Program-made: the position numbers and the translations under genes
The notes under the pieces: generated by a model
What the model was told of the DNA's origin: nothing
Seen by the model: only the letters and a program-made list of their open reading frames with translations
Databases searched by the model: none
Shown: piece after piece, positions 1 through 64,000 of the stretch
Layout of the letters: each line of letters begins with the position of its first letter
How positions within the stretch are numbered: the stretch's first letter is position 1
Sequence record: PZ049338.1
Source of the DNA: a phage
Strand: one strand, 5' to 3'
DNA: 64,000 bases

Positions 1-171
1 TTAGTAACGTGTACGAGTTACCGGATATTCGGCTTCACGCAGACGTCTCAGGTTTTCTTCAACCGGATTGGCTTGCTTGCGAGAAGCTAGGATGCGCTCA
101 CGGCGTTCAAGAGCATCTTCACGGTATCCGATAGTTGCTGGTAAGGACACAGCTACACGTTTCTTTTTCAT
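1..171 (-). CDS. small hypothetical protein (56 aa)
   Basis: Not in ORF track (<60 aa). ATG at 171-169 overlaps stop of upstream gene (ATGA), TAA at 3-1; translation MKKKRVAVSLPATIGYRE... Confidence 0.35.
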   Translation of the reverse strand: MKKKRVAVSLPATIGYREDALERRERILASRKQANPVEENLRRLREAEYPVTRTRY

Positions 172-539
172 TTTTTAGTACCTATGGTAGATAAGTCTAC
201 GTTTTTGTAAAATTGTGCAACCTGATAAGCGCGGTCGGCGATGGTTGCGTCAGGGATTGGTCCACGTTCCACACCAGCGTCACAGTAGTAACACTGGAGG
301 ATGCAAACTTGTAACGCATATTCACGTCGTTGAACCCAGATACGGAAGAAGGTGTCTAGCTCTTCGTCCGAGTAGCGCAAGTAAGGGTCTTGCTTGATGC
401 GCTCGATTGATTCAGGGTGCAATGGTAGTGGCTTGTTGCCACCCATCACGAAAGGATAAAGCTGTCGCAGCGAAGATAGGACACGCTTGTAGGTATCATG
501 CTCAATTTGGGTGAAGCGAATCGGCGTGTGAGCTTTCAT
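168..539 (-). CDS. hypothetical protein (123 aa)
   Basis: ORF track; co-oriented with neighbours in a packed minus-strand block. Confidence 0.55.
   Translation of the reverse strand: MKAHTPIRFTQIEHDTYKRVLSSLRQLYPFVMGGNKPLPLHPESIERIKQDPYLRYSDEELDTFFRIWVQRREYALQVCILQCYYCDAGVERGPIPDATIADRAYQVAQFYKNVDLSTIGTKK
279..290 (-). other. strand-specific 12-mer (TACTACTGTGAC on minus), exact copy 1
   Basis: exact 12-mer; shares 18-mer with copy at 2539. Confidence 0.6.
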
Positions 540-906
540 TTAATTTTTCCTTATTACGCTGACCGAACATGTAATACGAAGACCAGTTTGCAGTTTGTGC
601 ATTGCAAATTGGGGTGATAACATTAGTGCAACCATTCATCGAAGATGATAACTCGATTACACTTGCAATGGATTGGTTTACGTTGACACTGCCAGCGCCC
701 ATCTGGATTGCTTCAACATAGCCATCAAACATAATGTCTAAGCATTCTTGACGATCTGTTAAATCGTCAACCATATCACACACAGCAGCAGCATCAGAGT
801 TCATCATGTCAACGATGTTGGCTGGAATATCTACCGGAGGAAGTTCAGCGGTAGCAGGCACAGGGTGACAGGCAGAGATAAACAAGGCCAGCAGTAAACG
901 TTTCAT
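502..906 (-). CDS. hypothetical secreted protein with N-terminal signal-peptide-like segment (134 aa)
   Basis: N-terminus MKRLLLALFISACHPVPATA is hydrophobic; start overlaps upstream stop (ATGA). Confidence 0.5.
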   Translation of the reverse strand: MKRLLLALFISACHPVPATAELPPVDIPANIVDMMNSDAAAVCDMVDDLTDRQECLDIMFDGYVEAIQMGAGSVNVNQSIASVIELSSSMNGCTNVITPICNAQTANWSSYYMFGQRNKEKLNESSHADSLHPN

Positions 907-1214
907 ATAATGATTTCCAGAGATTTAAGGTGAACACGCTTGAGGTGTCCATCTTTGAATTTAACAATAACATACGGGGAGAAGTACGGAGCACTGTCAC
1001 TGTGGTATTCACAGAAGGCCGTATGTTCAGATGAATAGCGATACATCAGGTCACGGTTACGCAGAATGCGACGCTTAGTGAAGTCGAGCGCCAGACCTTT
1101 ATCTTTGAAGCCGAGCTTTTTCATCTCAGCTTGTACATGATTCCACACAGAATAACGCATTATCCACCCATCCCAACGAAAGTAATCAGACCGAAAAACA
1201 CACCGAAGGCGCAC
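903..1214 (-). CDS. hypothetical protein (103 aa)
   Basis: ORF track; tight coupling to downstream gene. Confidence 0.5.
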   Translation of the reverse strand: MRLRCVFRSDYFRWDGWIMRYSVWNHVQAEMKKLGFKDKGLALDFTKRRILRNRDLMYRYSSEHTAFCEYHSDSAPYFSPYVIVKFKDGHLKRVHLKSLEIII

Positions 1215-1247
1215 AATGAAATGACGCCAGCCACATGAGCACGCGCC

Positions 1248-1259
1248 GTCACAGTAGTA
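1248..1259 (-). other. strand-specific 12-mer, exact copy 2 (intergenic)
   Basis: exact 12-mer. Confidence 0.6.
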
Positions 1260-1649
1260 TTACGAGTTGCCATGAGTGATTACCTTAACCAGAGTGTTAA
1301 CGTGAATTGAAGTAACGTCGCCAGTTTCCAGAACTTTGCAGCGAATTTCGTCGAACGTGCTGTCAATTTCAAGAACTAAATAAGTTTCTTGATTATCACA
1401 ATGACGATGGTCACATGGACGGCAAACATCATTGACTGACAGCGCGCCAATGGCAATTGGTTTTACTTCATCGGATGGACGCAGACGGCACGCAGCATAG
1501 GCCGGGAACTTTGCAACAGTCTTGCTGATTTCATTGACAGCCAGAACATTGTCATGCTCGCCATACATACGGATGCAAACGTAGACAGTATCATCACTGC
1601 CTAGACTGAATCGGTCGCCTAAATTCAATTCGAACATTTCACGTTTCAT
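1260..1649 (-). CDS. hypothetical protein (129 aa)
   Basis: ORF track. Confidence 0.55.
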   Translation of the reverse strand: MKREMFELNLGDRFSLGSDDTVYVCIRMYGEHDNVLAVNEISKTVAKFPAYAACRLRPSDEVKPIAIGALSVNDVCRPCDHRHCDNQETYLVLEIDSTFDEIRCKVLETGDVTSIHVNTLVKVITHGNS

Positions 1650-1662
1650 AAATCCACCTGAA

Positions 1663-1827
1663 TTAAGATAATTTCAAATTAGTGCCAGCTACAGTCGCAC
1701 TGATTGCAGGCCATACAGCCAGAATAAAGAAAATACCAGCGATTAAATCACCGCCGAAAAGCCAGAAGAAGGCAGAAAGGAACAGAAAGAACACGCTCAG
1801 GATAATTTTCAATAACGTTTTCATCAT
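1663..1827 (-). CDS. small hydrophobic membrane protein (54 aa)
   Basis: Not in ORF track. ATGATG start at 1827 with GAGAGG Shine-Dalgarno upstream; translation MMKTLLKIILSVFFLFLSAFFWLFGGDLIAGIFFILAVWPAIS... gives two predicted TM segments. Confidence 0.4.
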   Translation of the reverse strand: MMKTLLKIILSVFFLFLSAFFWLFGGDLIAGIFFILAVWPAISATVAGTNLKLS

Positions 1828-1943
1828 GAACCTCTCATTCGTTGTTGGGAATAGTCACAGTAGTTGGCACTGGCGGTAATGATGCCAATACTTGAGCGGC
1901 ATAATCAGCCATGAATTTCATGTACTCAGCAGGTGTAAGCATA

Positions 1944-2153
1944 TTAAAACCCCCACACGTTATTGTAGTAAGCATCGCCAGACGGACGGGATGAATCAAG
2001 TCGTGACAAATCATCACGGCGCTTAATACGGGCTTTCATTGCAGCACGGGCGGCAGCACGCTTTTTATAGCTTGCCTTGTTCTTGCCACGGGGCACAGCT
2101 TGCCCTTTCATTTTCTGCAATGAAATCAAATCGTTATAGCGTTTACTTGCCAT
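1944..2153 (-). CDS. small basic (Arg/Lys-rich) protein (69 aa)
   Basis: ORF track; composition KRAAARAAMKARIKRRDD suggests nucleic-acid binding. Confidence 0.45.
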   Translation of the reverse strand: MASKRYNDLISLQKMKGQAVPRGKNKASYKKRAAARAAMKARIKRRDDLSRLDSSRPSGDAYYNNVWGF

Positions 2154-2508
2154 GACGTTTCCCCTTACTTGGTTTTACGTGACGTTTTTTGTGAGTATTG
2201 TACACGCGAGGCTCGGCCTTGCTTGCATTTTGGCGCGGTTTCTCAGCCTTAGCCGCTTTCATTTCTTCCGTGTATGTGCGCTCGTCGCCTAACTTGATGC
2301 GTACACCATTAACCACGGTTTTAAAACCAGTCTGACTAATCTGATAATGAAGACACTTGCGCTTCTGACCGTTCAACAATTTATGGACGGACTCGGACGC
2401 AGTTTTAGTACCGCCCACGGCTTGCAAAGATTGCTTGCGCTTTTTAATGCGTGGACGGTTGACTTTTACAGCGTAGATTGACGCGTTCATTATGAATTGA
2501 ACAGACAT
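2143..2508 (-). CDS. Lys-rich basic protein, possible DNA/RNA-binding (121 aa)
   Basis: ORF track; GAGG SD upstream of ATG; very basic C-terminus. Confidence 0.5.
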   Translation of the reverse strand: MSVQFIMNASIYAVKVNRPRIKKRKQSLQAVGGTKTASESVHKLLNGQKRKCLHYQISQTGFKTVVNGVRIKLGDERTYTEEMKAAKAEKPRQNASKAEPRVYNTHKKRHVKPSKGKRHGK

Positions 2509-2538
2509 AGTTGTGCCTCAAATCGGTTGGGTGGAGTC

Positions 2539-2550
2539 GTCACAGTAGTA
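2539..2550 (-). other. strand-specific 12-mer, exact copy 3 (intergenic)
   Basis: exact 12-mer. Confidence 0.6.
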
Positions 2551-2561
2551 ACACTGCGGCC

Positions 2562-2687
2562 TTACATGAACAGGGAAGCGAAGACACAAGCGGCAACGAT
2601 ACCACAAGCGAAGGTTAACCAGAATTTTGTAGTGCCTTCGTGAATGTCAACATCGCCATACTCGACGGTATACTTATTCTTGTTCAT
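2562..2687 (-). CDS. small protein with hydrophobic C-terminus (41 aa)
   Basis: Not in ORF track; ATG at 2687 preceded by AAGGTG SD; MNKNKYTVEYGDVDIHEGTTKFWLTFACGIVAACVFASLFM. Confidence 0.3.
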   Translation of the reverse strand: MNKNKYTVEYGDVDIHEGTTKFWLTFACGIVAACVFASLFM

Positions 2688-2757
2688 ATTAGTCACCTTG
2701 TCAGTTAAGTAATACTAATAAAGCCCATCATATAGATAGGCTTGATAGTGTCACTTG

Positions 2758-3378
2758 TTACGCAGCTTTCTTGCTTGCTGCCTTGCTGCGCAGTTCACGC
2801 ATATTTTCAGCGGTGAACAGATCGTTGATGGCTTTAATGGCCATGTTACGCAGTACATCGGTATTCGCGCCGTTCTCAATCGCTTGCTGCAATTGGGATT
2901 GGATAGACGAGCGGATTGATTTGGCGGACTTATCCAAATCATATGACTTAGCATCGCGCTCCTTAGTCTTATTGGTATGCAGCAGGGAAGAGTATTCCGC
3001 AGCTACGAAGGCTTTTACCGCGTTACGATATGCAACCTTCTGCTCCTTAGATACCGGAGCTTCACCTTTCGCCGCGTCATGTTTCCAGTTGGTTACGGTG
3101 TAGGCTTTTTCTTTCTTGTCTGCGGACGTGTTATCTTTATCCATTTTGATAACCAGTTTTGCCATAGTCGGCAGCAGGTCATTGATAACAGCACGTTGCA
3201 ATTGTGGGAAACGTTTAATTGCATTGATGAAAAATTCAATATTGGACGGATTGCAGGAGTCTTTACCCCAATAATCGGTCGCAACTACCTCAAAGGTTTT
3301 AACCAGACCGCGCGAACCTTCACGGAAGTTTTTAACGGATTCGATAATCAGCATTTGGGTAGCGTTCAATTTAGCCAT
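2758..3378 (-). CDS. hypothetical protein (206 aa), first sizeable gene of the leftward unit
   Basis: ORF track; GAGGAA SD 9 nt upstream of ATG at 3378. Confidence 0.6.
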   Translation of the reverse strand: MAKLNATQMLIIESVKNFREGSRGLVKTFEVVATDYWGKDSCNPSNIEFFINAIKRFPQLQRAVINDLLPTMAKLVIKMDKDNTSADKKEKAYTVTNWKHDAAKGEAPVSKEQKVAYRNAVKAFVAAEYSSLLHTNKTKERDAKSYDLDKSAKSIRSSIQSQLQQAIENGANTDVLRNMAIKAINDLFTAENMRELRSKAASKKAA

Positions 3379-3434
3379 GATAATATTCCTCGTTGTTTAC
3401 ATTGATTGAGTTATGAATCAGCACGATTCGATAA

Positions 3435-3466
3435 ATAGCCCACGCATCATGGGAATTATGGGCTAT
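3435..3466. other. inverted repeat (ATAGCCCA ... TGGGCTAT) just upstream of the first leftward gene
   Basis: 8-bp arms read directly; possible operator or RNA structure. Confidence 0.35.
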
Positions 3467-4238
3467 TCGAATCATCACTATTTGCGACTTGTCCAGTCGC
3501 CGGACTGATGCGCGCCTGATGGATACGGGGGCGAGTACCTTTTCACTTTACACATCAAATTTTACTCCCCGACTATCTGCGAATTAAAGATTAATCAGTG
3601 TTAATTGACGCAGTGACACGCCTCAAACGAGATAATCAACCATTGAAATCAATCAAGGCCGATTAAATAAAACTTGTCGTTGTTGTGCTACGTTGTCGCA
3701 TTCTTTATATAATCTTTCGGTAGTCTTAGTTGTGAGTAGGTAGAATTTTCATTCATTCGCTATCACTATTCGATTACGCGGCCTCTCGGCCTATCATCTT
3801 TTCAATCACTAGCCCACTTATTCTATTCAGTGAGATACCAAATTAACACTATACCGACGCTTAGATGTATAGATGATGTTCTAGTCTGGTTAAATCAGTC
3901 TTTACTTTGATGGCAACATGACACGTTGTGTAAACCGCTGGCACTTAAGCCGTCACGCATTGCGTTTTACGCCACCTTTTCAACCTTCCTTGCAAGCCTT
4001 GCGACTTTTAAGGTCGGGGCAAACTACTCCGGCTAAGTATTCAGTGTCTTATGTTTCCCACTGTTACCCGCTTTCGTCAATAAGCCGTAATTTAAAACCA
4101 TCCGTTAATCAGGTATGATTGCCACATTGTCGGGGGGAAGTATCCGACTGATGTTTACCGTTGGTTATACGGCGGGCTATTGCCCCTTAAGGTGCGGCCT
4201 ATGTGGTAGGCTGCCTTTGATGGGTAATGATTAACCTA

Positions 4239-4248
4239 TCCCATCTAT
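4239..4248 (+). promoter_or_regulatory. TCCCATCTAT motif copy 1
   Basis: exact 10-mer, repeated 4 times in the control region. Confidence 0.35.
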
Positions 4249-4269
4249 TTACTACTGGATAACTAATCT

Positions 4270-4292
4270 AGTTAATCCACATATATTAAGAG
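4270..4292 (-). promoter_or_regulatory. 23-bp repeated element, inverted copy (CTCTTAATATATGTGGATTAACT on minus strand)
   Basis: 1 mismatch to copies at 25156-25178 and 47913-47935. Confidence 0.4.
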
Positions 4293-4315
4293 ATAATCCC
4301 TTAATACGTCCTACT

Positions 4316-4351
4316 TAAAACATTCTAGGTTATCCCTTCCTACCTTGTCAA
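4316..4351 (-). promoter_or_regulatory. sigma70-type promoter P1 (leftward): -35 TTGACA 4351-4346, -10 TAGAAT 4327-4322, 18-nt spacer
   Basis: hexamers read directly; AT-rich upstream. Confidence 0.5.
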
Positions 4352-4426
4352 CCTTACTTAGAAAATTCTTTCTTCTGGTTGACTCACCTGATAGTTACTT
4401 GGCTATTCAGCTTCACTATCTGGTAT

Positions 4427-4463
4427 GTGGTAGATTATAGGTTTAACCTTTCTACCTTGTCAA
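4427..4463 (-). promoter_or_regulatory. sigma70-type promoter P2 (leftward): -35 TTGACA 4463-4458, -10 TATAAT 4439-4434, 18-nt spacer
   Basis: consensus hexamers; shares CTACCTTGTCAA context with P1; AT-rich UP-like region. Confidence 0.6.
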
Positions 4464-4683
4464 TAAGATATTTTAATTTATCTTGCTGACCTTTACTACC
4501 TATCAGGCTTTCGCGTTGTTGCTGCGTCGTCCTGATATGATTAACTATACGCAATCTTTTCAGATATGCAAACTAATATTTTAATTATTTTCTAACTTTC
4601 TTTCATCTCACTGATTTATAACGGATTATTTCTTGATATTCTTTCTTGATTCAGTGGATAAGATACGGGATACGGCTTATCTA

Positions 4684-4693
4684 TCCCATCTAT
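4684..4693 (+). promoter_or_regulatory. TCCCATCTAT motif copy 2
   Basis: exact 10-mer. Confidence 0.35.
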
Positions 4694-4894
4694 AGCGTCA
4701 CCTTTCCACCTGGACAAATTGGAACATCAATCACCTTATCTATTCCCTACCTTTCCAGCTCATAGATTCATGCCTGATTGATGATCTTTCTTGTGAGCTG
4801 GAAGCTAAGAGATAACACCGCATGAATTAAAACTAGATAAAGGGCACTAGATAGAAACATGCGGAACGTTATCCCATACGTCTTAATTGCTATT

Positions 4895-4932
4895 ACACGG
4901 AAGAAAGGAAAGGAAGAAAGGAAGAAAGGAAG
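4895..4932 (+). repeat. polypurine tract (GGAAGAAAGGAAAGGAAGAAAGGAAGAAAGGAAGA)
   Basis: read directly. Confidence 0.7.
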
Positions 4933-5040
4933 ATACACCATACGGATTAATGCTTATCAAACTATCGTCGGGTAACGGTGCAATGATTAAGATTGATGCG
5001 ACCAATGGTCGTGTTATGACCTGCGGTCATGCGTACCTAT

Positions 5041-5198
5041 TATCAAAGTCAACAATCAAACGATGATTATCAAAGACGATTATCAAACGATAACTATCAA
5101 AGACGATTATCAAACGATAACCATCAAAGGATAACTATCAAAGGATAACTATCAAAGGATAACTATCAAAGGATAACTATCAAAGGATAACTATCAAA
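5041..5198. repeat. tandem array, about 12 units of 13-14 bp with core TATCAAAG/C (5 perfect GGATAACTATCAAA units at 5129-5198)
   Basis: read directly; iteron-like. Confidence 0.85.
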
Positions 5199-5803
5199 GG
5201 CTGGCATTTTAAACACCGACGTTTTAGCCTCACAAAATAACGGGAAGAAATATAGCTCAGGATACTTACTATTAGTAAGAACATAACCATGCTGGTTATT
5301 ATTACCATGCTATCTATGCGATGGCTTATCATTAGGTAGCTAACTATAACATCGTGCATCATATTCCATTGGTATCATTAGATGACTAATCATGTGCGTG
5401 CATAGTATATCACTTGAGATAATAACGCATGAATACTATATCACTTCCCATTATCAGCGGAGGTATATTAATCCCGTGAACTAATAGCCAACTAATTACT
5501 TATGATATAGTTGCCAATGTTATTAATAGATGAGGTATGGTATCATTTGTATATTAATAATAAGCAAGCTATCTATTCACTGGATGCAATTACAGTATTG
5601 TGCTTCATCCAATAGGCTGTATAATCGTTGTTACATTGTTAACGGTATATGTGCCGACCCACTTCCCCCTTTTTAAAAGTTGTGTGCGCAGCTAGCCCCC
5701 TATACCACCGCGTGAGAGTATGAGAATGAGGATACCCTAACCAATTAATGGGTGAGAGTGATTGCCCGTGGGTATGACCTCCCATCAGACAGTACTCATG
5801 ACC

Positions 5804-5813
5804 TCCCATCTAT
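5804..5813 (+). promoter_or_regulatory. TCCCATCTAT motif copy 3 (GACCTCCCATC also at 5776-5786)
   Basis: exact 10-mer. Confidence 0.35.
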
Positions 5814-5872
5814 CAGTGTCAGTAGAGGCCGAAGGCCTTGGTCTTACCAAAGGTAAGTGACTTCCCATCTAT

Positions 5873-5882
5873 TTTCACTTTC
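5873..5882 (+). promoter_or_regulatory. TCCCATCTAT motif copy 4
   Basis: exact 10-mer. Confidence 0.35.
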
Positions 5883-5896
5883 TTTCAGTGTAAACA

Positions 5897-5920
5897 GTGT
5901 AAATCTGTAAGAAAATTGAA
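5897..5920 (+). promoter_or_regulatory. repeat TTCAGTGTAA-N-TCTGTAA copy 1 (candidate late promoter or packaging-related element)
   Basis: near-identical copy at 6168-6188; TAATCTGTAAG also at 12433-12443 upstream of capsid gene. Confidence 0.3.
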
Positions 5921-6167
5921 AATTTTGAACTAAAGTTCATGTACGAAGGAGATAGAGATTGATAAGAGATTCTTAAACAGTTTCTTATATATCTCCTTCT
6001 TATCCATTCTTATATATCCTCTCTTCTCTCCTCTATAAAAGCCCCTCTTATATTTAAAAATCCATAAACCAATTACGCTGAACAAGAAGAAAGTATAAAG
6101 GAGGTTATGACCTTCCATCTGATTGATAAGATGAGTACCCATCAACTATTTTAATCTTTTCAGTGTA

Positions 6168-6188
6168 AGTCTGTAATGTTTTCCATTT
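6168..6188 (+). promoter_or_regulatory. repeat TTCAGTGTAA-N-TCTGTAA copy 2
   Basis: see copy 1; about 135 bp upstream of first late gene. Confidence 0.3.
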
Positions 6189-6322
6189 ATCAGTGCTATA
6201 TGTAACTGTAGCATCTATAAGGTTTATGTAATTAATAAATAGATAGATGGGTGGATGGTGGGAACTACATTCGCTGGAAGCGAAACTATTGCTTCTGGCA
6301 ATTATTAATTGAAGGAGTGAAC

Positions 6323-6709
6323 ATGTCTGACAATAACGAATTACTTGATTCCATTGTTGAAGGTCGCTCCGTCAAGACTGGACAGTTTGTGAAGGGTAAT
6401 ACTCAAGGTAAGGGCCGTCCGAAAGGTAGCCGAAACAAAATGACTCAACGAATGTTGAATCGTGTTGCTGAACGAAGTGAAGATGGTTTGTCTATGGAAG
6501 AAATCATGATGGATATCGCCCAAGACCCTCAAATGCCAGCAGAGCTTCGCTTTAAAGCAGCAGCTAAAGTTTCTGACCTCGTTTATCCTAAAGCATCTTC
6601 TGTTGAAGTTAAGATGGACGATAAAGAAAGCATGACTAAAGAACAGATTGATGCTCGCCTTAAAGCTTTGCTTAGTGGTGGCCATACAACTGAAGACACT
6701 GAGGACTAA
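6323..6709 (+). CDS. putative DNA-binding protein / terminase small subunit candidate (128 aa) with AT-hook-like GRPKGSR motif
   Basis: start moved to internal ATG 6323 (GAAGGAG SD); sits 2 genes upstream of large terminase; function by position only. Confidence 0.4.
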   Translation: MSDNNELLDSIVEGRSVKTGQFVKGNTQGKGRPKGSRNKMTQRMLNRVAERSEDGLSMEEIMMDIAQDPQMPAELRFKAAAKVSDLVYPKASSVEVKMDDKESMTKEQIDARLKALLSGGHTTEDTED

Positions 6710-6711
6710 AT

Positions 6712-6948
6712 ATGATTGGACTGATATTTGATATTCTTATTCCACGCTTCCGTACTTCTGATTTTTGCCTTGAGGGTAATGATGCTGAAGGTTATGACGC
6801 TGTGTGTGAATATACGTCACGAGATGTAGGAGAACGCTTCGATAAGATAGCAAGTATCAGTTACTTTCAACTCTTCGGGTTTGTTCTGTTTCCTAAAGTA
6901 CATCTAGATTCGATTCGTACGTTTACAAGAGAAGACGTACTGAAATAA
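6712..6948 (+). CDS. hypothetical protein (78 aa)
   Basis: ORF track; SD GAGGA in end of preceding gene. Confidence 0.4.
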   Translation: MIGLIFDILIPRFRTSDFCLEGNDAEGYDAVCEYTSRDVGERFDKIASISYFQLFGFVLFPKVHLDSIRTFTREDVLK

Positions 6949-7276
6949 ATTCCTTGCCAGCCAGCGAGGTTGACTTTCGTCGGGTAAGTCGTGAAAGAAC
7001 CCGACCGCGAATTCAAAGTCTAGCTAGGGTGACAAGAGTATGACAGGCTGTCCTAGATAAGTGTCGGTACTCAACTAGATGTTGTATTGGATGTTAGGTA
7101 AGTCAAGAGAGACAAGCCACGGTCGGGGTCGTCCACGTTAAACATTAAAACCCCGCCCCTCGAATACACGACTGAAGATTTTCCAAATGACTAAAGGTTC
7201 AGAAAATTTTGCAGTTGCCGCTTTGCGGATTAGGGTGAGAGCCCTCGAAAGGTTTATAGTATACACGGAGGTAAGG

Positions 7277-8761
7277 ATGGATTTTAATGAAATCGACTTA
7301 GACTCCCTTCCGGAACATATCAAGTGGGAAATTATTGACTTACTAGAGGAAAGGGAAAGGGTCATTAAATATAATCGGATTAACGAATTCGAACCCTACG
7401 AGTTCCAAAAGAATTTTTATTCTGCAAGTGCTAAATTCAAAAGACGCTTCCTTTGTGCGGCTAACCGAGTTGGTAAGTCTTACTCTGAAGCGGTAGAAGT
7501 GTTTTATCATTTGTCAGGTCTGTACCCTGAATGGTGGGACGGACACAGATTTAAGAAACCAATCCTCTTATGGGCTGTTGGTATCACCGGTGACTCAACT
7601 CGAAAGGTGTTGCAGAAGGAGTTGTTTGGTACACCGATGGGCAAAGACCAAGATGCATTGGGAACAGGCGCTATCCCTCGTGACCTGATTGACATTGAGA
7701 ACATCGAGAAAGACGGTAACATCATCAAAATCGCAAAGGTTAAGCATCATGATAAAAATGGTGACTTTGATGGTTGGTCTACTATCGAATTCCGCTCAAC
7801 TCAACAGGGTGAGCACGTACTGATGGGTGCGACTGTAGATTATATATGGTTAGATGAAGAAGACCCGTTCAAGTCTATGGAAATCTATGCACAGTGCGTT
7901 ACTCGTACTGCTACTACTGGTGGTTTGATTACCATCACCGCTACTCCTGAGAACGGTTTGACGAAACTGGTAGACCTGTTCATGAAAGACACGTCAGGTT
8001 ACTTATATTTTCAGAATGCGACATGGGATGATGCTCCCCACTTAGATGAAGAAACTAAAAAAGAGTTGTTAGCATCTATTCCGACATGGCAGCACGAAAT
8101 GCGAAGCAGGGGGATTCCAATGATGGGCGAAGGTTTGATTTACGATATTGCAGAGTCTTCTATTATTACAGAGCCGATTGAGATTCCATCTCACTGGCGT
8201 AGACTTGCAGCAGTTGATATTGGTATCAGTCACGATACTGCGGTTGTATGGACAGCTTACGATGCTGCTACTGACTGTATCTATGTATATGACTGCTACT
8301 CAGCAGATGCGGGCGTTCCTGCTATGCACGCTACAGCTATTAATGCTCGTGGCAACTGGATTCCTGTTATTCTTCCACACGATGCTGATAACACTGAACG
8401 TGGTTCAGGTCGTAGTGTCGCGTCTTATTATGCAGAGGCTGGTGTCAACGTGATGCCTGAGACGTTCTATAATCCACTGGATTGGACGGGTAAGAAGAAT
8501 AACTTCGTAGAACCGGGCATTATGGAAATCCTTCAAAGGATGAAGACTGGTCGCTTTAAAGTGTTTAGCACTTGTGGCAAGTTCTTCGAAGAAATGCGTC
8601 GTTATCACCGTAAAGATGGCAAGATTGTCAAAGAATTCGATGATACAATGGACGCAGCACGATATTCAGCACTCTCAGTAATTGGACGTGGTGTAAGTGC
8701 AGGTGAAGCAAGTGCTGGCTACAATGCAGCATTCAATGATAACTGGAATTACAATTACTAA
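7277..8761 (+). CDS. terL: terminase large subunit (ATPase/nuclease)
   Basis: start moved to ATG 7277 (GGAGG SD); Walker A-like AANRVGKS; about 495 aa; position upstream of portal. Confidence 0.8.
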   Translation: MDFNEIDLDSLPEHIKWEIIDLLEERERVIKYNRINEFEPYEFQKNFYSASAKFKRRFLCAANRVGKSYSEAVEVFYHLSGLYPEWWDGHRFKKPILLWAVGITGDSTRKVLQKELFGTPMGKDQDALGTGAIPRDLIDIENIEKDGNIIKIAKVKHHDKNGDFDGWSTIEFRSTQQGEHVLMGATVDYIWLDEEDPFKSMEIYAQCVTRTATTGGLITITATPENGLTKLVDLFMKDTSGYLYFQNATWDDAPHLDEETKKELLASIPTWQHEMRSRGIPMMGEGLIYDIAESSIITEPIEIPSHWRRLAAVDIGISHDTAVVWTAYDAATDCIYVYDCYSADAGVPAMHATAINARGNWIPVILPHDADNTERGSGRSVASYYAEAGVNVMPETFYNPLDWTGKKNNFVEPGIMEILQRMKTGRFKVFSTCGKFFEEMRRYHRKDGKIVKEFDDTMDAARYSALSVIGRGVSAGEASAGYNAAFNDNWNYNY

Positions 8762-8779
8762 CAATTATAGGAGTTTAGA

Positions 8780-11143
8780 ATGTCAGATAATAAAATTACT
8801 GGCAACATCACAATTGATGAAGACACTCTGAGCACTCTCCAATACCAAGTTGGTACTTATTATAACCACGCTATTGGTTATCATGAAGGGGAACTGGGTG
8901 TTCGTGCTCGGATGGGTTGGGAATATTACTACGGTAACCTCCCAGAACCCGTCACAAAGGGCTCTTCTAAGTGGGTTGACCGAAGTGTATGGGAAAGTGT
9001 GAATGGTACGCTACAGGAGCTTGTAAGCGTTTTTACAAGTGGTGAGGATGCAGTTAAGTTCGCCCCGATGCACTCTAAAGATGCAGATGCTGCTATTGCA
9101 GCGACTAAGATGGTTAACAAGGTTCTTCTCCGTGATAATCCGGGATTCAACGTACTGCATGACGCTTTTAAAGAGTGTCTGATTGCGCGTAACTCGTTTA
9201 TCAAACGTTACTGGAAAGTTGAGAAGAAAGTATTCACTGAAGAATTCGATGGTTTAACCAAAGATGAATTAGATGTGTACCTCTCTGGTATTAAGGGAGA
9301 TATTATTGAGTTTTCCTCTGAGATTAAGGATATGTCAGAAGATGAAGACGGTGATAATATCATTGAGACCCATGCTGAAGAGCAAGAAGAAAATGAATTT
9401 GAACAAATCGAAGATGAACCACAGGCACAAGCTATTCCTGAAGACATGACCTCTGCTGGTGACTTGCAAGACGAGCCAGAACCAGAACCTGTCGAAGAAA
9501 CCGAAGCTGACAACGAAATTGCTGACATTGCTCCGGGTGCTTTAGCTAAGCCTGAAGAAGATTCCGAAGAAGAGGAAGAACAAAACGAAGAAGACCAACT
9601 CTTCTGCGGCATTGTTACCTATGAAGTTACAACCGAAGGTGTTTGCGTTGAATATGTTCCTTTCGAAGAAGTAATCATTGAACCTACGGCTCGTTCCTTG
9701 CATGATGCCAACTATATCGGCCATCGTGTTCGTAAATCCAAGGACGAACTGATTCTTATGGGCTTTGATGCTGATGTTATTGAAGAATTGAACCCAGCTT
9801 CGTCTGATATTGAAGCTGGAGTCATCGCTAACTCTCGTGTTAACAACCTGAACCCACTTAACGTGAGTGATGTGTTGTCTGTAGGTGACGAGAAGGCAGA
9901 TAAACTGTGGTTGCATGAAAACTACATTAAGACATCTCTCATCTCTGGTCGTTTGGAGATTTTGCAGGTGTTTACACTCAACGGTCAGATTCTGGAAGTG
10001 AACCGTGTCAACGAATTCCCATTCGAGACAATGACTCCGTTCCCAATTCCGGGTTCTGTGTGGGGTGAATCAGTATTTGACATTACTAAAGATGTACAGG
10101 ATTTATCTACGACGCTGATTCGTGGTATGATTGATAACATCATGAACGCTAACTTCCGTAGATATGAAGCCATCAAAGGTCAGTACGACCGAGAATCATT
10201 ACTGAACAACCGTCCGGGTGCAGTCGTTGAGGTTCTATCTCAAGGTGCTGTTACTCCTTTCCCATATCACCAATTACCACAAGGTATCGACAACCTGCTT
10301 ACTTACATTAATAGCAAGAAGGAAGAACGTACTGGTGTTAGTAAGGTAGGGCAAGGTCTTGACCCAAACGTGTTTAAGAACGATAACTCGACTGCCACTG
10401 TAAATATGGTCATGAGTGCTGCTCAAAACCGTTTGCGCATGGTTGCTCGTAACATCGCTCAACGCGGTATGATGAGTTTGATGCTGTCCATCTACAACTT
10501 GATTCGTGAGAATGGTAAGACACCTATCAACGTTGAAACAGCTAATGGTAATGTAACACTTGACCCACGTAAACTGCCACATCGTACTCAAATGATTGTA
10601 GCGGTAGCGGTAGGTGATGGTGAGCGTCGTGAACGTGCAGCAGGTTTGCAGAGTTTGATGATGTCTATGACTCAGATTCCTCAATTGCAACAGTTCCTGC
10701 AACCGAACAACGCATACTACTTAGCAACTCAACTGTTTGAGACTATGGGTATCTATGATGTGGAAAACTATCTGACTCCAATTGATAAGTTACCTCCTCC
10801 GAAACCAGACCCGATTCAAGAACTGACTATCCAGCAGTTGCAGGAGACAGTTAAGCAGATTGGTGTTACAACACAGAAGATTCTGTCCGACGTTAATAAT
10901 GAAGACCGTAAATCAGAGTTTGAGCAGCAGAAAGCTGCGGATGAAATGAGTCTGAAGATTAACGAGTCCCGCTCTAAGGTAGACAAGGAAGCTGAGGAGG
11001 TGGAGATTAAGCGACTGGAATTGCAACTTAAACGTGAGGAGTTGGCTATCCAACGTGAGTTGGTTGAGCTTAAGAAACAAGAGATGCTTGTTGAGGCTCA
11101 ATTGGAAGCACGACAGACTCGCCCGGTTTCACTTGGGAGGTAA
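8780..11143 (+). CDS. portal protein (787 aa) with long acidic insertion
   Basis: size and position between terminase and scaffold; Glu/Asp-rich stretch encoded about 9340-9600. Confidence 0.7.
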   Translation: MSDNKITGNITIDEDTLSTLQYQVGTYYNHAIGYHEGELGVRARMGWEYYYGNLPEPVTKGSSKWVDRSVWESVNGTLQELVSVFTSGEDAVKFAPMHSKDADAAIAATKMVNKVLLRDNPGFNVLHDAFKECLIARNSFIKRYWKVEKKVFTEEFDGLTKDELDVYLSGIKGDIIEFSSEIKDMSEDEDGDNIIETHAEEQEENEFEQIEDEPQAQAIPEDMTSAGDLQDEPEPEPVEETEADNEIADIAPGALAKPEEDSEEEEEQNEEDQLFCGIVTYEVTTEGVCVEYVPFEEVIIEPTARSLHDANYIGHRVRKSKDELILMGFDADVIEELNPASSDIEAGVIANSRVNNLNPLNVSDVLSVGDEKADKLWLHENYIKTSLISGRLEILQVFTLNGQILEVNRVNEFPFETMTPFPIPGSVWGESVFDITKDVQDLSTTLIRGMIDNIMNANFRRYEAIKGQYDRESLLNNRPGAVVEVLSQGAVTPFPYHQLPQGIDNLLTYINSKKEERTGVSKVGQGLDPNVFKNDNSTATVNMVMSAAQNRLRMVARNIAQRGMMSLMLSIYNLIRENGKTPINVETANGNVTLDPRKLPHRTQMIVAVAVGDGERRERAAGLQSLMMSMTQIPQLQQFLQPNNAYYLATQLFETMGIYDVENYLTPIDKLPPPKPDPIQELTIQQLQETVKQIGVTTQKILSDVNNEDRKSEFEQQKAADEMSLKINESRSKVDKEAEEVEIKRLELQLKREELAIQRELVELKKQEMLVEAQLEARQTRPVSLGR

Positions 11144-11146
11144 TGA

Positions 11147-11371
11147 GTGAACCTAACTGCATTAAGTAAATTAAAAGGATTAATGGAGGGGGATGACCTC
11201 TCCAACCTTTTACAAGAGTTAAAAAATGATATTGCCCTGAGTATAGTTCAGACTTCATTCGACCAAAAGGAAAAGAGGGAAGAGCTATACATGCTAACTA
11301 AAGCTATAGATGGTTTACAGGTTAAGCTTCAGGAGTATGTTAACGAATATGATAAGATTCAGGAGATTTAA
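11147..11371 (+). CDS. small hypothetical protein (74 aa, GTG start)
   Basis: ORF track; GGGAGG SD upstream. Confidence 0.4.
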   Translation: MNLTALSKLKGLMEGDDLSNLLQELKNDIALSIVQTSFDQKEKREELYMLTKAIDGLQVKLQEYVNEYDKIQEI

Positions 11372-11373
11372 TA

Positions 11374-12429
11374 ATGGCTAATGACGCAATCGAAGTACAA
11401 GAAGTAGTAACTAACCCAATGTTCATTGATACTGACAACTTTAACTTCTTTGACCTTGAAGATGTAGTTGCTGATGATGGTAACGAACTCGGCTATAATA
11501 CTAAGCAGACTGGCAAAGACCTGATGCCTAAAGAAGAAGTAGCTGAAGCCGATGAAGACGAAGGTGATGAGGATACTGATGCCCTCCCTCCGGAAGAAGG
11601 CGAAGAAGGTTACGAAGATGAAGACGAAGAAGGTAATGAAGGCGAAGCTGACGAATCCGAACAAGCTGAAGCAGGCGAAGACGGTGAAGAAGTTGACTTT
11701 GAGACTTACGAAGTAACTCTGCCTAATGGCGAAGTCATAGTTCTCAGTGATGCTATCGCTGGTTACAAAAACGCTCAGGCGCTGGCGGCAGAACGCGAAG
11801 AGTTCGAGAGCGTGCGTAATAAATTCACTGATGAATCTGAGAAAGTAGCTAAGTATCTTGATTTGGCTCGTCTGGAAGCTGACCGTGTAATCGAAGATTA
11901 TGAAGACTTCGACTGGGCAGCATACAAGAAAGATGACCCGGTTGGTTATGTAGAGAACCGTGAGTTCTTAGACCGCTATCGTGCGCGTCGTCAGGAGATT
12001 ATTGAAGCTCAGGAATCCTTAGAAGCAGAACGTGCTGCCAAAGAAGCTGAAGACTTTAAAGAGAAAGCCCGTGAAGCAGGTGTTATTCTGGCTCGTGATA
12101 TTCCGGGTTGGAACAACGATATGTACCAGAGCCTCATGCTGTACGCAGTAGAGAATGGTGCGAATGCTGAAGAAATTGCTAACTCTGTTGACCCAACTAT
12201 TTTTAAGATTCTGCACAAAGCAATGCAGTATGATAAGGGTAAGCAGGTCGTAAAAGCTAAAGTTAAGCGTGTTGGTGGTTCCCCGACTAAAGTAGCTAAG
12301 CCGTCTGCGAAAGTGACGACTACTACCTCTCCGGAGACCGGAAAACGTAAAGCAATCCTTAAGAAAATGGAGAATGGTGGCCTGAACGAGAGCGAACTGC
12401 GTAATTCTTTCAGTTTCTTGGAAGATTAA
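11374..12429 (+). CDS. scaffolding protein (acidic, coiled-coil-like)
   Basis: position before capsid gene; strongly acidic low-complexity N-terminal half; AGGAG SD. Confidence 0.6.
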   Translation: MANDAIEVQEVVTNPMFIDTDNFNFFDLEDVVADDGNELGYNTKQTGKDLMPKEEVAEADEDEGDEDTDALPPEEGEEGYEDEDEEGNEGEADESEQAEAGEDGEEVDFETYEVTLPNGEVIVLSDAIAGYKNAQALAAEREEFESVRNKFTDESEKVAKYLDLARLEADRVIEDYEDFDWAAYKKDDPVGYVENREFLDRYRARRQEIIEAQESLEAERAAKEAEDFKEKAREAGVILARDIPGWNNDMYQSLMLYAVENGANAEEIANSVDPTIFKILHKAMQYDKGKQVVKAKVKRVGGSPTKVAKPSAKVTTTTSPETGKRKAILKKMENGGLNESELRNSFSFLED

Positions 12430-12580
12430 TGGTTAATCTGTAAGGGTTTTATGATAAACGTACTAGAATAGTATGTTAACAACAAGGAAATGCCTTGTGT
12501 GTTCAACAAAGAGTAACGAACGTGTTCGTGCTCACTGAGCCGCAAGGCAAACAACAATATTATCAGAGGAGAATTCTCTA

Positions 12581-13546
12581 ATGGCAGATACTACTTTAGT
12601 TTCTTATGACCTGAATGGTAAGAAACTTTCCTTTGCAAACTGGATTTCTAACCTGTCTCCTACCGAGACCCCGTTCGTTTCCATGACTGGCAAAGAAGCA
12701 ATTAATCAGACTCTGTTCCAATGGCAGACTGATACGCTGGAAACCGCTAACCCGAACAACGCAGTTGTTGAAGGTTCTGCTGCTGAAGCTCCAGTTCGTA
12801 GCTCTACCACTGTACTGAACAACGTTACTCAGATTCTGCGTAAAGTGGTTCGTGTTTCTGATACCGCAAACGCTCTGGCGAACTACGGTCGTGGTCAGGA
12901 ACTCCAGTACCAGATGGAAAAAGCTGGTAAAGAAATCAAGCGTGACCTCGAAGTTGCTCTGCTGCGTAACGGCGCTAAAGTTGACGGTAACGGCACTACT
13001 GCTCGTAAGACCGCTGGCTTTACTGCTCTGGTTGCTGCTAAAGGTGTAGCTGACCCGGACACTGGTGCTGTTGTTCATAAAGAGACTGCTGTTAAGTCTA
13101 AGATTTCTGAAGCAGAACTGTTTGACCTGACGTACAACCTGTACCTGTCTGGTTCTAACGCGAACATCATCATGTTCCACCCGAAACACGCAAGCTTCTT
13201 CGCTTCCCTGATGGACACTCCGGCTGCTGGTACTAACCGCATGAAGATGTTCGACGGTAGCGATACTAAGTTTAACCAGTATGTTTCTAGCGTAGTTGAC
13301 CCGCTGGGTCAGTTGTACAAGCTGATTCCTAACCGTTGGATGGATGAGACTGAGATCTACTTCTTCACTCCTTCTGACTGGGATGCTGCTCGAATGGATT
13401 GGGGTAGTCGTGGTACTACCACTGTTGCTGGTGCTCACGAACACGCATTGCGTATTACTGGTGGTATCTTCTCTCAAGGTGATAACCAGAAGCACAACAA
13501 CATTCAACCATTCATTACTGTATATATGTGGCGTCGCATTTCTTAA
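12581..13546 (+). CDS. major capsid protein (321 aa)
   Basis: position after scaffold, GAGGAG SD, size typical; not motif-verified. Confidence 0.65.
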   Translation: MADTTLVSYDLNGKKLSFANWISNLSPTETPFVSMTGKEAINQTLFQWQTDTLETANPNNAVVEGSAAEAPVRSSTTVLNNVTQILRKVVRVSDTANALANYGRGQELQYQMEKAGKEIKRDLEVALLRNGAKVDGNGTTARKTAGFTALVAAKGVADPDTGAVVHKETAVKSKISEAELFDLTYNLYLSGSNANIIMFHPKHASFFASLMDTPAAGTNRMKMFDGSDTKFNQYVSSVVDPLGQLYKLIPNRWMDETEIYFFTPSDWDAARMDWGSRGTTTVAGAHEHALRITGGIFSQGDNQKHNNIQPFITVYMWRRIS

Positions 13547-13559
13547 TAGGAGTTAGTCC

Positions 13560-15266
13560 ATGCCTTTAATGAGATTACGAAATGTAGGGAAGACTGGTGT
13601 AACAACAGATATCCCTTCATATGATTTAAAACCCTCGGATTGGTCTTGGGCTAACAACGTTCGATTCCAAGCAGATAGGGTTCAGAAAGTGGGTGGCTCT
13701 AAGGCCGCCCTAACTCGTCTTATGCCACAAGAACATCCACTTGGTGTCGTACAGTGGCCTCTTACTGAATCACTGTTATATGGTACTTGGAAGCCTGGGA
13801 CATCTAAGGGTAGTTTATGGGTGGCTCGTGGTAACTCACATGAGAATATTTCAAAAAGAGCCTCCGGAAGTAGTACACCTTTTGAATATGAGTGTTCTCC
13901 AGAGTATTCATGGGACTATACAACACTCTCTAACACAGTTATTTTTAATACTCGTCTTTCAGACCCACAAGGTATTAAGAATGGTCAAGCTTACTTCTCA
14001 GACCTTCCGGGTTGGGGTAAGCCCACAGCATCTACTACTGCAAACTGGAAAGCTAACCGAATTCGTGCATTTAAGAACTACTTACTTTGCATGGGTATGT
14101 GGGAGAATGGTGTAGAGTTTCCTCAGCGTGTACGATGGTCTGATGTTGCAATGGTCGGTTCACTTCCTTCTAATTGGTATGAAAATGACCAGACTAAAGA
14201 TGGTGGATTTAACGACCTGACAGACTCATTATCACACATCATTGATGGTCGTCCTTTGCGTGACTCCTTTGTTGTTTATACAAACCGAGACACATTCATC
14301 ATGGACTACGTTGGTGGTACAATGGTGTTCAACTTCCGTAAAATCTTCTCAGATTCAGGGATGCTTGCACCAAACTGTTGTGTTGAGTTTGAAGGTCAGC
14401 ACTTTGTTATTTCAGAGGATGACATTTTCGTTCACAACGGTTCCACTCGTAGGTCTGTTGCTACAGGTCGTGTGAAAGATTACCTCATGGCTCAGATTGC
14501 CTCTAACAACCACGAAGCTACTCGTGTATATGCATATCCTGCTCGTAAAGAGATTTGGATTACATATGTTAGTGATGGTAACACTCCATCTAACGCTGAC
14601 GATAAGGTTTGGTCTTGTGATAAGGCTGCAATCTGGTCTTGGCAGTACGATACTTGGTCTTTTACAGACTTACCTAATATCTATGATATTGGTATCGGAT
14701 TATCACCTGAGACTGACTCTCGTTTCTGGTATGATAGTGAGTTCGTACCAACACCTGGAGACCCGACACAATATGGTGACTATCCGTGGGAAGATCCTAA
14801 GATTCCTGAAGATATTTGGAAGAACAAGGTTCAGGGGTTCACAAGACATGTAATGTTCGGTGCCTCATCTGATATGTGCTTCTACAACCTTGATAATGGT
14901 TACTATTGGGAGAAGTATGATGCGGTGTCTAAGACTATTTCCAAAGTTCCAGTTGTTTGTGAATTAGAGCGTTCTGCACTGGATTTCGATGAACAAGAAC
15001 CTGATATCTCTTACCATAAATGGTGGAGGGCAGTTTACCCACAGATGGGTGGTACTGGTACAGTTCGATTCTATGTTGGTGGCTCTAACTCCCCTAACGG
15101 TGAACCTGTTTGGGATTCTTGGCAGGACTTTGATATCGAACTTGATTCTAAAGTTGACTGCTTCTCAAACTACAGATACCCAGCAATTAAACTGCTTGAT
15201 TCTACGGAAGGTGAGTGGTCAATGGTTGGATATGATGTTGAATACTTCAAAGAAGGGAATAGATAA
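13560..15266 (+). CDS. virion structural protein (568 aa), possible tail/adaptor component
   Basis: late block position; AGGAG SD. Confidence 0.5.
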   Translation: MPLMRLRNVGKTGVTTDIPSYDLKPSDWSWANNVRFQADRVQKVGGSKAALTRLMPQEHPLGVVQWPLTESLLYGTWKPGTSKGSLWVARGNSHENISKRASGSSTPFEYECSPEYSWDYTTLSNTVIFNTRLSDPQGIKNGQAYFSDLPGWGKPTASTTANWKANRIRAFKNYLLCMGMWENGVEFPQRVRWSDVAMVGSLPSNWYENDQTKDGGFNDLTDSLSHIIDGRPLRDSFVVYTNRDTFIMDYVGGTMVFNFRKIFSDSGMLAPNCCVEFEGQHFVISEDDIFVHNGSTRRSVATGRVKDYLMAQIASNNHEATRVYAYPARKEIWITYVSDGNTPSNADDKVWSCDKAAIWSWQYDTWSFTDLPNIYDIGIGLSPETDSRFWYDSEFVPTPGDPTQYGDYPWEDPKIPEDIWKNKVQGFTRHVMFGASSDMCFYNLDNGYYWEKYDAVSKTISKVPVVCELERSALDFDEQEPDISYHKWWRAVYPQMGGTGTVRFYVGGSNSPNGEPVWDSWQDFDIELDSKVDCFSNYRYPAIKLLDSTEGEWSMVGYDVEYFKEGNR

Positions 15267-15490
15267 TGGCTGCAATCGACAGGACAAAACAACCCTATCG
15301 TATTTACAAACCACTCTTCCTAGATGAAGACCAGATTAAGATGGACTTAGACCGAGAGTTTGAGTCCATCTCTCAGGCACTCATTTGGGTAACGAACAAT
15401 ATGCTTATAATTGTTGATGCGGTCAATCCTCTTCTGATTGCTGCTGGTAAAGCACCTATTGTTCTTGAATATCCTAAGACGAATAGCTAA
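15266..15490 (+). CDS. hypothetical protein (74 aa), TAATG coupled
   Basis: ORF track. Confidence 0.45.
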   Translation: MAAIDRTKQPYRIYKPLFLDEDQIKMDLDREFESISQALIWVTNNMLIIVDAVNPLLIAAGKAPIVLEYPKTNS

Positions 15491-15502
15491 GGAGCTAATA
15501 AA

Positions 15503-16735
15503 ATGGGCAAGAAAAGTACACCGAAGCAGACCACTACTTCAAAAACTGAGAATAATCCGTGGGCTCCGGCCCAAGACCAACTCAAAGATATACTCTCTGA
15601 GGCTCAGAAACAATATGAAGCAACCGGTGGTCTCGATGGTAACTGGATTGATAAGAATTTCCCAGACTTAACACCAGAGATGAAAGCATCTCTTGGTAAT
15701 CTGGCATCTTCTGGTCAGTTAAATCAAGTAGCGGATAATATTAATAAGATTACCTCTAGTGCATCTACAAACGTAAATAATGCCTCTAGTGCATTATCTG
15801 GAATGACTTCTGGTGGCATTACTGGTCAGCAGATTAATGATTTGGCTAGCTCATTATATGATAATGAACTTGTTGACAGTCAAGTTACAAGTCTCACTGA
15901 TGATGCAATGTTAAACTACGACAAACAAGTTAATGCACTTAACCAAGCTGCTGGTGCAACTGGTAACATGGGCTCTTCTCGTGCTGGTGTTGCTCAAGGT
16001 GTTATGGCAGGTGAAACCAACAAAGCAATCGCTAAAGGTACAGCGGACATTACTAATGCCGCTCGTTCCTCAGCGTACAACCAAGCACTTGGTACACTGC
16101 AAGGTAATCAACAGACTAATCTGTCTGCTTCTGGCGCTCTTGGTAGTCTCGGTATGAACCAAGGTCAACTTCAAGCTAGTAACTCTGATATCTATCAGAA
16201 GGTTCTCCAGAACGAAGCTACTGCTGCTAACGTGTGGCAATCTCAAGCACAAGGTAAAGCTGATAACGATTGGTTCAACGCAACTGGTGCTGCTAATGGT
16301 GGCTGGGATAACCTGTCTAAATACTTGCAAATGGTTGGTGCCATTGGTGGTATGGGAGGTACTTCCAACTCTACCGTTACATCTAAGACCTCAGGAAGCA
16401 GTGGTGGTATGTTCAACTCCATCCTTGGTGGTGTTTCTACCGGTGCCGGTTTGATTGGTGCTGGTGCTCAAGCTGGTTGGTGGTCTGACGCTGCTATGAA
16501 GAAGAACGTCAAGAAGACTGGCAAGACTAAGAAAGGTACTAACAAATATGAGTGGGAGTGGAACAAGGCAGGTGAGGAGAAGGGTATGAAGGGTAAGGCG
16601 TCTGGTGTACTTGCACAAGATGTTGCCAAGAAGAACCCTGAAGCTGTTAAGAAAACTCCAAGTGGCAAGCTGATGGTCGATTATGATAAGACTGATGTTA
16701 AGCCTAAAAACTCTAAAGCTAAGAAGAAGAAATAA
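15503..16735 (+). CDS. Ser/Gly/Asn-rich structural protein, possibly fibre-like (C-terminal GVLAQDV...PEAV...VDY resembles fibre chaperone motifs)
   Basis: AAGGAG SD; composition; weak motif resemblance only. Confidence 0.45.
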   Translation: MGKKSTPKQTTTSKTENNPWAPAQDQLKDILSEAQKQYEATGGLDGNWIDKNFPDLTPEMKASLGNLASSGQLNQVADNINKITSSASTNVNNASSALSGMTSGGITGQQINDLASSLYDNELVDSQVTSLTDDAMLNYDKQVNALNQAAGATGNMGSSRAGVAQGVMAGETNKAIAKGTADITNAARSSAYNQALGTLQGNQQTNLSASGALGSLGMNQGQLQASNSDIYQKVLQNEATAANVWQSQAQGKADNDWFNATGAANGGWDNLSKYLQMVGAIGGMGGTSNSTVTSKTSGSSGGMFNSILGGVSTGAGLIGAGAQAGWWSDAAMKKNVKKTGKTKKGTNKYEWEWNKAGEEKGMKGKASGVLAQDVAKKNPEAVKKTPSGKLMVDYDKTDVKPKNSKAKKKK

Positions 16736-16754
16736 GAGCCTTCGGGCTCTTTTC
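16735..16754 (+). terminator. intrinsic terminator (AGAGCC ttcg GGCTCT + TTTTC)
   Basis: hairpin with UUCG loop and T-run directly after stop codon. Confidence 0.65.
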
Positions 16755-16770
16755 TTATAGGAGAATAGAA

Positions 16771-17631
16771 ATGGGTAATATCTTATCAGCAATCACAGAT
16801 GGTGCTTTGGATTCTATCAAAAGCCCCCTTAAGGTTGTAAAAGACATTGGTAAAGGTGATTTCAGCGGGGCATTTAAAAACCTCAAACACATTCCCGGTA
16901 ACCAAGAACGTGCTAACAAAGAGATTCTTCAATCTGCTGGTGTCCGAGGTTGGGTTGGTGACTATCCCGGTGAAAGTGCTGCTGCAATAGTTGGTTCTAT
17001 CTTTGGCGGTGCAGCCCTTATGGGTGGTGGAGCAGCCGCAGCCGGTGGTGCTGGGGCAGCAGGTGCTGGAGGTGCTGCGGGTGGTTCTGCTGCTCTTGGT
17101 GGTGCAGGTGCTGCCGGATATTTAGCACCTACTGCTGCTGGAGGTGTTGGTGCCACAGGTGCTGGCAGTAGCTTAGTATCTACAGGTGCTCTCTCAGCTA
17201 TCAGTTCCCAAGCCCCATCTACTGCTGCACTGTTACAGATGGGTAATGCTGGGGTTGGTGCATCTACAGCAACTGCTGGTGCTTCGTCCTTTACTCCTGC
17301 AATGTTAACAACTCAAGGTGCTGCTGCATCTGGCGGTACTTATGGTGCTGCTTCTGCTCCTGCAATTGCATTGCAAACACCTGCTGCCGGTGGTGCTTCT
17401 GCTGGAAGCTCTACAATGTCAAACCCTGAAACTTGGAATCAAATCTCTAAACTTGTGAACAGTGTTAAAAAACCAGAGCAAGAGAACCAAACACTTGCAC
17501 CTGTTCCAATGGGTTCGGGACATCGAGGTAACTTCAACTTCGACCGTAAGAATTTCCAAAATCAGGCACTAACTCAAACGTATGGTGAACTTTATAATAA
17601 ACCTACGAAAACACCGAATATTAAATTCTAA
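16771..17631 (+). CDS. Gly/Ala-rich low-complexity virion protein (286 aa)
   Basis: AGGAG SD; long GA-rich tract. Confidence 0.45.
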   Translation: MGNILSAITDGALDSIKSPLKVVKDIGKGDFSGAFKNLKHIPGNQERANKEILQSAGVRGWVGDYPGESAAAIVGSIFGGAALMGGGAAAAGGAGAAGAGGAAGGSAALGGAGAAGYLAPTAAGGVGATGAGSSLVSTGALSAISSQAPSTAALLQMGNAGVGASTATAGASSFTPAMLTTQGAAASGGTYGAASAPAIALQTPAAGGASAGSSTMSNPETWNQISKLVNSVKKPEQENQTLAPVPMGSGHRGNFNFDRKNFQNQALTQTYGELYNKPTKTPNIKF

Positions 17632-17642
17632 GGAGAGATTAG

Positions 17643-18197
17643 ATGGCTACTAACGCCTACTTAGAGCGCATGAATCAGCTCCGTTCAGAAAGACGTCAAG
17701 TTAAAACTAGACAGTTAGAAGAAATGGGTGTTCCGATTCGTCGCCCAGAACAACATAGTAATTATAATGGTGCTTCACCTTCAGGTGTTCCTACTGGAGA
17801 AGCTCCTATCCCTCAAGAAGATGAATCATACAAAGACTCCCACTTCTATAATGCGTTTGAAGGTTATAAACAGCGTGATGAGAAGTTTGGTAGTGTCATT
17901 GATGAACTCACTGAGTTAGCTACAGGTCTTCGTGAGCAGGTTAAACTAGGGTATATGCCTGAGCAAGTTGCTCGTCAACGATTGACACAATTCGTAGGTG
18001 ATACTCAACAGCAATTTGTACGTGCTAAGCCTCAACTGGAAAAAGAAAAGCAGAATAAGCAAATGGAAGCAATGTTAGGTGTATTAACTGGTGTTACACA
18101 GCAACAGCAGATGCAACAGCAGCAAGCCAAAGCTAACGAGCCTATCCCAGCAGAGGGTATTTCAGCAGAAGAAGCACAACAAAGGGGAGGTTGGTAA
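17643..18197 (+). CDS. hypothetical structural protein (184 aa)
   Basis: ORF track; AAGGAG SD. Confidence 0.45.
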   Translation: MATNAYLERMNQLRSERRQVKTRQLEEMGVPIRRPEQHSNYNGASPSGVPTGEAPIPQEDESYKDSHFYNAFEGYKQRDEKFGSVIDELTELATGLREQVKLGYMPEQVARQRLTQFVGDTQQQFVRAKPQLEKEKQNKQMEAMLGVLTGVTQQQQMQQQQAKANEPIPAEGISAEEAQQRGGW

Positions 18198-19840
18198 TGG
18201 CTGATTCTAACAGCCTGTCATTTGGTGCTCTCGCACTGAATACTGGCATTAATAATTTAAAGAAGGTTGTTAATCCTGTTATTAACACCTCTCTCGCTGA
18301 AAATGATTTCAAAGAGCAGAATGGTCGGTATCCAAACTCTAAGGATGAGTTGAATACTTTTATCAAGCAGGGTGGTCAATCTGAACGTGACCGTCGTAAT
18401 CCTGCTCCAACTCCTGCTCCTGCACAAGCGGCTCCAGAACAAGCTCCGGGTGAACCATTTAACCCATCTAGTCTGTTAGTTCCAGTGCAGAAACATCTTC
18501 CTACTCAACAGACACCTGATAGTGCTCAGGATAAGGCCGCACAGCAACGTGGGGCTCTTAATCAGCAAGCACAAGGCAAAGCCCAAGCTGTTGCGAAAGC
18601 ACGCTCACAGGGCTACCAGGACGTTCCTAATGCTGCTCAAGACCCAGCGGGTAACTTAGCTGCTCGTAACGCTAACAAAGCTGCTGGTGTGGGTGGTACT
18701 TCTGGTGAGATTAACTTTAATAAAGAAGGCGAAGTACCTTCTCCTCAACAAGCTCAGAACATGCAGCTTGACCAATTGGGTAAGAAGACAGCCTTCAATA
18801 TGGATGATATGCCTGAGTGGTATGAGTCTAATTCGTTTAACTATGGACTCATTTCTTTTGGTCTCAATCTGTTATCTGGTAACGATTTGGCTACCTCTTT
18901 TGGTGCCGCTGGTGAAGCTTTCTCTTCTATGTATGGGCAAGAGCGTCGTCAGATGTGGGCGCAAGATTTGATTAGTCAGGGATATTCCCCTACAGAGGTT
19001 GAAGAGTACATCCGTACTGGTAAGTCTGACGTATTGACCGACCCGATGGAGAAACAGGCTAAGCAGATTCAAATGGCTACTGGTTTGGCTAATCTGGAAG
19101 CTATTCAGTACGAGAACTCTGATGAAGAGCGTCAGTACAAGAAAGACCAAGATAAGTTTGAACGTGATATCAAGATTCAGCAACTCAATGATTCCCGTGC
19201 TGCTCGTGCTGAAAGTGCTGCCCTCCGTCGTGAACAGATGGCTATCAATCAGGAGGAAAGAGAGTTACGTCGTCAAGAGCGTGCTGAGAAAGCTGCTGCG
19301 AAGGGTCAGGAGTATAAAGAAAGCTTGGCTAAGGCTGAGAACTGGTATACCCGTGCTCGTCAAGGTTATAAGAACTACGAAGATACAGTTAAGAGTTATG
19401 GTGGTGTTAACAACATTTACTCCGATAGTGCTTTAGGTAAGATTACTCAGGCTGCACTGACTGATGCTGTGTTCTCTGGTACCTCTGTCAAAGAAGCTGT
19501 TTCGAAGGGTGTTGACGAGAAGTTCGTTACCACTGTTAACCGTGAACGTGAGTTCTTGGCTCCTCTGCTCCGTAAGGACTCTGGTGCTGCAATCTCTCAA
19601 TCTGAATGGAAAACTACGGGTGAGATTTACTTCCCACGTCCGGGTGATACCCAGCAAACGATTGACCAGAAAGCTCAATCTCGTGTTGTAGCAATGTTGG
19701 CAACCAACCCTCATGCATCTGGTGAACTCCGTGGTGCAGTTGATGCTTACACTCGTGGTGAGATTTCCTCTCTCCGTGAGAAAGGTGGTCGAGTTTATGC
19801 TCAATTACCAGACGGAAGGTGGTTGGAAATCCAACAATAA
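18197..19840 (+). CDS. virion protein (about 547 aa)
   Basis: start moved to ATG 18197 (GGGGAGG SD; TAATG overlap). Confidence 0.5.
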   Translation: MADSNSLSFGALALNTGINNLKKVVNPVINTSLAENDFKEQNGRYPNSKDELNTFIKQGGQSERDRRNPAPTPAPAQAAPEQAPGEPFNPSSLLVPVQKHLPTQQTPDSAQDKAAQQRGALNQQAQGKAQAVAKARSQGYQDVPNAAQDPAGNLAARNANKAAGVGGTSGEINFNKEGEVPSPQQAQNMQLDQLGKKTAFNMDDMPEWYESNSFNYGLISFGLNLLSGNDLATSFGAAGEAFSSMYGQERRQMWAQDLISQGYSPTEVEEYIRTGKSDVLTDPMEKQAKQIQMATGLANLEAIQYENSDEERQYKKDQDKFERDIKIQQLNDSRAARAESAALRREQMAINQEERELRRQERAEKAAAKGQEYKESLAKAENWYTRARQGYKNYEDTVKSYGGVNNIYSDSALGKITQAALTDAVFSGTSVKEAVSKGVDEKFVTTVNREREFLAPLLRKDSGAAISQSEWKTTGEIYFPRPGDTQQTIDQKAQSRVVAMLATNPHASGELRGAVDAYTRGEISSLREKGGRVYAQLPDGRWLEIQQ

Positions 19841-19855
19841 TATTGGAGATGATAA

Positions 19856-22800
19856 ATGAATTTTGTGACTGACCCTAAATTGCTTGAGGAGTTAAACGCA
19901 GGATTCAATCCACAGGGGGCTTCGGCCCCTTCGGTTGATTCCCAAACTCAAACCGCTCCACAGGAAGCAGAAACTAACTGGGGTATTTACGCTAAAGAAG
20001 ATGGTTCCATTATGGACACTATCGGTTCTGGTTTGACCAGGATGGGGCGTGCTACCGCAGCAGCTATGGTTCCTAGTGATGATGAGGACATGTCGGATTA
20101 CGCATTAGCTCGCGCTCGACGTGCTAACGCAGAGTACAAAGCTGATGCTGAAAAGCTTGGTGTTGCAGGTCAGGTAGTTGCAGGTGCTGCAACATATGCC
20201 CCTGTTATTGCCGCTGGTATTGCTAACCCTCTGGCAGGTGCTGCTATGATGGGTGGTGCTACTACTGCTGACTCTCTTGCTGCACAGATTGATAACAATC
20301 AAGATTTAGACCTTAACAGTGCAATTGCTGCCGGTGCTGCATCAGCAGGTGTCGACCTTGCTACAATGGGACTCGCCTCTCGTGGCATGAATGTTGCTAA
20401 GGAATTAACATCCCCTGTTAAGCGTGCAATTGCCGGTACTGGTATACAAGCAACTCAGGGTGCTACTTCTAACGCAGCAGCTCAAGCTGCTATTAACTTA
20501 GCATCTGGTCGTCCTTGGAATGAAGGTCTGATAGAAGCTGCTGCCATTGGTGGTGTTGCAGGTGGTGGTTTACATGCTACCCTCTCTGGATTGAACCACT
20601 CTGCAGGCACTCCACCTAATAAGGGTGGTCAGAAGGCTACAGAAGACCAAGTTAAGTTCGAAACCAAAGATGGGATTACTCCTACGGGTGATTATCGTAA
20701 TCAAGTGTACGAATACGCAAACCAACGTCACCAGTATGATGAAGACATTAACAACATCGACATTGATGATACTAATGGTTTGGATGCCGCTGTAAATGCT
20801 AAAGTAGGCATGGCACTTAACAACGGTACTGCCTCTGCTATTCAGGGCACTGCTAAGCTGTTAGATAAGTTTAAAGTACCTAAGACTATTAACTTCTGGG
20901 ATATGGATGTTGGTAATGGTATCAGTAGCCAACCTGTTGGTAACATAGCTCGCGATTGGTTCAATTTCAGTGACAAAGACCTGTTGAAAGCTGGTGAATC
21001 TATTGGCCGTGCCAAGCAGACATTGACTGGACGTACCAAAGCACTGGAACAGGGTGAGTTTGAGGAATCCTTCCTTCGTCAGATGAAAGACTCTTACGAT
21101 AAGGCCCAAAACGACATCTTAGGGCGTGCAGAATCCAACTGGCGTACCGTCGATAACATTCGTTCACAAATGACCGGTGCAGAGCGTCCTATGCGTGATT
21201 CTCTGAATATCCTGTCTCGTAACCTTGAAGACTACTCTAAGATGGTACGTGATGCCAACTTAGGTAAAGCCCCTAACACCGATACTCTCCGTGCTGTTGT
21301 AGAAAGCATTGAAGTTAATGCTAAGAAGACTGGACTTCGTGACAAGCTGAAATCTCTTGTAGATGACGCTGAGCAGTTTGATGGTATCACAAACTTAGAG
21401 TCTGCACTGTTGTTTGCAAAAGGTGCTCAGAAGGTTGCTCCTGGCATCCATCGTGCTAACCCTGACCCACTGAAAGCATCAAGCCAGAAGGCTGATATGC
21501 TGGATGCTGCTGCTGTTGCAACAGGTCAGTTCTGGTTACCTGTGGCTCGTCGTGGTCTTCGTGAGATTGGCGGTAAACGTTCTCAAGCTCGTTTGCGTGG
21601 TGAGAAGGCTCAAGGTGAAGTTGTTTCTCAATCCTTGGCTCGTGACCCACGTCCTGATTTTGTTAACCAAGCTGCTCAGCGTGGTGATTTCAAAGGTGCT
21701 GCTGATGAAGCTGCTGCTGATTTGGAATCAATGGGTATTTCTACTGGTCAGAAAGATGTATGGGGTCGTGAAGCCGAGGCTGCACCTGTACAAGAGACTG
21801 CACCAATCCAAGAAGCCCCGGTTACTCCGGAACCTAAAGTCGATGTTTGGGGTCGTCCTCGTGAGTTCACAGACCTGACTGGTCGTGGAGTACGTGAGGC
21901 AGAAGCAGCTAAGGCTGAAGCAGAGGCCGCTAACGCACCTGTGGTAGACCCAGAAGCAGAAGCCCAGATAAGGTTCAACCTTGGTGAAAGACTCGCTCAG
22001 GATGCTCGTGTGGACGCTCAGAGACGTGCTCCTGCACCAGAACCTGAACCTGCATTCACGGATAAAGACTCTCGTCGTGTAGATGACTTGCAAACCAAAC
22101 AGAACACCGATGGTTTAACATCCTCTGAAGCTCGTGAACTTGAGTCACTTATTCAGCGTAAGCCTACGCCTGAAGTTAAGGAAGCAGAACCTGAAGCCCC
22201 TAAGAAAGAAGGTGTTAAAGCTTCTGAACTGGCTCGTAAACCCATCTCTGATAAGATTAAAGAGTTCAAGGAGTTGTCTCCTGAAGCTAAGAAAGACCCT
22301 CAACTGATTAACGAGTTTACTCGTAACAGACGTCTTCTCTCTGATGCTGATAAAGCTGTATCCTCTAAGGCTACTGCTATGTCTGTTCCTCAGGAAGATA
22401 TTTGGAGAATCATTGAACGTCAAGGTGGCTTGGAGTCTGTATTTAAGGATGGTCACTCTGCTGAACGTGGTCTGAATATTCTTATGCAGAAAGATAAGAT
22501 TGACTTGCAACGTAAAGCTGATATCGAAGCTAAGAATGCCGAAGATGCCGCTGACAGTGTTAATACTAAATCAGGGAAAGGTGAGACAACCTCTACTGAT
22601 GAAGTTGATACTGGAAAGGTAATCGAAGACATGAAGAAAGACTTCATCTCTAAAGGTGTTTCTGGTGAGACATTTGAAGCTGCACAAGTCCGCGCTGAAC
22701 AGACCCTTGGCCCAGATTATACACCAACGCAGTTAGCTAACGTTGTTAAATTACTGGCAAAAGAGAAAGCGGCTAAGGCTCGTGAAGAAGCTAAGAAGAC

Positions 22801-23866
22801 TAGTAAAGCAGCTAAAACCTCTACTCCGGCAGCAACCCCTACCGTTGGTAGAACAATGCAAGACTCTTGGAATGATATTCATGGTTATGCACAGACACTC
22901 GGTGTTGATGCTGAACCTGAAATCCGTAAGGCACTTAAATCAGCCATGAACTCTGGTAACAAGGACAGGGCTAAATTTAAGGCACTTAGCGAGGCCAAGG
23001 AGCGTGAGTTGTACAACAAGGTAGACGACTTCATTGCAGAACAGCAGAAGGCCTACGAGCGTGCTTTAGCGGCTCCTAAGACCGAACAACCTGCTGAGTT
23101 GGGTGAATGGCGTAAGAAGGTTGCAGACCTCAAGAAACGTCGTGCTCGTGTTTCTAACTTCAATGACTGGCAGACTAAGAAAGCTAATGACCGCAAGGTA
23201 GTAGCAGAGAAAGCTATCAAAGAAGAAGAAGCTCGTACTAAGCGTTTAGAGGCTGAAGCTAAGAAGGCTGATGATGAAGCTAAGGCTGCTGAGAAGGCTA
23301 TCAAAGATGCTGAAGAAGCTAAGGCAGCAGAGCAGAAGAAAATGGAAGAAGCTGTAGAGAAGGCTTTCGAAGAGAAAGATATGGATGCTGATGTTATCGT
23401 AGAAGCTGGTTCCCAGTTGTTTGAGAAACTTGCTGCTCGTGTTAACAGTACAGATTCACCTGACTACAATAAGTTGAAAGCCATTATGACTGTTGTTGAG
23501 CGTAACCTGCCAGTTACCAAACTGAAAACAGGTGAACGTAATCAGGCTAAAGCTTTACTGCTGTCCCAGAAGGCACTGTTCGATGGTCTGGCTCGTAAAG
23601 CAGAGTTCCCGAACAATCCTGAATACTGGTTGTCTACAACAGAACGTGACTTAATTGGTGAAGCATACACTGGTAAGCAAGGGACTAAGGAGTACGGTTC
23701 CATGTATCAGCGTCTGCGTGCTGGTCTGTTCGAAGACGAATCAACTCGTGAGTATGTTCGATTCCCTATCGAGGCTCTGAATCGTAAGATTAAGAATCTT
23801 CGTAAGCGTGCTGAGAATACTACTGAACTTGGAGAGGGTGCTATTAACGTTCAGGACATCAAGTAA
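19856..23866 (+). CDS. large Ala-rich/coiled-coil internal virion or ejection protein (1336 aa)
   Basis: size, composition, position at end of structural block. Confidence 0.5.
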   Translation: MNFVTDPKLLEELNAGFNPQGASAPSVDSQTQTAPQEAETNWGIYAKEDGSIMDTIGSGLTRMGRATAAAMVPSDDEDMSDYALARARRANAEYKADAEKLGVAGQVVAGAATYAPVIAAGIANPLAGAAMMGGATTADSLAAQIDNNQDLDLNSAIAAGAASAGVDLATMGLASRGMNVAKELTSPVKRAIAGTGIQATQGATSNAAAQAAINLASGRPWNEGLIEAAAIGGVAGGGLHATLSGLNHSAGTPPNKGGQKATEDQVKFETKDGITPTGDYRNQVYEYANQRHQYDEDINNIDIDDTNGLDAAVNAKVGMALNNGTASAIQGTAKLLDKFKVPKTINFWDMDVGNGISSQPVGNIARDWFNFSDKDLLKAGESIGRAKQTLTGRTKALEQGEFEESFLRQMKDSYDKAQNDILGRAESNWRTVDNIRSQMTGAERPMRDSLNILSRNLEDYSKMVRDANLGKAPNTDTLRAVVESIEVNAKKTGLRDKLKSLVDDAEQFDGITNLESALLFAKGAQKVAPGIHRANPDPLKASSQKADMLDAAAVATGQFWLPVARRGLREIGGKRSQARLRGEKAQGEVVSQSLARDPRPDFVNQAAQRGDFKGAADEAAADLESMGISTGQKDVWGREAEAAPVQETAPIQEAPVTPEPKVDVWGRPREFTDLTGRGVREAEAAKAEAEAANAPVVDPEAEAQIRFNLGERLAQDARVDAQRRAPAPEPEPAFTDKDSRRVDDLQTKQNTDGLTSSEARELESLIQRKPTPEVKEAEPEAPKKEGVKASELARKPISDKIKEFKELSPEAKKDPQLINEFTRNRRLLSDADKAVSSKATAMSVPQEDIWRIIERQGGLESVFKDGHSAERGLNILMQKDKIDLQRKADIEAKNAEDAADSVNTKSGKGETTSTDEVDTGKVIEDMKKDFISKGVSGETFEAAQVRAEQTLGPDYTPTQLANVVKLLAKEKAAKAREEAKKTSKAAKTSTPAATPTVGRTMQDSWNDIHGYAQTLGVDAEPEIRKALKSAMNSGNKDRAKFKALSEAKERELYNKVDDFIAEQQKAYERALAAPKTEQPAELGEWRKKVADLKKRRARVSNFNDWQTKKANDRKVVAEKAIKEEEARTKRLEAEAKKADDEAKAAEKAIKDAEEAKAAEQKKMEEAVEKAFEEKDMDADVIVEAGSQLFEKLAARVNSTDSPDYNKLKAIMTVVERNLPVTKLKTGERNQAKALLLSQKALFDGLARKAEFPNNPEYWLSTTERDLIGEAYTGKQGTKEYGSMYQRLRAGLFEDESTREYVRFPIEALNRKIKNLRKRAENTTELGEGAINVQDIK

Positions 23867-24085
23867 TTGTAAGGTGTTGCAAATTATGGCACTAATATAG
23901 TTTGTGACACACTTGCAGATTCACCGTACCTGAATAGGACTTGATAATGAACGAATATAAACTTCCTTCGAACAAAGATAAAGATTTCTGGGAACGTAAT
24001 AACGAATCTCGGAAAGAAAGCAAAATCACCAAAAAGAAGGGAGATAAAAACCCTTGGACTCCATACCGGAGTTGGTAACCTTTAC

Positions 24086-24110
24086 AGGGCTCCTTCGGGA
24101 GCCTTTTTTC
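24086..24110 (+). terminator. intrinsic terminator (GGGCTCC ttcg GGAGCC + TTTTTT)
   Basis: read directly. Confidence 0.75.
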
Positions 24111-24128
24111 GTTTATGGGGTATAAGAT

Positions 24129-24554
24129 TTGAAAAAGAGATATTACAAGAAGAAAGAAGGGTCGTTGAAAGGGACTGGATACGACTCCTTTTTAGAGAAG
24201 CATGTTCATGAGAACATAATCCCGAATGCCAGATTCCATGATAAGGGAGATAAGGTGTCTTATACCGTTTCTCATACTTACGAACCTGATTTCGTATTAG
24301 AGAAAGATGGTAAGACTTACTTAGTGGAAACTAAGGGTAGGTTCAGGGATTCAAATGAGGCTAGGAAGTACATCTTTATTAGAGAATTCTTACCAGAGAA
24401 TACTGAATTGGTATTTGTATGGGAGAAGTCCAACACCATATTCCCGTTCGCCAAAAAGAGGAAGGATGGGACTAAAGCAACTCATGAGGAATGGGCCATT
24501 AAGAACGGCTTTCGGAACTGGGTTCAAACATCATTCACAGAGGAAGTGTTATGA
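24129..24554 (+). CDS. endonuclease I-like Holliday junction resolvase (PD-(D/E)xK)
   Basis: HTYEPDFVL...YLVETKG and IREFLPE align by eye with recalled T7 gene 3 endonuclease (HTYTPDFLL...FVETKG, IREQHPE). Confidence 0.7.
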   Translation: MKKRYYKKKEGSLKGTGYDSFLEKHVHENIIPNARFHDKGDKVSYTVSHTYEPDFVLEKDGKTYLVETKGRFRDSNEARKYIFIREFLPENTELVFVWEKSNTIFPFAKKRKDGTKATHEEWAIKNGFRNWVQTSFTEEVL

Positions 24555-24970
24555 TTAAGCATATAGCTACATGGGTTAAACAAGTTGTATTTGGGGCTGG
24601 TATTGTGGCAGTCCTTGGTCTATTCCCACTAGGTTACAAATATGGGGTAGATTCTGAACACATTGCTCAACGAGCAGAGTATACCAAAGAACTTGAAACC
24701 TTAGTCAAACGTTATGACCAGACTCAAGGTATCTTATCAGCATTGGCTCAGGGTCAGCAAGTTTCATTGACCCTTTTACGCACTAAACAGGATGGAGTGA
24801 AAAGTGACGTTAATAAGTACAATCAAAGCAGTAATGCTCGTATTTCTTGTCTTGATGATGAGTGGTTGCGGGTCTACAACAACTCCATTACCGGAGATAA
24901 GCATAAATCCGGAAGCAAGGTTGATGGAAAGACCACAGGAAAGGTTAACACTGGAGATGGGAGCAAATAA
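24551..24970 (+). CDS. i-spanin (Rz-like)
   Basis: N-terminal TM (VVFGAGIVAVLGLFPLG) then charged periplasmic domain; o-spanin ORF nested out of frame. Confidence 0.6.
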   Translation: MIKHIATWVKQVVFGAGIVAVLGLFPLGYKYGVDSEHIAQRAEYTKELETLVKRYDQTQGILSALAQGQQVSLTLLRTKQDGVKSDVNKYNQSSNARISCLDDEWLRVYNNSITGDKHKSGSKVDGKTTGKVNTGDGSK

Positions 24971-25082
24971 TGGTAATGCTCTTTCTGTTATCACTGAGAA
25001 TAACATGATATGTGAAAGAGAGATTAATAAACTCACTGATTTGCAAGATTGGGTGGGGTTATTGAAACATGTGCCTAAATAA
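24804..25082 (+). CDS. o-spanin (Rz1-like outer-membrane lipoprotein)
   Basis: signal peptide plus lipobox-like LMMSGC, Pro-rich; overlaps and extends past i-spanin. Confidence 0.6.
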   Translation: MTLISTIKAVMLVFLVLMMSGCGSTTTPLPEISINPEARLMERPQERLTLEMGANNGNALSVITENNMICEREINKLTDLQDWVGLLKHVPK

Positions 25083-25087
25083 GATAT

Positions 25088-25114
25088 AGGGGAATATTAA
25101 TTTCCCCTTTTTTC
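25088..25114 (+). terminator. intrinsic terminator (AGGGGAA tattaat TTCCCCT + TTTTTT)
   Basis: read directly; end of plus-strand late block. Confidence 0.7.
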
Positions 25115-25155
25115 TTAAAAGTTTGTAAGATAATTAGAAATGTTAAGTAGAATTA

Positions 25156-25178
25156 CTCTTTATATATGTGGATTAACT
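25156..25178 (+). promoter_or_regulatory. 23-bp repeated element CTCTTTATATATGTGGATTAACT (copy A)
   Basis: identical to 47913-47935; inverted near-copy at 4270-4292. Confidence 0.45.
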
Positions 25179-25310
25179 CCACCCTATATAATAATAAAGA
25201 CTGAGGTTAATTATCAGTGAAATAATAACTAGAACCAGTGGAATCATCCAATTGTCAAGAAAATTAAGTATTGACAGTGCTATCTTGTTCATACTTTGTA
25301 ATCCACTCCT

Positions 25311-26030
25311 CTATCGTTGGGGGGGTTTAACTTTCTCGATAGCTGCTCTAAAGATTGCAGCACGGTGGAGTTTATCAGATATTTCCGGAGAACGTAACTT
25401 AGTCTTTGGAACAATAATTGAGACATAAGCACTATCAGCAGAATCGAAAGGATATTGACTAATTGCCCTAACATCTAAAGCCCTCAAACCATGAATCTTC
25501 ACAGGATATTTCTTTGTGATGTAAATGTGCTTGAAAACCTCGTCCATTCGCTCTCTCCAAGCCGGGGAGCGTATAGAACGGTGTCTACCAACACAACCTA
25601 TGGCTACACGTTCAAACCTCTCACACAGCCTCTCAAGACGTTCTAGAGACCCTTCGGAGTGCCATACAGGTACTGCCTTGCTTAGTAGGTGTTCTGGTAA
25701 CTTCGCTAGGAGCGCGTCGTTTTCTTCATCAGTGCCGCCAATAACGTCAGGTACAATAAACCACCCGATACGAGCATAAAGAGACTCAACCCACTTATAA
25801 TACTTATTCCAATGTTTATCCCAGTCAACTATCTCACCTTTACGATTCGATTTCATCCAAACAGAGAAAGCACCATTATCAAGAATCAAGTCACAATCTA
25901 ATTGAACTATACGCTTAATCTGGTCAGGGCGATGGAAAGAAACAAGGGCTCCACCTCCACGGTAGAGTGCCTTGATTAGCTCATCACCTTCACCACCCCA
26001 AATAGGGCCACCATGAAAGTGTATTGTCAT
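25311..26030 (-). CDS. hypothetical protein (239 aa), coupled to NADAR gene
   Basis: ORF track; 4-nt overlap with upstream gene. Confidence 0.55.
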   Translation of the reverse strand: MTIHFHGGPIWGGEGDELIKALYRGGGALVSFHRPDQIKRIVQLDCDLILDNGAFSVWMKSNRKGEIVDWDKHWNKYYKWVESLYARIGWFIVPDVIGGTDEENDALLAKLPEHLLSKAVPVWHSEGSLERLERLCERFERVAIGCVGRHRSIRSPAWRERMDEVFKHIYITKKYPVKIHGLRALDVRAISQYPFDSADSAYVSIIVPKTKLRSPEISDKLHRAAIFRAAIEKVKPPQR

Positions 26031-26503
26031 TTTCGTTCCTGTAATAGTTTACGGAGCCTATCAAACTCAGCAAGCATCCAACCATATTGAGGTTGGTTAA
26101 TTACTGTAGCATTATTAGGTTGTCCATAATAATAGTAATGCTCAAATGGCAATGTAGATTCAGAAAGCAAGATGCGGATATCCCGATGCTGTCTCAGTTT
26201 ACAACGAATAGCTGCAAGGATAACTTCCTGATGCTCAAGCTCCATATTACCTCTGGTGTCAATACGGAACTCTTTAACAGTTTTACCAATACGTTTGGAG
26301 CCATGACCAGATGCCAGTCTGAATTCATCAAACTGACAACCAGTTAAGTAGTAATGCCAGAAGCCTTCCATTGAACGGAATGAACCATATCCATCAACAA
26401 TGAAGTCTCTGTCGTACAAGTTAGAAAGCATTCTACCAAGTTCAGTGTGACCTCTTGAGTAGATATTGATGTGCTCAACACCATCCAATGTGGGGTTTAT
26501 CAA
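26027..26503 (-). CDS. NADAR-domain (YbiA-like) protein
   Basis: INIYSRG...LSNLY...FIVDGYGSFRSMEGFWHYY fits recalled NADAR pattern. Confidence 0.6.
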   Translation of the reverse strand: MINPTLDGVEHINIYSRGHTELGRMLSNLYDRDFIVDGYGSFRSMEGFWHYYLTGCQFDEFRLASGHGSKRIGKTVKEFRIDTRGNMELEHQEVILAAIRCKLRQHRDIRILLSESTLPFEHYYYYGQPNNATVINQPQYGWMLAEFDRLRKLLQERK

Positions 26504-26748
26504 AACGGAATATCCTCTTCTAACTGTCTACGAACCTCAGCCTCTGACATTTCAACACAGACAGGGCAATACCACTGATTGTTGAGAACCGTTCCCCAGC
26601 CGCTTGCTACGGCCCCTGTTGTGGTTCGTATGCCACATGGACAAGGGACTAAGCCCTCGTCGTCAAGAATAAGTTTAGATTTAGTTTTAGCCACCAAATA
26701 ACTCCTTCGCCTGCTGTTTAAACTTCGCAACTTCTTCCGGGTTGTCAC
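26500..26748 (-). CDS. small Zn-ribbon protein (82 aa, GTG start)
   Basis: CPC...CPVC cysteine pairs; start codon lies inside a TACTACTGTGAC-like motif. Confidence 0.4.
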   Translation of the reverse strand: MTTRKKLRSLNSRRRSYLVAKTKSKLILDDEGLVPCPCGIRTTTGAVASGWGTVLNNQWYCPVCVEMSEAEVRRQLEEDIPF

Positions 26749-27256
26749 AGTAGTTTAAGTCAGCTTCAAGTAATGCGTAATGGATAACTTTCAAAAGATC
26801 TTGAAGACCATTCTTATCTTTGTGCCGGTATGCATACTTAATCATATTGCACTGTTGAAAATTTAACTGAGGATTTGCGTTGTAGAATTCAATTGGCTGA
26901 ATACGCCCACTACCTGCTTGATAGTGAGAACCACCAACCATAGTGCTTAATGAATTACCCTTAGATGCCATCGCTAATTGCTCCGTGTGGTCATGTGAAT
27001 AGTCTACTGGGGCAGTTTTATGTCCAGTAAGCATTGGTACGCAAATGTGGACTTCATTACGCTTACCCACATCAATTGCCTTTCTTTCATTACTTAATTC
27101 ATACCCTGTCATTTGGGCTAGGTTATGAAGTTGGTCAGACACTATCTCATACATCTTTCTAAAAGCTTTGGCAGATAAGGATGCTTCCTCGTATTTTCGG
27201 CTTAATACCTGAAGTTCCGCCTCAGTCTCGAAGTGATTAATCATCGTCTTCATCAT
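26687..27256 (-). CDS. hypothetical protein (189 aa), C-terminal conserved-looking SHYQAG...IQPIEFY region
   Basis: ORF track; resemblance to a phage DUF recalled only vaguely. Confidence 0.5.
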   Translation of the reverse strand: MMKTMINHFETEAELQVLSRKYEEASLSAKAFRKMYEIVSDQLHNLAQMTGYELSNERKAIDVGKRNEVHICVPMLTGHKTAPVDYSHDHTEQLAMASKGNSLSTMVGGSHYQAGSGRIQPIEFYNANPQLNFQQCNMIKYAYRHKDKNGLQDLLKVIHYALLEADLNYCDNPEEVAKFKQQAKELFGG

Positions 27257-27342
27257 CCTCAGATTTCTTAATCATAATCATCATGCCCATTAATAGTAAC
27301 ATGAAAGCCAATACAAACAAATCACTAACAAATAAAGACGGG

Positions 27343-27687
27343 TTAGTAAACATAACAAGGTTTTCCTAATCGTTTCATCTCTGAAATCATATGCTTAGTC
27401 CCTTTGGACTCACCATCCCACATAATAATCGCTTGGTCGGCGTAGAGAGCCATCTTTGCATTGCGCAAGTGACCAGCCTTTTTACCATGTATGTGCCATT
27501 CGGCTGGGAATCGTTTAACTGGAGCACGACAACGAGCAGCTATACGCTCGCCATGTTGGTCTGGCCCTCGGGCTGTACCTGATACTACTTCGGTAATAGT
27601 CCTGCGGATATCCTTAGGAATCTGATTCCATTGAACCACAAACTCCTCCCAAGTTATATCACGACTTCCGGCAATGATAGTCTTCAT
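27343..27687 (-). CDS. SLOG / DUF2493-like nucleotide-binding protein
   Basis: GSRD...SGTARGPD...FPAEW...GKKAGHLRN...WDGESKGT fits recalled family pattern. Confidence 0.5.
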   Translation of the reverse strand: MKTIIAGSRDITWEEFVVQWNQIPKDIRRTITEVVSGTARGPDQHGERIAARCRAPVKRFPAEWHIHGKKAGHLRNAKMALYADQAIIMWDGESKGTKHMISEMKRLGKPCYVY

Positions 27688-27688
27688 G

Positions 27689-27868
27689 TCAGAGTCCTTC
27701 TACGGTCTTACCTATTACGAAAACCTCTTCATCTGGGAAACGAGCTAAGTAACGCTGACCTGCTTCTTCAGCAGCCTCAGTTGTTGAGTGAACACTCTCA
27801 CAGAACCATTCCCACTGACAGTAAGGGCTATCACTATATGTAGTAGCCATCAAAATAAATACCATCAT
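27689..27868 (-). CDS. small hypothetical protein (59 aa)
   Basis: start trimmed to ATGATG at 27868, 1 nt after upstream stop. Confidence 0.35.
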   Translation of the reverse strand: MMVFILMATTYSDSPYCQWEWFCESVHSTTEAAEEAGQRYLARFPDEEVFVIGKTVEGL

Positions 27869-27869
27869 A

Positions 27870-28310
27870 TTAAAACCTGCTAGATAAGTCAGCACCATGT
27901 GCCGATATACGCTTATACTTCAGCGTCATTTCATAAGTAGAGGTTGCTTTTGTATATGCAATCCACTCTACACCCAATTCCATTGCAACTTCACGCATCC
28001 AACGATAACCACCCACGAGAGCACGCCTGTTAGCGTCTGTGGAGAACGCAACTAGTACAGACATACAATCACCTACATGCATATCAACTTCTCGGTAGAA
28101 GGCCATTGAGGCCACTATATTGCCATCATCACCGAACACTACATACTCATACCGGTTCATACTTTCAATGAGTATTTTTGTATTATAGTAGAACTCGAAT
28201 GACTCTCGATGCTGGAAAAGGGGCTGACCAGCCCACACAACACCAGCAAATCTTGGAGAGAATCCTGCTGTGGGGCTGTTTGGCCCCTTAATGTATTTAT
28301 GTACAGGCAT
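27870..28310 (-). CDS. hypothetical protein (146 aa)
   Basis: ORF track. Confidence 0.5.
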   Translation of the reverse strand: MPVHKYIKGPNSPTAGFSPRFAGVVWAGQPLFQHRESFEFYYNTKILIESMNRYEYVVFGDDGNIVASMAFYREVDMHVGDCMSVLVAFSTDANRRALVGGYRWMREVAMELGVEWIAYTKATSTYEMTLKYKRISAHGADLSSRF

Positions 28311-28324
28311 GGTCAGTTCCTTAA

Positions 28325-28579
28325 TTAATCACAACTAGAGCTAGAGCCAGAGTCACAGCTAGAACTACCACTGTCGTAATTATCACTAGATGTTGCGATT
28401 GTAGTGGAAGTGGAGATACCTGCATCATCAGAAGTTACAGTTGCACGCTTAGTTGTCTTCTTAGCTACAACCTTCTTATCTTCAGGGGTAGGGATGGTGC
28501 CATAACGAATCTTCTCGTTACAACGCATCAGTTCAAACATATTGCTATGAGTTTCTTTACCACATGCTACACAAGTCAT
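28325..28579 (-). CDS. small protein with N-terminal Cys pair and Ser-rich tail (84 aa)
   Basis: ORF track. Confidence 0.45.
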   Translation of the reverse strand: MTCVACGKETHSNMFELMRCNEKIRYGTIPTPEDKKVVAKKTTKRATVTSDDAGISTSTTIATSSDNYDSGSSSCDSGSSSSCD

Positions 28580-28848
28580 TAATGTGCTCCTATAAAAGAT
28601 TTATTTGAGATACTAGTTGGGCCGGTACAGTAATGAGAACCTGTAAAGTAACCACCACAAATTTGACAAGTGTAATCCATGCTGGAGAACGGTTGTCCTG
28701 TGTTATTTACTGGAATCACTTCGCCATTACGGCCACGATTTGCTCGTACAAACCGCTTTGCAGCGGCAAGTAGAACATCATAACCCATCTCTGGGCTTAA
28801 TCCTTCAGACACAGCGATTGCTCGCTCTAACTGGGATAGTGTGTACAT
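28579..28848 (-). CDS. hypothetical protein, start uncertain (track ORF extends to 29016 and overlaps ligase)
   Basis: in-frame ATG at 28848 just after ligase stop; no clear SD. Confidence 0.3.
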   Translation of the reverse strand: MYTLSQLERAIAVSEGLSPEMGYDVLLAAAKRFVRANRGRNGEVIPVNNTGQPFSSMDYTCQICGGYFTGSHYCTGPTSISNKSFIGAH

Positions 28849-28858
28849 TTCATATACT

Positions 28859-29956
28859 TTATTCAATTGGATTTCCTTCTGCATCACATTCGCGGACGTA
28901 GAGTCCGACAGGGAACTGTGGTAAGCCATCGTTAGTGAGGGCTTGGTATTTGTAGGTAATCCATTTACCAAGGAGTTTAACTTGGCTATCATATTTCCGA
29001 AAATCATGTCCACCACGCATTTTACACTTGAAGTAATTCTTAGTACCCTTCATCTGGCAGACGAGTACACCCTCTTCATTAAGGTCTTTCTCAACGTGTG
29101 TTACGAATGCCTCAGCATCCTGCATTAACTTCCACTTCTGTAAGTTATGAGAGCGATGATTGAACTCGTAAAGACCATTCACATTACGAAGCATCATACC
29201 TTCATATCCATCATTAATGAATCTGTTCAGTAGAATCTGAGCAGAGATTTCATTATTGACTAAGATGTTAGGTACAACCTTGATGAACTGAGTTCTTACT
29301 TTAGTAACATCAGCAAGCATGTCATGTCGTGTTTCCCAAGTCACATCTGACACTGGAATATCAAACACATGGAACTCAAGTCGTGATGTATCTTTGTTAG
29401 GCTTCTTAGCCGCACTGACGATGTTTTGAAGAGGTAGTCCGTGGATGTACAACTCACCATCCAGCTTAGTGAATCCTGTCCGTTCAGATACGTCAATGAT
29501 TTCTTTCTTTAAATGCTCATGGCAGTCATATGTCTTACCGCCTCGGCTATGGAGGATAACCCCTTCATGAGTGATCTCAGCAATGCATCGAAGCCCGTCA
29601 AGCTTAGGAGAAACGTAGCAAGGCCAACTAATACGATGTCCCACTTTTGTATAATCGTGGGCCAACATGGGGAGGATTTCTCCGACACCCATCGCTTCCT
29701 CAACAGTGGGTCGGTAGCATTTATCGATTTGTTTGTTGTATTTTGATTCAGCTTCCAACAGAGCTTGTTCTTGTGCTGTCGTTTCATTTGCACGTCCTAC
29801 ATTCTTAGGCTTAGCAACAGTCTCCTTGATTTGCATCTTACCACCAAGACGACCATGTGTGACAATAACAGTATCATCAGAGACTCCGACAGTCCAAATC
29901 TTAATGTTACCCTTCTTGTCCTTAGCAAACAACTCTTTACAATAAACCATTCTCAA
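28859..29956 (-). CDS. ATP-dependent DNA ligase
   Basis: adenylation motif KLDGLR; 365 aa. Confidence 0.8.
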   Translation of the reverse strand: MRMVYCKELFAKDKKGNIKIWTVGVSDDTVIVTHGRLGGKMQIKETVAKPKNVGRANETTAQEQALLEAESKYNKQIDKCYRPTVEEAMGVGEILPMLAHDYTKVGHRISWPCYVSPKLDGLRCIAEITHEGVILHSRGGKTYDCHEHLKKEIIDVSERTGFTKLDGELYIHGLPLQNIVSAAKKPNKDTSRLEFHVFDIPVSDVTWETRHDMLADVTKVRTQFIKVVPNILVNNEISAQILLNRFINDGYEGMMLRNVNGLYEFNHRSHNLQKWKLMQDAEAFVTHVEKDLNEEGVLVCQMKGTKNYFKCKMRGGHDFRKYDSQVKLLGKWITYKYQALTNDGLPQFPVGLYVRECDAEGNPIE

Positions 29957-29962
29957 TCCTTA

Positions 29963-29992
29963 GAGACGAAAAAGGCACCCGAAGGTGCCCTC
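29963..29992 (-). terminator. intrinsic terminator on minus strand (GGGCACC uucg GGUGCC + U-run)
   Basis: read directly. Confidence 0.65.
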
Positions 29993-29997
29993 TTAAA

Positions 29998-30468
29998 TTA
30001 CAGGTTTTTAGTTGCACGCATAACTGCTGCAATGTTGGCGATATCTGTAGCTGACACAGAATCAAGGCCAAGTTCCTGGATAACTTTCACAACATCCTTT
30101 GGGTCAATGTCGTCAGCCTCATCCACTGCAATCGAGCCTTCCACTTGAGCATTTTCACGAGGCTCTTCAAGATTGCCTTCACGAACCAGAGTACCATCAG
30201 AAAGGTCAGTAACGTCTTCAACATCCGTGGTATCAAGTGCATCATAGTCATTCACCGTAGCTTCTTTACCCTTGAACTCAAATACATCAGAACCTGAAGC
30301 TACAAGAGCACTCTCATAGGATGCTCGGGTCGTCTCCAATGTCTGGCCGCTCGTCATCGTAATATACACTGTCGAGTTCTGTGCAAAGCTCACCGCTTCC
30401 ACTTTCTCCATGTTCACAAATACTTCCCGATTCGCATTCGCTAACGTCACTTGATAAAACTTCGCCAT
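29998..30468 (-). CDS. acidic hypothetical protein (156 aa)
   Basis: AAGGA SD upstream of ATG at 30468; overlaps exonuclease 3' end. Confidence 0.5.
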   Translation of the reverse strand: MAKFYQVTLANANREVFVNMEKVEAVSFAQNSTVYITMTSGQTLETTRASYESALVASGSDVFEFKGKEATVNDYDALDTTDVEDVTDLSDGTLVREGNLEEPRENAQVEGSIAVDEADDIDPKDVVKVIQELGLDSVSATDIANIAAVMRATKNL

Positions 30469-31285
30469 TATTTGTATCCTTACTTAGTTCATAATCTAAC
30501 CAGTCCCAGCTAAACAGGTTGTCTGCTGTTTGACCGATGTATAGTAAACGTGCTTGTTCAAGCATAACTTCTTCGTAATTCTCACCAAATACCTTTTTGT
30601 ATTCAGCGGAAACCACATCAAACATTTCCCTCACAGTAGTAAGACCATCCAACAACTTGATAGCTGTTGCCTCACCAACGCCTTTACGACGCAGTTGAAG
30701 TTTACCACCCCACATGACTTCTTTTCGAATACCACATCCGGGAATGTTATCGGTATTGTCTCCAGTCAGCATTTGCTGAAAGAAGAATAATTTAGATTCG
30801 AACTCTGGAACCCAATGTTTCAGAACTTCTGGTTGTCTATCACCACAAGCCCATCTATAATGCCAACCAAAACAAGTCCACATGTCCTTGTCACGAGTAG
30901 CAATCAGTGTATTCTCAGGGTCATTACGCTGCTCTATTGCCATCCAGTCGTCAGCCTCAATACCATCCACAATGATGTGGTTATAATATTTGACTATATG
31001 CTTCTCAACTGTTTCGTAATGGAAAGGCCTCGCTGTGTTTGGGTCACGATTACCCTTGTACTCCTGCTGAACAGCAACCTCATTTCTGAAATTACCTTTA
31101 CCAGACAATGCACAAATGTAACTGTCTCCCTTGTTAATCTTAATGACATGACGTATTAAATCATCTACAAGCTTAACAATCTCTGTCTCGGGTGCCGGTA
31201 TATACTCACCCTTAATGTAAGGATGAGCAGCTTTAATAGCACCAATCTGATACCGAAGAATGTCAGCGTCAATCAGTATACGCAT
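30314..31285 (-). CDS. 5'-3' exonuclease (FEN / T7 gene 6-like)
   Basis: YKGNRD and DxD-rich segments resemble recalled T7 gp6 (YKANRK). Confidence 0.7.
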   Translation of the reverse strand: MRILIDADILRYQIGAIKAAHPYIKGEYIPAPETEIVKLVDDLIRHVIKINKGDSYICALSGKGNFRNEVAVQQEYKGNRDPNTARPFHYETVEKHIVKYYNHIIVDGIEADDWMAIEQRNDPENTLIATRDKDMWTCFGWHYRWACGDRQPEVLKHWVPEFESKLFFFQQMLTGDNTDNIPGCGIRKEVMWGGKLQLRRKGVGEATAIKLLDGLTTVREMFDVVSAEYKKVFGENYEEVMLEQARLLYIGQTADNLFSWDWLDYELSKDTNNGEVLSSDVSECESGSICEHGESGSGELCTELDSVYYDDERPDIGDDPSIL

Positions 31286-31473
31286 TAGTTCTTCTCGTCA
31301 AATTGCTTAAGGGCACCGACTAGAGCATCAGCTTTAAACTTAGCTGTTGGTAGAGAAGGTTCTTCAACCTCCCGAACATTGGTAGTCTTGTTTGTGATGT
31401 TGTACCAGCGCAATCCTTCATCCACTGTTACAACATACTTGTCATTCTCATAAACAACATTATCCATCGTCAC
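31285..31473 (-). CDS. small hypothetical protein (62 aa)
   Basis: ORF track; ATGA coupling. Confidence 0.4.
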   Translation of the reverse strand: MTMDNVVYENDKYVVTVDEGLRWYNITNKTTNVREVEEPSLPTAKFKADALVGALKQFDEKN

Positions 31474-31476
31474 TCC

Positions 31477-32046
31477 TTAACTCTGGAAGTTTACTGATTC
31501 TCTGTCAATGTTAGCGACTAATTGACTTCGAATACGATGGAGACTGACGTAAATGTTATTTGAAGACATGCCATACTTATTGGCAACATCTTTAGTCGTG
31601 AGGTTCTTCAGGTAAACATCGGTGAACAATTCACGTTCTGATTCCTTAAGAGTCTCAAAAGCTCTCTGAACAAACGAGGAAGCTTCATCGGCTAGTAACT
31701 CACGAACAGGGTCAGTTAACCCATTATCATGGCATTCAAATTCGAGGACATTATCGTACATCTCCGTATCAACTCTGTCGAACTCTCGGCGTACATAACC
31801 ATAACGAACATTGTTCGCAATAGTACCTATAACACCGCCTAACTTATCCCACTGGATTCTGTCCCAATACTGCCAAATCCTTAGCAGAGTTTCTTGAGCC
31901 AAATCTTCAGCCAGATGGTAATCTTTTTCCATGTAGTAGAATTGTTTCTGGAGAGGTTTCCAGAACTCTTCGTACAACTCTTCAAAAGTATATGTTTCTC
32001 GTTTTGGAGTAGGGGCACTAATTCTCTTAGCCATCATACATTCCAT
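31477..32046 (-). CDS. ECF-type sigma factor (regions 2 and 4)
   Basis: DLAQETLLRIWQYWDRI (region 2-like) and LTTKDVANKYGMSSNNIYVSLHRIRSQL (region 4 HTH). Confidence 0.7.
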   Translation of the reverse strand: MECMMAKRISAPTPKRETYTFEELYEEFWKPLQKQFYYMEKDYHLAEDLAQETLLRIWQYWDRIQWDKLGGVIGTIANNVRYGYVRREFDRVDTEMYDNVLEFECHDNGLTDPVRELLADEASSFVQRAFETLKESERELFTDVYLKNLTTKDVANKYGMSSNNIYVSLHRIRSQLVANIDRESVNFQS

Positions 32047-32050
32047 GTAC

Positions 32051-32080
32051 TGATGAAAGAAAACCCCTCCGAAGAGGGGC
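32051..32080 (-). terminator. terminator-like hairpin (CCCCUC uucg GAGGGG + U-rich) immediately upstream of sigma factor gene
   Basis: read directly. Confidence 0.55.
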
Positions 32081-32275
32081 TAAGTTTCAAGCCGCACTTA
32101 AGGTAGCGAATCACCTTTACAAACAGCCTCTATCTGTTGCACACCGTTAGCATTAAGGTTCCGGGTTCTATATTATCGAGGATAAAGTATATGCTGATGG
32201 ACATATAGGCCATAGGTTATCTCCCAATTAGCCATCACCTTGGGGTAACATGCCCTTGCCGCTGTTTGAATTTAA

Positions 32276-33049
32276 TTAGAACGGGCAATCGTCGTCAAAA
32301 TCCAGACCTTCATCTGGTTTATTGGTCGGCTTATTGTTACCGTACTTCTGTTCTTCACGAGTAGTGGTATTCTTTGGCTTTTCACCATCACCACTGTCGG
32401 CAATTGGTTCTTTGCCTGCATACGGAATGTGTTGTGCATCTTTAGCTTCTGCAATCACATCACGCTGGAATTTGTAAAGCTTGGAGTATGCTTGCAGCAT
32501 CTCAGGGGTATCAATGTAAGGGTTATATGCTACCAGTTCTGAACGTGCTTCACCAACTTTGGACTTGTTTCGAGAAGAAACAGCACCAATGGAAGTCACT
32601 TTGTTACGCTTCACACCTTTCTTCGTGGTATAAGAACCAACACCGATTGAAACAACTTCATTCAGGCGTTCCATGAACCACTCGAGATTACGAGGAACTT
32701 CGGTAATAGTTGGGTCAATTGCTTTACAGAGGTCGAATACACCACCACGTTTAGCACCGGGGAAGAGGTAGAAGTCTTTGAACTGACAGGAAGGGCGAGG
32801 GTCGATAGGCTTACCGACTTTATCTTCTTCACCTTCGTATGTGCGACCAGTTGCGTCAACGTCAATAAGTTCAAAAGCAATGGTACACTTGAATGCGGGA
32901 GCTTTCGCTTCACCTTGCCAATCTGGTTGAGGCTGAACACCTAAGCCAACAAAGCGAACGATACGTGCGTCGAATACATCATCTTCAATCGCGTCGTATA
33001 CAGTGAAAGATTTTTTAGAAGTGGAAGTAGATGGAATAGCAGTAGTCAT
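32276..33049 (-). CDS. ssb: single-stranded DNA-binding protein with host-SSB-like acidic tail (…DFDDDCPF)
   Basis: C-terminus matches recalled E. coli SSB tip DFDDDIPF. Confidence 0.65.
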   Translation of the reverse strand: MTTAIPSTSTSKKSFTVYDAIEDDVFDARIVRFVGLGVQPQPDWQGEAKAPAFKCTIAFELIDVDATGRTYEGEEDKVGKPIDPRPSCQFKDFYLFPGAKRGGVFDLCKAIDPTITEVPRNLEWFMERLNEVVSIGVGSYTTKKGVKRNKVTSIGAVSSRNKSKVGEARSELVAYNPYIDTPEMLQAYSKLYKFQRDVIAEAKDAQHIPYAGKEPIADSGDGEKPKNTTTREEQKYGNNKPTNKPDEGLDFDDDCPF

Positions 33050-33144
33050 TATTTAATATCCTTATTAATTAATCTCAATGTTGAGAGAACTGTTTATATC
33101 TCTCGCTCAGTTGTATATAGATTAGTGTAAGATAACTGAAAATC

Positions 33145-33576
33145 TTACATACTTTCTTGCATTATTTGAGAGCGACTAACACCATCAAAGTAACAAAAAT
33201 CGCCCACAATATTGCTATTAATATGGTATACTTCATTGAGGTTCTCACCTGTACGCTTGTGATAGTGATGGCAGATAGCTTTGTGAGCACAAATCAACCG
33301 ACTCATGAACGCATACACATGGCTCCTGCCGTATGTACGACCATCCACTGTAGATGATTTCGTATTCACAAACCTGTCAACAGCGTCATACTCTATCACT
33401 GGTAACATTCTTAGTGCAACAAATAGTGCATTGGTTGATGAAGGGCGGGAATGTCCCGAGTTCGCCGCCCCGTATAACACATCCTGCAACCAACCACTAA
33501 GTTCATGGAGTTCATCAAAGTTAGAAAACAGGGACTGAATACAATGATTATCTAAATGGACTGTAGGACGTGACAT
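33145..33576 (-). CDS. hypothetical His/Cys-rich protein (143 aa)
   Basis: ORF track. Confidence 0.5.
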   Translation of the reverse strand: MSRPTVHLDNHCIQSLFSNFDELHELSGWLQDVLYGAANSGHSRPSSTNALFVALRMLPVIEYDAVDRFVNTKSSTVDGRTYGRSHVYAFMSRLICAHKAICHHYHKRTGENLNEVYHINSNIVGDFCYFDGVSRSQIMQESM

Positions 33577-33584
33577 TCTAAACC

Positions 33585-33989
33585 TTAAATCTCGAAGTGA
33601 GGGCCATCAAAACGTTTGTTCTTGTTCCAACCGTCAGTGGTTGGTGCCCAAGTACCACCCCACACAACACGAACGCCAAGTTTATCAGCGGAAGCTAACA
33701 TATGAGCAGCCATAACAACAAAGCTTTCCAGATTATTCCAATCAACAGGGTAAGGTACAATATCAATTGCATGACTATACCCATCAGATTGACGAAGGTG
33801 TTTAGAGTTCATAGTCCAAGATGAACCCTTGGCTACATATTCACGCTGCTTCTCAATAGTACGCATACCTTCTGTGATTGTCACATCGAAAGGCATATTC
33901 TTGAAAGCTTCGACACAGACAGCACGTAAGTCTGGATGAACTTGGTCAAGACGTTCTTGAGAGCGAGCACTAAGTTTAACATTACTCAT
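33585..33989 (-). CDS. endolysin, L-alanyl-D-glutamate peptidase (M15-like)
   Basis: SKHLRQSDGYSHAIDIVPY fits H..D..H zinc peptidase pattern. Confidence 0.7.
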   Translation of the reverse strand: MSNVKLSARSQERLDQVHPDLRAVCVEAFKNMPFDVTITEGMRTIEKQREYVAKGSSWTMNSKHLRQSDGYSHAIDIVPYPVDWNNLESFVVMAAHMLASADKLGVRVVWGGTWAPTTDGWNKNKRFDGPHFEI

Positions 33990-34007
33990 TATTAACTCCT
34001 TAAAGCA

Positions 34008-34520
34008 TTAAACATTGTCTTCAATATACCCTTTTTTAGGTGCTTCGTTGTGCATAACCTTACGAAGTTCTTGAAGGGAGATTGGGGTGTAGTTTAATTG
34101 CTCACATGATGTGCAGAAGTATCGCTTATCAACAATCTTAGCACGATGCATGTGTCCATGAATGTTCATCTTACCACGTAACTCAGCGGGATGCACTGGA
34201 ATGTGGGTAAGCCAGAACTCTTTGTACTTAATAGGGCCAGAGACCCAATTGAATGCCTTGTGGAAATCCACATGGAAATCATCATGGTTGCCCAGAATAA
34301 GATGTTTATTAGGGCAATTAATCTGCCTGATTAAGTCCAAAGCTGTAACATCAAACACCCAATCACCCATAAAGAACATCTTATCACGAGATGTGACTAA
34401 GTTGTTAATGTTTGTGATGATTGTCTGGTCATGATGCTCGATTGATTCAAACTCAGGGCGATACTTTAGGATGTTACGATGGGCGAAGTGCCCATCTCCT
34501 AGGAAATATACTTCAGCCAC
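34008..34520 (-). CDS. calcineurin-like metallophosphoesterase (GTG start)
   Basis: GDGHF, GNHD, GHMH motifs. Confidence 0.7.
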   Translation of the reverse strand: MAEVYFLGDGHFAHRNILKYRPEFESIEHHDQTIITNINNLVTSRDKMFFMGDWVFDVTALDLIRQINCPNKHLILGNHDDFHVDFHKAFNWVSGPIKYKEFWLTHIPVHPAELRGKMNIHGHMHRAKIVDKRYFCTSCEQLNYTPISLQELRKVMHNEAPKKGYIEDNV

Positions 34521-34522
34521 GA

Positions 34523-34684
34523 TTAATCCTCTTCTAAGGCTACAAGTTGCATTAATGCACCACCAAGCAGTTTGTGGTTCATCTTAGCTTCAGCTTCATC
34601 TTCGTAGACTTTCTGAACAACCTTCTGGTCTTTGCCAGAGGAAATAAGGAATGCGTGGTAATAGTAAATGCGCTTCTCAACCAT
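34523..34684 (-). CDS. small hypothetical protein (55 aa)
   Basis: Not in ORF track; ATG at 34684, stop 2 nt before phosphoesterase start. Confidence 0.3.
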   Translation of the reverse strand: MVEKRIYYYHAFLISSGKDQKVVQKVYEDEAEAKMNHKLLGGALMQLVALEED

Positions 34685-34830
34685 TAATCTCAACCTCGTC
34701 TACATATGAATAGGAATTATCGTAATCATAAGACTCACATACACGGTATGCTTCATCCTTGTCATGAGTTGCTAGGATAAGTCTCCAACCTTCTCCATCT
34801 ACCCCATCAACCCATACGTGGTAATACTTG

Positions 34831-35034
34831 TTAGAGGTCACTATTCAGTAAGTCCACCGCATATTCATAACCTGACCAGTTATCAACACCTGCTGCACGA
34901 AGGGCTTCAAGAAACTCAAGTTCCTCGTCTGCTTCTTCTAAAGTATTAACGATGCCTTGTAACTCTTCAGTCATCTTAACATCATTACCTTCGATGTACT
35001 TCTTTAAAATAGATGATAACATTAGATTGTGCAT
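34831..35034 (-). CDS. small hypothetical protein (67 aa)
   Basis: ORF track; start of a coupled run of five small genes. Confidence 0.45.
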   Translation of the reverse strand: MHNLMLSSILKKYIEGNDVKMTEELQGIVNTLEEADEELEFLEALRAAGVDNWSGYEYAVDLLNSDL

Positions 35035-35237
35035 CCATCACAAGTTAAGTCACCCATAAGTGACAGGGAGAGTAGGCGAGATTGTTCGTCACTGTAAAGC
35101 TGGTCAATCTCTTCTTTGAGTTTAGCCAGTTCAGTGAAATTAATCAACTGACCGTGTTCGAGGCAGTCCGTCTTAAATACAAAGAGTGCTTCAACTTCTG
35201 TTGAATCTTCATCTGTATATTTATCAATATATTCCAT
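35022..35237 (-). CDS. small hypothetical protein (71 aa)
   Basis: ORF track. Confidence 0.45.
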   Translation of the reverse strand: MEYIDKYTDEDSTEVEALFVFKTDCLEHGQLINFTELAKLKEEIDQLYSDEQSRLLSLSLMGDLTCDGCTI

Positions 35238-35464
35238 TATCGTACCTTCTTGTAAACTAACATACCAACATCGTTGGTGAATGGTTCAAGTTCTTTTACC
35301 CGGAATAACTCAACACGGCAATCAACTGTCGAGTATTTCTCAATGTTCTTTTTGACAGCTCGAGCATTCTTACGAGTTTTACATGAGACTGTAGTGTATG
35401 ACTGTGTTCCACCACTGTAGTTATAGGTCGTCTTTACAACCCATTTATCTCCACTGTAAATCAT
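35237..35464 (-). CDS. small hypothetical protein (75 aa)
   Basis: ORF track. Confidence 0.45.
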   Translation of the reverse strand: MIYSGDKWVVKTTYNYSGGTQSYTTVSCKTRKNARAVKKNIEKYSTVDCRVELFRVKELEPFTNDVGMLVYKKVR

Positions 35465-35811
35465 ACTTTAACTCCAAATTTATTTTTAAGAGTATCTTTA
35501 ATCCACTCAAGACGGTGTAAATTCAAGTGATGCTTGCGATAATTCTGGTCATTGATATATTGTTTTGAGCCAAACGGGAAGTCTGGGTCAAGATTATCTT
35601 CTTTGAAGAGATTTATCAATTGACGCATGATTGCAGTATTACTCCTCAACCCGTAATAGCTTGAGTAAGAAATAGAGTTACTGCACAGGCCATTATGGAA
35701 ATCAACCCACTCTGGTGGCTTGAGTGAATCATGAATGTGATAATACTGATATAGGAAGTCTTGAAGATTTCGTTCCTTCTTACGGAACAGTTTTCGGAGG
35801 AAATTAATCAT
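35461..35811 (-). CDS. hypothetical protein (116 aa)
   Basis: ORF track. Confidence 0.5.
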   Translation of the reverse strand: MINFLRKLFRKKERNLQDFLYQYYHIHDSLKPPEWVDFHNGLCSNSISYSSYYGLRSNTAIMRQLINLFKEDNLDPDFPFGSKQYINDQNYRKHHLNLHRLEWIKDTLKNKFGVKV

Positions 35812-36002
35812 TGTTGTGGAATCTCAAATGTTAATGGTTTAACCCTGAAGGTTATGTGTGGGTAATCTTTAATAAGACTTGCAGCTTTGACTATAGCATC
35901 TTGCTCTGTCGTGAAGATTAACAATTGACCACCGAGGCTTGCTACAGAGCCTAACTCGGTAACAATGGCCCATGTGACGTGTACGTGAATCTCTCTTCCC
36001 AT
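35808..36002 (-). CDS. small hypothetical protein (64 aa)
   Basis: ORF track. Confidence 0.45.
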   Translation of the reverse strand: MGREIHVHVTWAIVTELGSVASLGGQLLIFTTEQDAIVKAASLIKDYPHITFRVKPLTFEIPQQ

Positions 36003-36062
36003 TATTCCACACCTGCAATTAATGTTACTGTATATTTACGACCACCTCTAACATCTTCAACC

Positions 36063-36524
36063 TTAGTTACAATACCTTCCATTATGATTCCTTAATCGGT
36101 AATAAATTGCGGATTCAGTTCTGCCCAATCGTGCAGCTATAGTTTTAACAGGAACACCTGCTCTCCACATCTCAAAGCAATCGTCATGACTTTCTCTGTA
36201 ACGATTTACGTTTGTTTCAGTAGCATGTTCAGAGCCTTCAAGAATTTCAAGGTGTTCTGGGTTACAGCAAGCCCTGTTCCTGCATTTGTGATTAATCTCA
36301 CAACCTTCAGGGATTGAGCCGTTAAGTTCTTCCCACACTAACCTGTGGTACATCACCCAAGTATTTTTACCAATATTCTTGCGGAAGTACCCATCACTGT
36401 TAAGTTTATGAGAAACGGGGATTTTACACCCCGTATTAGTAATATCAAATACAAGTTTCTTTGGCATATTCAATGGGTATGGAACCAGCTTGCACCAAGC
36501 ATTGAGTCTGAAGCTAATGGACAT
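36063..36524 (-). CDS. HNH homing-type endonuclease
   Basis: INHKCRNRACCNPEHLEILEGSEHATETN HNH-like core; overlaps 3' end of polymerase gene. Confidence 0.65.
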   Translation of the reverse strand: MSISFRLNAWCKLVPYPLNMPKKLVFDITNTGCKIPVSHKLNSDGYFRKNIGKNTWVMYHRLVWEELNGSIPEGCEINHKCRNRACCNPEHLEILEGSEHATETNVNRYRESHDDCFEMWRAGVPVKTIAARLGRTESAIYYRLRNHNGRYCN

Positions 36525-38314
36525 TCCATATTCAACGACTCTCCAGCTTTTTTAACACACTGGTCAATCAACTCTCTTAATTTAACTACATCTTTGGTGG
36601 CGCAAGTGAACTGCATCTCATCGTGCATCATAATGACCTGATTTGCAAACAGCTTATCACGTTTAACCCAAGAAATCAGGTAGCAGTCAGCAATCTTCAT
36701 AACAATAGAACCAGCAGACTGGAGCATTGTATTCAGTGCTTTATGGGTCATCACCTCACCGGAGTTAGGGTCACGACGCATAATCAACTTACGACCATCA
36801 ATAGCTGGAACCCAACCATGTTTCGCTGCGAATGTTTGTACCCACTCCATAAGAACTGGAATACAAGGACATTCTTTCAGGAACTTATCACGAGCTTCCT
36901 GACCTTCGGCAACACCACCACCTAACTGAGCACCTAAGTTCGCATTACCAGCGCCATAGAGGAAAGCATAGATAAACGTCTTAGCCTGCTTACGAGTTGC
37001 TAGACCTGCAAGCTTCTGGTTGTGCGAGTGGATATCACCATTCAGAAGAACTTCACGATACTCTAGAGCGGAGTCGAGTGCTTTCTGATAATACTCAGCC
37101 TCTCGTGTCTTACCAGCTTCGAGAGCTTCCTCAAGCAGCATACGAGATACAGCAATGAGGTAGTGAGTAAGCATACGAAGTTCAAGACCTGCACCATCCC
37201 CACCTACGAAAGCCTGTTGGCCCTCTGGGATAAGGTATGTACAGTGTCCTACATCTTCCCACTTCTTACCATTGAACTCCTGCATGATGTTAGTCAGTGG
37301 CTTACGACGAAACTTGCCAGACTCAATCATTTTCTTGGTGAGCTTAGGAACCAGAATGCCACGACGACCCATCTCAGAGTCACAGTAGTCACCCTTAAAT
37401 AAGTGACGACATTCTTCACCCAGCAACGCACCAGCAGCAGGAATGTTAACAATTGTCTTGTGACGCATACGAGCAGTTGGTGTAGCGCATGGGTTGGCTT
37501 CACCAGACAGCTTACCATCAGCACGTACTTGAGCAATCAAACCTTCTAAGAGGGAACGACGATGCGCAAGCTGCATACGATGCTTCAAGAGCGTCAATGC
37601 CTGACTCTCATCCTCACCAACTGAATCAAAAGAATCATCAGTGATTTGTGGAGAAGTCGGCCAGAACTGTTTCAGTAGAAGTTTCTTCTTAATGGCATCG
37701 AAGTTAGGAACCTTTCTGCTCAGGTCGAAACCTAAAGCAACCAGAATTGCCTTCATGTAACCCTTCGTCTGGTCACGGAAGTGTGTATCAATAAACCCGT
37801 TAACAGCGTTGGTGAATGCAAGTCTGTCCTCAGAATCACACTGTTCATTGATGAACTTAGCGTATGAGGTTTTCTCCAAACGTTTGCGATACTGCCAAAC
37901 TTGGAAAGGTGTCTTCTTCTCGTTCCACTCAGTAGGAACCCAACCCATATCCATCATGACTTTCTTCAGTCGAGATGTTTTACCAGGGTCGAATGGTGTA
38001 TACCATACAGCGGAGAATGGCCCACTAACATCTTCAGAAGAGAGTCCATGAATGTCCATGTACTTCTGAACGAATGCTTTAGGTTGACCGTTCAACTTAA
38101 ACGGAGCTTTATACTCTGAACCCTTGTGCATCATAGGAGGAAGCAAAGGGATTAATTCGAGGTCAATCTTGAGGATACGCTCATTCAATGAGTGAACCAA
38201 CCAAGAAGCACCACGCTTATCAAAGTTACAGCCATGTTTCCACTGATTCGAAATCAAATCAGCGACTTTCTGTTCTAACAGGAATGGTTTAGTCCAATCC
38301 GGCTTGATATCCAT
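36470..38314 (-). CDS. family A DNA polymerase, polymerase domain only (614 aa)
   Basis: motif A DGAGLELR, motif B RKQAKTFIYAFLYG, motif C HDE; no 3'-5' exo motifs in this ORF. Confidence 0.85.
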   Translation of the reverse strand: MDIKPDWTKPFLLEQKVADLISNQWKHGCNFDKRGASWLVHSLNERILKIDLELIPLLPPMMHKGSEYKAPFKLNGQPKAFVQKYMDIHGLSSEDVSGPFSAVWYTPFDPGKTSRLKKVMMDMGWVPTEWNEKKTPFQVWQYRKRLEKTSYAKFINEQCDSEDRLAFTNAVNGFIDTHFRDQTKGYMKAILVALGFDLSRKVPNFDAIKKKLLLKQFWPTSPQITDDSFDSVGEDESQALTLLKHRMQLAHRRSLLEGLIAQVRADGKLSGEANPCATPTARMRHKTIVNIPAAGALLGEECRHLFKGDYCDSEMGRRGILVPKLTKKMIESGKFRRKPLTNIMQEFNGKKWEDVGHCTYLIPEGQQAFVGGDGAGLELRMLTHYLIAVSRMLLEEALEAGKTREAEYYQKALDSALEYREVLLNGDIHSHNQKLAGLATRKQAKTFIYAFLYGAGNANLGAQLGGGVAEGQEARDKFLKECPCIPVLMEWVQTFAAKHGWVPAIDGRKLIMRRDPNSGEVMTHKALNTMLQSAGSIVMKIADCYLISWVKRDKLFANQVIMMHDEMQFTCATKDVVKLRELIDQCVKKAGESLNMECPLASDSMLGASWFHTH

Positions 38315-38417
38315 ATCTACCTCAACATTACTAGCCGTACACCTGACGAATCAGTTGGGAGTTAAGTCGGCATTCGTAGTTATCCTTGCCGCCTCCGAAG
38401 AGGCAGCGATGTAGGTC

Positions 38418-38684
38418 TTAGTTAGCCCACTTAGTAAATCGACCGGTATTCAAATCACGTACAACGACGTTGGTTCGGAACAACTCTTTGAGTTCTTCTT
38501 TAGCCTTCATCAGTTTTTGTTGTTTGTAAATCTTACCAACCTGAATACGTGTAGGTTCGTCATTCGTTTCAAACAGAATCTTAATGTCCTTGCTGACAAG
38601 CTCAGGAAGAGTCCTATAAACTGCTGAAGATATGAAACGACCTTTGGTAGTGTATTCACGGTACTCGATAACTAATTTACTCAT
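38418..38684 (-). CDS. hypothetical protein (88 aa)
   Basis: ORF track. Confidence 0.45.
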   Translation of the reverse strand: MSKLVIEYREYTTKGRFISSAVYRTLPELVSKDIKILFETNDEPTRIQVGKIYKQQKLMKAKEELKELFRTNVVVRDLNTGRFTKWAN

Positions 38685-38935
38685 TTTGCTGCTCCATTAG
38701 CATTAGGGAAATAACGTTCATAATTTCTTGCGTGGTTAGTTTCCAACTTAGCCACACATTGACGACAGAATGGATACAATCCACTGTCAGAGTTCGCAGA
38801 TTCATCGAAGTGATAAACCCCACGAAGTTGTTTACAGCACTTGCAAGTGATGCACTGGCCGTAAGTTGTTCTTGCGTAATTGTTAATTAAACGCTTAACC
38901 ATGTCCATTAGGACTCCAGAGACAAAAAAGGCCAC
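38681..38935 (-). CDS. Cys-rich hypothetical protein (84 aa)
   Basis: ORF track. Confidence 0.45.
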   Translation of the reverse strand: MAFFVSGVLMDMVKRLINNYARTTYGQCITCKCCKQLRGVYHFDESANSDSGLYPFCRQCVAKLETNHARNYERYFPNANGAAK

Positions 38936-39044
38936 CCGTAGGCAGCCTTGTGTTAACCTTCACCCCAGCCCGTATTAGAATCCATCGAATTCATCATACG
39001 TCCCAGTTCTCTTCACCAGCAGTGTAACCAATTGCATTCATTCG

Positions 39045-39401
39045 TTAATCCTTCTTCTTCTTGCTCTTAGGCTTGCTCACAGGTAAACGGGACTTAGCGC
39101 CCTTACGTCCACCTGCGGCCTTACCTTTTGAGCTACCAGACTTACCACCAGCAGACATATTCTCGCTGGCATCACGTAAACGCAAATTACTGCGGTCATT
39201 GGAGCCACCATCTTTAACTGTCTTCTTGTGGTCAACGTGTACAGATGTTGGCAATTTTCTACCGATGCTCTTTTCCATCTCTCGACGGGCACGGTGTCGC
39301 ATTGCATCCTTAGACTTCTTACCAACGCCGGTATCACCACGCTTTATAGCAGTGATACGTTCTTGTGCGTAGTTTCGTACATAACCCGGTGAACTAGGCA
39401 T
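39045..39401 (-). CDS. basic protein with HNH-like motif (HVDHKK...GGSNDRSNLRL)
   Basis: motif read by eye; candidate small HNH nuclease. Confidence 0.45.
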   Translation of the reverse strand: MPSSPGYVRNYAQERITAIKRGDTGVGKKSKDAMRHRARREMEKSIGRKLPTSVHVDHKKTVKDGGSNDRSNLRLRDASENMSAGGKSGSSKGKAAGGRKGAKSRLPVSKPKSKKKKD

Positions 39402-39413
39402 TCAACCTCCATG

Positions 39414-39629
39414 TTAATCAGAGCATGAACGGGTGACCCCTCGCTCTCCAACTGGTGCGCGTTCTTTTGCTTGCCAGTCTTGTGCGAGTTTTTGATAATT
39501 CTCAGCTTCTTCCACATTGCCATTTGCATATGCTTCATCACGCATTGAAAAACACCAGTCAACCGTTGATGCGTTACTCTTGTCCATTATAATCACCCCA
39601 TTCGTATTCATATTCGTCGAAACGTTCAC
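39414..39629 (-). CDS. small hypothetical protein (start uncertain)
   Basis: ORF track; alternative frame 39344-39562 overlaps neighbour. Confidence 0.3.
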   Translation of the reverse strand: MNVSTNMNTNGVIIMDKSNASTVDWCFSMRDEAYANGNVEEAENYQKLAQDWQAKERAPVGERGVTRSCSD

Positions 39630-39795
39630 CCGGCATTGTTTCTTTACAACACGGGCATATGTAATAGTGTGAATAGTCCTCAGTGCTTACGCGTTTCATG
39701 GGAACAAAACACCAATCACATTCAATACTTTTCACACCGTACATAATGAATACCTTATTTAAGACTCTTCTCAACTCTACGAGTAATATACTCAC
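39574..39795 (-). CDS. small Zn-ribbon protein (73 aa)
   Basis: CDWC...CPCC. Confidence 0.45.
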   Translation of the reverse strand: MSILLVELRRVLNKVFIMYGVKSIECDWCFVPMKRVSTEDYSHYYICPCCKETMPGERFDEYEYEWGDYNGQE

Positions 39796-40024
39796 GAGCT
39801 ACTTTAGGATTACATTCCATTAAGAGGTCTTCAACATCTTCGTTGATTTCACTCTTCGTTACAGTTAACTGATGAAGATACTTACCCTGAATAATCATTG
39901 CAATCTGCAGAGCTTCATCAAAACTTGATTGATTGACAGCCTCTTGTGAGGCCATAACTGATTGGATGATTTGGTTTACATCAAATTCAACCAAGGAGCC
40001 ATCATCTTTCTGATATTTTACCAT
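39755..40024 (-). CDS. hypothetical protein (89 aa)
   Basis: ORF track. Confidence 0.45.
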   Translation of the reverse strand: MVKYQKDDGSLVEFDVNQIIQSVMASQEAVNQSSFDEALQIAMIIQGKYLHQLTVTKSEINEDVEDLLMECNPKVAREYITRRVEKSLK

Positions 40025-40032
40025 TCACTACC

Positions 40033-40482
40033 TCAGCGACCAGAGCGTACAAAGTATGCCAGCTTGTCGATGGCAGCTACTAATTCTTGCAAGATGCTAA
40101 CAGTCACATCATCCTCTGTATCAAACAGACGAGCCACATGACCAGTTATTGTTTCCAGAGTTTCGACCATATCAGACAACATCTCTGAACTGTCGTAGCT
40201 GTCAACACCTTCACTGAACCAGCGAACTTCATGATAATACCCTGCCGTTGATTTGACAGGATGCTGTAGGCCACGTAGCCGCTCAGCAACAATATCAGAC
40301 CATTCATCAGCAACAGTATCAATATCTTCGAACAGTTTATGGAGACTTCCAAAGTTGGCTCCGGTTACGTTCCAATGATAATTCTCTGCCTTGATGGACA
40401 GTAATTTGAGGTTGGCAACCACTGGATTCAATGGGTGCAGATTATCTTCACCACTTTGACGTGACGGTCTTGGAGATAACAT
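40033..40482 (-). CDS. Dps-like ferritin-fold protein
   Basis: YHWNVTGANFGSLHKLFEDI and DIVAERLRGL align by eye with recalled E. coli Dps (HWNMRGANFIAVHEML, DTMAERAVQLGG). Confidence 0.6.
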   Translation of the reverse strand: MLSPRPSRQSGEDNLHPLNPVVANLKLLSIKAENYHWNVTGANFGSLHKLFEDIDTVADEWSDIVAERLRGLQHPVKSTAGYYHEVRWFSEGVDSYDSSEMLSDMVETLETITGHVARLFDTEDDVTVSILQELVAAIDKLAYFVRSGR

Positions 40483-41138
40483 TACTCAGTTTCCTTAATA
40501 GTTGCTTTCAAGGCCGACCAAGCGACCGGATAAAGGTCAGTCATGATTGCATCAAGTTGCTGTGCAAACAAACGAACCTCGTATTGAGCATGAGTGCTCG
40601 AACGTTGACGGTATACTTCAAACCAACCATACAGTGAACCAGTCCATACCCATTCTGTAACCATCCCTTGCGGGAGTACAAAGCGAGCCTGCTCTGGTGC
40701 AATGAACTTAATCAGCTTATCGTAGGCAAGTAATGCTGCTTCATATGCGTAATTATACAACACAAGAGCTTCATATTTCTTAACACCTTCAAGAAGTACA
40801 CCACCGCCATCATGCAAGTTATCAGGTCGTGCAAAGATTTCCTTAGGAATGAACACTTCGACATTACCATCTTTATATCGACGGCTCATTTCGTTCCAAG
40901 AAAATCCAACCTGATGCTTACCTAGCTGGCGAGCGATTGCGATTGGGGCTTTACAGCGAAGGGTCACTGTTGCGTGCCGGAATGGGGTTACATGACGTTC
41001 ACGAGCTAAGAACTTGACCAAGCGAACATCTCGCTCATTCAACTCACCTTCTCGTGTTACACCATAAGATACTCGTGCTGCGTTAACAACTGAAGTATCA
41101 TCACCCATTAAATCTACTAATTGCGCTTCAATAGTCAT
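40482..41138 (-). CDS. thyX: ThyX-like flavin-dependent thymidylate synthase homologue (signature appears divergent)
   Basis: ARQLGKHQVGFSWNEMSRRY resembles ThyX motif region, but canonical RHR seems replaced by KHQ. Confidence 0.6.
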   Translation of the reverse strand: MTIEAQLVDLMGDDTSVVNAARVSYGVTREGELNERDVRLVKFLARERHVTPFRHATVTLRCKAPIAIARQLGKHQVGFSWNEMSRRYKDGNVEVFIPKEIFARPDNLHDGGGVLLEGVKKYEALVLYNYAYEAALLAYDKLIKFIAPEQARFVLPQGMVTEWVWTGSLYGWFEVYRQRSSTHAQYEVRLFAQQLDAIMTDLYPVAWSALKATIKETE

Positions 41139-41152
41139 CCTTGACCCTTATA

Positions 41153-41362
41153 TTAATATTCGATTTTACTTAAAATGAAAATAGCACCATCAGGTGTTAT
41201 ATTAGCCTTATGCATTGACACTTTAATGTTATGCTTACGGGCAGGTATGAGGTTTTTCAACCCTGCACGGGCTTCTTTTCTTGTTTTATAAGTCATTAAC
41301 AATGGTAAGTCGTCTGACTTATCTTTATTAAGAAGCTTGAGTACCCAAATCCATTGAGACAT
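41153..41362 (-). CDS. small hypothetical protein (69 aa)
   Basis: ORF track. Confidence 0.4.
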   Translation of the reverse strand: MSQWIWVLKLLNKDKSDDLPLLMTYKTRKEARAGLKNLIPARKHNIKVSMHKANITPDGAIFILSKIEY

Positions 41363-41371
41363 GATTGTACC

Positions 41372-41557
41372 TTAAATATGTTCGAAATCTTTACGAGTGG
41401 CTTCACGAATATAGAAGCCTTTATAGCCATGACTTGTTGCTAAATCATGTGCTATCTTCTTTGTAGCACAGATAGCCATAAGGCAACCCTGCACGACAAT
41501 AACATGGGCACGTAGTTCACGTTCCATTAACTGTATTCCATTTCTGTTGATTGACAT
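41372..41557 (-). CDS. small hypothetical protein (61 aa)
   Basis: ORF track. Confidence 0.4.
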   Translation of the reverse strand: MSINRNGIQLMERELRAHVIVVQGCLMAICATKKIAHDLATSHGYKGFYIREATRKDFEHI

Positions 41558-41702
41558 TCATTACATCGGGTTTTCTTTACAGTAATCTCGACATATTGTT
41601 TGTTCTTCCCACGAGAAGGAGAGCCTTTCTTAAGCTCTCGAATCTTCGTATAGGAAATGTTAAGCTCTATTCCAGAGCAGGTTGGACATCTCACTATTCA
41701 CC

Positions 41703-41945
41703 TCAGTAATTGTAAGGGTCGTAGTCCAAAGAATCAAACCCGTAATCTGAACTATCAAGATAGCGACCCGGAAAACCCATTCGCTGATAAGTTGGTTCGC
41801 TAGGGATGGTGTTACCACGAGTGATTTTCTTAACTTGGTCAGAGGAGAACAAAGCTAATCCTTCAGAGGTTCGGGCCGAAGCCCGTTCCCCTTTCTTGAC
41901 AACCTTACCCTTCTTTAACCAATCTTCGAAGGAGCGGTATTGCAT
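41703..41945 (-). CDS. hypothetical protein (80 aa)
   Basis: ORF track. Confidence 0.45.
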   Translation of the reverse strand: MQYRSFEDWLKKGKVVKKGERASARTSEGLALFSSDQVKKITRGNTIPSEPTYQRMGFPGRYLDSSDYGFDSLDYDPYNY

Positions 41946-41947
41946 GG

Positions 41948-42163
41948 TTATTTACCCCAATGTTCAACAAACTGTTGAAACACTTTACGGTCGAATGTGA
42001 AATTACGAGCAATATTACATTCAACAAAAGTAGAGCCCATATAGTCTATAGACAATTCATCAGTGTGACCGTGAACTTGGATAAGGCGTTTAATCTTATC
42101 CTTCTCCTTCCGAGGTAACATACGGAATGCTTCCTGTATGTCTGTAATATGCTTAATTTTCAT
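41948..42163 (-). CDS. hypothetical protein (71 aa)
   Basis: ORF track. Confidence 0.45.
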   Translation of the reverse strand: MKIKHITDIQEAFRMLPRKEKDKIKRLIQVHGHTDELSIDYMGSTFVECNIARNFTFDRKVFQQFVEHWGK

Positions 42164-42429
42164 CAGCGAGTCTCTTCTAAGTCTCGGTTAACACCCACAT
42201 TACCATCAAGGTTAGCCTGCACTTGAGCAGAAATAACAATCAGGTTCTTAGGGTAGGAGAGGGTTGTTTTACCAGAGCTAAGCACATGGATTCGAACTTT
42301 CAGAGGAGTAACATCCACAACTCGGGCTATTTCTAGCCCTTGGTTGTATTTACCATTACCCCAGACAACAATATCGTCCAGTCGAATCACCCGGTGCAGC
42401 TTATCACGGTGATTGTGTGACAGTAACAT
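42163..42429 (-). CDS. hypothetical protein (88 aa)
   Basis: ORF track. Confidence 0.45.
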   Translation of the reverse strand: MLLSHNHRDKLHRVIRLDDIVVWGNGKYNQGLEIARVVDVTPLKVRIHVLSSGKTTLSYPKNLIVISAQVQANLDGNVGVNRDLEETR

Positions 42430-42719
42430 TAATCAAGACCTCGCACTGTAGAGAGGATGAAATTACGCAGCATGTCTTCAGTCTGCATCCCTGTTTTGAA
42501 ACCTACTGGCTTCTTGTTTTCATCAAACACGATGATGGTTGGGACACCACGGATGCCAAAGGTACGAGCTTCTTCGCGTACTCCGTCGTCTTCGATGCTA
42601 CGGGATTCAAAAGTAAATCCCTCTTCTTCCAGTTCATCTTGAACTTTCTTGAAGATAGGCTCGATTGCTTTGCAAGGAGCACAGGAAGTACCAAAGTATT
42701 TAATTACAGAGTAAGCCAT
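42429..42719 (-). CDS. thioredoxin
   Basis: CxxC active site SCAPC in thioredoxin-sized (96 aa) protein. Confidence 0.75.
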   Translation of the reverse strand: MAYSVIKYFGTSCAPCKAIEPIFKKVQDELEEEGFTFESRSIEDDGVREEARTFGIRGVPTIIVFDENKKPVGFKTGMQTEDMLRNFILSTVRGLD

Positions 42720-43477
42720 TATTCACCACCTTCGTTGTCTAATTCCATTGCTTTAACCACTGCCTTACAGAAGCCGCTTCGAACGATATCGTCAGAAGTA
42801 CCTTCAACAACAGCAGCATAGTCGCCCAGAGCGTGACGGTTGATAAAATCAATCGCCCAATCCAGACCATTTTCACCACCCATATCATTCTGCTCGGAAT
42901 CCCCGATACAGAACAGCTTAGAGTTCTCACCCAAGCGAGTCATGATTGAGTACATTTCATCAGGTTTGGTATTCTGAGATTCATCCACAATGACCACAGC
43001 GTTCTCGAAAGAACGACCACGAACATATTCCAGTGGTACGAATTCAATGTTACCAAGACCCATCTGGCACTCATAGAAGCCATGACCGTAACGACCTTTG
43101 ATTACATCTACCATAGGCATCAGATACGGTTCAAACTTCTCTTTCAGAGTGCCGGGCAGGAGACCAAGAGATTTACCCATACCAACCGAAGGTCGGCTCA
43201 GTACAATCTTCTGAATCTTGTTCTGCTTAAGCCAATCTGCGGCTTGACTCATGAGTACAAAAGTCTTACCGCAACCAGCAGGAGCGTCAACAAACACAAC
43301 CTGAGCTTCCATCATGCTAGTATGAAGTTCACGTTGGAACTCATTCTTAGGGATGATAGGCTTGATAATGTTTGCTGTCTCAAACTCACGACGAGCGTGT
43401 TGGCTATTACGACGAACAGTTTCTTCGCGCAGTGCTTCACGACGTAATTCACGACGACTAGGCTTAAGTTTCTTCAT
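42719..43477 (-). CDS. phoH: PhoH-like ATPase
   Basis: Walker A DAPAGCGKTF; overall PhoH-like pattern. Confidence 0.75.
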   Translation of the reverse strand: MKKLKPSRRELRREALREETVRRNSQHARREFETANIIKPIIPKNEFQRELHTSMMEAQVVFVDAPAGCGKTFVLMSQAADWLKQNKIQKIVLSRPSVGMGKSLGLLPGTLKEKFEPYLMPMVDVIKGRYGHGFYECQMGLGNIEFVPLEYVRGRSFENAVVIVDESQNTKPDEMYSIMTRLGENSKLFCIGDSEQNDMGGENGLDWAIDFINRHALGDYAAVVEGTSDDIVRSGFCKAVVKAMELDNEGGE

Positions 43478-44081
43478 TATTCAACTCCTCAGTGTGACCA
43501 GAGCCAGCATATGCTTGAGTAGCACCCTGCTGACCGTTGTAGTTACCTTTAACAGCGTAAGAGTCGTTACCAACGTCTTCGTGTTCAAAGAATACCATCT
43601 GACCAATGCGCATACCGGGTTTGATAAGGAGTCGGTGATACTTGTTCATATTCTTGAACTCCATAGTAAGCTGTGCGCCATGCCAACCGGCATCTGCCCA
43701 ACCTGCCATCATGTGTTCAAGGAAGCAACGAGCCACTGTAGAACGTAATACAAACTGACTGGAGATAGTATTTGGTAAGTTAAATGTCTCAACAGAGTGA
43801 GCCAAGAAACACTGACCCGGTTCGATAATCAAACCAGTCTCAGGGATAATCTGTTTGATGAACTTAGGAGATTGCTTTGCAGCAATATCAATCGGTTCAG
43901 AATGAACACCCGGAACAGCTTCAGCCATACCAGAAAGGTCTTGGTATTGCCATGCAGGGGCTTCGACCAGAATCTCGTTACCAATACGGATATCAATACT
44001 CGCTGAGTTTACGTTCTCATGCAGAGCGTCAATAACATTTTCATCAATCAGTTGGTGCAATCGTGTAGAAGAGAGTAACAT
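43464..44081 (-). CDS. dcd: dCTP deaminase
   Basis: SIDIRIGNE, RSTVARCFL, KPGMRIGQMVFFE, YNGQQGA align with recalled E. coli Dcd. Confidence 0.75.
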   Translation of the reverse strand: MLLSSTRLHQLIDENVIDALHENVNSASIDIRIGNEILVEAPAWQYQDLSGMAEAVPGVHSEPIDIAAKQSPKFIKQIIPETGLIIEPGQCFLAHSVETFNLPNTISSQFVLRSTVARCFLEHMMAGWADAGWHGAQLTMEFKNMNKYHRLLIKPGMRIGQMVFFEHEDVGNDSYAVKGNYNGQQGATQAYAGSGHTEELNNEET

Positions 44082-44264
44082 TAACTATCCTTAGTCTTCG
44101 TCGTTGTCGTTAAAGCGGAATGGGTCGGAGCATTCAATTACCCCAGCGTCTTCGTCTAAGCGAAAGGTCATTCCTGCAATTTCAAAATCGGAGTCCATCA
44201 TGTGTTATTCCTTAACAAGAGGCCACACTTATTATAGTGACCTCTAGAGAGTATCCTTACACCG

Positions 44265-44762
44265 TTATTTGTAAAAGATTCTGCTATGTGGAGGATTCAA
44301 CCAATCAAATCCAGCCAGATTGCAAAGATGCTCATACAAAGCAACGGTAACATTTACGTCCTGCTCACAGTAAGTGAACATGTCTTCAGTGAACACATCC
44401 CAAGCATTCTCTGTCTTGCCATAATCGCCTTTATAGATACCAAGCTCACGACCCCATGAATCCAGTGAATGACCACCGGGGCGGTCAGGCTGGAGCATAC
44501 GGCTGAGAACTAAGGTATCAAAGGTGTTCATGTGGAATTCAAGACCACTGAGTTTAGCCAGAGTCGGGAGGTCATAATCAATGATGTTATGGCCAACCGT
44601 TAAATCGAAGGACATTAAATCCTTCATATACTTGTCTAAATCTTGTGGTCTATAACCCTGTCGCTCTTTCGGTTGACTAGGGTCAATAATCCAGGCACAG
44701 TGAAATTTGGAGACATCAATATAGAGATTGTTAGTCTCTATATCTGTACAAGCAATCTTCAT
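44265..44762 (-). CDS. DnaQ-like 3'-5' exonuclease (stand-alone polymerase proofreading domain)
   Basis: Exo I DIET, Exo II HNIIDYD, Exo III YCEQD. Confidence 0.7.
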   Translation of the reverse strand: MKIACTDIETNNLYIDVSKFHCAWIIDPSQPKERQGYRPQDLDKYMKDLMSFDLTVGHNIIDYDLPTLAKLSGLEFHMNTFDTLVLSRMLQPDRPGGHSLDSWGRELGIYKGDYGKTENAWDVFTEDMFTYCEQDVNVTVALYEHLCNLAGFDWLNPPHSRIFYK

Positions 44763-44771
44763 TAATACACC

Positions 44772-46568
44772 TTAGAATGGTCGACTATCATCACGACTGA
44801 CTTCATCAGAGTCAGGCTCCTCTCCCGGGATAGAGAAAGGATTCTTAGGGTCATACTCATCAGCAGTACGCTGTCTCAATCGACCTGTAACTGGGTTATA
44901 GGAAGTTGGGACAATACCTGTCTGACCGAAGTTACGGTCTTTCAGGAGACGAATCTGAGACAAGTTACGAGCATCACCATCTGCCTGCTTGTTACGCTCA
45001 AAGCCCAGAATTAACTGGGAGAATCGCATAAGAGCACGCGAACCTGTGAACTGCACTTCCTGAACCTGACCACCTTCCTCGTGCGGAGCACCAGTTTTAG
45101 GTGGGTTCAAGTGACTGAATACGAAACATGTGAACTCCAGTTCGTTACACAGTCCAGCCAGTTCTACAGCAATACGAGCAACTTCGGTGTTAATCTCAGT
45201 CGCTGATAAGTGTGATACCAGTGCGGTGATGTTATCTAAGAAGATGAACTTCACACCATGCTCCACAACCCAGAAACGCATACAGCGTTTGATATCTTCC
45301 CAATCATTCTGACCAAAGTTCCGGTAAAGGAACAGATGGCCATCATACTTCAGAGCTTCACTCTTAAGCAGTTCAGGGTCGAACTCAACATCTGGGCGAT
45401 GGAAAGGTATATTAGCAGATTTACCTGCGATGTTTTTGATTGTGTTACCTACAGTCTCTTCCAACATGAAAGCGCCCACTTTCTCTTTGTGGACGTTAAT
45501 GAGGTGAGCACTAAGTTCGTGAGCAAGCAGTGTTTTACCACCACCCACACCACCACCAATTGCAATCACTTCACCATATCGGAGACCGAAGGTTAACTCT
45601 GTAAGACCTTCCCAAGGGAATGATAAACCCCACTCAGGCTTCTTCAGCGCATCTTCCAGACACTCAGCTACAGTCGTTGAGCCAGCCGGAGATTCTTTTG
45701 CAGCATTGAAGCGTAAGCAGTTATTAAGTTCGAGGTCACGACCGTCCATGAGGAGGTCATTAGCGTCCTTAATTGGAGCACCATCTTTACGGAACCCTTT
45801 AGGGATTCGGGCAATCTTAATGTTCGGATACATCGCTCGAATCTTGTTCACAGCATCATCACCAGCTTCATCGTTATCCATGCAGACAACAACTTCAGCG
45901 AATGATTCTACGAATGCACGGTCACGAGAGAACGCAGCCGCTGCTGATTTCGAGCCATCCGGTAAAGAAACACATGCTGGTTTGTATGTACTCTTAGAGT
46001 TCTCTGTCAATACCTGAAAACCAGACATTGCACTGAGTTCGTCTTCAAATACAAACAACTTACCTGTGTACACATCACCAAGACGTGCTTGGGACATACC
46101 GAAGAAACTACAACCTGATGCTGCACCTACAGCATAAAAACCTTTAGGTTCTAAGGTGCGAACTTTGTAAGCACGGATTGCTCCGTCCTTTTCCTTCGGG
46201 TAAAACTGAGAGATAGGTTCCCGGTTAGTGGATGAAAGACCAATACGAACACCAAAACGTTCGGCAACTTCTTTCTTCACACCACGAATGGTGCAGTTCT
46301 GAATAGGAAGCTCTTGGACTTCCGCTAAACGTTCTTGTACTTCTTCCTCGGTCAGTTCACGGAATTCATGACGAACTCCTTCCCACTTCTCGCGGTTACC
46401 TTCTTCAACCTGTTCGTAAAAACCATCACGACTACAGTAAACCCACTGCTCGCCGGTCTCAACATTTTCCCAATGCTGAAGATGGTTGCCAGTTCGGTCA
46501 TGGCCTGCTGCCGTACAGGTTGGACATGCAGAATCACCAAGGATTCTTTTGTTTCCATAAACTTTCAT
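44772..46568 (-). CDS. primase-helicase (Zn-finger + TOPRIM + DnaB-like helicase)
   Basis: N-terminal CPTC Zn finger, TOPRIM-like CMDNDEAGDD, Walker A GGGVGGGKT. Confidence 0.8.
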   Translation of the reverse strand: MKVYGNKRILGDSACPTCTAAGHDRTGNHLQHWENVETGEQWVYCSRDGFYEQVEEGNREKWEGVRHEFRELTEEEVQERLAEVQELPIQNCTIRGVKKEVAERFGVRIGLSSTNREPISQFYPKEKDGAIRAYKVRTLEPKGFYAVGAASGCSFFGMSQARLGDVYTGKLFVFEDELSAMSGFQVLTENSKSTYKPACVSLPDGSKSAAAAFSRDRAFVESFAEVVVCMDNDEAGDDAVNKIRAMYPNIKIARIPKGFRKDGAPIKDANDLLMDGRDLELNNCLRFNAAKESPAGSTTVAECLEDALKKPEWGLSFPWEGLTELTFGLRYGEVIAIGGGVGGGKTLLAHELSAHLINVHKEKVGAFMLEETVGNTIKNIAGKSANIPFHRPDVEFDPELLKSEALKYDGHLFLYRNFGQNDWEDIKRCMRFWVVEHGVKFIFLDNITALVSHLSATEINTEVARIAVELAGLCNELEFTCFVFSHLNPPKTGAPHEEGGQVQEVQFTGSRALMRFSQLILGFERNKQADGDARNLSQIRLLKDRNFGQTGIVPTSYNPVTGRLRQRTADEYDPKNPFSIPGEEPDSDEVSRDDSRPF

Positions 46569-46635
46569 GACTTAATCCTTTTCCATGTCATTAAGCTTGC
46601 TGCGGGTATTACTTAGTGCCTTAGGTTAGATAACA

Positions 46636-47310
46636 TTACAGAGTGTCATAGTAGTCTGCGCGATTATGCAGACACCAGTCACCCGACTCAACACGGTTAC
46701 TGTCGCCTTGGTCTTCATCAATGTGATAAATCCAAGCCTTTGCGAAGGAACCATCATCCAGTTGGATTTCAACCTGCGTACGGTTATAGAAACCATTCTC
46801 AGGGTCACAGGCACTGTACCCTTCCAGCATGTCGTATGCACCAGTCAGACCTTCCAGAGGTGCTTCAAATACATCAACAACAACCTGCTTGCCAGACTTG
46901 TTAGCCTTAAGGTTCACGGAAGGGAAGTAGGAGCCACCGTAGCGATATAAATCGAACTGGTCTACAGTCACACCCTTACTTACAAATTCACCGCCGCCAC
47001 GAGCGTTTACGTGGAAATTCTGCATGTTGCGACGCAGAGAGCCATAAGTTGCGATGAATACTTTACCGTCTGAAGGAATTACTAAGTTCTTTGACATTAC
47101 TTGTCCTGTTTTAGGTTGTAGATAATATTTAACTTCGACAAATCGCCATGTGTTCTGGAGGTTCTCTGCCATTTCTTTTGCTTCTGGGTAAGTTAAGCCA
47201 CAGCCAAGCTGATAACCTTCCTCACCCTTACTCATGCGACCAATCAGTAAATAACGAACTTCATGGTCACCTGTTAGTGGTTCTTTAATTGAGAGCTTCA
47301 TCTTATACAC
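46636..47310 (-). CDS. gamma-glutamyl cyclotransferase-like (AIG2/GGCT fold) domain protein
   Basis: FIATYGSLRR ... DMLEGY ... YNRTQV fits GGCT pattern. Confidence 0.55.
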   Translation of the reverse strand: MYKMKLSIKEPLTGDHEVRYLLIGRMSKGEEGYQLGCGLTYPEAKEMAENLQNTWRFVEVKYYLQPKTGQVMSKNLVIPSDGKVFIATYGSLRRNMQNFHVNARGGGEFVSKGVTVDQFDLYRYGGSYFPSVNLKANKSGKQVVVDVFEAPLEGLTGAYDMLEGYSACDPENGFYNRTQVEIQLDDGSFAKAWIYHIDEDQGDSNRVESGDWCLHNRADYYDTL

Positions 47311-47366
47311 TTCTCACCCCTTGTTATGTTCGACAAAGGCCACTCCGAAGAATGACCTTTAGCAAA

Positions 47367-47903
47367 TTACCAGAGCTTATTAAGAGCCAGATTATTAGTA
47401 ATCACTGGTGTGCTTTCGTAATCATCCAGAGATGTTGGGCCCATACTAATAGCACCATATCCAGTTACGTGAACACTTACACGGGTCATCTGGTCGAAGA
47501 ATTCCTTCATCTGAGACGGTTCTGTGATGTTCTTTCCAGCAACACCAAGAACCTGTACACGCTGACCAGAGGAGCGCAGACCCTTCTTAGTGACCACTGC
47601 CGTAACTGTCTGACCAACAACAGTGGGCTTAGTTAATACCTCAAAGAACACACCGGATATGTCAGTTACACCCTGTTCCATATGCATTGTTGCATAGTTA
47701 ACTTTGTAGGTGTTTGGAACTTCATATACACGGGTAGATTTGAAAGTAGTACCAATGTAGTTATCTGCATTGAAGTCACGGGAACGGCTACGACGTTCAG
47801 CCTCAATGAGAAGTGATTGGTAATAACCTTCCAGTATTTCACCAACACCTTTACGAGTTGTACTTAACCCGATTACTCGGGAATATCCAATAATTAAGAA
47901 CAT
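47367..47903 (-). CDS. hypothetical protein (178 aa)
   Basis: ORF track; 23-bp repeated element immediately upstream. Confidence 0.5.
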   Translation of the reverse strand: MFLIIGYSRVIGLSTTRKGVGEILEGYYQSLLIEAERRSRSRDFNADNYIGTTFKSTRVYEVPNTYKVNYATMHMEQGVTDISGVFFEVLTKPTVVGQTVTAVVTKKGLRSSGQRVQVLGVAGKNITEPSQMKEFFDQMTRVSVHVTGYGAISMGPTSLDDYESTPVITNNLALNKLW

Positions 47904-47912
47904 TAAGAATCT

Positions 47913-47935
47913 CTCTTTATATATGTGGATTAACT
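47913..47935 (+). promoter_or_regulatory. 23-bp repeated element CTCTTTATATATGTGGATTAACT (copy B)
   Basis: identical to 25156-25178; 10 nt from start codon of 47367-47903. Confidence 0.45.
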
Positions 47936-47936
47936 A

Positions 47937-48476
47937 TTACAATTTCTGAGTCACTGTTTCGTAGGTGGTTACTACCTTTTTCTTCTTCTCAGTGATACCG
48001 GAAAGAAGTGCCCAATAGAAACGACCGCCATGACGTTCAGCCATCTCAGCAGCAATCTGCTCTGCCTTCTCAGCAGTTTCCACCACTACGCGAGGTGGAC
48101 GAGATGATTCAGGACACCACAAGATATACTTACCGAGGTTCTTATCTTTAGGAGAAGCCTTGGCTTCCGCTTTAGCTGTCTCTTGGGTAGCAGTAGAACT
48201 TTCACCCAAATCGTTGAGACGCCATGTATACAAGGCAGTACCTGATAGTAGGGTCAGTCGGCTACGAATGATGAAGCTGGTTGGTCGCTGATTCAACTGT
48301 ATAGAATACAATTGACGACCATGCTTGTCAATTAAGCACACTTCCCAACGACCCGGATATAACAAGTAGATTCCAATAGTGTACATGAACCTATTACCAA
48401 TACGAGCCTCTGCACGGTCATGGTCATGGAAGTTGAAGTTAACAGAAGAGGGGATGTGGATTAACTTCTTAGACAT
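47937..48476 (-). CDS. hypothetical protein (179 aa)
   Basis: ORF track. Confidence 0.5.
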   Translation of the reverse strand: MSKKLIHIPSSVNFNFHDHDRAEARIGNRFMYTIGIYLLYPGRWEVCLIDKHGRQLYSIQLNQRPTSFIIRSRLTLLSGTALYTWRLNDLGESSTATQETAKAEAKASPKDKNLGKYILWCPESSRPPRVVVETAEKAEQIAAEMAERHGGRFYWALLSGITEKKKKVVTTYETVTQKL

Positions 48477-48682
48477 TATTTACCAACCTTAGTTACGCTT
48501 TCAACAAGAGCATAAGGGAATGCGGCTTGCAATTCCATGTGACCTGCCTTACCACCAATAGTCTTGTTCTCAATGAAGATGTAGAACTTGTAGTGGTGAG
48601 GGTCAATCTGAACCATTGTTGCAGGAATGATTTTATCCGCAGAGTCAAGAAGTTTTACACGATATTTAATAATCTCAGCCAT
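48476..48682 (-). CDS. small hypothetical protein (68 aa)
   Basis: ORF track. Confidence 0.45.
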   Translation of the reverse strand: MAEIIKYRVKLLDSADKIIPATMVQIDPHHYKFYIFIENKTIGGKAGHMELQAAFPYALVESVTKVGK

Positions 48683-48686
48683 TTCT

Positions 48687-48956
48687 TTAATCCCAGTTAG
48701 GTTGGAGGTCTTTCATTGCGAAGTCACGTACTTCACCACGTTCACGGCAAACAGCTTTTACGAACCACTGTTCACCTTCATGGTACTCAGAGATACCATA
48801 CCAAATATTGATTGGTACAATAGTGCGCTCTGCTGTTTCACCGCGCCAGTTAGTGTAGGTCACACGGTGTGGTACTTGTAGAACTAATAACTTTGGTCGT
48901 GCTGTTTCAGAAGGGACTTTCGTCGTCATAATCTTCACCGTAGACAATAGAATCAA
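48687..48956 (-). CDS. hypothetical protein (89 aa)
   Basis: ORF track. Confidence 0.45.
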   Translation of the reverse strand: MILLSTVKIMTTKVPSETARPKLLVLQVPHRVTYTNWRGETAERTIVPINIWYGISEYHEGEQWFVKAVCRERGEVRDFAMKDLQPNWD

Positions 48957-49182
48957 TGAACGCTTGATGTTTTGCCAACTTCTTTTTCATGAGTTTGTTG
49001 TGGACTTGAAGAATATTAGAGACCTCTTTGGTGACAGTCACATGAGGTACAGCAACACCTTCAGCGAATTTTAGTCGCTTAAAGGGAGCGACAAGGTAAA
49101 TGAACTTAGCAACTTCAGTGTTGTTTCGTAAATTTACCTCTTCCCCATTAGTTAACTTATAATACACCCAGAGATTCCACAA
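48907..49182 (-). CDS. hypothetical protein (91 aa)
   Basis: ORF track; overlaps both neighbours. Confidence 0.4.
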   Translation of the reverse strand: MWNLWVYYKLTNGEEVNLRNNTEVAKFIYLVAPFKRLKFAEGVAVPHVTVTKEVSNILQVHNKLMKKKLAKHQAFIDSIVYGEDYDDESPF

Positions 49183-50344
49183 TAATTACATCGTTAGTTG
49201 TAACCATGATTTCCCAGCCAGCCAGTTCGAACATACCACCGGTGAATACACCTACGTTACGAACATCATCGTTACGCATCTGAACGATGTAGATGCCGTT
49301 TTCAACCAAGCGAATTGGTTCCTGACGCGTCACAGTAGCTGTTACCTCTGCTTCGATAGCGAAGTTTTCATCTTCAGCAGCTTCTACTGCATTGTCTGTG
49401 GCAGTCTGGTTCTGAGTTACAATGTCAACCAGTTCCTGAGCGGCAGCGTTACCACGAACGATTGCTGCTTGCAATTCACTGTTGGTGTTCACTTCATTTT
49501 GCAATTCAGCCAGAGCTTCATTAATATCTTCGACAGCATAAACTTCCTGACCATTGAAGATTGCCATTACGTTGGCTGCAAAACGTTCTGCGTTAGAACC
49601 GGTCATACCCGGAGCAGTGTTAACTTCCAGTACCCACGCTTCATCACGACGAGTAATGAGGTCAACTGCACCGTAGTCCAGACCCAGAGCAGCGATTGCT
49701 TTCAGGGCTTCACGCTTAGCTTCTTCATTAGGCTCAGCCTGCTGAGTTGCATAAATCCAACCAGTGTGGTGATTTCGGATAATATCACTGTATTCTGGCA
49801 GGTCAGCGTAACCGTTCACACGCTTCTTCTGCTGAATGTTAGTGATAACACCATTCATCACATGGATGCGGTATTCACGACGCTGAGCATTAACACCCTT
49901 GGTGTAAAGCTGTGCATTAGCCAGAGTACCTTGAACACCATCACCGAAAAGCTCTTCGTTGTTGGTTGCAATCACAATGCCTTCACCAGAGTGTCCAGAA
50001 AGGCGTGTACGGCAATAAACCAGATGACCTGCATCAAGCCATGACTGAGCTTCTTCACGGTCTGTAGTGTACTCTACAGTCTTCACATCATTGCGACGGA
50101 ATACTTCGAAAGAGATACGTTTGTTGGTCGCATTACCAACGTTGTACGGGTTGTTCAGGATGCGGGCATTGCCGATGATTTCGGCAGATAGGGAGGATGA
50201 ACCGTAGTTGACAATTAAGTCACCACTGCGACCACGGAAGCGAGAGCCATCAGTCAGGAGACGAAGTGCTCCCGGCATTAAAGGCATGAGTTCGTTCAGG
50301 GTGTCAGAAGGGCCATTTGAATATACACGTAAGCGAGGTGCCAT
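49157..50344 (-). CDS. ATP-grasp ligase
   Basis: C-terminal ATP-grasp signature WVLEVNTAPGMTGS. Confidence 0.7.
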   Translation of the reverse strand: MAPRLRVYSNGPSDTLNELMPLMPGALRLLTDGSRFRGRSGDLIVNYGSSSLSAEIIGNARILNNPYNVGNATNKRISFEVFRRNDVKTVEYTTDREEAQSWLDAGHLVYCRTRLSGHSGEGIVIATNNEELFGDGVQGTLANAQLYTKGVNAQRREYRIHVMNGVITNIQQKKRVNGYADLPEYSDIIRNHHTGWIYATQQAEPNEEAKREALKAIAALGLDYGAVDLITRRDEAWVLEVNTAPGMTGSNAERFAANVMAIFNGQEVYAVEDINEALAELQNEVNTNSELQAAIVRGNAAAQELVDIVTQNQTATDNAVEAAEDENFAIEAEVTATVTRQEPIRLVENGIYIVQMRNDDVRNVGVFTGGMFELAGWEIMVTTNDVIIVESLGVL

Positions 50345-50389
50345 TGTTGTTACCTTTTCAGTGGGTTGTTGGAAATCAATATTATAAGA

Positions 50390-50409
50390 GGCTCCGAAGA
50401 ACCTCTGAA
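50390..50409 (-). other. conserved intergenic hairpin (RNA AGAGGUUC uucg GAGCCUCU)
   Basis: UNCG tetraloop hairpin; family member. Confidence 0.5.
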
Positions 50410-50417
50410 ATATGGAC

Positions 50418-50657
50418 TTAAGCGGCCATCAATGCGATGAGTTTGCGGTTTTCATTCCTGAGAGCACCAATCTCATCATCAATAAGACTGTAGTGGTACG
50501 ATAACATTTGGAGGGACATTTCACCTACATCTGAGGCAGTCATCTGCTCGACGTAAGTTGCCTTCTCCTCAATCAGCCGTCCAATGTCTTTGTTGTTTTG
50601 TGCTATTAAATCCATCGCCTCTTTACGAGCAGCTCTTGCGACTTCATTATCAGCCAT
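50418..50657 (-). CDS. hypothetical protein (79 aa)
   Basis: ORF track. Confidence 0.45.
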   Translation of the reverse strand: MADNEVARAARKEAMDLIAQNNKDIGRLIEEKATYVEQMTASDVGEMSLQMLSYHYSLIDDEIGALRNENRKLIALMAA

Positions 50658-50881
50658 TAGACTTCAATCCCCTTCAGACGGCAGTAGTCAGCCAGCATCA
50701 TGTGGATTGATACCGGATAAGGGATAGCCACTTTAACACCTTTTTGCTCTTCGTAAAGACCAATCTGGTAGGCACGAACTGCACGGAGCATATCAGAACC
50801 TAAATCAGTCATTGGAACTTTACGAATCACAACCGGGTTCTCCAGACGAAGAACCTTAACTTCTTTCATTGAATCATCCAT
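50657..50881 (-). CDS. hypothetical protein (74 aa)
   Basis: ORF track. Confidence 0.45.
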   Translation of the reverse strand: MDDSMKEVKVLRLENPVVIRKVPMTDLGSDMLRAVRAYQIGLYEEQKGVKVAIPYPVSIHMMLADYCRLKGIEV

Positions 50882-50896
50882 ATTCTCATTTACCTA

Positions 50897-52888
50897 TCAT
50901 TTCTTGTTTGAAACTTTACCCGGAACCTTTCCAGTTTCCAGAACTTTTGAACAGCGTTCACAGCAAGGTGTACTGCCGATAAACTCTGTAACCGCTGCTT
51001 TGTTGAAAGGAATCTTGTAGTTGCAGAAAGAGCAAGTGTTCATCTCTTCCCACTGAACCAGAGTCACTTTCATACCGTTTTGCAGAGACTTGCGATAAGT
51101 CAGGATTGGTCGGACATTACTGCCGCTATTCTTCCGCGCTTCCACAATCTCATTCTGGAGAGCTTTCAGTTCACTCTTCAGATGCTTGTTACTGTGGCAC
51201 TGTAAGCAGAGGCTCTCAACCTCTGATTCAGCATCAACAGGTAACTCTTCTTGACAGTTGATACATTCAAAACGAAGCGAGTCGTCAGAGGACGTCTTTA
51301 CACCATCAACTAACCCCGCATCTACACAACCACCACAATAGGCGTAATCATGATAGATTGTTGAGTCTGCCACGAAATCGAACGGTATTGGAGAGCCACA
51401 GTTTCCGCAGCAATTGTAAGACCCGTTTCCCTCCCATTCCTTTTTTGTGACTACAGTTCCGTCACGAGTTGTGTCCATTGTGTAACCATCATCTTCCTCT
51501 TCTTCGAGTTCAGAGAAGTCACCAATTGAAACACCGGGAGTGGTAAGAGTTAGAGCCGGCGGGGTACGATTGTTCTTGACAGTGTTGAACTCTGTCAGAA
51601 TATCATTGATATCTTCATCTAACGAACCTTCATCATCCAAATCCAATGTTGAAGGAATTAGGGTCTCACCTTGTGGTGAAACATCAGATACGATGATAGT
51701 CAGGATGTAGTTTGATTCGTAACAAGAGATAATCTTGCCTTCGAACATACCACCATCGGTGTACATTTCCAGAGGAACGCCATGACCCTGAACCTCAATG
51801 TAAGCGCCTTCACCTATCCAACCGGTAAGTTGACCTTTCTGAGGATTCTTAGGATACGGTTCGTACTGATACGCTTCGAACACCATACGTTCATGCATCT
51901 TGTATGGAACCTGATGCACTTCCAGAAGTTCGTTAAGCTGCTTGTACTTGTTGCTCACTGAATCAGGGACACCAATGTGAGAAGGCTCAACGTTGCTTCG
52001 ATTAACGCTGCTGCGAGAAGGATTGTTATAAACACGCGACGAGCCGTAGGTGTCATAACGGTCTGAAAAGTAGTCATCATACGACTGGTAGGAATTGCCC
52101 CAGTAGCGCGATTGGTATACCGTTTGAAACACAGGCAGCTCGTGCTTGATTTCCTCCTTAAATACCAGACCATCAGTTGCATCAAATACATACTGAGTTC
52201 CGACTTCGAGTTCAAACTCTTTGTCGAAAGTTGGGTTCCACTTCTTACGGGACATAATCCACTTGAGCATGTCCTTCTCAGAAGCACCATACCAGTCACC
52301 ACCAGTGGTCTTCATCATGTAGAATGGACGCTCGTCGTTACGCAGGAAGTTCAGCGTATTCAGCTTAGCGTCATGCCACACCAGAACGAATGCACCATGC
52401 AATTTCTTGATGGTTTCTTCGATACCGATAGTTGCGATTGAATGGCAAACGTTCTCACTGTCCACTTCAAACTGCTCATGGTCAGGGAGTAGGCTTTGGT
52501 TTACTAATGAGCCGTTGTGAACCAGAGTGATATGTCCACATTGGAATGGGTGGGCGTTCTTGTCAACCACAGCTCCAGCAGTTGCATAGCGGTTGTGACC
52601 AACAATGAATCGAGGGTACGACACTGATGTTGTTTTAACACCGAGGTTGTTAACATTCTCAGAACGATGCTGAGCAATATCTTTCCACAGAGTTGAACGA
52701 AGGAAAATGTCACTTGGTACAGCTTTCTTAGCCGTCTTCAAGAAGGCATCCTGCTGATACGGCTTGTAATAAGCCATCACCCCAGTTGAATGGTCGCCTC
52801 GGAACACATCGGCATACAACATCTGCTCGAAACGCTCGAGGTTAGTTGAAGATAAGGCGGTTCCACCTACAAATACAATTCCACACAT
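50897..52888 (-). CDS. class II glutamine amidotransferase (Ntn, Cys2 nucleophile) with long Cys-rich Zn-ribbon C-terminal extension
   Basis: N-terminus MCGIVF as in PurF/GlmS-type amidotransferases; C-terminal clusters CCGNCGS, CINCQ...CLQCH, CSFCN...CCERC. Confidence 0.7.
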   Translation of the reverse strand: MCGIVFVGGTALSSTNLERFEQMLYADVFRGDHSTGVMAYYKPYQQDAFLKTAKKAVPSDIFLRSTLWKDIAQHRSENVNNLGVKTTSVSYPRFIVGHNRYATAGAVVDKNAHPFQCGHITLVHNGSLVNQSLLPDHEQFEVDSENVCHSIATIGIEETIKKLHGAFVLVWHDAKLNTLNFLRNDERPFYMMKTTGGDWYGASEKDMLKWIMSRKKWNPTFDKEFELEVGTQYVFDATDGLVFKEEIKHELPVFQTVYQSRYWGNSYQSYDDYFSDRYDTYGSSRVYNNPSRSSVNRSNVEPSHIGVPDSVSNKYKQLNELLEVHQVPYKMHERMVFEAYQYEPYPKNPQKGQLTGWIGEGAYIEVQGHGVPLEMYTDGGMFEGKIISCYESNYILTIIVSDVSPQGETLIPSTLDLDDEGSLDEDINDILTEFNTVKNNRTPPALTLTTPGVSIGDFSELEEEEDDGYTMDTTRDGTVVTKKEWEGNGSYNCCGNCGSPIPFDFVADSTIYHDYAYCGGCVDAGLVDGVKTSSDDSLRFECINCQEELPVDAESEVESLCLQCHSNKHLKSELKALQNEIVEARKNSGSNVRPILTYRKSLQNGMKVTLVQWEEMNTCSFCNYKIPFNKAAVTEFIGSTPCCERCSKVLETGKVPGKVSNKK

Positions 52889-52944
52889 GGATAATAATCC
52901 TCTAAGTTCATTTAAATGGGGCCGAAGCCCCTGTTTGTTAATAC

Positions 52945-54612
52945 TTAAGCGATATGGTCGTTATCTGGCTCATAATCATCGTCTTCTTCAATATCGTCAT
53001 CTTCAGATGATTCATACATATCGTAATCACCACCACGACGAGGTACAGGGACTTCATTACGAGCTTCACGGTTCTCTTCATTACGCATGTCTACGAACTG
53101 ACGGTAGAAGTTTCCGAACAGACGAGAACGTTGAGCCTGATTGGTTTCGTAGATGAACCAATCAATGTCAAAAGTGATGCCAAGCATATCGCACTTCCAA
53201 CGCAACTCAGCTAACCAACGGAATGTCAGCATTGGAGGGCGGGTGTTCTCCAACAACCAAGTGCCATTACTGCGGGTTTCCAGATTGATTCGCAGGTGTT
53301 CCCAATAGCGAGGTTCCAGATAGAAATTTGTACGATGACTTGAATCATCCTCGGCAGATTTCACAGTGTGAACGTAAGCACTGAGTTTGCGTAGGGTTGA
53401 CATTGAAATCACTTCATATGCCAGTTTGTAGCCAATGTCCAAATCTTCTTCGAAGTTCTGAACAACCTTCGGCAGACCCTTACGAATTGCGCTGTGAATC
53501 GGCAATGTTGATAGGTACTCAATGAAGTCACTATCAGTACCTTCGAAGTTCACCGCCAGTTCCTTCAGTGATAAGAAGCGGTTAGTCAGGCGAATAATGC
53601 TGCCCTTACGCCACTTGGCCTCACTAATACGGAATTCAACTGAACCAAAACTACTCATCGGTAACAAGTTCAGTGAAGTGTACTTATCCCATTCACGGGT
53701 TACACGATTAGTGAAATCGTGGTTGTCCAGATGCCAGTTGTTAGCCAGAGTAGCTAACTGCTCCTGTGCAAAACCAAGAGCAACACAGAAGTTGTTCTTG
53801 TAACGATGCCAACCAGAGCAGCGGAACAGTACACGCTCATAAACAATATACGCAAGAATCATGCGCTTCAGTTGAGCGACACTCAAATCACGTACATCAA
53901 TGTGAACGTGGGTGGAGCAACGCCAAGATGTATCTGGCGTATGACGGAACAGGAAGGAGTCGATTTCCAGGGATGCTGCATAGAGGTCACGACCACCCCA
54001 AGGGGATGAACATACAAACTCCATACCTGAGTTACGAAGTGAACCATCTAGCTTTGCTTCCCAATACTGGAAAGTTGGCTCATCACTGAGGTGAATCTCT
54101 TCGAGTTCAATCTCAATACCTGCCAGATGTGTTCCAACAATTAAAGGATGACCCTGAATAGTTGGGTAGGTTGCACGTTGCCCGTAAATCTGTGCAATAT
54201 TCATGTTATTCGATACCTCTACGTTTCCGGAGATGAAGCCGTTGCGGCTTGGATTATTAACGCTTCCGTGTCTCTGGTTACCAATCTCTTCCCGTAGATT
54301 GTCTCGTGTGTATGCGTGTTGACCTCTTTGAAGTCCAGTGAAGAGGCTAGGTCTCTGGCTTTCGCGCTCCATTCTCCGCTGTCTTGCTTGTTCATCAGCA
54401 CGGTTATTCAACCACGTCATGAAGGCACTATCTTCTGACTGAGCTACCCCCTGATTCACTATTGGCACAGGTGGCTCTTCGAAAGCTTGAGATACAACAC
54501 TTTCTGTTACATTCGGAGGTTGATAATTAGCCCATCTGTCCATGTGTACAGTGGCTTCAACGTCGAAGAAACCCCCAGTTAATCCTGGGGAGTTGTTACT
54601 GTTATTTGGCAC
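52945..54612 (-). CDS. glutamine-synthetase-fold carboxylate-amine ligase (GCS2/YbdK-like amidoligase), 555 aa
   Basis: GIEIELEE, THVHIDV, FGSVEFRIS match recalled YbdK motifs GIELEM, HVHVG, FGTVEVRVMD. Confidence 0.55.
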   Translation of the reverse strand: MPNNSNNSPGLTGGFFDVEATVHMDRWANYQPPNVTESVVSQAFEEPPVPIVNQGVAQSEDSAFMTWLNNRADEQARQRRMERESQRPSLFTGLQRGQHAYTRDNLREEIGNQRHGSVNNPSRNGFISGNVEVSNNMNIAQIYGQRATYPTIQGHPLIVGTHLAGIEIELEEIHLSDEPTFQYWEAKLDGSLRNSGMEFVCSSPWGGRDLYAASLEIDSFLFRHTPDTSWRCSTHVHIDVRDLSVAQLKRMILAYIVYERVLFRCSGWHRYKNNFCVALGFAQEQLATLANNWHLDNHDFTNRVTREWDKYTSLNLLPMSSFGSVEFRISEAKWRKGSIIRLTNRFLSLKELAVNFEGTDSDFIEYLSTLPIHSAIRKGLPKVVQNFEEDLDIGYKLAYEVISMSTLRKLSAYVHTVKSAEDDSSHRTNFYLEPRYWEHLRINLETRSNGTWLLENTRPPMLTFRWLAELRWKCDMLGITFDIDWFIYETNQAQRSRLFGNFYRQFVDMRNEENREARNEVPVPRRGGDYDMYESSEDDDIEEDDDYEPDNDHIA

Positions 54613-55196
54613 TGTGGTAATTCCTTGGCTAAAAAGCGAACCAAGTGACGTGCTTCAGCAGCCACTTCGATAGCATCGTCAGAGAGGAACTTACCGATGC
54701 TCACATCCTTGTAGCGTAAGTCTGAATTGACACGCAGGAATACCCCTCCAATAACTTCAGGATACTCATTTTTGTTGAAGAACGCTTTGATGTTCTCCCA
54801 ACTAAAGCGGAAGTTGTTACAGATACGGCTGTGGGTTAACCCCTTCTTAGTTGAGCGATTTGCACGATAACTGACCCATACGAAGTTGTTTCCAATCTTC
54901 ACGAATGCAGGCTCAGGTAATTCTAGAACCAGATTCGGGTCAGTATGAGAGATGGATACGTTACGGTAATTACCATCGTCACCCATCGTCGTTCCGTGGA
55001 ATACCAGAGCATCTTCAGCTTCCTGAGAATACGCTGCACGGTCACGCTGTGCTCGCGTCATTTCACTGAAATCCAGAACAGTATTGTCATGGGTCACTGC
55101 GTCAATCTGGAAGGGCTGGACTTTACCAGCCTCATCCTTCAGACCAACGTAAGTCCCAGAGTAATACATTGAGAAATCGTCGGTAAGCATTAGCAA
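54579..55196 (-). CDS. hypothetical protein (205 aa) within amidoligase cluster
   Basis: ORF track; overlaps both neighbours. Confidence 0.5.
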   Translation of the reverse strand: MLMLTDDFSMYYSGTYVGLKDEAGKVQPFQIDAVTHDNTVLDFSEMTRAQRDRAAYSQEAEDALVFHGTTMGDDGNYRNVSISHTDPNLVLELPEPAFVKIGNNFVWVSYRANRSTKKGLTHSRICNNFRFSWENIKAFFNKNEYPEVIGGVFLRVNSDLRYKDVSIGKFLSDDAIEVAAEARHLVRFLAKELPQCQITVTTPQD

Positions 55197-55993
55197 ATCT
55201 CCATCACACGTACATATTCTTTAGCCAGAGCTTTGTCATTGTTGTTAATGACACGCTGTACTTCTTCCGGGTTGATGATTGATGCGATGCCACGGAAATC
55301 ACCACGCATCATAGCGAATGCTTTCTGAGCTTGTTCCCAAGCCCATTTGCGATTCTCTTTGTTCATAATCCAGAAGTTGGACATTACACGATATTCGATA
55401 CCGTATGGCTTGAAGCGGCAAGCACCAGCTTTACCATACAGTTCTTTTCGACGGTCATCACCGTCCAGCAGGAGGGCGGGCAGTCCCAGGAAGTAGTCAC
55501 ACATCACGCCGAGAACTTTCTGACTTTCGGACGTCACAGTAGTAACTGTATCGTAGCCAACGTGGATGTGACCACCTGCTGTACGAAGACCGGGGTCAGC
55601 AGCTTGAGGTTTAGGATTACGCATACCAGTCAGTGCGTTGTAATCAGGCTCACAGCCGAATACGAATGCATCTTTGTGGAAGCGTTCCAGTTCAGCAGCG
55701 GTGTAGATATGAGAACTGACATTCATTGCCAGTTCATGACCTACATAACCAACTGCTTCTTCACAGTATTTGATACCATCAACAATGTTCTTGTCGAAGG
55801 ATTCAAAATCACTATGCGGGTTGGTGTCGAACTCAACCAGCACGTTATCTTCCTGAATACGAACGTCTTCCGTGACTGCTTTCTTGTTGTACTTGTCCGC
55901 TCCAAGCAGACCTGAAACAGAACTGATAGCCCCTGTGCTCGAATCACGAGTGAACAACTCAGGGTCGGTAGCCAACAAAATAACATTAGACAT
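55190..55993 (-). CDS. glutamine-synthetase-fold carboxylate-amine ligase (GCS2/YbdK-like amidoligase), 267 aa
   Basis: GGHIHVGYD and YGIEYRVMS match recalled YbdK HVHVG and VEVRVMD. Confidence 0.6.
   Translation of the reverse strand: MSNVILLATDPELFTRDSSTGAISSVSGLLGADKYNKKAVTEDVRIQEDNVLVEFDTNPHSDFESFDKNIVDGIKYCEEAVGYVGHELAMNVSSHIYTAAELERFHKDAFVFGCEPDYNALTGMRNPKPQAADPGLRTAGGHIHVGYDTVTTVTSESQKVLGVMCDYFLGLPALLLDGDDRRKELYGKAGACRFKPYGIEYRVMSNFWIMNKENRKWAWEQAQKAFAMMRGDFRGIASIINPEEVQRVINNNDKALAKEYVRVMEIC
55533..55544 (-). other. strand-specific 12-mer, exact copy 4 (intragenic)
   Basis: exact 12-mer. Confidence 0.6.
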
Positions 55994-56013
55994 TTCGTTT
56001 TCCTTAAAGAGGG

Positions 56014-57150
56014 TTAATATTTAGGGTTGTAACCGTTTGCTTCTGCGAAAGCAGCCAAAGCAGCAATTGCAGCTTCAGCATCTCTCTTGTTCATGTCACT
56101 ATGAACCGGACTGTATGGGTGGTCTTGCGAACCAGATGTTGGGCCTGCAATGTAGAAACCAACAACACTGTTCCATTCTTGCACGCCTGGGATTACTTCA
56201 TCACCAGCGATACTGAAAGCATCAACCATCTTACGGTAGCGAATTGCGTTAGAATGGTCAGTATCAATATCACCAAATGTATCACGCTCACGCGCTACAT
56301 CACGGGAATTGGTTCTCCAGTTCCAGTAAATACCCTTGTAGCGGTCATCAAACACCACTTCAAGACTTTTAAAGTGCGAGTCACGATAGTAACCACGCTG
56401 ATTCTTCCACGTATCCTGCACGTAGTCGAACTTGTCAACACGCTGATGGAGGAGGTTAATCAGGCCTTGAGAACCAATGGTGTCCGGAGAGAACCAGTTA
56501 TACTCACCAGTACGAATTGGTTGATAATACTTATCGACCTTGCCCGAGAATGCACTCTTGTTAACAGTGATGTTAAAGAAGTGCGCGATGATGGCAGAAA
56601 AACGTCGCGTGTATCCACAATGCAACGCCTCTTTATAAGCGGTGACGAATCCACCATAGTTACAGAGGTTGCGGAACAATGACATTGCCAACATAACTTC
56701 GTCAGCTTTGCGCTTGCCAATGTGGAAACGAATTACGCCAAGCTTTGGATGAACCTTCACCCAAGACTTATACATTGGCAACTCTTCCAGCAATAACTTC
56801 ATTTCACTGAAATAGTTTGGGCCACAAGTTTTAAGCATGTACTTGACGCGTGATTGTTGATTTTCGATTTGGTAGAATTCCTCAGGATATTCACCATCGC
56901 CATGAGTATCCATTGGGGCAGACCACATGTGACTAATGCCATACTCAACTTCAAAATCGATGTGCTTCTGTTGGTGACCATCACGCTCACGGATATTACT
57001 GGCTTCTACCGGAGTGAAATGTTGTGTCGGGCTGTCAGGGTTAATTAGGCGCTGCTCATGCCAACGATTAACACCCATTTTACCGAAACAAATACCTTGG
57101 GCACGGAAGGATTTTCCGTCCTTAAACATTACGCGATATTGAACTGACAT
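56014..57150 (-). CDS. hypothetical protein (378 aa) within amidoligase cluster
   Basis: ORF track. Confidence 0.5.
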   Translation of the reverse strand: MSVQYRVMFKDGKSFRAQGICFGKMGVNRWHEQRLINPDSPTQHFTPVEASNIRERDGHQQKHIDFEVEYGISHMWSAPMDTHGDGEYPEEFYQIENQQSRVKYMLKTCGPNYFSEMKLLLEELPMYKSWVKVHPKLGVIRFHIGKRKADEVMLAMSLFRNLCNYGGFVTAYKEALHCGYTRRFSAIIAHFFNITVNKSAFSGKVDKYYQPIRTGEYNWFSPDTIGSQGLINLLHQRVDKFDYVQDTWKNQRGYYRDSHFKSLEVVFDDRYKGIYWNWRTNSRDVARERDTFGDIDTDHSNAIRYRKMVDAFSIAGDEVIPGVQEWNSVVGFYIAGPTSGSQDHPYSPVHSDMNKRDAEAAIAALAAFAEANGYNPKY

Positions 57151-58107
57151 TTAGTTACCTTTTACATGTTCGTTAATGAGAGCAATGCAATTGAGGAGTT
57201 CTTCTTCATCAAGCTGATGGTAGCTTGAGGAATTATTACGAATCAGGCTCTCCAGTGTCTGACTGGTTGGTGAATCTGATGGAGCACCTTGTACATCCAT
57301 GAGAATATCCTTTAGGTCTGCTTCATGACCTATACGCTCGAAGATAGGTGCTGGTTCACCTTCCCCATCGTAGGTGGTCTCCATCGTACCATCACGGCCA
57401 TAGCCGCTTGCAGTGGAACCCCACTCACCTTGCCATGCGTGTCCCAGACGACCTTCCATAATCATAATAATGTCATGGATTTCAGTATCATCTTGGAACA
57501 GTTCAGAGTCATCACTGCATTGATACCAGTAACGAACCTCACCTTTCCAATTCGCATTGCCATTAAACATCATGGAGTAGATGAAGGCTTCTTTAGGTGA
57601 GTAACCTTTGTTACGAAGGAGTTCGTACAGTCGGTTACATGCTGTGTATTCAATCAAGTTACGGAGCATCATTGCACCGACGATTGTTACCTGCATTTGC
57701 TGACCGCATAGAGGCCATGTAATACGAACGTTGGCATTACCCCAATTGCCACTATATTCAGATACCTTATCAAGGTTCTCTACAGTCACATTGCTGTAGA
57801 ATTGTGGGAATGCTTCCATGATTGCAACTAAATCAGCTTCAATCATCCCCTTAACCGCGTCAGAATTACAACGAGGCACTGGTAACCAAATTAAGAAGTG
57901 AATGTTATCTGATTCGAAGTCGGGGTTTGCGCAGTAAACACTTTCTGCATCCTCCCAATCAAAATCTTCATCATCTTCATTTACAACATGCCCTAATCCA
58001 TTAACGTAATGCTCGTTCCATTGATTGATGTAGGCCATGAAGCCAAAGCATGGGCGAGAGTGACGGAGTTCCTTCCCTTGTCCGTTAACAGTGATAGCTT
58101 GTACCAT
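57151..58107 (-). CDS. hypothetical protein (318 aa), first gene of the cluster
   Basis: ORF track; hairpin and RBS upstream. Confidence 0.5.
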   Translation of the reverse strand: MVQAITVNGQGKELRHSRPCFGFMAYINQWNEHYVNGLGHVVNEDDEDFDWEDAESVYCANPDFESDNIHFLIWLPVPRCNSDAVKGMIEADLVAIMEAFPQFYSNVTVENLDKVSEYSGNWGNANVRITWPLCGQQMQVTIVGAMMLRNLIEYTACNRLYELLRNKGYSPKEAFIYSMMFNGNANWKGEVRYWYQCSDDSELFQDDTEIHDIIMIMEGRLGHAWQGEWGSTASGYGRDGTMETTYDGEGEPAPIFERIGHEADLKDILMDVQGAPSDSPTSQTLESLIRNNSSSYHQLDEEELLNCIALINEHVKGN

Positions 58108-58169
58108 TTGTTTGTTACCTTAGAGAGTTAAAGCTTAGAGCCCTCAATTAAGAGGGCGACCTTGAATTA

Positions 58170-58541
58170 TTATTCAGTTACTTGCAGCTTGGAAGATTCC
58201 CAAAGCTGGTCTACCAGATGAACGCGCTTAACTGCGTCGTCAATGAATTGGTTGAGTTGAATACGCTGGAACTTCTCAGCCTGACGAGAAAGCAGGAGCT
58301 CTTGGTACTGAGCTTTCAGGAAGTTGCGAGTTACCACCAGAGTTTTCTGACGATGCCCAGCTTTGCCCAGACGGATTTCAGCATTAATAACACTGAGTTG
58401 GTCGCTGATTGATTTGCGTAGGACTTTCGCCGCAGACACTTCCAGATTAAAACGCTTAAGGTCTTTACGAGCGTTAGTCAGTGCTGAGCCTTCAGATTTC
58501 AGGATTGCTTCGATAGTTGCGATATTACCAATCTTATTCAT
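58170..58541 (-). CDS. hypothetical protein (123 aa)
   Basis: ORF track. Confidence 0.45.
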   Translation of the reverse strand: MNKIGNIATIEAILKSEGSALTNARKDLKRFNLEVSAAKVLRKSISDQLSVINAEIRLGKAGHRQKTLVVTRNFLKAQYQELLLSRQAEKFQRIQLNQFIDDAVKRVHLVDQLWESSKLQVTE

Positions 58542-58986
58542 TGCTTTTACCCTTAGGTTTGTGGAGTTTTAGGAAATAATGGTTACGATATTTAAACGCT
58601 TTCTTACCTTTAGCCCAATAAGGTCTATCAGTACCACTGTAGAAGTGGGTGTAGCGATACTTGGGTTTATAACCGGGCTTCATCACCTTGCTGGCTAAGA
58701 ACATTGCCTGTGCATAAGCTGCCTTCTCTTGACTCGTTTGTGGGTGAGTCTTGAAGACCTTCTTTTGCATAGTCAGCAAACCGTTGAAGTCTTTGTGTTT
58801 AAGGCGTTTTGTCCAATCGAACTGACTCTTTTGCAGAACAACTTTACAAGCAGTATCTGGGTAACGTTCATCAGTGACACGAGTCGCTATAACATCAGCA
58901 ACTAATTCCATGCCCTTGTCACCCTCGCCTCCGGCCTCCGTATATATTGTTAATGTAAGTGCTAATAAGCACGCTGCAAAGCTCAT
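58534..58986 (-). CDS. SleB-like cell-wall hydrolase with signal peptide
   Basis: N-terminal hydrophobic leader; TEAGGEG...VIATRV...YPDT...VVLQKSQF fits recalled SleB/CwlJ hydrolase pattern. Confidence 0.55.
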   Translation of the reverse strand: MSFAACLLALTLTIYTEAGGEGDKGMELVADVIATRVTDERYPDTACKVVLQKSQFDWTKRLKHKDFNGLLTMQKKVFKTHPQTSQEKAAYAQAMFLASKVMKPGYKPKYRYTHFYSGTDRPYWAKGKKAFKYRNHYFLKLHKPKGKSNE

Positions 58987-59018
58987 TGGGGATTGCTCTC
59001 CTAGTGAGGTTAGTTAAT

Positions 59019-59037
59019 GGCTCTCGTAAGAACCCTT
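59019..59037 (-). other. conserved intergenic hairpin (GGCTCTCGTAAGAACCCTT family)
   Basis: family member. Confidence 0.45.
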
Positions 59038-59047
59038 AGTAACTTCG

Positions 59048-59311
59048 CTACGAAGCAGTTATTTCAACTGATTTAAATACCTTCTCAACAGGTAGGTTGT
59101 GGGCCATATTTCGGGCTTCACCTGTTTCGAGATTAACAACTTTCATGTACTCTTTACCACGGCAAACACCACCGAGTAGCATATATACACGGTGCAATGG
59201 GCACCCTTCGAGGGCAAATACAGAGCCCATATGTAACTCACCAACAGTGATAGTTGTTGGATTAAGGTTAGTGGTAATTTTAACCTTTGTCATTTTCGAC
59301 AATCTCCACAC
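59048..59311 (-). CDS. hypothetical protein (87 aa)
   Basis: ORF track. Confidence 0.45.
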   Translation of the reverse strand: MWRLSKMTKVKITTNLNPTTITVGELHMGSVFALEGCPLHRVYMLLGGVCRGKEYMKVVNLETGEARNMAHNLPVEKVFKSVEITAS

Positions 59312-59759
59312 GAGGACAGTATTTATCTTTATTGCTGCGATACATCACAACAATCCAGTTTGAATCACGACGCTCTTTCTTACGTCGTTTCTTTTCAGCA
59401 CGAGTTTCATATGTGCCAGTTCGGTAGTCACGGTATATTCCACGAAGGTAGTAGAATAACCAACCAACACCAAATGATACACCAGCCAAAGCAGCAAAAG
59501 ATAAGGCACCAAGAGCAGGGGCAGCGAACCATGTCCACCAATTGAATGACAAAATATTCTCATGTCCAAGGAGAGAGCCACCAACCATTGACAGTGCAGC
59601 GTACAATACTGCAATGAGACCTGATAGCATCACAAAATGAAATACTGTCCGCCAGAAGTATTCGCAGAAGTTGCTCATGTTATCCCAATGATAACTGGAA
59701 AGGCTTGACATTTTTTTGTTAAACTTGTGCAGCCAACCGTTCTTATTAACCTTAATCAT
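59280..59759 (-). CDS. membrane protein (2-3 predicted TM segments)
   Basis: hydrophobic stretches VFHFVMLSGLIAVLYAALSMVGG and WFAAPALGALSFAALAGVSFGVGWLFYY. Confidence 0.5.
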   Translation of the reverse strand: MIKVNKNGWLHKFNKKMSSLSSYHWDNMSNFCEYFWRTVFHFVMLSGLIAVLYAALSMVGGSLLGHENILSFNWWTWFAAPALGALSFAALAGVSFGVGWLFYYLRGIYRDYRTGTYETRAEKKRRKKERRDSNWIVVMYRSNKDKYCPRVEIVENDKG

Positions 59760-60025
59760 TACGCATCCCCGATATGTTTACATTCAACTTTAACACGGAC
59801 AACCTGAGTATCAGCCAGTGGTGCGCTGACATTACCAGTCTCGATGTTAGTCAGGTGTACGCGGTGGTATCCCGGAAGAGCATTAATACTAACATTTGAG
59901 GAGTTGGCTACATCACCAACTAGGTAAAGAGTGTCGCCATTAACAAAACGAACAACTTCACCGGGTTTTGCTTGACAAAGACCAATAACTTTTGGCATTG
60001 GTACTTTTGATTTTGTCACTTTCAT
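59759..60025 (-). CDS. hypothetical protein (88 aa)
   Basis: ORF track. Confidence 0.45.
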   Translation of the reverse strand: MKVTKSKVPMPKVIGLCQAKPGEVVRFVNGDTLYLVGDVANSSNVSINALPGYHRVHLTNIETGNVSAPLADTQVVRVKVECKHIGDA

Positions 60026-60327
60026 TTATGTAACCTCAGGAATACATGTAACACAGTGGATGCACGGTTAGTAACTGAATTAACCGAACGGTTTAGCTTC
60101 TTTGCAATCCAATCGCGAGGACGAATACCAGCCCACTTGCGAATGAAGTCATCATCCTTGTCAGTGTAAGGTTGACGCTGTTTTGCACGGGAGATTTTGA
60201 ATCGTGAGCAGGCACCAATGATAACCGTCACAGTAGTACCCATCTTTTCAGCCACTTCTTCAACTGAATACTTCTTAATCAAACGTTCTAAACGCTTGAT
60301 GTTCTTATTTGTCCAAGTAAATTGCAT
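60022..60327 (-). CDS. small basic protein, possible HTH regulator (101 aa)
   Basis: AGGAGG SD; motif and hairpin upstream. Confidence 0.5.
   Translation of the reverse strand: MQFTWTNKNIKRLERLIKKYSVEEVAEKMGTTVTVIIGACSRFKISRAKQRQPYTDKDDDFIRKWAGIRPRDWIAKKLNRSVNSVTNRASTVLHVFLRLHK
60227..60238 (-). other. strand-specific 12-mer, exact copy 5 (intragenic)
   Basis: exact 12-mer. Confidence 0.6.
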
Positions 60328-60350
60328 ATGAACCTCCTAAGTATTTAATA

Positions 60351-60370
60351 AAGGGCTCCGTAGAACCCTT
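60351..60370 (-). other. conserved intergenic hairpin (RNA AAGGGUUC uacg GAGCCCUU)
   Basis: 8-bp stem with UACG tetraloop, then RBS. Confidence 0.5.
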
Positions 60371-60375
60371 GATAA

Positions 60376-60453
60376 TTACTCAGCATCAACAGTGAGTGAA
60401 ATGCCGAATGCGATTAGGGCAAGAACTACAGCCGCTATTGCATACCAATCCAT
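60376..60453 (-). CDS. micro-ORF, 25-aa hydrophobic peptide (MDWYAIAAVVLALIAFGISLTVDAE)
   Basis: Not in ORF track; strong AAGGAG SD 5 nt upstream of ATG. Confidence 0.3.
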   Translation of the reverse strand: MDWYAIAAVVLALIAFGISLTVDAE

Positions 60454-60597
60454 AATCACTCCTTATTCCATTTAACATTAAATGAGATAAGGCACGCCGC
60501 TGCCAGTGCAGTTTCAACAACAGCGATCACATGATTACCAACAGTCACATCGTATATCGCAAATCCCAACCAGAATGCTGTAAGGTACAGATATAGT

Positions 60598-61350
60598 TTA
60601 CGACTGGATAATGCTTTCTTGAGCCAGTTCATCTTTCACCTGTTTAAGTGTAAATGTATTGTCGTCACAATCAATACCAATAGGGCCGATAATACGGTAT
60701 TTAGTATTGCGAGTTTCAACAAAGAAAGTACCAACCTTCTCAGAGATATTTACTACACGGGAGGTACTGATTGACAACCCATCACGGAAAGGGTGATTTC
60801 CGTGAGTGTGGGTATCGCTCCAGATTCGACCAGTCATGTACCAGTTGCTATCATTGGACTTGTAAATGATAGCAGATGACAGTTTGGCGTCGAATTGTGG
60901 AATTGGTAATGGGACATAACCTTCACGCAGTATCGGATTTTGTTCATCCGGCATTTGAGTGAAAGGCTTCATCTCAAACATTATTTCAAAGTCACGAGCC
61001 CATTGGCGAATCCGTTTTGGATTTAAACCATTGACACGTTTGAAGTAACCCTGCTGATGTTCAGCACTGATTAATTCATATGACAAATCCAAATCCGTAC
61101 GATGAACAGTGGAACACATCATCATAAGGTATTCATGACGACCACACCACACGTAAAGAAGATGTCCAATCTCCTCTTTAGTGAAATCTGTCGCTTCCGC
61201 CAGACGGTCAGTGATACCAAGCGCCAGTGGTTCAGGGAAACGCTTGTAGAAAAGGATTGGGAACTTCTCAATAAGTTCCGGCATACGACGCTTATAGAAA
61301 TCGTACTGAACAGGGGTAACAGGGCGAAGTTTTACGCGTTGAGTTGTCAT
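60598..61350 (-). CDS. ProQ/FinO-domain-like RNA-binding protein with C-terminal extension
   Basis: LIEKFPILFYKRFPEPLALGI...LLYVWCGRHEYL...DLD resembles recalled ProQ/FinO N-terminal pattern. Confidence 0.5.
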   Translation of the reverse strand: MTTQRVKLRPVTPVQYDFYKRRMPELIEKFPILFYKRFPEPLALGITDRLAEATDFTKEEIGHLLYVWCGRHEYLMMMCSTVHRTDLDLSYELISAEHQQGYFKRVNGLNPKRIRQWARDFEIMFEMKPFTQMPDEQNPILREGYVPLPIPQFDAKLSSAIIYKSNDSNWYMTGRIWSDTHTHGNHPFRDGLSISTSRVVNISEKVGTFFVETRNTKYRIIGPIGIDCDDNTFTLKQVKDELAQESIIQS

Positions 61351-61613
61351 CTATTTGCCTCACATTTAATTACTTCGTTTATTTCTTCAGCCACACTCTT
61401 TGCCTCTTTATACGAGGTTAGTAAAGAGTTCCAGTAATCGTCACGGTATTCGTGAACAGTTAATGAACTAAGGCGCTCTTTGTAATACTTAGCGCGCTTT
61501 ATTGCATCACGTCCAGTTTCTATCATGTGACGTGTGTTTTTAAGTCTTTTATTTCTGACGAGATTCTTCGTCATCCATAAATTTACGCTTCTTGTGTTCA
61601 TAATGAACCTCAA
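61347..61613 (-). CDS. hypothetical protein (88 aa)
   Basis: ORF track. Confidence 0.45.
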   Translation of the reverse strand: MRFIMNTRSVNLWMTKNLVRNKRLKNTRHMIETGRDAIKRAKYYKERLSSLTVHEYRDDYWNSLLTSYKEAKSVAEEINEVIKCEANR

Positions 61614-61757
61614 TTGCGATGATTGTCACAACTGCAACAGCAGCGAGAGCGTATTCAATCCACCAGATATCAGCTAGGCTTGACATAGATGAAACCCTCA
61701 TAGGCGGTGTAGATGAACTTACGACCGAGCAGTGTGCCTACAAGCACGTACTTTTGT

Positions 61758-61946
61758 TTAGTGGAGTTGGACACTACGGCCCCCCTGATATGGTGAGGAG
61801 TTAGGATACCAGAACATGTTCTTACTGTTTGCAATCATACCGAATCCGGTAAGACCCATCAGTTGGTCACACAATGCTTGAGCGATTGATTGAGGCTTGG
61901 TGGTAGATTCACTAACCTTGAAACTGACTTTAGGCTCTTTGTACAT
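61758..61946 (-). CDS. small hypothetical protein (62 aa)
   Basis: ORF track. Confidence 0.4.
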   Translation of the reverse strand: MYKEPKVSFKVSESTTKPQSIAQALCDQLMGLTGFGMIANSKNMFWYPNSSPYQGGRSVQLH

Positions 61947-62164
61947 TACAAACCCCCATGTCTACATTTAACAAGAATGCCGTCAATGATGATGTAGTGT
62001 GAATGGTAAACCATTTCACGAGGTATATCACCATGTTCGCTGTTCCACTGGATAAAGTTCATCCGTTCCCAATCAATATATTGGGACTTCGCTTGAGCAA
62101 TTACTTCTTCCAGAGTGACTTCACCATAAGGACTCATTGACTTCATCATTTCACAAACTGACAT
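61946..62164 (-). CDS. hypothetical protein (about 73 aa)
   Basis: start trimmed to ATG 62164, 1 nt after upstream stop. Confidence 0.4.
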   Translation of the reverse strand: MSVCEMMKSMSPYGEVTLEEVIAQAKSQYIDWERMNFIQWNSEHGDIPREMVYHSHYIIIDGILVKCRHGGL

Positions 62165-62165
62165 A

Positions 62166-62477
62166 TCAACTCCTGTCAAAGTCGAGAACAACACTACCGT
62201 TCTTCTCAATCTCAGCCATAACTTTATTGTACTCATTCACTGTTCGAACGAGTGCAGCCTTCGGGTTGGCTTGCATGGCAATACCCATGACAACGCCTTG
62301 AACTTGAGGGTCAGTCACCCAAGTATTAACGATTGCTGATGCACAACCAACAATCTTAGGAATCACGCGTGGTTTACGCTTTTCAGTGCGAGCACTATCA
62401 CACTCGATAAGGTAAGTCATTATCAGTGCTTCAAGGGCTTCCTCATACTGAAAGAGTTTTTCATCTTGAACAATCAT
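62166..62477 (-). CDS. hypothetical protein (103 aa)
   Basis: ORF track. Confidence 0.45.
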   Translation of the reverse strand: MIVQDEKLFQYEEALEALIMTYLIECDSARTEKRKPRVIPKIVGCASAIVNTWVTDPQVQGVVMGIAMQANPKAALVRTVNEYNKVMAEIEKNGSVVLDFDRS

Positions 62478-62696
62478 TAGAAGTCCTTAAAATAGGAGGC
62501 GGGGACGAGCCGCCTTTACCCTATGAGTTAAGTTTGCATGTAAGACCTAACAATCGGATGCCTTCAGCGGAATAAGCGTTATGCGTATCCTGCACTAAAC
62601 TCCCGCCCCCTTAGTGGGCTGGGTGTATAAAGGGTAACGCCCTTATGGGCTAGTTACATGAATGTTAGTTTGATAGGAGATCTGACGTCCTATCTC

Positions 62697-62720
62697 AAAG
62701 GGCTCTCAGAAGAACCCTTT
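62697..62720 (-). other. conserved hairpin (AAAGGGCTCTCAGAAGAACCCTTT) in 250-bp intergenic region
   Basis: 10-bp stem; family member. Confidence 0.45.
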
Positions 62721-62728
62721 ACGATAGT

Positions 62729-62977
62729 TTACAGATGCAGCATGTACGTGTGCAGTGCATCGTGAGCCATCTCACGAGTTGGATAAGGCATAGACCAAAG
62801 TCCAGCTTCATCACTGTACACATAAGCACACTCATTACTTACCGGGTCACGCAGTTTGGTAATCAGTGGGTCAACATGCTCAACCACTATTGCACCGTGT
62901 GATGCTGCTTCTTGGAGGAGGTTTGCAGTATTACTTGTAACCCTCACACCTCCGAAGTATTGAAGATGTCTTGCCAT
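62729..62977 (-). CDS. hypothetical protein (82 aa)
   Basis: ORF track. Confidence 0.45.
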   Translation of the reverse strand: MARHLQYFGGVRVTSNTANLLQEAASHGAIVVEHVDPLITKLRDPVSNECAYVYSDEAGLWSMPYPTREMAHDALHTYMLHL

Positions 62978-63315
62978 TATGAGAATAAACCTCCTCGACT
63001 GAATTTAGGTTTTGGTGGTTCAACCGACTTCTTCATTGTTACGAGTGAGTTCAACCCCTTCTTAATAGCTTCAGATATTTCAGCGTATATCTTTGCATCA
63101 AGTAGGATGAAATCCCCAACAGGCTTGCCACCAGATAGTACACTCTGGATGGTTTCCTCACCAAAGGTAAACTTTGGCCCGAACCCTCCGAAGAAGTGGA
63201 CTGTACCAGCCAATTCGTCACGAGAAACAATGCTCATTTCGATGTGAGTAACACCCGGCACTGAATCAAACTGACAGCGAATCTTAACAGATGGAAAACT
63301 CAGTACACTAATCAT
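62977..63315 (-). CDS. hypothetical protein (112 aa)
   Basis: ORF track. Confidence 0.45.
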   Translation of the reverse strand: MISVLSFPSVKIRCQFDSVPGVTHIEMSIVSRDELAGTVHFFGGFGPKFTFGEETIQSVLSGGKPVGDFILLDAKIYAEISEAIKKGLNSLVTMKKSVEPPKPKFSRGGLFS

Positions 63316-63587
63316 TGTTTCTTACCCGGAAGAAGTTTGTAGAGGAAATCCACCCAAAGTTTACCGAAGCAAATTCCAGTGAACACACCCAAAACAGCGA
63401 CAAGGCCTAGGGGCCATAAGAAAATCATCACAGTAGTAAACGTTACATCTGGATGACCTTTCTTCTCACGACTTCTGAACATATCAGAGCCTAGTTGGTC
63501 AGCCAGACGTACCGCACCGATTGTGGCTACAATTCCTATTAGGTAAATGGCAACTATAAGGATGAGGTAATCAGAAAAGCTGTTCAT
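63312..63587 (-). CDS. small two-TM membrane protein (holin-like candidate)
   Basis: two hydrophobic segments in 91 aa; function speculative. Confidence 0.45.
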   Translation of the reverse strand: MNSFSDYLILIVAIYLIGIVATIGAVRLADQLGSDMFRSREKKGHPDVTFTTVMIFLWPLGLVAVLGVFTGICFGKLWVDFLYKLLPGKKQ

Positions 63588-63750
63588 TACAACATCTTCA
63601 GAGTTATTGATGAATCTTCACCTTCTGTAAACACGTTTGCATCCTTAACAGGATACTCATTACCTGAGGCATCTTCTATATAGACAATAGCTTCCGGCCC
63701 AGATTTAACAGAGAGGTTTTCAAGAACTCTGATTAATTCATCAACTGTCA
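63587..63750 (-). CDS. small hypothetical protein (54 aa)
   Basis: Not in ORF track; ATG 63750, TAATG overlap with next gene. Confidence 0.3.
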
Positions 63751-63769
63751 TAACAACCTCAATAATTAA

Positions 63770-63964
63770 TCAGCAGGATTGGTCACAAGGCTGGTCGCCA
63801 CAGGTTGTGCAGATTACCGGAGAGTAACTACACGCTGGGTATACTGACACACCATCCCACGTTTCACACCCACAAGCAGGGCATGTACCGTTAGATTCCA
63901 TGTCATCGCCATCTTCAACTTCACCACCACCGTAACAAGTCATCGGTAATACCCCAAGTAACAT
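63770..63964 (-). CDS. Cys-rich small protein (64 aa)
   Basis: ORF track; CPACGC...CTTCGDQPC. Confidence 0.4.
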   Translation of the reverse strand: MLLGVLPMTCYGGGEVEDGDDMESNGTCPACGCETWDGVSVYPACSYSPVICTTCGDQPCDQSC

Positions 63965-64000
63965 AATAAGGTTTCAAGACAGTTAAGATGGAATTCTTCT

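What the first reader, a model, noticed from the sequence alone, without database searches (positions are those of the whole stretch)
32276..33049. Phage SSB carrying a host-SSB-like acidic tail (DFDDDCPF)
Seen in sequence: the C-terminus ends GLDFDDDCPF. Established knowledge: the E. coli SSB tip DFDDDIPF recruits many host replication and repair proteins. Inference: the phage SSB may hijack or compete for host SSB partners.
Basis: partly seen in the sequence, partly recalled or inferred. Interest (0 to 1): 0.4.

Follow-up and report, generated by a model that had tools for sequence, protein, structure and literature searches.

The report
Phage SSB-like protein, host-type tail
A Salmonella phage related to phiEco32 and 7-11 encodes an uncharacterised protein that is probably its single-stranded-DNA-binding protein, ending in an acidic tip almost identical to the bacterial SSB tip; this is a useful annotation and a testable lead, not a new kind of system.

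Summary
A 257-aa ORF on the minus strand (32276..33049) ends in ...GLDFDDDCPF, 7 of 8 residues identical to the E. coli SSB tip DFDDDIPF.

It is not a homologue of bacterial SSB, T7 gp2.5, N4 SSB or T5 D11. It belongs to an uncharacterised phage family (phrog_6599/phrog_862). That family is related to NCBIfam NF046043, whose name "replication initiation protein" rests only on weak BLAST hits.

The AF2 model shows OB-fold topology, and its nearest solved folds are ssDNA binders. The layout is a conserved fold, a hypervariable disordered linker and a conserved tip. The gene sits in a T7-like replication module, and no other SSB is detectable. Together these make "phage SSB" the best reading.

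87 of 90 close relatives end in PF, and their 9-residue consensus is [V/M]DFDDDIPF, the E. coli sequence. Codons differ, so selection acts on the protein.

Which partner the tip binds is open. The phage primase-helicase and two small proteins also end in acidic-PF, as T7 gp4 and gp2.5 both end in DF and dock on T7 polymerase. A phage-internal docking role is therefore at least as likely as hijacking host partners. The host-hijack idea is plausible but untested.

The parts
32276..33049 (-). Complete ORF (257 aa plus TAA stop) of the SSB-like protein; orthologue of phiEco32 gp40, 7-11/SeKF_80 CDS0055 and Privateer gp044
   Evidence: phrog_6599 E 8.6e-98
33059..33063 (-). AAGGA Shine-Dalgarno-like element, 9 nt upstream of the ATG
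   Evidence: Read directly from the sequence
32405..33007 (-). Folded domain, residues 15-215. It has an OB-like core (strands at 24-39, 52-66, 85-95, helices at 103-127, strands at 132-141 and 147-155) followed by a small helical C-terminal subdomain (159-200) and the conserved motif IPYAGKEP (208-215)
32303..32404 (-). Predicted disordered, hypervariable linker, residues 216-249. Across relatives it is rich in A, P, T, S, Q and N. The whole C-terminal region after residue 215, tip included, varies from 23 to 45 aa
   Evidence: pLDDT 47-77; conservation 0.22 and composition
32279..32302 (-). Acidic tip DFDDDCPF, residues 250-257; a bacterial SSB-Ct-type docking peptide
   Evidence: pLDDT rises to 65 in the last block
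32062..32081 (-). Intrinsic-terminator-like hairpin plus T-run, about 195 nt downstream of the stop and just before the sigma-factor gene
   Evidence: Privateer annotates a terminator directly after its orthologue
44772..46568 (-). T7 gp4-like primase-helicase ending ...SDEVSRDDSRPF; a second protein with an acidic-PF end
   Evidence: conserved in SeKF_80 (PRDDSRPF) and Privateer (DPSSKPF); phiEco32 has ADGASPW
48907..49182 (-). Small protein of phrog_24116 (unknown function), directly downstream of the ATP-grasp gene, ending ...GEDYDDESPF
   Evidence: the Privateer homologue ends ...WINDDIPF
26500..26748 (-). Small CPxC-motif protein ending ...RRQLEEDIPF. The true start is probably an internal codon, because the longest ORF overlaps the upstream gene
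   Evidence: the SeKF_80 homologue CDS0039 ends ...KKELEELPF
36470..38314 (-). Family-A DNA polymerase (polymerase domain only); candidate receptor of the tails by analogy with T7 gp5 (inferred)
   Evidence: Pfam DNA_pol_A; annotations of relatives
44265..44762 (-). Separate 3'-5' exonuclease subunit of the polymerase
   Evidence: Pfam DNA_pol_A_exo1
42429..42719 (-). Phage-encoded thioredoxin. It may be a polymerase processivity factor, as host thioredoxin is for T7 (inferred)
   Evidence: Pfam Thioredoxin E 1e-12
30314..31285 (-). 5'-3' exonuclease / flap endonuclease. It ends in an acidic tail without a terminal aromatic residue here, but in ...DYEDGTPF in SeKF_80

Best explanation
The ORF encodes the phage's replicative single-stranded-DNA-binding protein. 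It is built on a divergent OB fold that is not homologous, at the sequence level, to bacterial SSB, T7 gp2.5, N4 SSB or T5 D11. The layout matches bacterial SSB: a conserved ssDNA-binding domain (residues about 15-215), a disordered hypervariable linker (216-249) and a conserved acidic tip (DFDDDCPF).

The tip most likely works as a docking peptide: the terminal Phe and its carboxylate would sit in a hydrophobic and basic pocket, and the Asp run on a basic ridge. It probably also folds back on the protein's own DNA-binding surface when no DNA is bound. Its most likely primary partners are the phage's own T7-like replisome proteins: the family-A polymerase with its exonuclease subunit and thioredoxin, and the gp4-like primase-helicase. 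The primase-helicase and two small early proteins carry the same acidic-PF end, which points to one shared receptor, as in T7.

Because the tip is chemically the same as the host SSB-Ct, it can probably also bind host SSB-interacting proteins. That is a secondary, unproven consequence.

Shown here: the sequence, the conservation pattern, the predicted fold, the gene context and the shared tails. Inferred: ssDNA binding, the docking mechanism and the identity of the partners.
For: Sequence and tip.

Tripartite conservation: 0.67 for the fold, 0.22 for the linker and 0.69 for the tip. 87 of 90 close relatives end in PF. In the wider superfamily, 121 of 149 distant relatives have an acidic end and 116 end in an aromatic residue.

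Selection acts on the protein: the tip is kept while codons differ.

Context: the gene lies between the sigma factor and FEN on one side and Pol A on the other. A primase-helicase, exonuclease subunit, thioredoxin and ligase are nearby. The same synteny occurs in Kuravirus, Grimontviridae and Zobellviridae.

No E. coli-SSB, gp2.5 or N4-SSB homologue was found elsewhere in the window or in the complete genome of the 97%-identical phage.

Shared tails: 4 of 115 greedy gene calls end in PF against 0.16 expected (Poisson 2.7e-5, a post hoc count). The helicase tail is conserved in relatives.

T7 precedent: gp2.5 ends DEDGDF and gp4 ends SNDTDF. The gp2.5 tail anchors to a basic patch on T7 polymerase, and PDB 6P7E holds a gp4-tail peptide DTDF on gp5. 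The gp2.5 tail interacts with both polymerase and helicase-primase. In HK620, the SSB tip NDYPPF recruits a phage protein, Sak4.

Two GenBank records already label orthologues as SSB (SeKF_80 and Ptacy1532).
Against: There is no experimental datum for any member of the family.

The superfamily carries an NCBIfam name, 'phage replication initiation protein, NGO0469 family'.

Most depositors, including one who used HHpred (Privateer), left the gene as 'hypothetical protein'.

The helicase does not share the aromatic end in the more distant Pseudomonas phage O4, so the shared-receptor argument holds only for the Grimontviridae/Kuravirus clade.

The near-perfect convergence of the tip on the bacterial consensus, up to 13 identical residues in some relatives (NEPPMDFDDDIPF), is easier to explain by a host partner than by a phage partner.
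Confidence: 0.55

Rival explanations
1. The protein is the phage SSB, and the main job of its tip is to engage host SSB-interacting proteins such as Pol III chi, PriA, RecQ, RecJ, RecO, ExoI, Ung, RNase HI and Topo III. It would either recruit them to phage ssDNA or titrate them away from host SSB.
For: The tip matches the E. coli SSB-Ct at 7 of 8 residues. The family consensus of the last nine residues equals the E. coli sequence, and some relatives carry 13 identical residues, NEPPMDFDDDIPF. The invariant Pro-Phe end is the bacterial type, not the T7 type, which ends in DF. The tip converges on DDDIPF/W across phage families whose polymerases and helicases differ. The short SSB-Ct motif (DDDIPF) is highly conserved and engages partners such as DnaG primase and chi (abstracts of PMC5872125 and PMC3632105).
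Against: The phage encodes a full T7-like replisome and needs few host replication proteins. phiEco32 infects E. coli yet carries the less host-like tip YEDDNDSPF, so exact mimicry is not required. The primase-helicase and small phage proteins carry similar tails, which suggests a phage-encoded receptor. From prior knowledge, not checked here (Kong and Richardson 1998, named): the E. coli SSB tail can replace the gp2.5 tail in T7, so a host-like tip does not imply a host partner. No binding data exist.
Confidence: 0.3
2. The protein is not an SSB. It is a replication initiation or primosome-type protein, as the NCBIfam name of the related NGO0469 family says, or some other DNA-binding factor that happens to have an acidic tail.
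For: 77 of 78 distant relatives match NF046043, 'phage replication initiation protein, NGO0469 family', with best E 2.8e-39. The window protein matches it weakly (29.9 bits, E 3.7e-7).
Against: The name goes back to weak BLAST similarities in a 2007 annotation table: 26% over 109 aa to a nanovirus Rep and 32% over 87 aa to a phage primase. The same paper guesses 'probably encodes the primase', and no experiment is reported. The model shows an OB fold with no nucleotidyl-transferase, HUH or primase features. No Pfam domain is found. The fold-linker-acidic-aromatic-tip layout is the hallmark of SSBs. The phage already has a primase-helicase.
Confidence: 0.08
3. The protein is an SSB, but the tip has no external partner. 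It acts only in cis or between SSB monomers, as an ssDNA mimic that occupies the DNA-binding cleft. This would tune affinity, cooperativity and ssDNA-versus-dsDNA discrimination.
For: This behaviour is documented for the T7 gp2.5 and Enc34 ORF6 tails. AF2 confidence rises again at the tip (pLDDT 65, against 47-49 for the linker), which would fit a docked tip.
Against: An acidic run alone would be enough to mimic DNA, so the invariant Pro-Phe end and the hydrophobic residue at position -3 are not explained. The same end on the helicase and the small proteins argues for a shared external receptor. In every studied system, cis-binding coexists with partner binding.
Confidence: 0.1

Closest known systems
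E. coli / Salmonella SSB (Pfam PF00436 family)
   Same: Three-part layout: an OB domain, a disordered low-complexity linker and an acidic tip. The tip is DFDDDCPF here against DFDDDIPF in E. coli, and the family consensus equals MDFDDDIPF.
   Different: There is no sequence or profile similarity in the DNA-binding domain. The folded part is about 200 aa instead of about 115. Structural matches to SSB OB domains are only marginal (Foldseek E 0.03-0.15). The DNA encoding the tail shows no sign of recent capture from the host ssb gene.
Phage T7 gp2.5 (and DUF2815 / Enc34 ORF6), with T7 gp4
   Same: A phage-specific OB-fold SSB with an acidic tail ending in Phe. It works in a replisome made of a gp4-type primase-helicase, a family-A polymerase, thioredoxin, FEN and ligase. 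Helicase and SSB share the same type of C-terminal end.
   Different: No profile similarity (hhalign probability 1%). gp2.5 is not among the top fold hits. The tip is of the bacterial type (hydrophobic-Pro-Phe), not Asp-Phe. Thioredoxin is encoded by the phage, and the polymerase and its 3'-5' exonuclease are separate genes.
PrgE of plasmid pCF10 (PDB 8S4S/8S4T)
   Different: Identity is 13-15%. PrgE is half the size and binds dsDNA as well as ssDNA in filaments. No shared tail was shown.
NCBIfam NF046043, 'phage replication initiation protein, NGO0469 family' (with phrog_862)
   Same: A true sequence-level relative of the superfamily: 77 of 78 distant relatives match it. All 78 also match phrog_862 and phrog_6599. 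hhalign between the close set (A1) and the distant set (A2) gives probability 100%.
   Different: The window protein scores 29.9 bits against a cut-off of 75, so it is outside the curated family. The family's functional name has no experimental basis.
N4 SSB / DUF669 and T5 D11 (other orphan phage SSB families)
   Same: Phage SSBs of about 250-265 aa with divergent or undetectable OB folds, placed in replication modules.
   Different: No profile similarity. The N4 SSB family ends in ...SLFGKK, with no acidic or aromatic tip. Only 1 of 78 distant relatives touches DUF669, weakly.
Phage HK620 SSB (tip NDYPPF) and its partner Sak4
   Same: A phage SSB whose host-like ...PF tip recruits a phage-encoded partner to SSB-coated ssDNA.
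   Different: HK620 SSB is a canonical bacterial-type SSB homologue. No Sak4-like recombinase was seen in this window.

Membership tests
Bacterial-type SSB (PF00436) | OB domain homologous to the SSB family profile | tested here: not met
   No Pfam hit at E <= 0.1. phmmer and tblastn with E. coli SSB match only the linker and tail (E 0.03).
Bacterial-type SSB (PF00436) | Disordered linker followed by an acidic tip ending in D-D-D-[IL]-P-F | tested here: met
   pLDDT below 50 to 77 over residues 216-250. Tip is DFDDDCPF against DFDDDIPF. Conservation pattern.
Bacterial-type SSB (PF00436) | Homotetramer; the tip binds SSB-interacting proteins | not testable with these tools
   Needs biochemistry.
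T7 gp2.5-like SSB (incl. DUF2815) | Sequence or profile similarity to gp2.5 / DUF2815 | tested here: not met
   hhalign probability 1.0%; no DUF2815 Pfam hit.
T7 gp2.5-like SSB (incl. DUF2815) | gp2.5-type variant of the OB fold | tested here: inconclusive
T7 gp2.5-like SSB (incl. DUF2815) | Acidic C-terminal tail with a terminal aromatic residue, in a gp4/gp5-type replisome | tested here: met
N4 SSB / DUF669 | Profile similarity to N4 gp45 or DUF669 | tested here: not met
   hhalign probability 0.1-1%. 1 of 78 distant relatives hits DUF669 at E 3.5e-4.
T5 D11 SSB (phrog_1607) | Sequence or profile similarity | tested here: not met
   BLASTP E 0.76; hhalign probability 0.9%; the two proteins fall in different PHROGs.
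NCBIfam NF046043 (NGO0469 family) | Score at or above the curated cut-off of 75 bits | tested here: not met
   29.9 bits, E 3.7e-7, covering residues 19-67 only. Homology to the family through intermediates is real.
phrog_6599 | Full-length match to the family profile | tested here: met
   E 8.6e-98, residues 3-257 on profile positions 2-245 of 245. The family is annotated 'unknown function'.
Functional class: ssDNA-binding protein | Preferential, sequence-independent binding to ssDNA | not testable with these tools
   Only inferred, from fold, layout, context and the lack of another SSB.

The most novel reading that the evidence does not exclude
The phage runs a network of SSB-tip mimics. The SSB-like protein, the primase-helicase, two small early proteins (phrog_24116 and a CPxC protein) and, in 7-11-like relatives, the flap endonuclease all end in acidic-Pro-Phe. 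They would plug into the SSB-Ct pockets of host proteins. This would re-route the host SSB interactome to phage DNA. The small proteins would act as dedicated decoys that block host repair, restart or nuclease factors from reaching host SSB.
Probability: 0.12. Interest if true: 0.7.

Novelty: new member of a known kind. Interest (0 to 1): 0.35.

Why it matters
It gives a function to a widespread gene that is almost always deposited as 'hypothetical protein' (phiEco32 gp40, 7-11, Privateer gp044, Pseudomonas phage O4 gp40). It also flags that the NCBIfam name of the related family, 'replication initiation protein', probably has no basis.

It adds a further sequence family to the known phage SSB classes, one that pairs a non-bacterial OB domain with a bacterial-type tip.

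It offers a small, tractable system for asking whether such tips serve the phage replisome, the host interactome or both: one conserved 8-residue peptide, a T7-like replisome, and several phage proteins with the same end.

Phage SSBs are also triggers of defence systems such as retron-Eco8, Hna, AbpAB and DARNA. Knowing which gene is the SSB in Kuravirus and Grimontviridae phages is therefore useful for work on phage escape from defence and for phage therapy.

Tried and rejected
1. Homology to T7 gp2.5, N4 SSB as a single sequence and as a 55-sequence profile, T5 D11 and the E. coli SSB OB domain: none detectable.

2. Sequence searches of the PDB with the protein and with two profiles gave nothing meaningful.

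3. Recent capture of the tail from the host ssb gene: the tail-coding DNA of the window, SeKF_80, Privateer and phiEco32 matches the E. coli ssb 3' end at only 18-29 of 45 nt, with synonymous differences. Capture is rejected. The similarity is kept at the protein level.

4. LUZ24-like Pseudomonas phages have the closest primase-helicase outside the clade. PhiCHU has no member of this family and instead carries a protein annotated as gp2.5-like.

5. I tried to test whether the tip tracks the host SSB tip across bacterial phyla. The last protein search returned 33 unnamed metagenomic proteins. All named hosts are gamma-proteobacteria that, from general knowledge not checked here, share the same SSB tip, so the test could not be done.

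6. The small acidic-PF protein downstream of the ATP-grasp gene occupies the position that gp79, the RNAP inhibitor, holds in phiEco32. gp79 ends ...GVTYL, and no resemblance between the two proteins was noticed (no formal comparison was run).

7. The DNA polymerase looked split in the PKM.Hi.22.6 annotation. In the window it is one intact 614-aa ORF followed by an HNH gene.

8. Rfam found nothing in the window.

9. A literature search for an SSB in Kuravirus phages found nothing.

10. No peptide-docking prediction was attempted.

Full report
OBSERVATION. The coordinates are exact, but the gene is on the minus strand. ORF 32276..33049 (-) encodes 257 aa, from ATG at 33049 to TAA at 32278-32276, and ends ...NKPDEGLDFDDDCPF. 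An AAGGA Shine-Dalgarno-like element lies 9 nt upstream. I fetched E. coli K-12 ssb; the protein ends ...SNEPPMDFDDDIPF. The last eight residues therefore match 7 of 8, and both tips sit at the true C-terminus. Only five of 671 stop-to-stop ORFs of at least 40 aa in the window end in P[FWY].

WHERE THE WINDOW COMES FROM. The window is about 97% identical over 24 kb to Salmonella phage PKM.Hi.22.6 (Grimontviridae). It is more distantly related to Salmonella phage 7-11/SeKF_80 and to E. coli phage phiEco32. The orthologues are phiEco32 gp40, SeKF_80 CDS0055 and Privateer gp044. 139 phage records carry a homologue. Nearly all label it 'hypothetical protein'; two (SeKF_80 and Ptacy1532) call it an SSB.

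WHAT THE PROTEIN IS. It has no Pfam domain. It is a full-length member of phrog_6599, annotated 'unknown function' (E 8.6e-98), and has a weaker match to phrog_862.

- A search of 5.8 billion proteins gave 95 relatives. An exhaustive profile search of 1.84 billion representatives gave 211.
- The distant set (alignment A2) is truly homologous to the close set (alignment A1): hhalign probability 100%, E 3.5e-44.
- 77 of 78 distant relatives match NCBIfam NF046043, 'phage replication initiation protein, NGO0469 family', with best E 2.8e-39. The window protein itself scores only 29.9 bits against a cut-off of 75.
- That family name goes back to a 2007 annotation table. NGO0469 was labelled from weak BLAST hits, 26% over 109 aa to a nanovirus Rep and 32% over 87 aa to a phage primase. 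No experiment was reported. I do not regard the name as evidence of function.

STRUCTURE. AlphaFold2 with a 74-sequence alignment gave a confident model (mean pLDDT 85.8, pTM 0.76).

- The order of secondary-structure elements is long strands at 24-39, 52-66 and 85-95, helices at 103-127, then strands at 132-141 and 147-155. This is the classic OB-fold order. A small helical subdomain follows, up to about residue 200.
- Residues 216-250 are predicted to be disordered (pLDDT 47-77). Confidence rises slightly again at the tip, to 65.
- Foldseek gives PrgE (E 8.5e-4), then PriB, SsbB, SsbA and RPA.
- In the viral structure library, 50 proteins match at E <= 1e-3, almost all uncharacterised.
- These scores are modest. 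They support 'OB fold of the ssDNA-binding kind' and nothing more specific.

NOT A MEMBER OF THE CHARACTERISED SSB FAMILIES. Profile comparisons with T7 gp2.5 (probability 1%), with N4 SSB alone and as a 55-sequence profile (0.1-1%) and with T5 D11 (0.9%, BLASTP E 0.76) are all negative. E. coli SSB matches only the linker and tail. Profile searches against PDB sequences found nothing.

LAYOUT AND SELECTION. In the alignment of 74 relatives, the mean frequency of the commonest residue is 0.67 in the fold, 0.22 in the linker and 0.69 in the last eight residues.

- The C-terminal region after residue 215 varies from 23 to 45 residues including the tip, and the linker is rich in A, P, T, S, Q and N.
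- 87 of 90 near-full-length close relatives end in Pro-Phe. Position by position, the consensus of the last nine residues is [V/M]-D-F-D-D-D-I-P-F, which is the E. coli sequence MDFDDDIPF.
- Some metagenomic relatives carry 13 residues identical to E. coli SSB, NEPPMDFDDDIPF.
- Cys at position -3, as in the window, recurs in 5 of the 87.
- At the DNA level the tail-coding region matches E. coli ssb at only 18-29 of 45 positions, and the differences are synonymous. The tip is therefore maintained by selection on the protein. It was not recently copied from a host gene.
- In the wider superfamily, 121 of 149 distant relatives have at least three acidic residues in the last ten. 116 of 149 end in an aromatic residue (39 PF, 43 PW/PY, 34 other), and 8 more have P[FWY] one or two residues from the end.
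- The N4 SSB family has neither feature.
- A conserved fold, a variable disordered linker and a conserved acidic-aromatic tip are what the literature describes as typical of bacterial and phage SSBs.

CONTEXT. The gene lies in a minus-strand block. Pfam and PHROG hits in that block define a T7-like replisome:

- gp4-type primase-helicase, 44772..46568
- family-A polymerase, 36470..38314, with a separate 3'-5' exonuclease subunit, 44265..44762
- phage thioredoxin, 42429..42719
- flap endonuclease, 30314..31285
- ATP-dependent ligase, 28859..29956
- the phiEco32-type sigma factor, 31477..32046, right next to the ORF

. The same neighbourhood is seen in Kuravirus, in Grimontviridae and, for a distant family member ending ...GDDDIPW, in Pseudomonas phage O4 of the Zobellviridae. 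No homologue of E. coli SSB, gp2.5 or N4 SSB is detectable anywhere else in the window or in the complete PKM.Hi.22.6 genome. A phage with its own polymerase and helicase would be expected to have an SSB, and this is the only candidate.

WHAT THE TIP DOES. Scanning all ORF ends showed that the SSB-like protein is not alone.

- The primase-helicase ends ...SDEVSRDDSRPF.
- A small phrog_24116 protein (48907..49182) ends ...GEDYDDESPF.
- A small CPxC protein (26500..26748) ends ...RRQLEEDIPF.
- In a greedy set of 115 gene calls, four end in PF against 0.16 expected (Poisson 2.7e-5). This count is post hoc, and one of the four is a doubtful 48-aa ORF without acidic residues.
- The ends are conserved in relatives. 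SeKF_80 has helicase ...PRDDSRPF, flap endonuclease ...DYEDGTPF and small protein ...KKELEELPF. Privateer has helicase ...DPSSKPF and the phrog_24116 homologue ...WINDDIPF. phiEco32 has helicase ...ADGASPW beside SSB-like ...DDNDSPF.

This is the T7 pattern. gp2.5 ends ...DEDGDF and gp4 ends ...SNDTDF. The gp2.5 tail anchors to a basic patch on the T7 polymerase, and a gp4-tail peptide is seen on gp5 in PDB 6P7E. The gp2.5 tail mediates contacts with both polymerase and helicase-primase, and deleting F232 abolishes the polymerase interaction. In HK620, a host-like tip (NDYPPF) recruits a phage protein, Sak4. From prior knowledge, not checked here (Kong and Richardson 1998, cited): the E. coli SSB tail can functionally replace the gp2.5 tail.

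My best explanation is therefore that the tip is the docking peptide of a phage-internal hub, most likely the polymerase-thioredoxin complex. It probably also binds back to the protein's own DNA-binding surface.

There are counter-arguments. The helicase of phage O4 lacks the aromatic end. The strong convergence of the tip on the exact bacterial consensus is more naturally explained by conserved host pockets. The two ideas are not exclusive. A tip of this sequence very probably can bind host SSB partners, whether or not that is what it is selected for.

VERDICT. 'Phage SSB' is well supported but only by inference (I put it at about 0.8). The tip as a protein-docking module is likely. The claim that it hijacks host partners is plausible, untested and not the favoured reading. 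In kind this is ordinary: a phage SSB with an acidic interaction tail. In detail it is a new, uncharacterised sequence family that combines a non-bacterial OB domain with a bacterial-type tip, in a phage where several replication proteins share that end. I rate interest at 0.35.

Noticed in passing
window 44772-46568 (-), 48907-49182 (-), 26500-26748 (-): Three further minus-strand proteins end in acidic-Pro-Phe: the primase-helicase (SRDDSRPF), a phrog_24116 small protein (DYDDESPF) and a CPxC small protein (EEDIPF). The ends are conserved in SeKF_80 and Privateer. In SeKF_80 the flap endonuclease also ends DYEDGTPF. This suggests one shared receptor pocket.
   Followed up: partly
window 32405-32428 (-), residues 208-215: A nearly invariant short motif, (H/N)IP(Y/F)AGKEP (P209, A211, G212 and E214 conserved), sits at the border between the fold and the disordered linker. 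Its role is unknown. It could be a second short linear interaction motif.
   Followed up: no
window 36063-36524 (-) and 36470-38314 (-): An HNH endonuclease gene (Pfam HNH_3 plus HTH) overlaps the 3' end of the intact family-A polymerase gene. In the 97%-identical phage PKM.Hi.22.6 the polymerase is annotated in two pieces, so this locus differs between close relatives. That may reflect homing-endonuclease activity.
   Followed up: partly
window 32047-32275 (-): A spacer of about 230 nt lies between the SSB-like gene and the sigma-factor gene. It ends in a strong terminator-like hairpin (32062-32081) immediately before the sigma-factor start. The hairpin should therefore end transcripts from the SSB-like gene just before the sigma gene, which would need its own start or read-through.
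   Followed up: no
window 42429-42719 (-): The phage encodes its own thioredoxin within the replication block. T7 borrows the host thioredoxin as a polymerase processivity factor, so this phage may bring its own.
   Followed up: no
NCBIfam NF046043 (relatives P0113-P0240, alignment A2): The curated name 'phage replication initiation protein, NGO0469 family' appears to rest only on weak BLAST hits from a 2007 annotation table. The family's members look like OB-fold SSB-like proteins with acidic-aromatic tails, so the name is probably wrong.
   Followed up: partly
window 49157-50344 (-) and neighbours: An ATP-grasp / amidoligase gene, annotated 'D-alanine--D-alanine ligase' in PKM.Hi.22.6, belongs to the conserved phiEco32-type cluster of ATP-grasp, COOH-NH2 ligase, glutamine amidotransferase and gamma-glutamyl cyclotransferase genes. 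The cluster is also present in Privateer, O4 and PhiCHU. Its function in these phages is unknown.
   Followed up: no

Follow-up and report, generated by a model that had tools for sequence, protein, structure and literature searches.

A probable two-gene T7 gp5-type DNA polymerase with an intervening thioredoxin gene in a Grimontviridae phage

The replicative DNA polymerase encoded in phage sequence PZ049338.1 is most probably a T7 gp5-type family A enzyme made from two non-adjacent genes, one for a proofreading exonuclease (exo) and one for the polymerase domain (pol), with an HNH endonuclease gene as a separate acquisition. We put the probability of this explanation as a whole at about 85%. 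The analysis covered a stretch of 64,000 nt (the window), within which the region 36063-44762 was followed up.

Gene layout of the replication region

The Grimontviridae phages PKM.Lu.22.1 and PKM.Hi.22.6 were approximately 96% identical to the window. The source is a Grimontviridae phage, most of whose genome lies in the window, and its nearest kin are these two plasmid-dependent Salmonella phages. The open reading frames for pol, exo, thioredoxin, and HNH endonuclease were all found (four of four) at the coordinates of the first-pass annotation, on the minus strand, within the following set of features.

44772-46568, minus strand: T7 gp4-like bifunctional primase-helicase, 598 aa (Pfam DnaB_C and Toprim_2)
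44265-44762, minus strand: exo, stand-alone 3'-5' proofreading subunit, 165 aa (Pfam, PDB, PHROG, AF2 model)
43464-44081, minus strand: dCTP deaminase (Pfam DCD, 114.6 bits)
42719-43477, minus strand: PhoH-like ATPase (Pfam PhoH, 184 bits)
42429-42719, minus strand: thioredoxin of a short phage type, 96 aa, with CAPC and cis-Pro (Pfam Thioredoxin)
40482-41138, minus strand: ThyX, flavin-dependent thymidylate synthase (Pfam Thy1, 144 bits)
40033-40482, minus strand: Dps/ferritin-like protein, annotated 'DNA-binding protein' in relatives (Pfam Ferritin; PHROG 3636)
39755-40024, minus strand: stand-alone ATP-cone protein, 89 aa (Pfam ATP-cone, 35.7 bits; cutoff 25.8)
36470-38314, minus strand: pol subunit, 614 aa (Pfam, PDB, AF2 model, PHROG)
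36470-36614, minus strand: last 145 nt of pol, divergent tract (comparison with PKM.Lu.22.1)
36063-36467, minus strand: putative free-standing HNH homing endonuclease, 134 aa from ATG 36467 (Pfam HNH_3; PHROG 6254)

The exo stop codon and the pol start codon are 5,950 nt apart, in agreement with the spacing of about 6 kb given in the first-pass annotation, and approximately 19 genes lie in between, among them the nucleotide-metabolism genes for dCTP deaminase, PhoH, thioredoxin, ThyX, the Dps-like protein, and the ATP-cone protein. The ATP-cone gene occupies the position at which GAP52 carries a full NrdD gene. No ribonucleotide reductase was detected among the large ORFs of the window that were checked with Pfam, and the annotation of the complete PKM.Lu.22.1 record likewise includes no such enzyme. 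In 7-11, Privateer, GAP52, SU7, and UFV-P2, too, the primase-helicase gene immediately precedes exo. As in T7 gp4, which ends in WSNDTDF, the C-terminal tail of this gp4-like helicase partner is acidic and ends in Phe (RDDSRPF).

Polymerase and exonuclease as separate genes

The pol subunit is the polymerase half (thumb, palm, and fingers) of a T7 gp5-type family A enzyme. Pfam recognized DNA_pol_A alone, at residues 439-611. The best PDB sequence match was T7 gp5 (phmmer, E 6e-36), with pol residues 97-613 aligned to gp5 323-703, and the AF2 model (pLDDT 91.2) likewise matched T7 gp5 best (Foldseek E 1e-25), the top 27 fold matches all being T7 gp5. Motif A (D373), motif B (R441/K445/Y449), and motif C (H564-D565-E566) were invariant in 89 homologues, and Y449 is placed at the position of T7 Y526. 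The first-pass annotation had reported motifs A, B, and C without exonuclease motifs, and this description was borne out: no exonuclease motifs were found in the 614 aa, and the alignment that it had proposed for fixing the domain boundaries starts pol at gp5 residue ~206, so that the subunit is equivalent to gp5 ~206-704. Because the pol ORF is already maximal, it has no in-frame extension upstream. The N-terminal 3'-5' exonuclease domain is thus absent from the polypeptide and is encoded by a separate gene 5.95 kb upstream; all of the top 120 pol homologues also lack it. Compared with T7, pol has an additional basic, helical insert of approximately 85 aa in the thumb (138-222) as well as other inserts. 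Where T7 has its 76-aa thioredoxin-binding domain, pol has an element of ~50 aa (58-107), of which only the C-terminal half is alignable (gp5 323-363 with pol 97-137).

The missing half was recovered in exo, which is a complete DEDDy (YxxxD) proofreading domain of the family A polymerase type. It matched Pfam DNA_pol_A_exo1 (PF01612) with 30 bits (cutoff 23.6), its PDB sequence matches were confined to T7 gp5 residues 3-186, and the top 27 PDB fold matches of its AF2 model (pLDDT 97.3) were all T7 gp5, making it equivalent to gp5 residues 1 to ~200. Exo I (DxE, D7/E9), Exo II (NxxxD, N59 and D64), and Exo III (YxxxD, Y131 and D135) were all located; across 48 stand-alone homologues D7, E9, and D64 were invariant and Y131 and D135 nearly so. 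The best 17 exo cluster representatives were all stand-alone, and PHROG lists the corresponding families as 'DNA polymerase exonuclease subunit'. The label 'DnaQ-like' initially given to this protein was therefore loose, although its motifs and coordinates stood.

On the fused T7-like polymerase profile phrog_17, exo mapped to positions 670-827 and pol to 834-1233, which are adjacent segments. Since both halves are intact, conserved, and contiguous on one fused profile, and since the arrangement is kept across several families, there are good inferential grounds for the earlier suggestion of exo and pol acting in trans; the idea is also present in published work (PMC3517423, PMC9965538). The two proteins would assemble non-covalently into a heterodimer reproducing the gp5 fold, and this heterodimer may work with the primase-helicase in a T7-like replisome. 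An AF2 complex provides a precedent for another split T7-like polymerase (PMC10201439). Counting against the heterodimer, exo could in principle serve as a free exonuclease.

It is highly improbable that the two ORFs are joined by splicing, frameshifting, or recombination as 'two exons' of a single gene. This term is applied to exo and pol in the UFV-P2 paper, and introns do occur within pol genes of the group. However, 5.95 kb and approximately 19 independently conserved protein genes separate exo from pol here, exo ends at a stop codon and pol opens with an ATG of its own, relatives differ in the order of the two genes and in their spacing (2 to 9 kb), and Rfam revealed no intron within the window.

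The gene order of the present phage was also seen in Salmonella phage 7-11, SU7, Privateer, GAP52, and UFV-P2, with an exo-pol spacing of 2-9 kb, and its layout of primase-helicase, exo, nucleotide-metabolism genes, and pol recurs in 7-11, Privateer, GAP52, phiEco32/Kuravirus-like phages, and LUZ24-like phages. The closest parallels were found in phiEco32/Kuravirus-like phages and Grimontviridae (7-11, Privateer, GAP52), where the primase-helicase, exo, dCTP deaminase, thioredoxin, ThyX, and pol genes follow in the same order, the proteins are equal in size, pol identity is 47-80%, and the products are annotated as 'DNA polymerase exonuclease subunit' and 'DNA polymerase I'; the separation of exo from pol in these phages is stated in PMC9965538. 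Nothing essential sets the present genome apart; it has an extra free-standing HNH gene behind pol and is without the ribonucleotide reductase genes of Privateer and GAP52. In LUZ24-like Pseudomonas phages, whose genes are annotated as 'DNA polymerase part I / part II', exo is also found right after the primase-helicase gene with pol downstream, and pol is ~41% identical and retains most of the thumb insert; in contrast, the spacing is ~2 kb and the polymerase has 546 aa, without residues 387-414. The available part of the UFV-P2 (LUZ24-like) source lists no thioredoxin gene in the exo-pol interval. In the present phage, exo comes right behind the primase-helicase gene, and pol, without an exonuclease domain, is encoded kilobases downstream on the same strand; this is the split of the phiEco32/LUZ24 type. 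The fission is old and common to Grimontviridae, phiEco32/Kuravirus-like phages, and LUZ24-like phages.

The T7-type family A polymerase of S-SBP1-like T7-like cyanophages is also split at the exo/pol linker and also has a shortened thioredoxin-binding domain, and an AF2 model of its two products re-forms the gp5 fold (Czernecki et al. 2023, PMC10201439). Those genes are adjacent and overlapping, owing to a recent +1 frameshift, whereas the split in the present phage is ancient, spans 6 kb, and occurs in several families. A split of the S-SBP1 type was ruled out by the 5,950 nt and ~19 genes between exo and pol. T7 itself, whose gp5 was the best sequence and fold match to both halves and shares with pol the Tyr at position Y526, differs in having a single polypeptide and in using host (E. 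coli) thioredoxin. The separation of the genes is stated explicitly in published papers (PMC3517423, PMC9965538), so the two-gene arrangement is already known; the thioredoxin idea is also in print for the group.

The HNH endonuclease gene

The HNH protein scored 55 bits with Pfam HNH_3, and its C-terminal helix-turn-helix was a sub-threshold HTH_23 match (19.4 bits; cutoff 24.6). The mechanically called ORF (36063-36524) does overlap the 3' end of pol by 55 nt, as first described. However, homology to related HNH proteins begins only at Met20 (ATG 36467), 2 nt past the pol stop codon TGA (36472-36470), so the real gene probably starts there and does not overlap pol.

No HNH gene was present in PKM.Lu.22.1, PKM.Hi.22.6, or one metagenomic relative, all three of which have the same exo/pol split. 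The protein was 52-70% identical to HNH proteins encoded inside pol of 13a and SU7, where the homologous genes are inserted in motif C. In addition, 43 of the 72 differences between pol and its counterpart in PKM.Lu.22.1 were concentrated in the last 145 nt, which were ~30% divergent compared with ~1.7% elsewhere and contained only seven amino-acid changes; this tract begins with codon 567, directly behind motif C. We interpret it as a putative co-conversion tract linked to a homing endonuclease. The HNH motif, the sporadic presence in close relatives, and the apparent flanking co-conversion mark the protein as a probable homing endonuclease, and the sequence comparisons suggest a recently acquired, free-standing member of a family that elsewhere sits inside motif C of pol. 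It would have arrived separately and carried the divergent 3' segment of pol along. The enzyme of the 13a type (52% identical), which in T7-like phages is carried by a group I intron of gene 5, is likewise tied to the 3' portion of a pol gene of the T7 type; its intron is located at H653|D654 of motif C, whereas the present gene stands free past the stop codon.

The first-pass annotation had proposed that the HNH gene was involved in the split. Gene splitting by homing endonuclease genes does occur in this group, as in SU7, where an HNH gene cuts pol at motif C, but the present gene is located at the 3' end of pol and not at the exo/pol junction, the nearest relatives have the same split without it, and the split is older than the divergence of several phage families. 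With the marks of a homing endonuclease added, this proposal is not supported, and there is very little chance that the gene caused the fission or is its relic.

The phage thioredoxin and its possible roles

A thioredoxin gene does lie between exo and pol, as claimed earlier, and its product matched Pfam Thioredoxin with 48.4 bits (cutoff 23.5), with a CAPC active site and a cis-Pro (VPT). Relative to E. coli TrxA, the protein is short by the first ~20 residues, the N-terminal strand and helix are missing, and Lys replaces the buried Asp26. Conservation of at least 90% was seen across the phage clade at CxPC, at the cis-Pro, and at the residue corresponding to TrxA G92, and G-R-x-x-P was also conserved; the G74-equivalent position varied (G, S, A, or Q), and W28 and W31 of TrxA were not kept. 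The gene was retained in all four relatives inspected (7-11, Privateer, GAP52, and SU7), with or without a ribonucleotide reductase. Homologues were found in Grimontviridae and Kuravirus-like genomes and also in unrelated ~110 kb phages; Pseudomonas phages were not represented among the ten commonest host genera of the matches. Thioredoxin is thus a conserved member of the replication module.

We consider a redox role in dNTP supply somewhat more likely than a T7-style processivity subunit. In the former, to which we give roughly even odds, thioredoxin would have no physical link to the polymerase and would act, for example, as electron donor to host NrdAB or to the phage reductase of relatives. 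Such a role is suggested by the conservation of CxPC, together with the cis-Pro, and is consistent with the neighbouring dCTP deaminase, PhoH, ThyX, and ATP-cone genes, with the NrdAB of Privateer and NrdDG of GAP52, and with the homologues in ~110 kb phages. Arguing against it are the replacement of Asp26 by Lys and the failure to find a reductase in the present phage; moreover, formate is the normal reductant of NrdD-type reductases. Kuravirus-like phages also share almost none of the nucleotide-synthesis genes of Privateer (PMC7881722). In cyanophage Syn5, the thioredoxin of the phage has redox activity and stimulates DNA replication, which favours the redox role, and it is predicted not to bind the thioredoxin-binding site of the polymerase, which weighs against a processivity role (bioRxiv 10.1101/2025.10.05.680603).

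The alternative, which we regard as doubtful, is that the three phage proteins act as subunits, with thioredoxin binding the thumb element of pol (~58-107) and conferring processivity without need for host TrxA. It is favoured by the T7-type polymerase with its partly alignable thioredoxin-binding domain, the conserved G-R-x-x-P and G92-equivalent residues, the homologues across Grimontviridae and Kuravirus-like phages, with the gene kept in reductase-less phages including this one, and the T7-like acidic tails ending in Phe on the primase-helicase and a 257-aa protein. However, the loop in pol is ~26 aa shorter than that of T7 and is predicted to be ordered alone (pLDDT ~90), and it is also conserved in LUZ24-like polymerases, although Pseudomonas hosts are missing from the commonest thioredoxin matches. 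Thioredoxin itself shows the variable G74-equivalent, the lost tryptophans, and the missing N-terminal strand and helix, while CxPC is conserved even though T7 does not need redox chemistry from thioredoxin. The 85-aa basic thumb insert could also give processivity by itself. The processivity hypothesis has already been published for Privateer (PMC7881722). A fully self-sufficient holoenzyme, in which pol, the separate exo, and a dedicated truncated thioredoxin clamping the remodelled thumb are independent of host TrxA, appears unlikely; if true, it would give the first demonstration of a phage-encoded thioredoxin as the processivity subunit of a polymerase.

The discovery value of the locus is small, as existing annotation and discussion of phiEco32-like, 7-11-like, and LUZ24-like phages already include both the two-gene layout of exo and pol and the conserved phage thioredoxin. 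The adjacent split of the S-SBP1 type was presented in 2023 as the first example among family A polymerases (PMC10201439); polymerases split into non-adjacent genes, as here, have a far greater age and a wider distribution. They offer a natural system for asking how proofreading and polymerase subunits assemble and hand over the primer, whether a phage-encoded thioredoxin can replace the host factor, and how homing endonucleases pass from introns to free-standing sites, or the reverse, near motif C of pol.

Replication and nucleotide-metabolism module

ORF calling placed a tightly packed module of replication and nucleotide-metabolism genes on the minus strand of the window, running from 46568 down to 36063. 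The genes were as follows:

44772-46568, minus strand, T7 gp4-like primase-helicase (DnaB_C and Toprim_2)
44265-44762, minus strand, 165-aa 3'-5' exonuclease, exo (DNA_pol_A_exo1)
Between the exo and thioredoxin genes, minus strand, dCTP deaminase, then PhoH
42429-42719, minus strand, 96-aa thioredoxin
After the thioredoxin gene, minus strand, several small ORFs, ThyX and a Dps/ferritin-like protein
Before pol, minus strand, 89-aa ATP-cone protein, a small HNH-like protein and two small ORFs
36470-38314, minus strand, 614-aa polymerase-only protein, pol (DNA_pol_A)
After pol, to the module end at 36063, minus strand, HNH endonuclease (HNH_3)

The window was ~96% identical to the plasmid-dependent Grimontviridae phages PKM.Lu.22.1 and PKM.Hi.22.6 (Lu.22.1 and Hi.22.6). 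Between pol and exo, a very basic 118-aa protein (39045-39401) gave a weak, sub-cutoff HNH match (PF01844, 19 bits). An ORF of the same size was found at the matching position in both Lu.22.1 and Hi.22.6, indicating that the 118-aa ORF is not a recent insertion. An endonuclease VII gene lay between the primase-helicase and exo genes in Hi.22.6 (11900-12265 of its sequence, L002) and in 7-11 (11599-12015 of L004) and was absent from this position in the window and Lu.22.1; it is a further example of a nuclease insertion that varies within this module.

Two observations were made outside the module. At 13375-13381, the window lacked 8.96 kb of Lu.22.1 (13246-22204 of that record), including the final part of the capsid gene and the gene for a 962-aa "tail formation protein". 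A 7-nt microhomology (TGACTGG) was present at the junction, which resulted in a fused 321-aa ORF (12581-13546). The absence has two explanations, a deletion variant or a collapsed assembly. In addition, a 250-aa protein (60598-61350) contained a ProQ/FinO RNA-chaperone domain (37 bits), a finding of interest given that FinO is a regulator of F-plasmid transfer and that the closest relatives are phages dependent on conjugative plasmids.

Two complementary halves of a T7-type polymerase

The pol ORF was maximal, since no upstream extension was possible, and no exonuclease motifs were detected in it, bearing out the description of this polymerase in the first-pass annotation; a hidden exonuclease domain within pol was rejected. 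In sequence searches, the T7 DNA polymerase gp5 was the only or best solved relative of both proteins. Residues 5-147 of exo aligned with gp5 3-186, and residues 97-613 of pol with gp5 323-703. Alignment to gp5 had been proposed in the same annotation; in a joint alignment, the C-terminus of exo and the N-terminus of pol both fell in the gp5 inter-domain linker at approximately residues 200-206. Exo and pol also matched adjacent segments (670-827 and 834-1233, respectively) of phrog_17, a PHROG profile that represents fused polymerases of the T7 type, and exo further matched PHROG families named "DNA polymerase exonuclease subunit". AF2 models were obtained with pLDDT values of 91.2 for pol and 97.3 for exo, and for each model all of the top 27 PDB fold matches were T7 gp5 chains. 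The catalytic residues of exo (D7, E9, D64, Y131, and D135) and of pol (D373, R441/K445/Y449, and H564-D565-E566) were intact and conserved. These results show that exo and pol are the two halves of one T7-type polymerase. The halves complement each other, both are intact and conserved and have the catalytic residues of T7-like enzymes, and their genes always share a module. The proposed split into non-adjacent polymerase and proofreading genes stood. The "DnaQ-like" label was loose; membership of exo in the DnaQ/epsilon (DEDDh) family was rejected. Splicing of exo and pol into one product was likewise rejected.

All of the best 120 pol homologues lacked an exonuclease domain; they spanned Grimontviridae, Kuravirus-like phages (~47% identity), and LUZ24-like phages (~41%). 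An exact-sequence lookup with the window pol matched no contig. For exo, 150 top-ranking cluster representatives were considered; the first 17 were all stand-alone proteins, and 56 of the 150 were of 210 aa or less. The gene order primase-helicase, exo, intervening genes, pol recurred widely. The distance between exo and pol was 2.1 kb in the LUZ24-like phage UFV-P2 and larger in Privateer (5.6 kb), 7-11 (~6.7 kb), GAP52 (8.5 kb), and SU7 (~9 kb).

Separate polymerase and proofreading exonuclease genes were reported by Glukhov et al. (2012) in all LUZ24-group phages and phiEco32 (PMC3517423). A 2023 Kuravirus paper described the separation as shared by every phage of the group and present also in 7-11, Privateer, Vp_R1, and BUCT695 (PMC9965538). 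Moreover, "DNA polymerase exonuclease subunit" is the existing RefSeq name of the 7-11 and Privateer proteins. The core observation is thus correct and already known. Czernecki et al. (2023) described S-SBP1-like cyanophages in which a frameshift had split the polymerase, reporting this as the first such case in family A, and in their AF2 model both products re-form the gp5 fold (PMC10201439). In that case the two genes are adjacent, whereas the split described here is non-adjacent, older, and was published earlier.

HNH genes and insertions in pol

Homology of the HNH endonuclease to related proteins started only at Met20 (ATG 36467), 2 nt past the stop codon of pol. The previously noted overlap of 55 nt with the pol 3' end thus probably results from ORFs having been called mechanically. 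The HNH gene was absent from Lu.22.1, Hi.22.6, and a metagenomic contig carrying a 98%-identical pol. Of the 72 substitutions relative to Lu.22.1, 43 fell in the final 145 nt of pol (nt 1701-1845), where they caused only 7 amino-acid changes; this divergent tract began at codon 567, directly past motif C. The window HNH protein was 52-70% identical to products of HNH genes sited inside pol. In SU7 (708-3159 of L011), such a gene interrupts motif C of pol between His and Asp-Glu, so that the C-terminal part remains as an ORF of 51 aa. Phage 13a, which is T7-like (448-3163 of L012), has an annotated two-piece gene 5, with the HNH gene in an intron at H653|D654, exactly the same H|DE site. This pattern is the signature of a putative homing endonuclease targeting motif C, which here occupies a free-standing position and would have co-converted its flanking sequence. 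Its proposed part in the exo/pol fission was not upheld: the two appear unrelated, and the HNH gene was rejected as the cause of the split.

A clean 611-bp insertion was found within codon F447 (motif B) of the Hi.22.6 pol (L002 3502-4112), with intact flanking exon sequence. It matched group I introns of Rfam over the full length, though below threshold (24.7 bits, E 4.7e-4), and contained a frameshifted HNH-like ORF; at Rfam gathering thresholds, no match was obtained in the window or L002. Many metagenomic pol homologues stopped at ~445-460 aa, suggesting frequent occupancy of this same site.

Thioredoxin and helicase tail

At the place of the 76-aa thioredoxin-binding domain of T7, pol has a ~50-aa element (58-107). 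Further differences from T7 are a basic helical thumb insert of ~85 aa (138-222) and additional inserts at 315-365 and 387-414. The 58-107 element and the thumb insert were common to the whole exo-less clade, including the LUZ24-like enzymes.

Thioredoxin homologues were collected by profile search, as a single-sequence search matched only two proteins. The window thioredoxin belonged to a distinct clade of short phage thioredoxins (85-100 aa), with members among the Grimontviridae and Kuravirus-like genomes matched. CxPC, the cis-Pro, and the equivalent of G92 of E. coli thioredoxin (TrxA) were at least 90% conserved in this clade. The TrxA N-terminal strand and helix were missing from the phage protein, W28 and W31 were not retained, Asp26 was replaced by Lys, and the G74 equivalent was variable. 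That the phage thioredoxin acts as a processivity factor has already been hypothesized in print for this phage group (PMC7881722); we consider this role possible but less likely than not. A role in redox or dNTP supply has about an even chance. In a preprint on cyanophage Syn5, the phage thioredoxin was redox-active and enhanced replication, and was not predicted to bind the thioredoxin-binding site of the polymerase (bioRxiv 10.1101/2025.10.05.680603).

No ribonucleotide reductase was found among the large window ORFs scanned with Pfam or in the full-genome annotation of the nearest relative; Privateer has NrdAB and GAP52 has NrdDG. The stand-alone ATP-cone protein (39755-40024; PF03477, above cutoff) lies where GAP52 has a full NrdD and Privateer an NrdD fragment, and represents a relic or else a regulatory domain that has been repurposed.

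A 257-aa protein (32276-33049) had a T7 gp4-like acidic tail with a terminal Phe (...DFDDDCPF; 32276-32330). The C-terminus of T7 gp2.5 is similar to the gp4 tail. The 257-aa protein had no PDB or Pfam match, so its assignment as a single-strand-binding protein of the gp2.5 type is speculative. The primase-helicase itself ended in an acidic C-terminus with an aromatic residue (...RDDSRPF; 44772-44830), resembling the T7 gp4 tail, and such tails were also present on the helicases of 7-11, Privateer, GAP52, and SU7. Overall, the observation of a split polymerase was confirmed and its interpretation supported in part only. Exo and pol would associate non-covalently into a heterodimer that corresponds to gp5, and this heterodimer may work with the gp4-like helicase.

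Follow-up and report, generated by a model that had tools for sequence, protein, structure and literature searches.

A Dps-type mini-ferritin with an intact catalytic site, encoded in the nucleotide-metabolism block of a phage related to C3-morphotype podophages

The window analyzed here, the whole 64,000-nucleotide stretch of phage DNA in record PZ049338.1, contains a Dps-family (mini-ferritin) gene at positions 40033..40482 on the minus strand. The open reading frame runs from ATG to stop, encodes 149 aa, and matches its entry in the ORF list exactly in coordinates. Its assignment draws on the reading frame itself, Pfam family PF00210, PHROG 3636, Dps chains in the PDB, an AlphaFold2 model, and Foldseek searches. 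A mass of 16.8 kDa and a pI of 4.8 were computed for the protein. The segment YHWNVTGANFGSLHKLFEDI corresponds to residues 35–54 of the translation and overlaps the stretch that encodes the ferroxidase center, where the codons for H36, W37, H48, E52, D63, and E67, located by alignment, span positions 40282..40377 (minus strand). The N-terminal tail, residues 1–17 (MLSPRPSRQSGEDNLHP), is encoded at 40432..40482 (minus strand) and is predicted to be disordered.

The gene sits in a minus-strand block of replication and nucleotide-metabolism genes. Directly upstream is thyX, encoding a flavin-dependent thymidylate synthase of 218 aa (40482..41138, minus strand; Pfam PF02511, 6e-42), and the thyX stop codon and Dps start codon share one base in the sequence TAATG. 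The same one-base overlap was found in phages 7-11 and pSal-SNUABM-01. An AAGGA sequence lies a few bases 5′ of the start codon, and an N-terminus of the form M-L/I-x-x-R/K-P recurs in the Dps orthologues. The start codon is supported by this conserved motif together with the overlap with thyX. Further along the minus strand in the upstream direction are genes for thioredoxin (42429..42719; Pfam PF00085, 1e-12), PhoH (42719..43477; 2e-54), and dCTP deaminase (43464..44081; DCD, 6e-33). On the downstream side, a stand-alone ATP-cone protein of 89 aa begins 8 nt past the Dps stop codon (39755..40024, minus strand; PF03477, 1.3e-8), and an HNH-like ORF (39045..39401) and a family A DNA polymerase (36470..38314) belong to the same minus-strand block.

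Much of this arrangement is shared with related phages. Thioredoxin and ThyX neighbor Dps in all lineages examined, and an ATP-cone follows Dps directly in every non-Kuravirus lineage examined. In GAP52 and BUCT695, a full-length anaerobic ribonucleotide reductase, NrdD, begins with this ATP-cone, and the 89-aa protein of the window is 49% and 43% identical, respectively, to residues 1–86 of these two enzymes. The ATP-cone stands alone after Dps in the window, 7-11, pSal-SNUABM-01, Privateer, and LAh_8, the last of which also carries NrdD and NrdG within 3 kb. We found neither an NrdD catalytic domain nor NrdG in the window, where the ATP-cone is the only similarity to NrdD. The Kuraviruses have no ATP-cone adjacent to Dps; there, the genes that come next are those for thioredoxin and ThyX. 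The conserved placement of the gene among thioredoxin, ThyX, NrdD or its ATP-cone, and dCTP deaminase speaks for the protective role discussed below.

A scan for sigma-70-like promoters returned 13 sites compared with 9.2 ± 3.1 in shuffled sequence, none of them suitably placed upstream of the Dps gene on the minus strand; the gene was therefore read as a member of an operon. Scans in and near the gene returned no tRNA, no Rfam family, and no PADLOC defense model. Plus-strand ORFs of 41–68 aa that overlap the gene were set aside as mechanical by-products.

The Dps-like ferritin fold that the earlier note had recognized by eye was borne out by profile, sequence, and fold searches. A profile search, which that note had proposed as a check, matched the ferritin-like domain PF00210 (E = 8.2e-10, 39.2 bits against a gathering score of 24.5 bits) and, over nearly the whole length of the protein, PHROG 3636, described as 'DNA binding protein' (E = 1.9e-33), and did not place the protein in another four-helix-bundle family. 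When PDB sequences were searched with phmmer, the 60 matches listed were exclusively Dps-family chains or chimeras built on a Dps scaffold. The best of these was 1n1q, deposited as 'DPS Protein' (E = 2.8e-13, residues 18–144), and others included PA0962 of P. aeruginosa (8ff9; 2.6e-12) and Dlp-2 (1jig; 1.7e-11), with E. coli Dps at 1.6e-6 to 4e-6. We also considered a classical ferritin or bacterioferritin, and no such chain occurred among the 60 listed sequence matches or the best 50 fold matches; the single exception bearing bacterioferritin sequence, 5xgo, is an engineered Dps–bacterioferritin fusion. Among the NCBIfam models, only those for Dps matched, all of them below their equivalog cut-offs (48.8 against 114 bits). 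The protein is therefore a Dps, although no characterized bacterial Dps is its equivalog.

An AlphaFold2 monomer model, which rests on a shallow alignment, had a mean pLDDT of 81.7 and a pTM of 0.77. It placed helices at residues 18–38, 44–71, 80–92, 98–117, and 125–147, an arrangement typical of Dps, in which a four-helix bundle is joined by a short BC helix. Helix D is the last in the model, and there is no fifth (E) helix. Confidence was low for residues 1–12 (pLDDT < 50) and for the BC-helix region, residues 80–95, including residues 87–92. The weak modeling of the BC-helix region and the NCBIfam scores below the equivalog cut-offs both tell somewhat against the function that we favor below. 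In a Foldseek search of the PDB with this model, the best 50 matches were all Dps chains, with TM scores of 0.71–0.79. Bacterial Dps proteins of known structure (1n1q, 8ff9, 1qgh, 1dps) share with the window protein the four-helix bundle, the BC helix, a length of about 150 aa, and the metal ligands with their neighboring Trp. They match it over the full length at E = 3e-13 to 4e-6 and superimpose with TM scores of 0.73–0.79, at just 21–30% identity.

The ferroxidase site was compared in alignments of nine phage sequences, the window protein and eight orthologues, with bacterial Dps. The bacterial sequences were Dps from the E. coli K-12 genome, three metagenomic Dps in one alignment, and, in the other, L. 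innocua Dps, whose sequence is identical to that of PDB 1qgh. H36, W37, H48, D63, and E67 were invariant in all 11–12 sequences aligned, the nine phage proteins and the bacterial Dps alike, and matched E. coli H51, W52, H63, D78, and E82 as well as L. innocua H31, W32, H43, D58, and E62. In the E. coli and L. innocua proteins, the two His on helices A and B and the Asp and Glu on helix B are the inter-subunit ferroxidase ligands, with the Trp beside them. The second-shell Asp of the bacterial proteins (D67 in E. coli, D47 in L. innocua) is matched by E52 in the window protein. Conservation of the ferroxidase His, Asp, and Glu residues, the other point that the earlier note had singled out for checking, was thus complete, every ligand being present and invariant. 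The orthologues used here were derived by tblastn; IMG/VR loci were left out as evidence on these residues, since they had been retrieved with patterns built on the residues themselves. The ligands and the Trp were kept even though the phage orthologues are just 36–50% identical to the window protein, an observation that favors a working enzyme of the kind proposed below. We consider it confirmed that the gene encodes a Dps-type mini-ferritin with an intact catalytic site.

The three-fold pore appeared to be less well conserved. Residues D121, D126, and D130 of L. innocua Dps are the acidic lining of the ferritin-like three-fold pore through which Fe2+ enters. Where L. innocua has D130 and E. 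coli D146, each of the nine phage proteins has Ser or Asn, and where L. innocua has D126 they vary between Asp, Glu, Pro, and Arg. The window protein has T122 in the D121 column, D124 and D125 in those of D125 and D126, and S129 in that of D130; the alignment is uncertain near gaps. Judging from this lack of conserved acidic residues, iron entry into the phage Dps may be slower or take another route. Of the features of the protein itself, the apparently altered pore is one that counts against the role proposed below.

The N-terminal tail differs among the orthologues in its basic residues. That of the window protein has R5 and R8, no Lys, and a net charge of 0, its two Arg being balanced by E12 and D13. 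Orthologues have 3–5 basic residues here (R5, K7, and R8 in 7-11; K5, K7, and K11 in GAP52; five each in BUCT695 and Privateer), and the window tail is the least basic of the set. In E. coli Dps, DNA binding and condensation are mediated by a flexible Lys-rich N-terminal tail, which the window protein lacks; such a tail marks a subset of Dps proteins and is no defining trait of the family. From sequence, DNA binding by the window protein is possible but weakly supported.

The 3 kb around the Dps gene are 97.0% identical to Salmonella phage PKM.Hi.22.6 (Hi226) and 96.2% identical to PKM.Lu.22.1 (Lu221), and the remainder of the window is 90–98% identical to PKM.Hi.22.6. These two phages are related to 7-11 and phiEco32. 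They belong to the Grimontviridae, have the prolate C3 morphotype of podophages, and depend for infection on a conjugative plasmid in the host cell (PMC10782986). The Dps gene was compared with its 95%-identical orthologue in PKM.Hi.22.6, which revealed 11 synonymous and 8 non-synonymous differences (dN/dS ~0.2) and no change at the ferroxidase residues. The window gene is under purifying selection. The window protein itself was not on record in an exact-sequence lookup; a 96%-identical relative occurs on metagenomic contigs with the gene order of the window.

Homologues were gathered from phage records, IMG/VR, and GTDB genome contigs, as well as by an exhaustive phmmer search. The latter covered 1.84 billion cluster representatives and returned 1575 matches at E ≤ 1e-3, 47 at ≤ 1e-10, and 2 at ≤ 1e-30. 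A word-indexed protein search, which needs shared 5-mers, gave 5 matches, 2 of them close. With tblastn, Dps homologues were found in 140 of 50,697 phage records. Nearly all of these records belong to a single clade. Per host genus, the counts for Dps and for the capsid protein of the clade were 93 and 95 in Escherichia and were equal in Aeromonas (11), Proteus (8), Salmonella (7), Cronobacter (6), and Shigella (3). None of the isometric LUZ24-like Pseudomonas phages, which have capsid proteins of roughly 30% identity, appeared in the Dps match list. The statement in the earlier note that Dps is unusual in virulent phages therefore holds for phages overall, but it fails within the C3-morphotype clade, of which Dps is a core gene.

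A neighbor-joining tree of 132 distinct sequences, which carries no support values, gathered the Dps of C3 phages, nine tips in all, into a single group that contained no other sequence. The nearest cellular Dps found were at most 35% identical and came from diverse non-enteric bacteria, in a scan limited to contigs with the motif YHWN[VT][TES]GxxF. E. coli Dps is 21–22% identical to the window protein. Recent capture from an enterobacterial host was considered and rejected on these figures, none of the best cellular matches being enterobacterial. Given the low identity to cellular Dps, the gene appears to be an old possession of the lineage, and all these observations together describe a core gene of long standing that is inherited vertically and subject to purifying selection.

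The family has been annotated in this clade before. In 2008, phiEco32 gp67 was described as 'DNA-binding protein, member of the Dps family'; 7-11 gp073 and the GAP52 and Privateer proteins were annotated likewise, and that of pSal-SNUABM-01 as 'putative DPS protein'. The gene family is thus already known from these phages, and the gene in the window is a correct re-identification. The proteins of phiEco32 (gp67), SU10 (CDS67), 7-11 (gp073), pSal-SNUABM-01 (gp077), and Privateer (gp068) are PHROG 3636 orthologues that align with the window protein over the full length at 39–51% identity. The C3-podophage orthologues share with it the H/W/H/D/E residues, the N-terminal motif, a Y-F-V-R-S C-terminus, and a position among nucleotide-metabolism genes. 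The Kuravirus proteins differ in having an N-terminal extension of about 35 aa. The SU10 study reported a Dps-domain protein common to all five C3 phages sequenced by then and placed CDS67 in the middle-gene set (CDS25–68) (PMC4281155). The protein was detected in SU10 by mass spectrometry with 6 peptides and 35.8% coverage, in a sample that was a PEG precipitate and not CsCl-purified (PMC4281155). Privateer Dps was identified by LC-MS/MS of whole CsCl-purified particles beside ten structural proteins, and its authors call the function unverified (PMC7881722). Virion proteomics, as envisaged in the earlier note, therefore already exists for relatives, in the form of SU10 lysate and Privateer virions.

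Dps genes are also known from other phages. They have been described in Lactobacillus myophages and in the gut 'Gratiaviridae', and a protective rationale against oxidative stress, from iron and peroxide in the course of infection, was proposed (PMC6669764, PMC8008677). The gut-phage study gave seven Lactobacillus phages as the only ones with a known Dps and overlooked the phiEco32 group (PMC8008677). The Dps genes of Lactobacillus plantarum myophages and of 'Gratiaviridae'/'Flandersviridae' resemble that of the window in being phage-borne and near DNA-metabolism genes. Proteins of Lactobacillus phages Semele and LP65 share its fold at about 20% identity in fold alignments, and a Bacteroides phage Dps match is 27% identical, although these lineages and hosts differ. 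Our literature search turned up no work in which a phage Dps had been studied biochemically or genetically.

The explanation that we favor, and regard as probable although not firmly so, is that the phage makes a functional Dps dodecamer that removes Fe2+ and H2O2 around its replicating DNA. By homology, Dps subunits would assemble into a hollow dodecamer with twelve inter-subunit ferroxidase centers, each formed by H36 and H48 of one subunit and D63 and E67 of its two-fold partner, with W37 alongside. Fe2+ would be oxidized there, with H2O2 as the preferred oxidant, and the Fe3+ kept inside the shell. The protein would be made as a middle-gene product of the replication and nucleotide-metabolism block, translationally coupled to ThyX, so that both Fenton reagents could be cleared from the infected cell during phage DNA replication. 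Owing to host shut-off, the inducible dps response of the host would probably be unavailable at that time. The short N-terminal tail, which contains Arg, may in addition bind DNA weakly and without specificity. In bacteria, Dps is a stationary-phase or OxyR-regulated host gene, whereas the gene studied here belongs to a virulent phage and has middle expression. Oxidative protection, iron sequestration, and DNA compaction, the three functions suggested in the earlier note, are all reasonable expectations for a member of the Dps family. The status of the phage Dps as a universal core gene in some 135 sequenced prolate podophages, together with the perfectly conserved site, points to a real fitness role and to control of iron and peroxide during lytic infection.

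The strongest of the other explanations, although we consider it unlikely, places the protein in the virion. Dps would reside in the long prolate head or travel with the DNA and shield packaged or entering DNA from iron and peroxide, in a manner resembling an encapsulin. The detection of the Privateer orthologue in CsCl-purified particles (PMC7881722) agrees with this, and it hints at a role beyond the infected cytoplasm. A Foldseek search of BFVD found Dps-fold domains in large phage proteins labeled 'Prohead protease' (333, 432, and 763 aa) and in a 754-aa phage protein labeled 'ParB/Sulfiredoxin'. One IMG/VR locus encodes a 797-aa protein that combines a Dps domain bearing the H/W/H/D/E residues with a Zeta-toxin-like domain; the latter matches the PHROG 'minor head protein', and the next ORF is weakly similar to a head protease. 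The presence of Dps also tracks the prolate C3 clade and stops short of its isometric LUZ24-like relatives. The virion detection and the head-protein fusions raise the question of whether a mini-ferritin is packaged with phage DNA.

Several observations weigh on the other side. The Dps gene lies in the middle, replication block and outside the head genes, and we identified no capsid-targeting signal in the protein. A stable dodecamer, possibly DNA-bound, could also be carried along with the particles during CsCl purification. With a diameter of about 9 nm, a folded dodecamer would be too large for the tail channel of a podovirus. The SU10 mass spectrometry was considered as evidence of virion association and rejected: the sample was only PEG-precipitated and also contained DNA polymerase, thioredoxin, PhoH, and sigma factor, which makes the detection uninformative on this point. 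In encapsulins, an HK97-type shell encloses an iron oxidase of the ferritin superfamily. The likeness to them applies to the virion explanation only, through the Privateer detection and the fusions, and is one of analogy and not of membership; the phage Dps differs in the lack of an identified targeting peptide and in the position of its gene outside the head module. That Dps truly belongs to the C3-podophage virion, loaded into the very long prolate head to trap iron and peroxide and then staying with the packaged genome or entering the cell along with it, seems to us unlikely. If it were true, the stand-alone Dps of this clade and the Dps fused to head-protease or minor-head 'polyvalent' proteins in uncultured phages would be two solutions to one problem.

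A second alternative ties the protein to the enzymes encoded around it. Dps might buffer or donate iron, for the 4Fe-4S activase NrdG or the di-iron NrdB of the host, or it might scavenge H2O2 from ThyX and so protect the oxygen-sensitive NrdD. In a side reaction, the flavoenzyme ThyX acts as an NADPH oxidase and produces H2O2. The gene order gives this some plausibility, in that the ATP-cone comes right after Dps in the non-Kuravirus lineages, NrdD and NrdG lie close by in LAh_8, and thioredoxin and ThyX adjoin Dps throughout. However, the window has neither the catalytic domain of NrdD nor NrdG, yet its Dps is intact under purifying selection, and the Kuraviruses keep Dps without an adjacent ATP-cone. 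Phage operons are compact, and that two of their genes are neighbors says little about a functional link. No Dps protein is, as far as we know, an established donor of iron for Fe-S assembly. We judge a role of this kind to be improbable.

A coating function, in which Dps condenses the phage DNA or shields it from host nucleases irrespective of iron chemistry, has little to recommend it. The basic tails of the orthologues do resemble the Lys-rich tail of E. coli Dps, and the GenBank label reads 'DNA-binding protein'; but that label is a transitive annotation, the charges of the window tail cancel, the whole protein is acidic, and PADLOC matched none of its models. The strict invariance of the four metal ligands argues for selection on the catalytic site and not merely on the shell.

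That the protein is not a Dps at all, being instead a member of another four-helix-bundle or ferritin-like family (ferritin, bacterioferritin, or rubrerythrin), an 'integrase', or a decaying relic, is scarcely credible: the PF00210 model is generic to ferritin-like domains and orthologues are labeled 'integrase' in at least 12 GenBank records, but the 60 listed PDB sequence matches and the best 50 fold matches consisted of Dps-family chains and Dps-scaffold chimeras, the inter-subunit ligand pattern is specific to Dps, and a dN/dS of ~0.2 with an ORF conserved throughout the clade is at odds with decay.

The 'integrase' label was followed up on the 188-aa protein QZI79200.1 of phage 101114UKE3, which matches only the ferritin-like domain in Pfam and contains no recombinase domain. 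The window protein likewise has no tyrosine- or serine-recombinase domain, and its Pfam match is ferritin-like only. Many Kuravirus orthologues have been misannotated in this way, and the label could falsely flag strictly lytic therapeutic candidates as temperate. Hi226 and Lu221 are of interest for removing resistance plasmids, and their Dps is listed as 'hypothetical'; the Hi226 orthologue, WKV17116.1, which is the nearest one in GenBank and 95% identical to the window protein, is labeled only 'hypothetical protein'.

The nearest relatives of the window were Salmonella phage PKM.Hi.22.6 and phage PKM.Lu.22.1, with 95–98% nucleotide identity. These relatives are podophages of the C3 morphotype that have been described as infecting only bacteria that carry conjugative plasmids, such as the IncN plasmid pKM101. 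Because its closest relatives require such hosts, the source of the window is probably a plasmid-dependent phage. Neither tRNA genes nor Rfam families were found across the 64 kb window.

The gene located 8 nt downstream of Dps, the mini-ferritin gene, encodes a stand-alone ATP-cone protein of 89 aa (39755..40024, minus strand). This protein is homologous to residues 1–86 of the full anaerobic ribonucleotide reductase NrdD, in which the ATP-cone is the N-terminal domain, with 49% identity in phage GAP52 and 43% in phage BUCT695. In both of these phages, the full NrdD holds the same position as the window protein. Neither the catalytic NrdD nor its activase NrdG was present anywhere in the window. 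Phage LAh_8 contained both a stand-alone ATP-cone protein following Dps and a full NrdD. The nucleotide-binding motif, usually K-R-D-G, was K-D-D-G in the window protein and A-R-Q-G in phage 7-11. Judging from these comparisons, the ATP-cone protein appears to be maintained despite its altered motif, since it was identical in PKM.Hi.22.6, with four synonymous differences between the genes, and 73% identical in 7-11.

An ORF of 118 aa (39045..39401, minus strand) gave a weak HNH-endonuclease Pfam match, under the cut-off (E = 0.0016), and matched PHROG 4590, a family of unknown function, at 1e-35. Its C-terminal tail was very lysine-rich, and its protein sequence was identical in PKM.Hi.22.6. 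The counterpart in phage pSal-SNUABM-01 is annotated as having similarity to the C-terminal domain of the PacI HNH enzyme.

Orthologues of Dps were labelled "integrase" in at least 12 GenBank records of E. coli phages (Kuravirus/Suseptimavirus). One of these is QZI79200.1 of phage 101114UKE3 (MZ234017.1; 1390..1956 of locus L171), for which an integrase identity was rejected, as a ferritin-like domain was the sole domain of the protein. The label is a propagated annotation error, which could give strictly lytic phages a temperate appearance.

Some large multidomain proteins of uncultured phages also contained Dps domains in which the ferroxidase ligands were intact. A 797-aa protein with a Dps domain and a Zeta-toxin-like region (IMG/VR UViG_3300027708_000284; 3581..5974 of locus L084) matched a PHROG "minor head protein", and the Dps fold also occurred within BFVD proteins named "Prohead protease" and "ParB/Sulfiredoxin" (A0A6J7XDU5, A0A6J7WIS1, A0A6J7WPK9, and A0A6J5LAB8). 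The occurrence of Dps domains in these proteins suggests that they are head-associated, possibly injected "polyvalent" proteins with a mini-ferritin module.

Comparison with the closest genome showed that ~8.96 kb of PKM.Hi.22.6 (record 13408–22365) was absent from the window. The junction (~13375–13381) coincided with a 7–8-nt microhomology, (C/G)TGACTGG, and fell within an in-frame chimeric ORF (12581..13546, plus strand), whose 321-aa product joins the major capsid protein, to approximately residue 265, to the final ~56 aa of a tail-fibre-like protein. In PKM.Hi.22.6, the absent segment carries genes for proteins of 778 aa and 962 aa ("tail formation protein"). On this evidence, the window seems to derive from either a deletion variant or a misassembly rather than from a viable genome.

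Also missing from the window were the endonuclease VII gene of PKM.Hi.22.6 (~383 bp, record 54176–54558) and a ~410-bp segment (record 40257–40666). The window also differed from PKM.Hi.22.6 at ~44771–44774. The family A DNA polymerase was a single 614-aa ORF in the window (36470..38314, minus strand), but the annotation of PKM.Hi.22.6 splits it into two pieces with an additional ~609 bp between them (record 45765–46373). This additional stretch contains two small ORFs and may represent a mobile element inserted in that relative.
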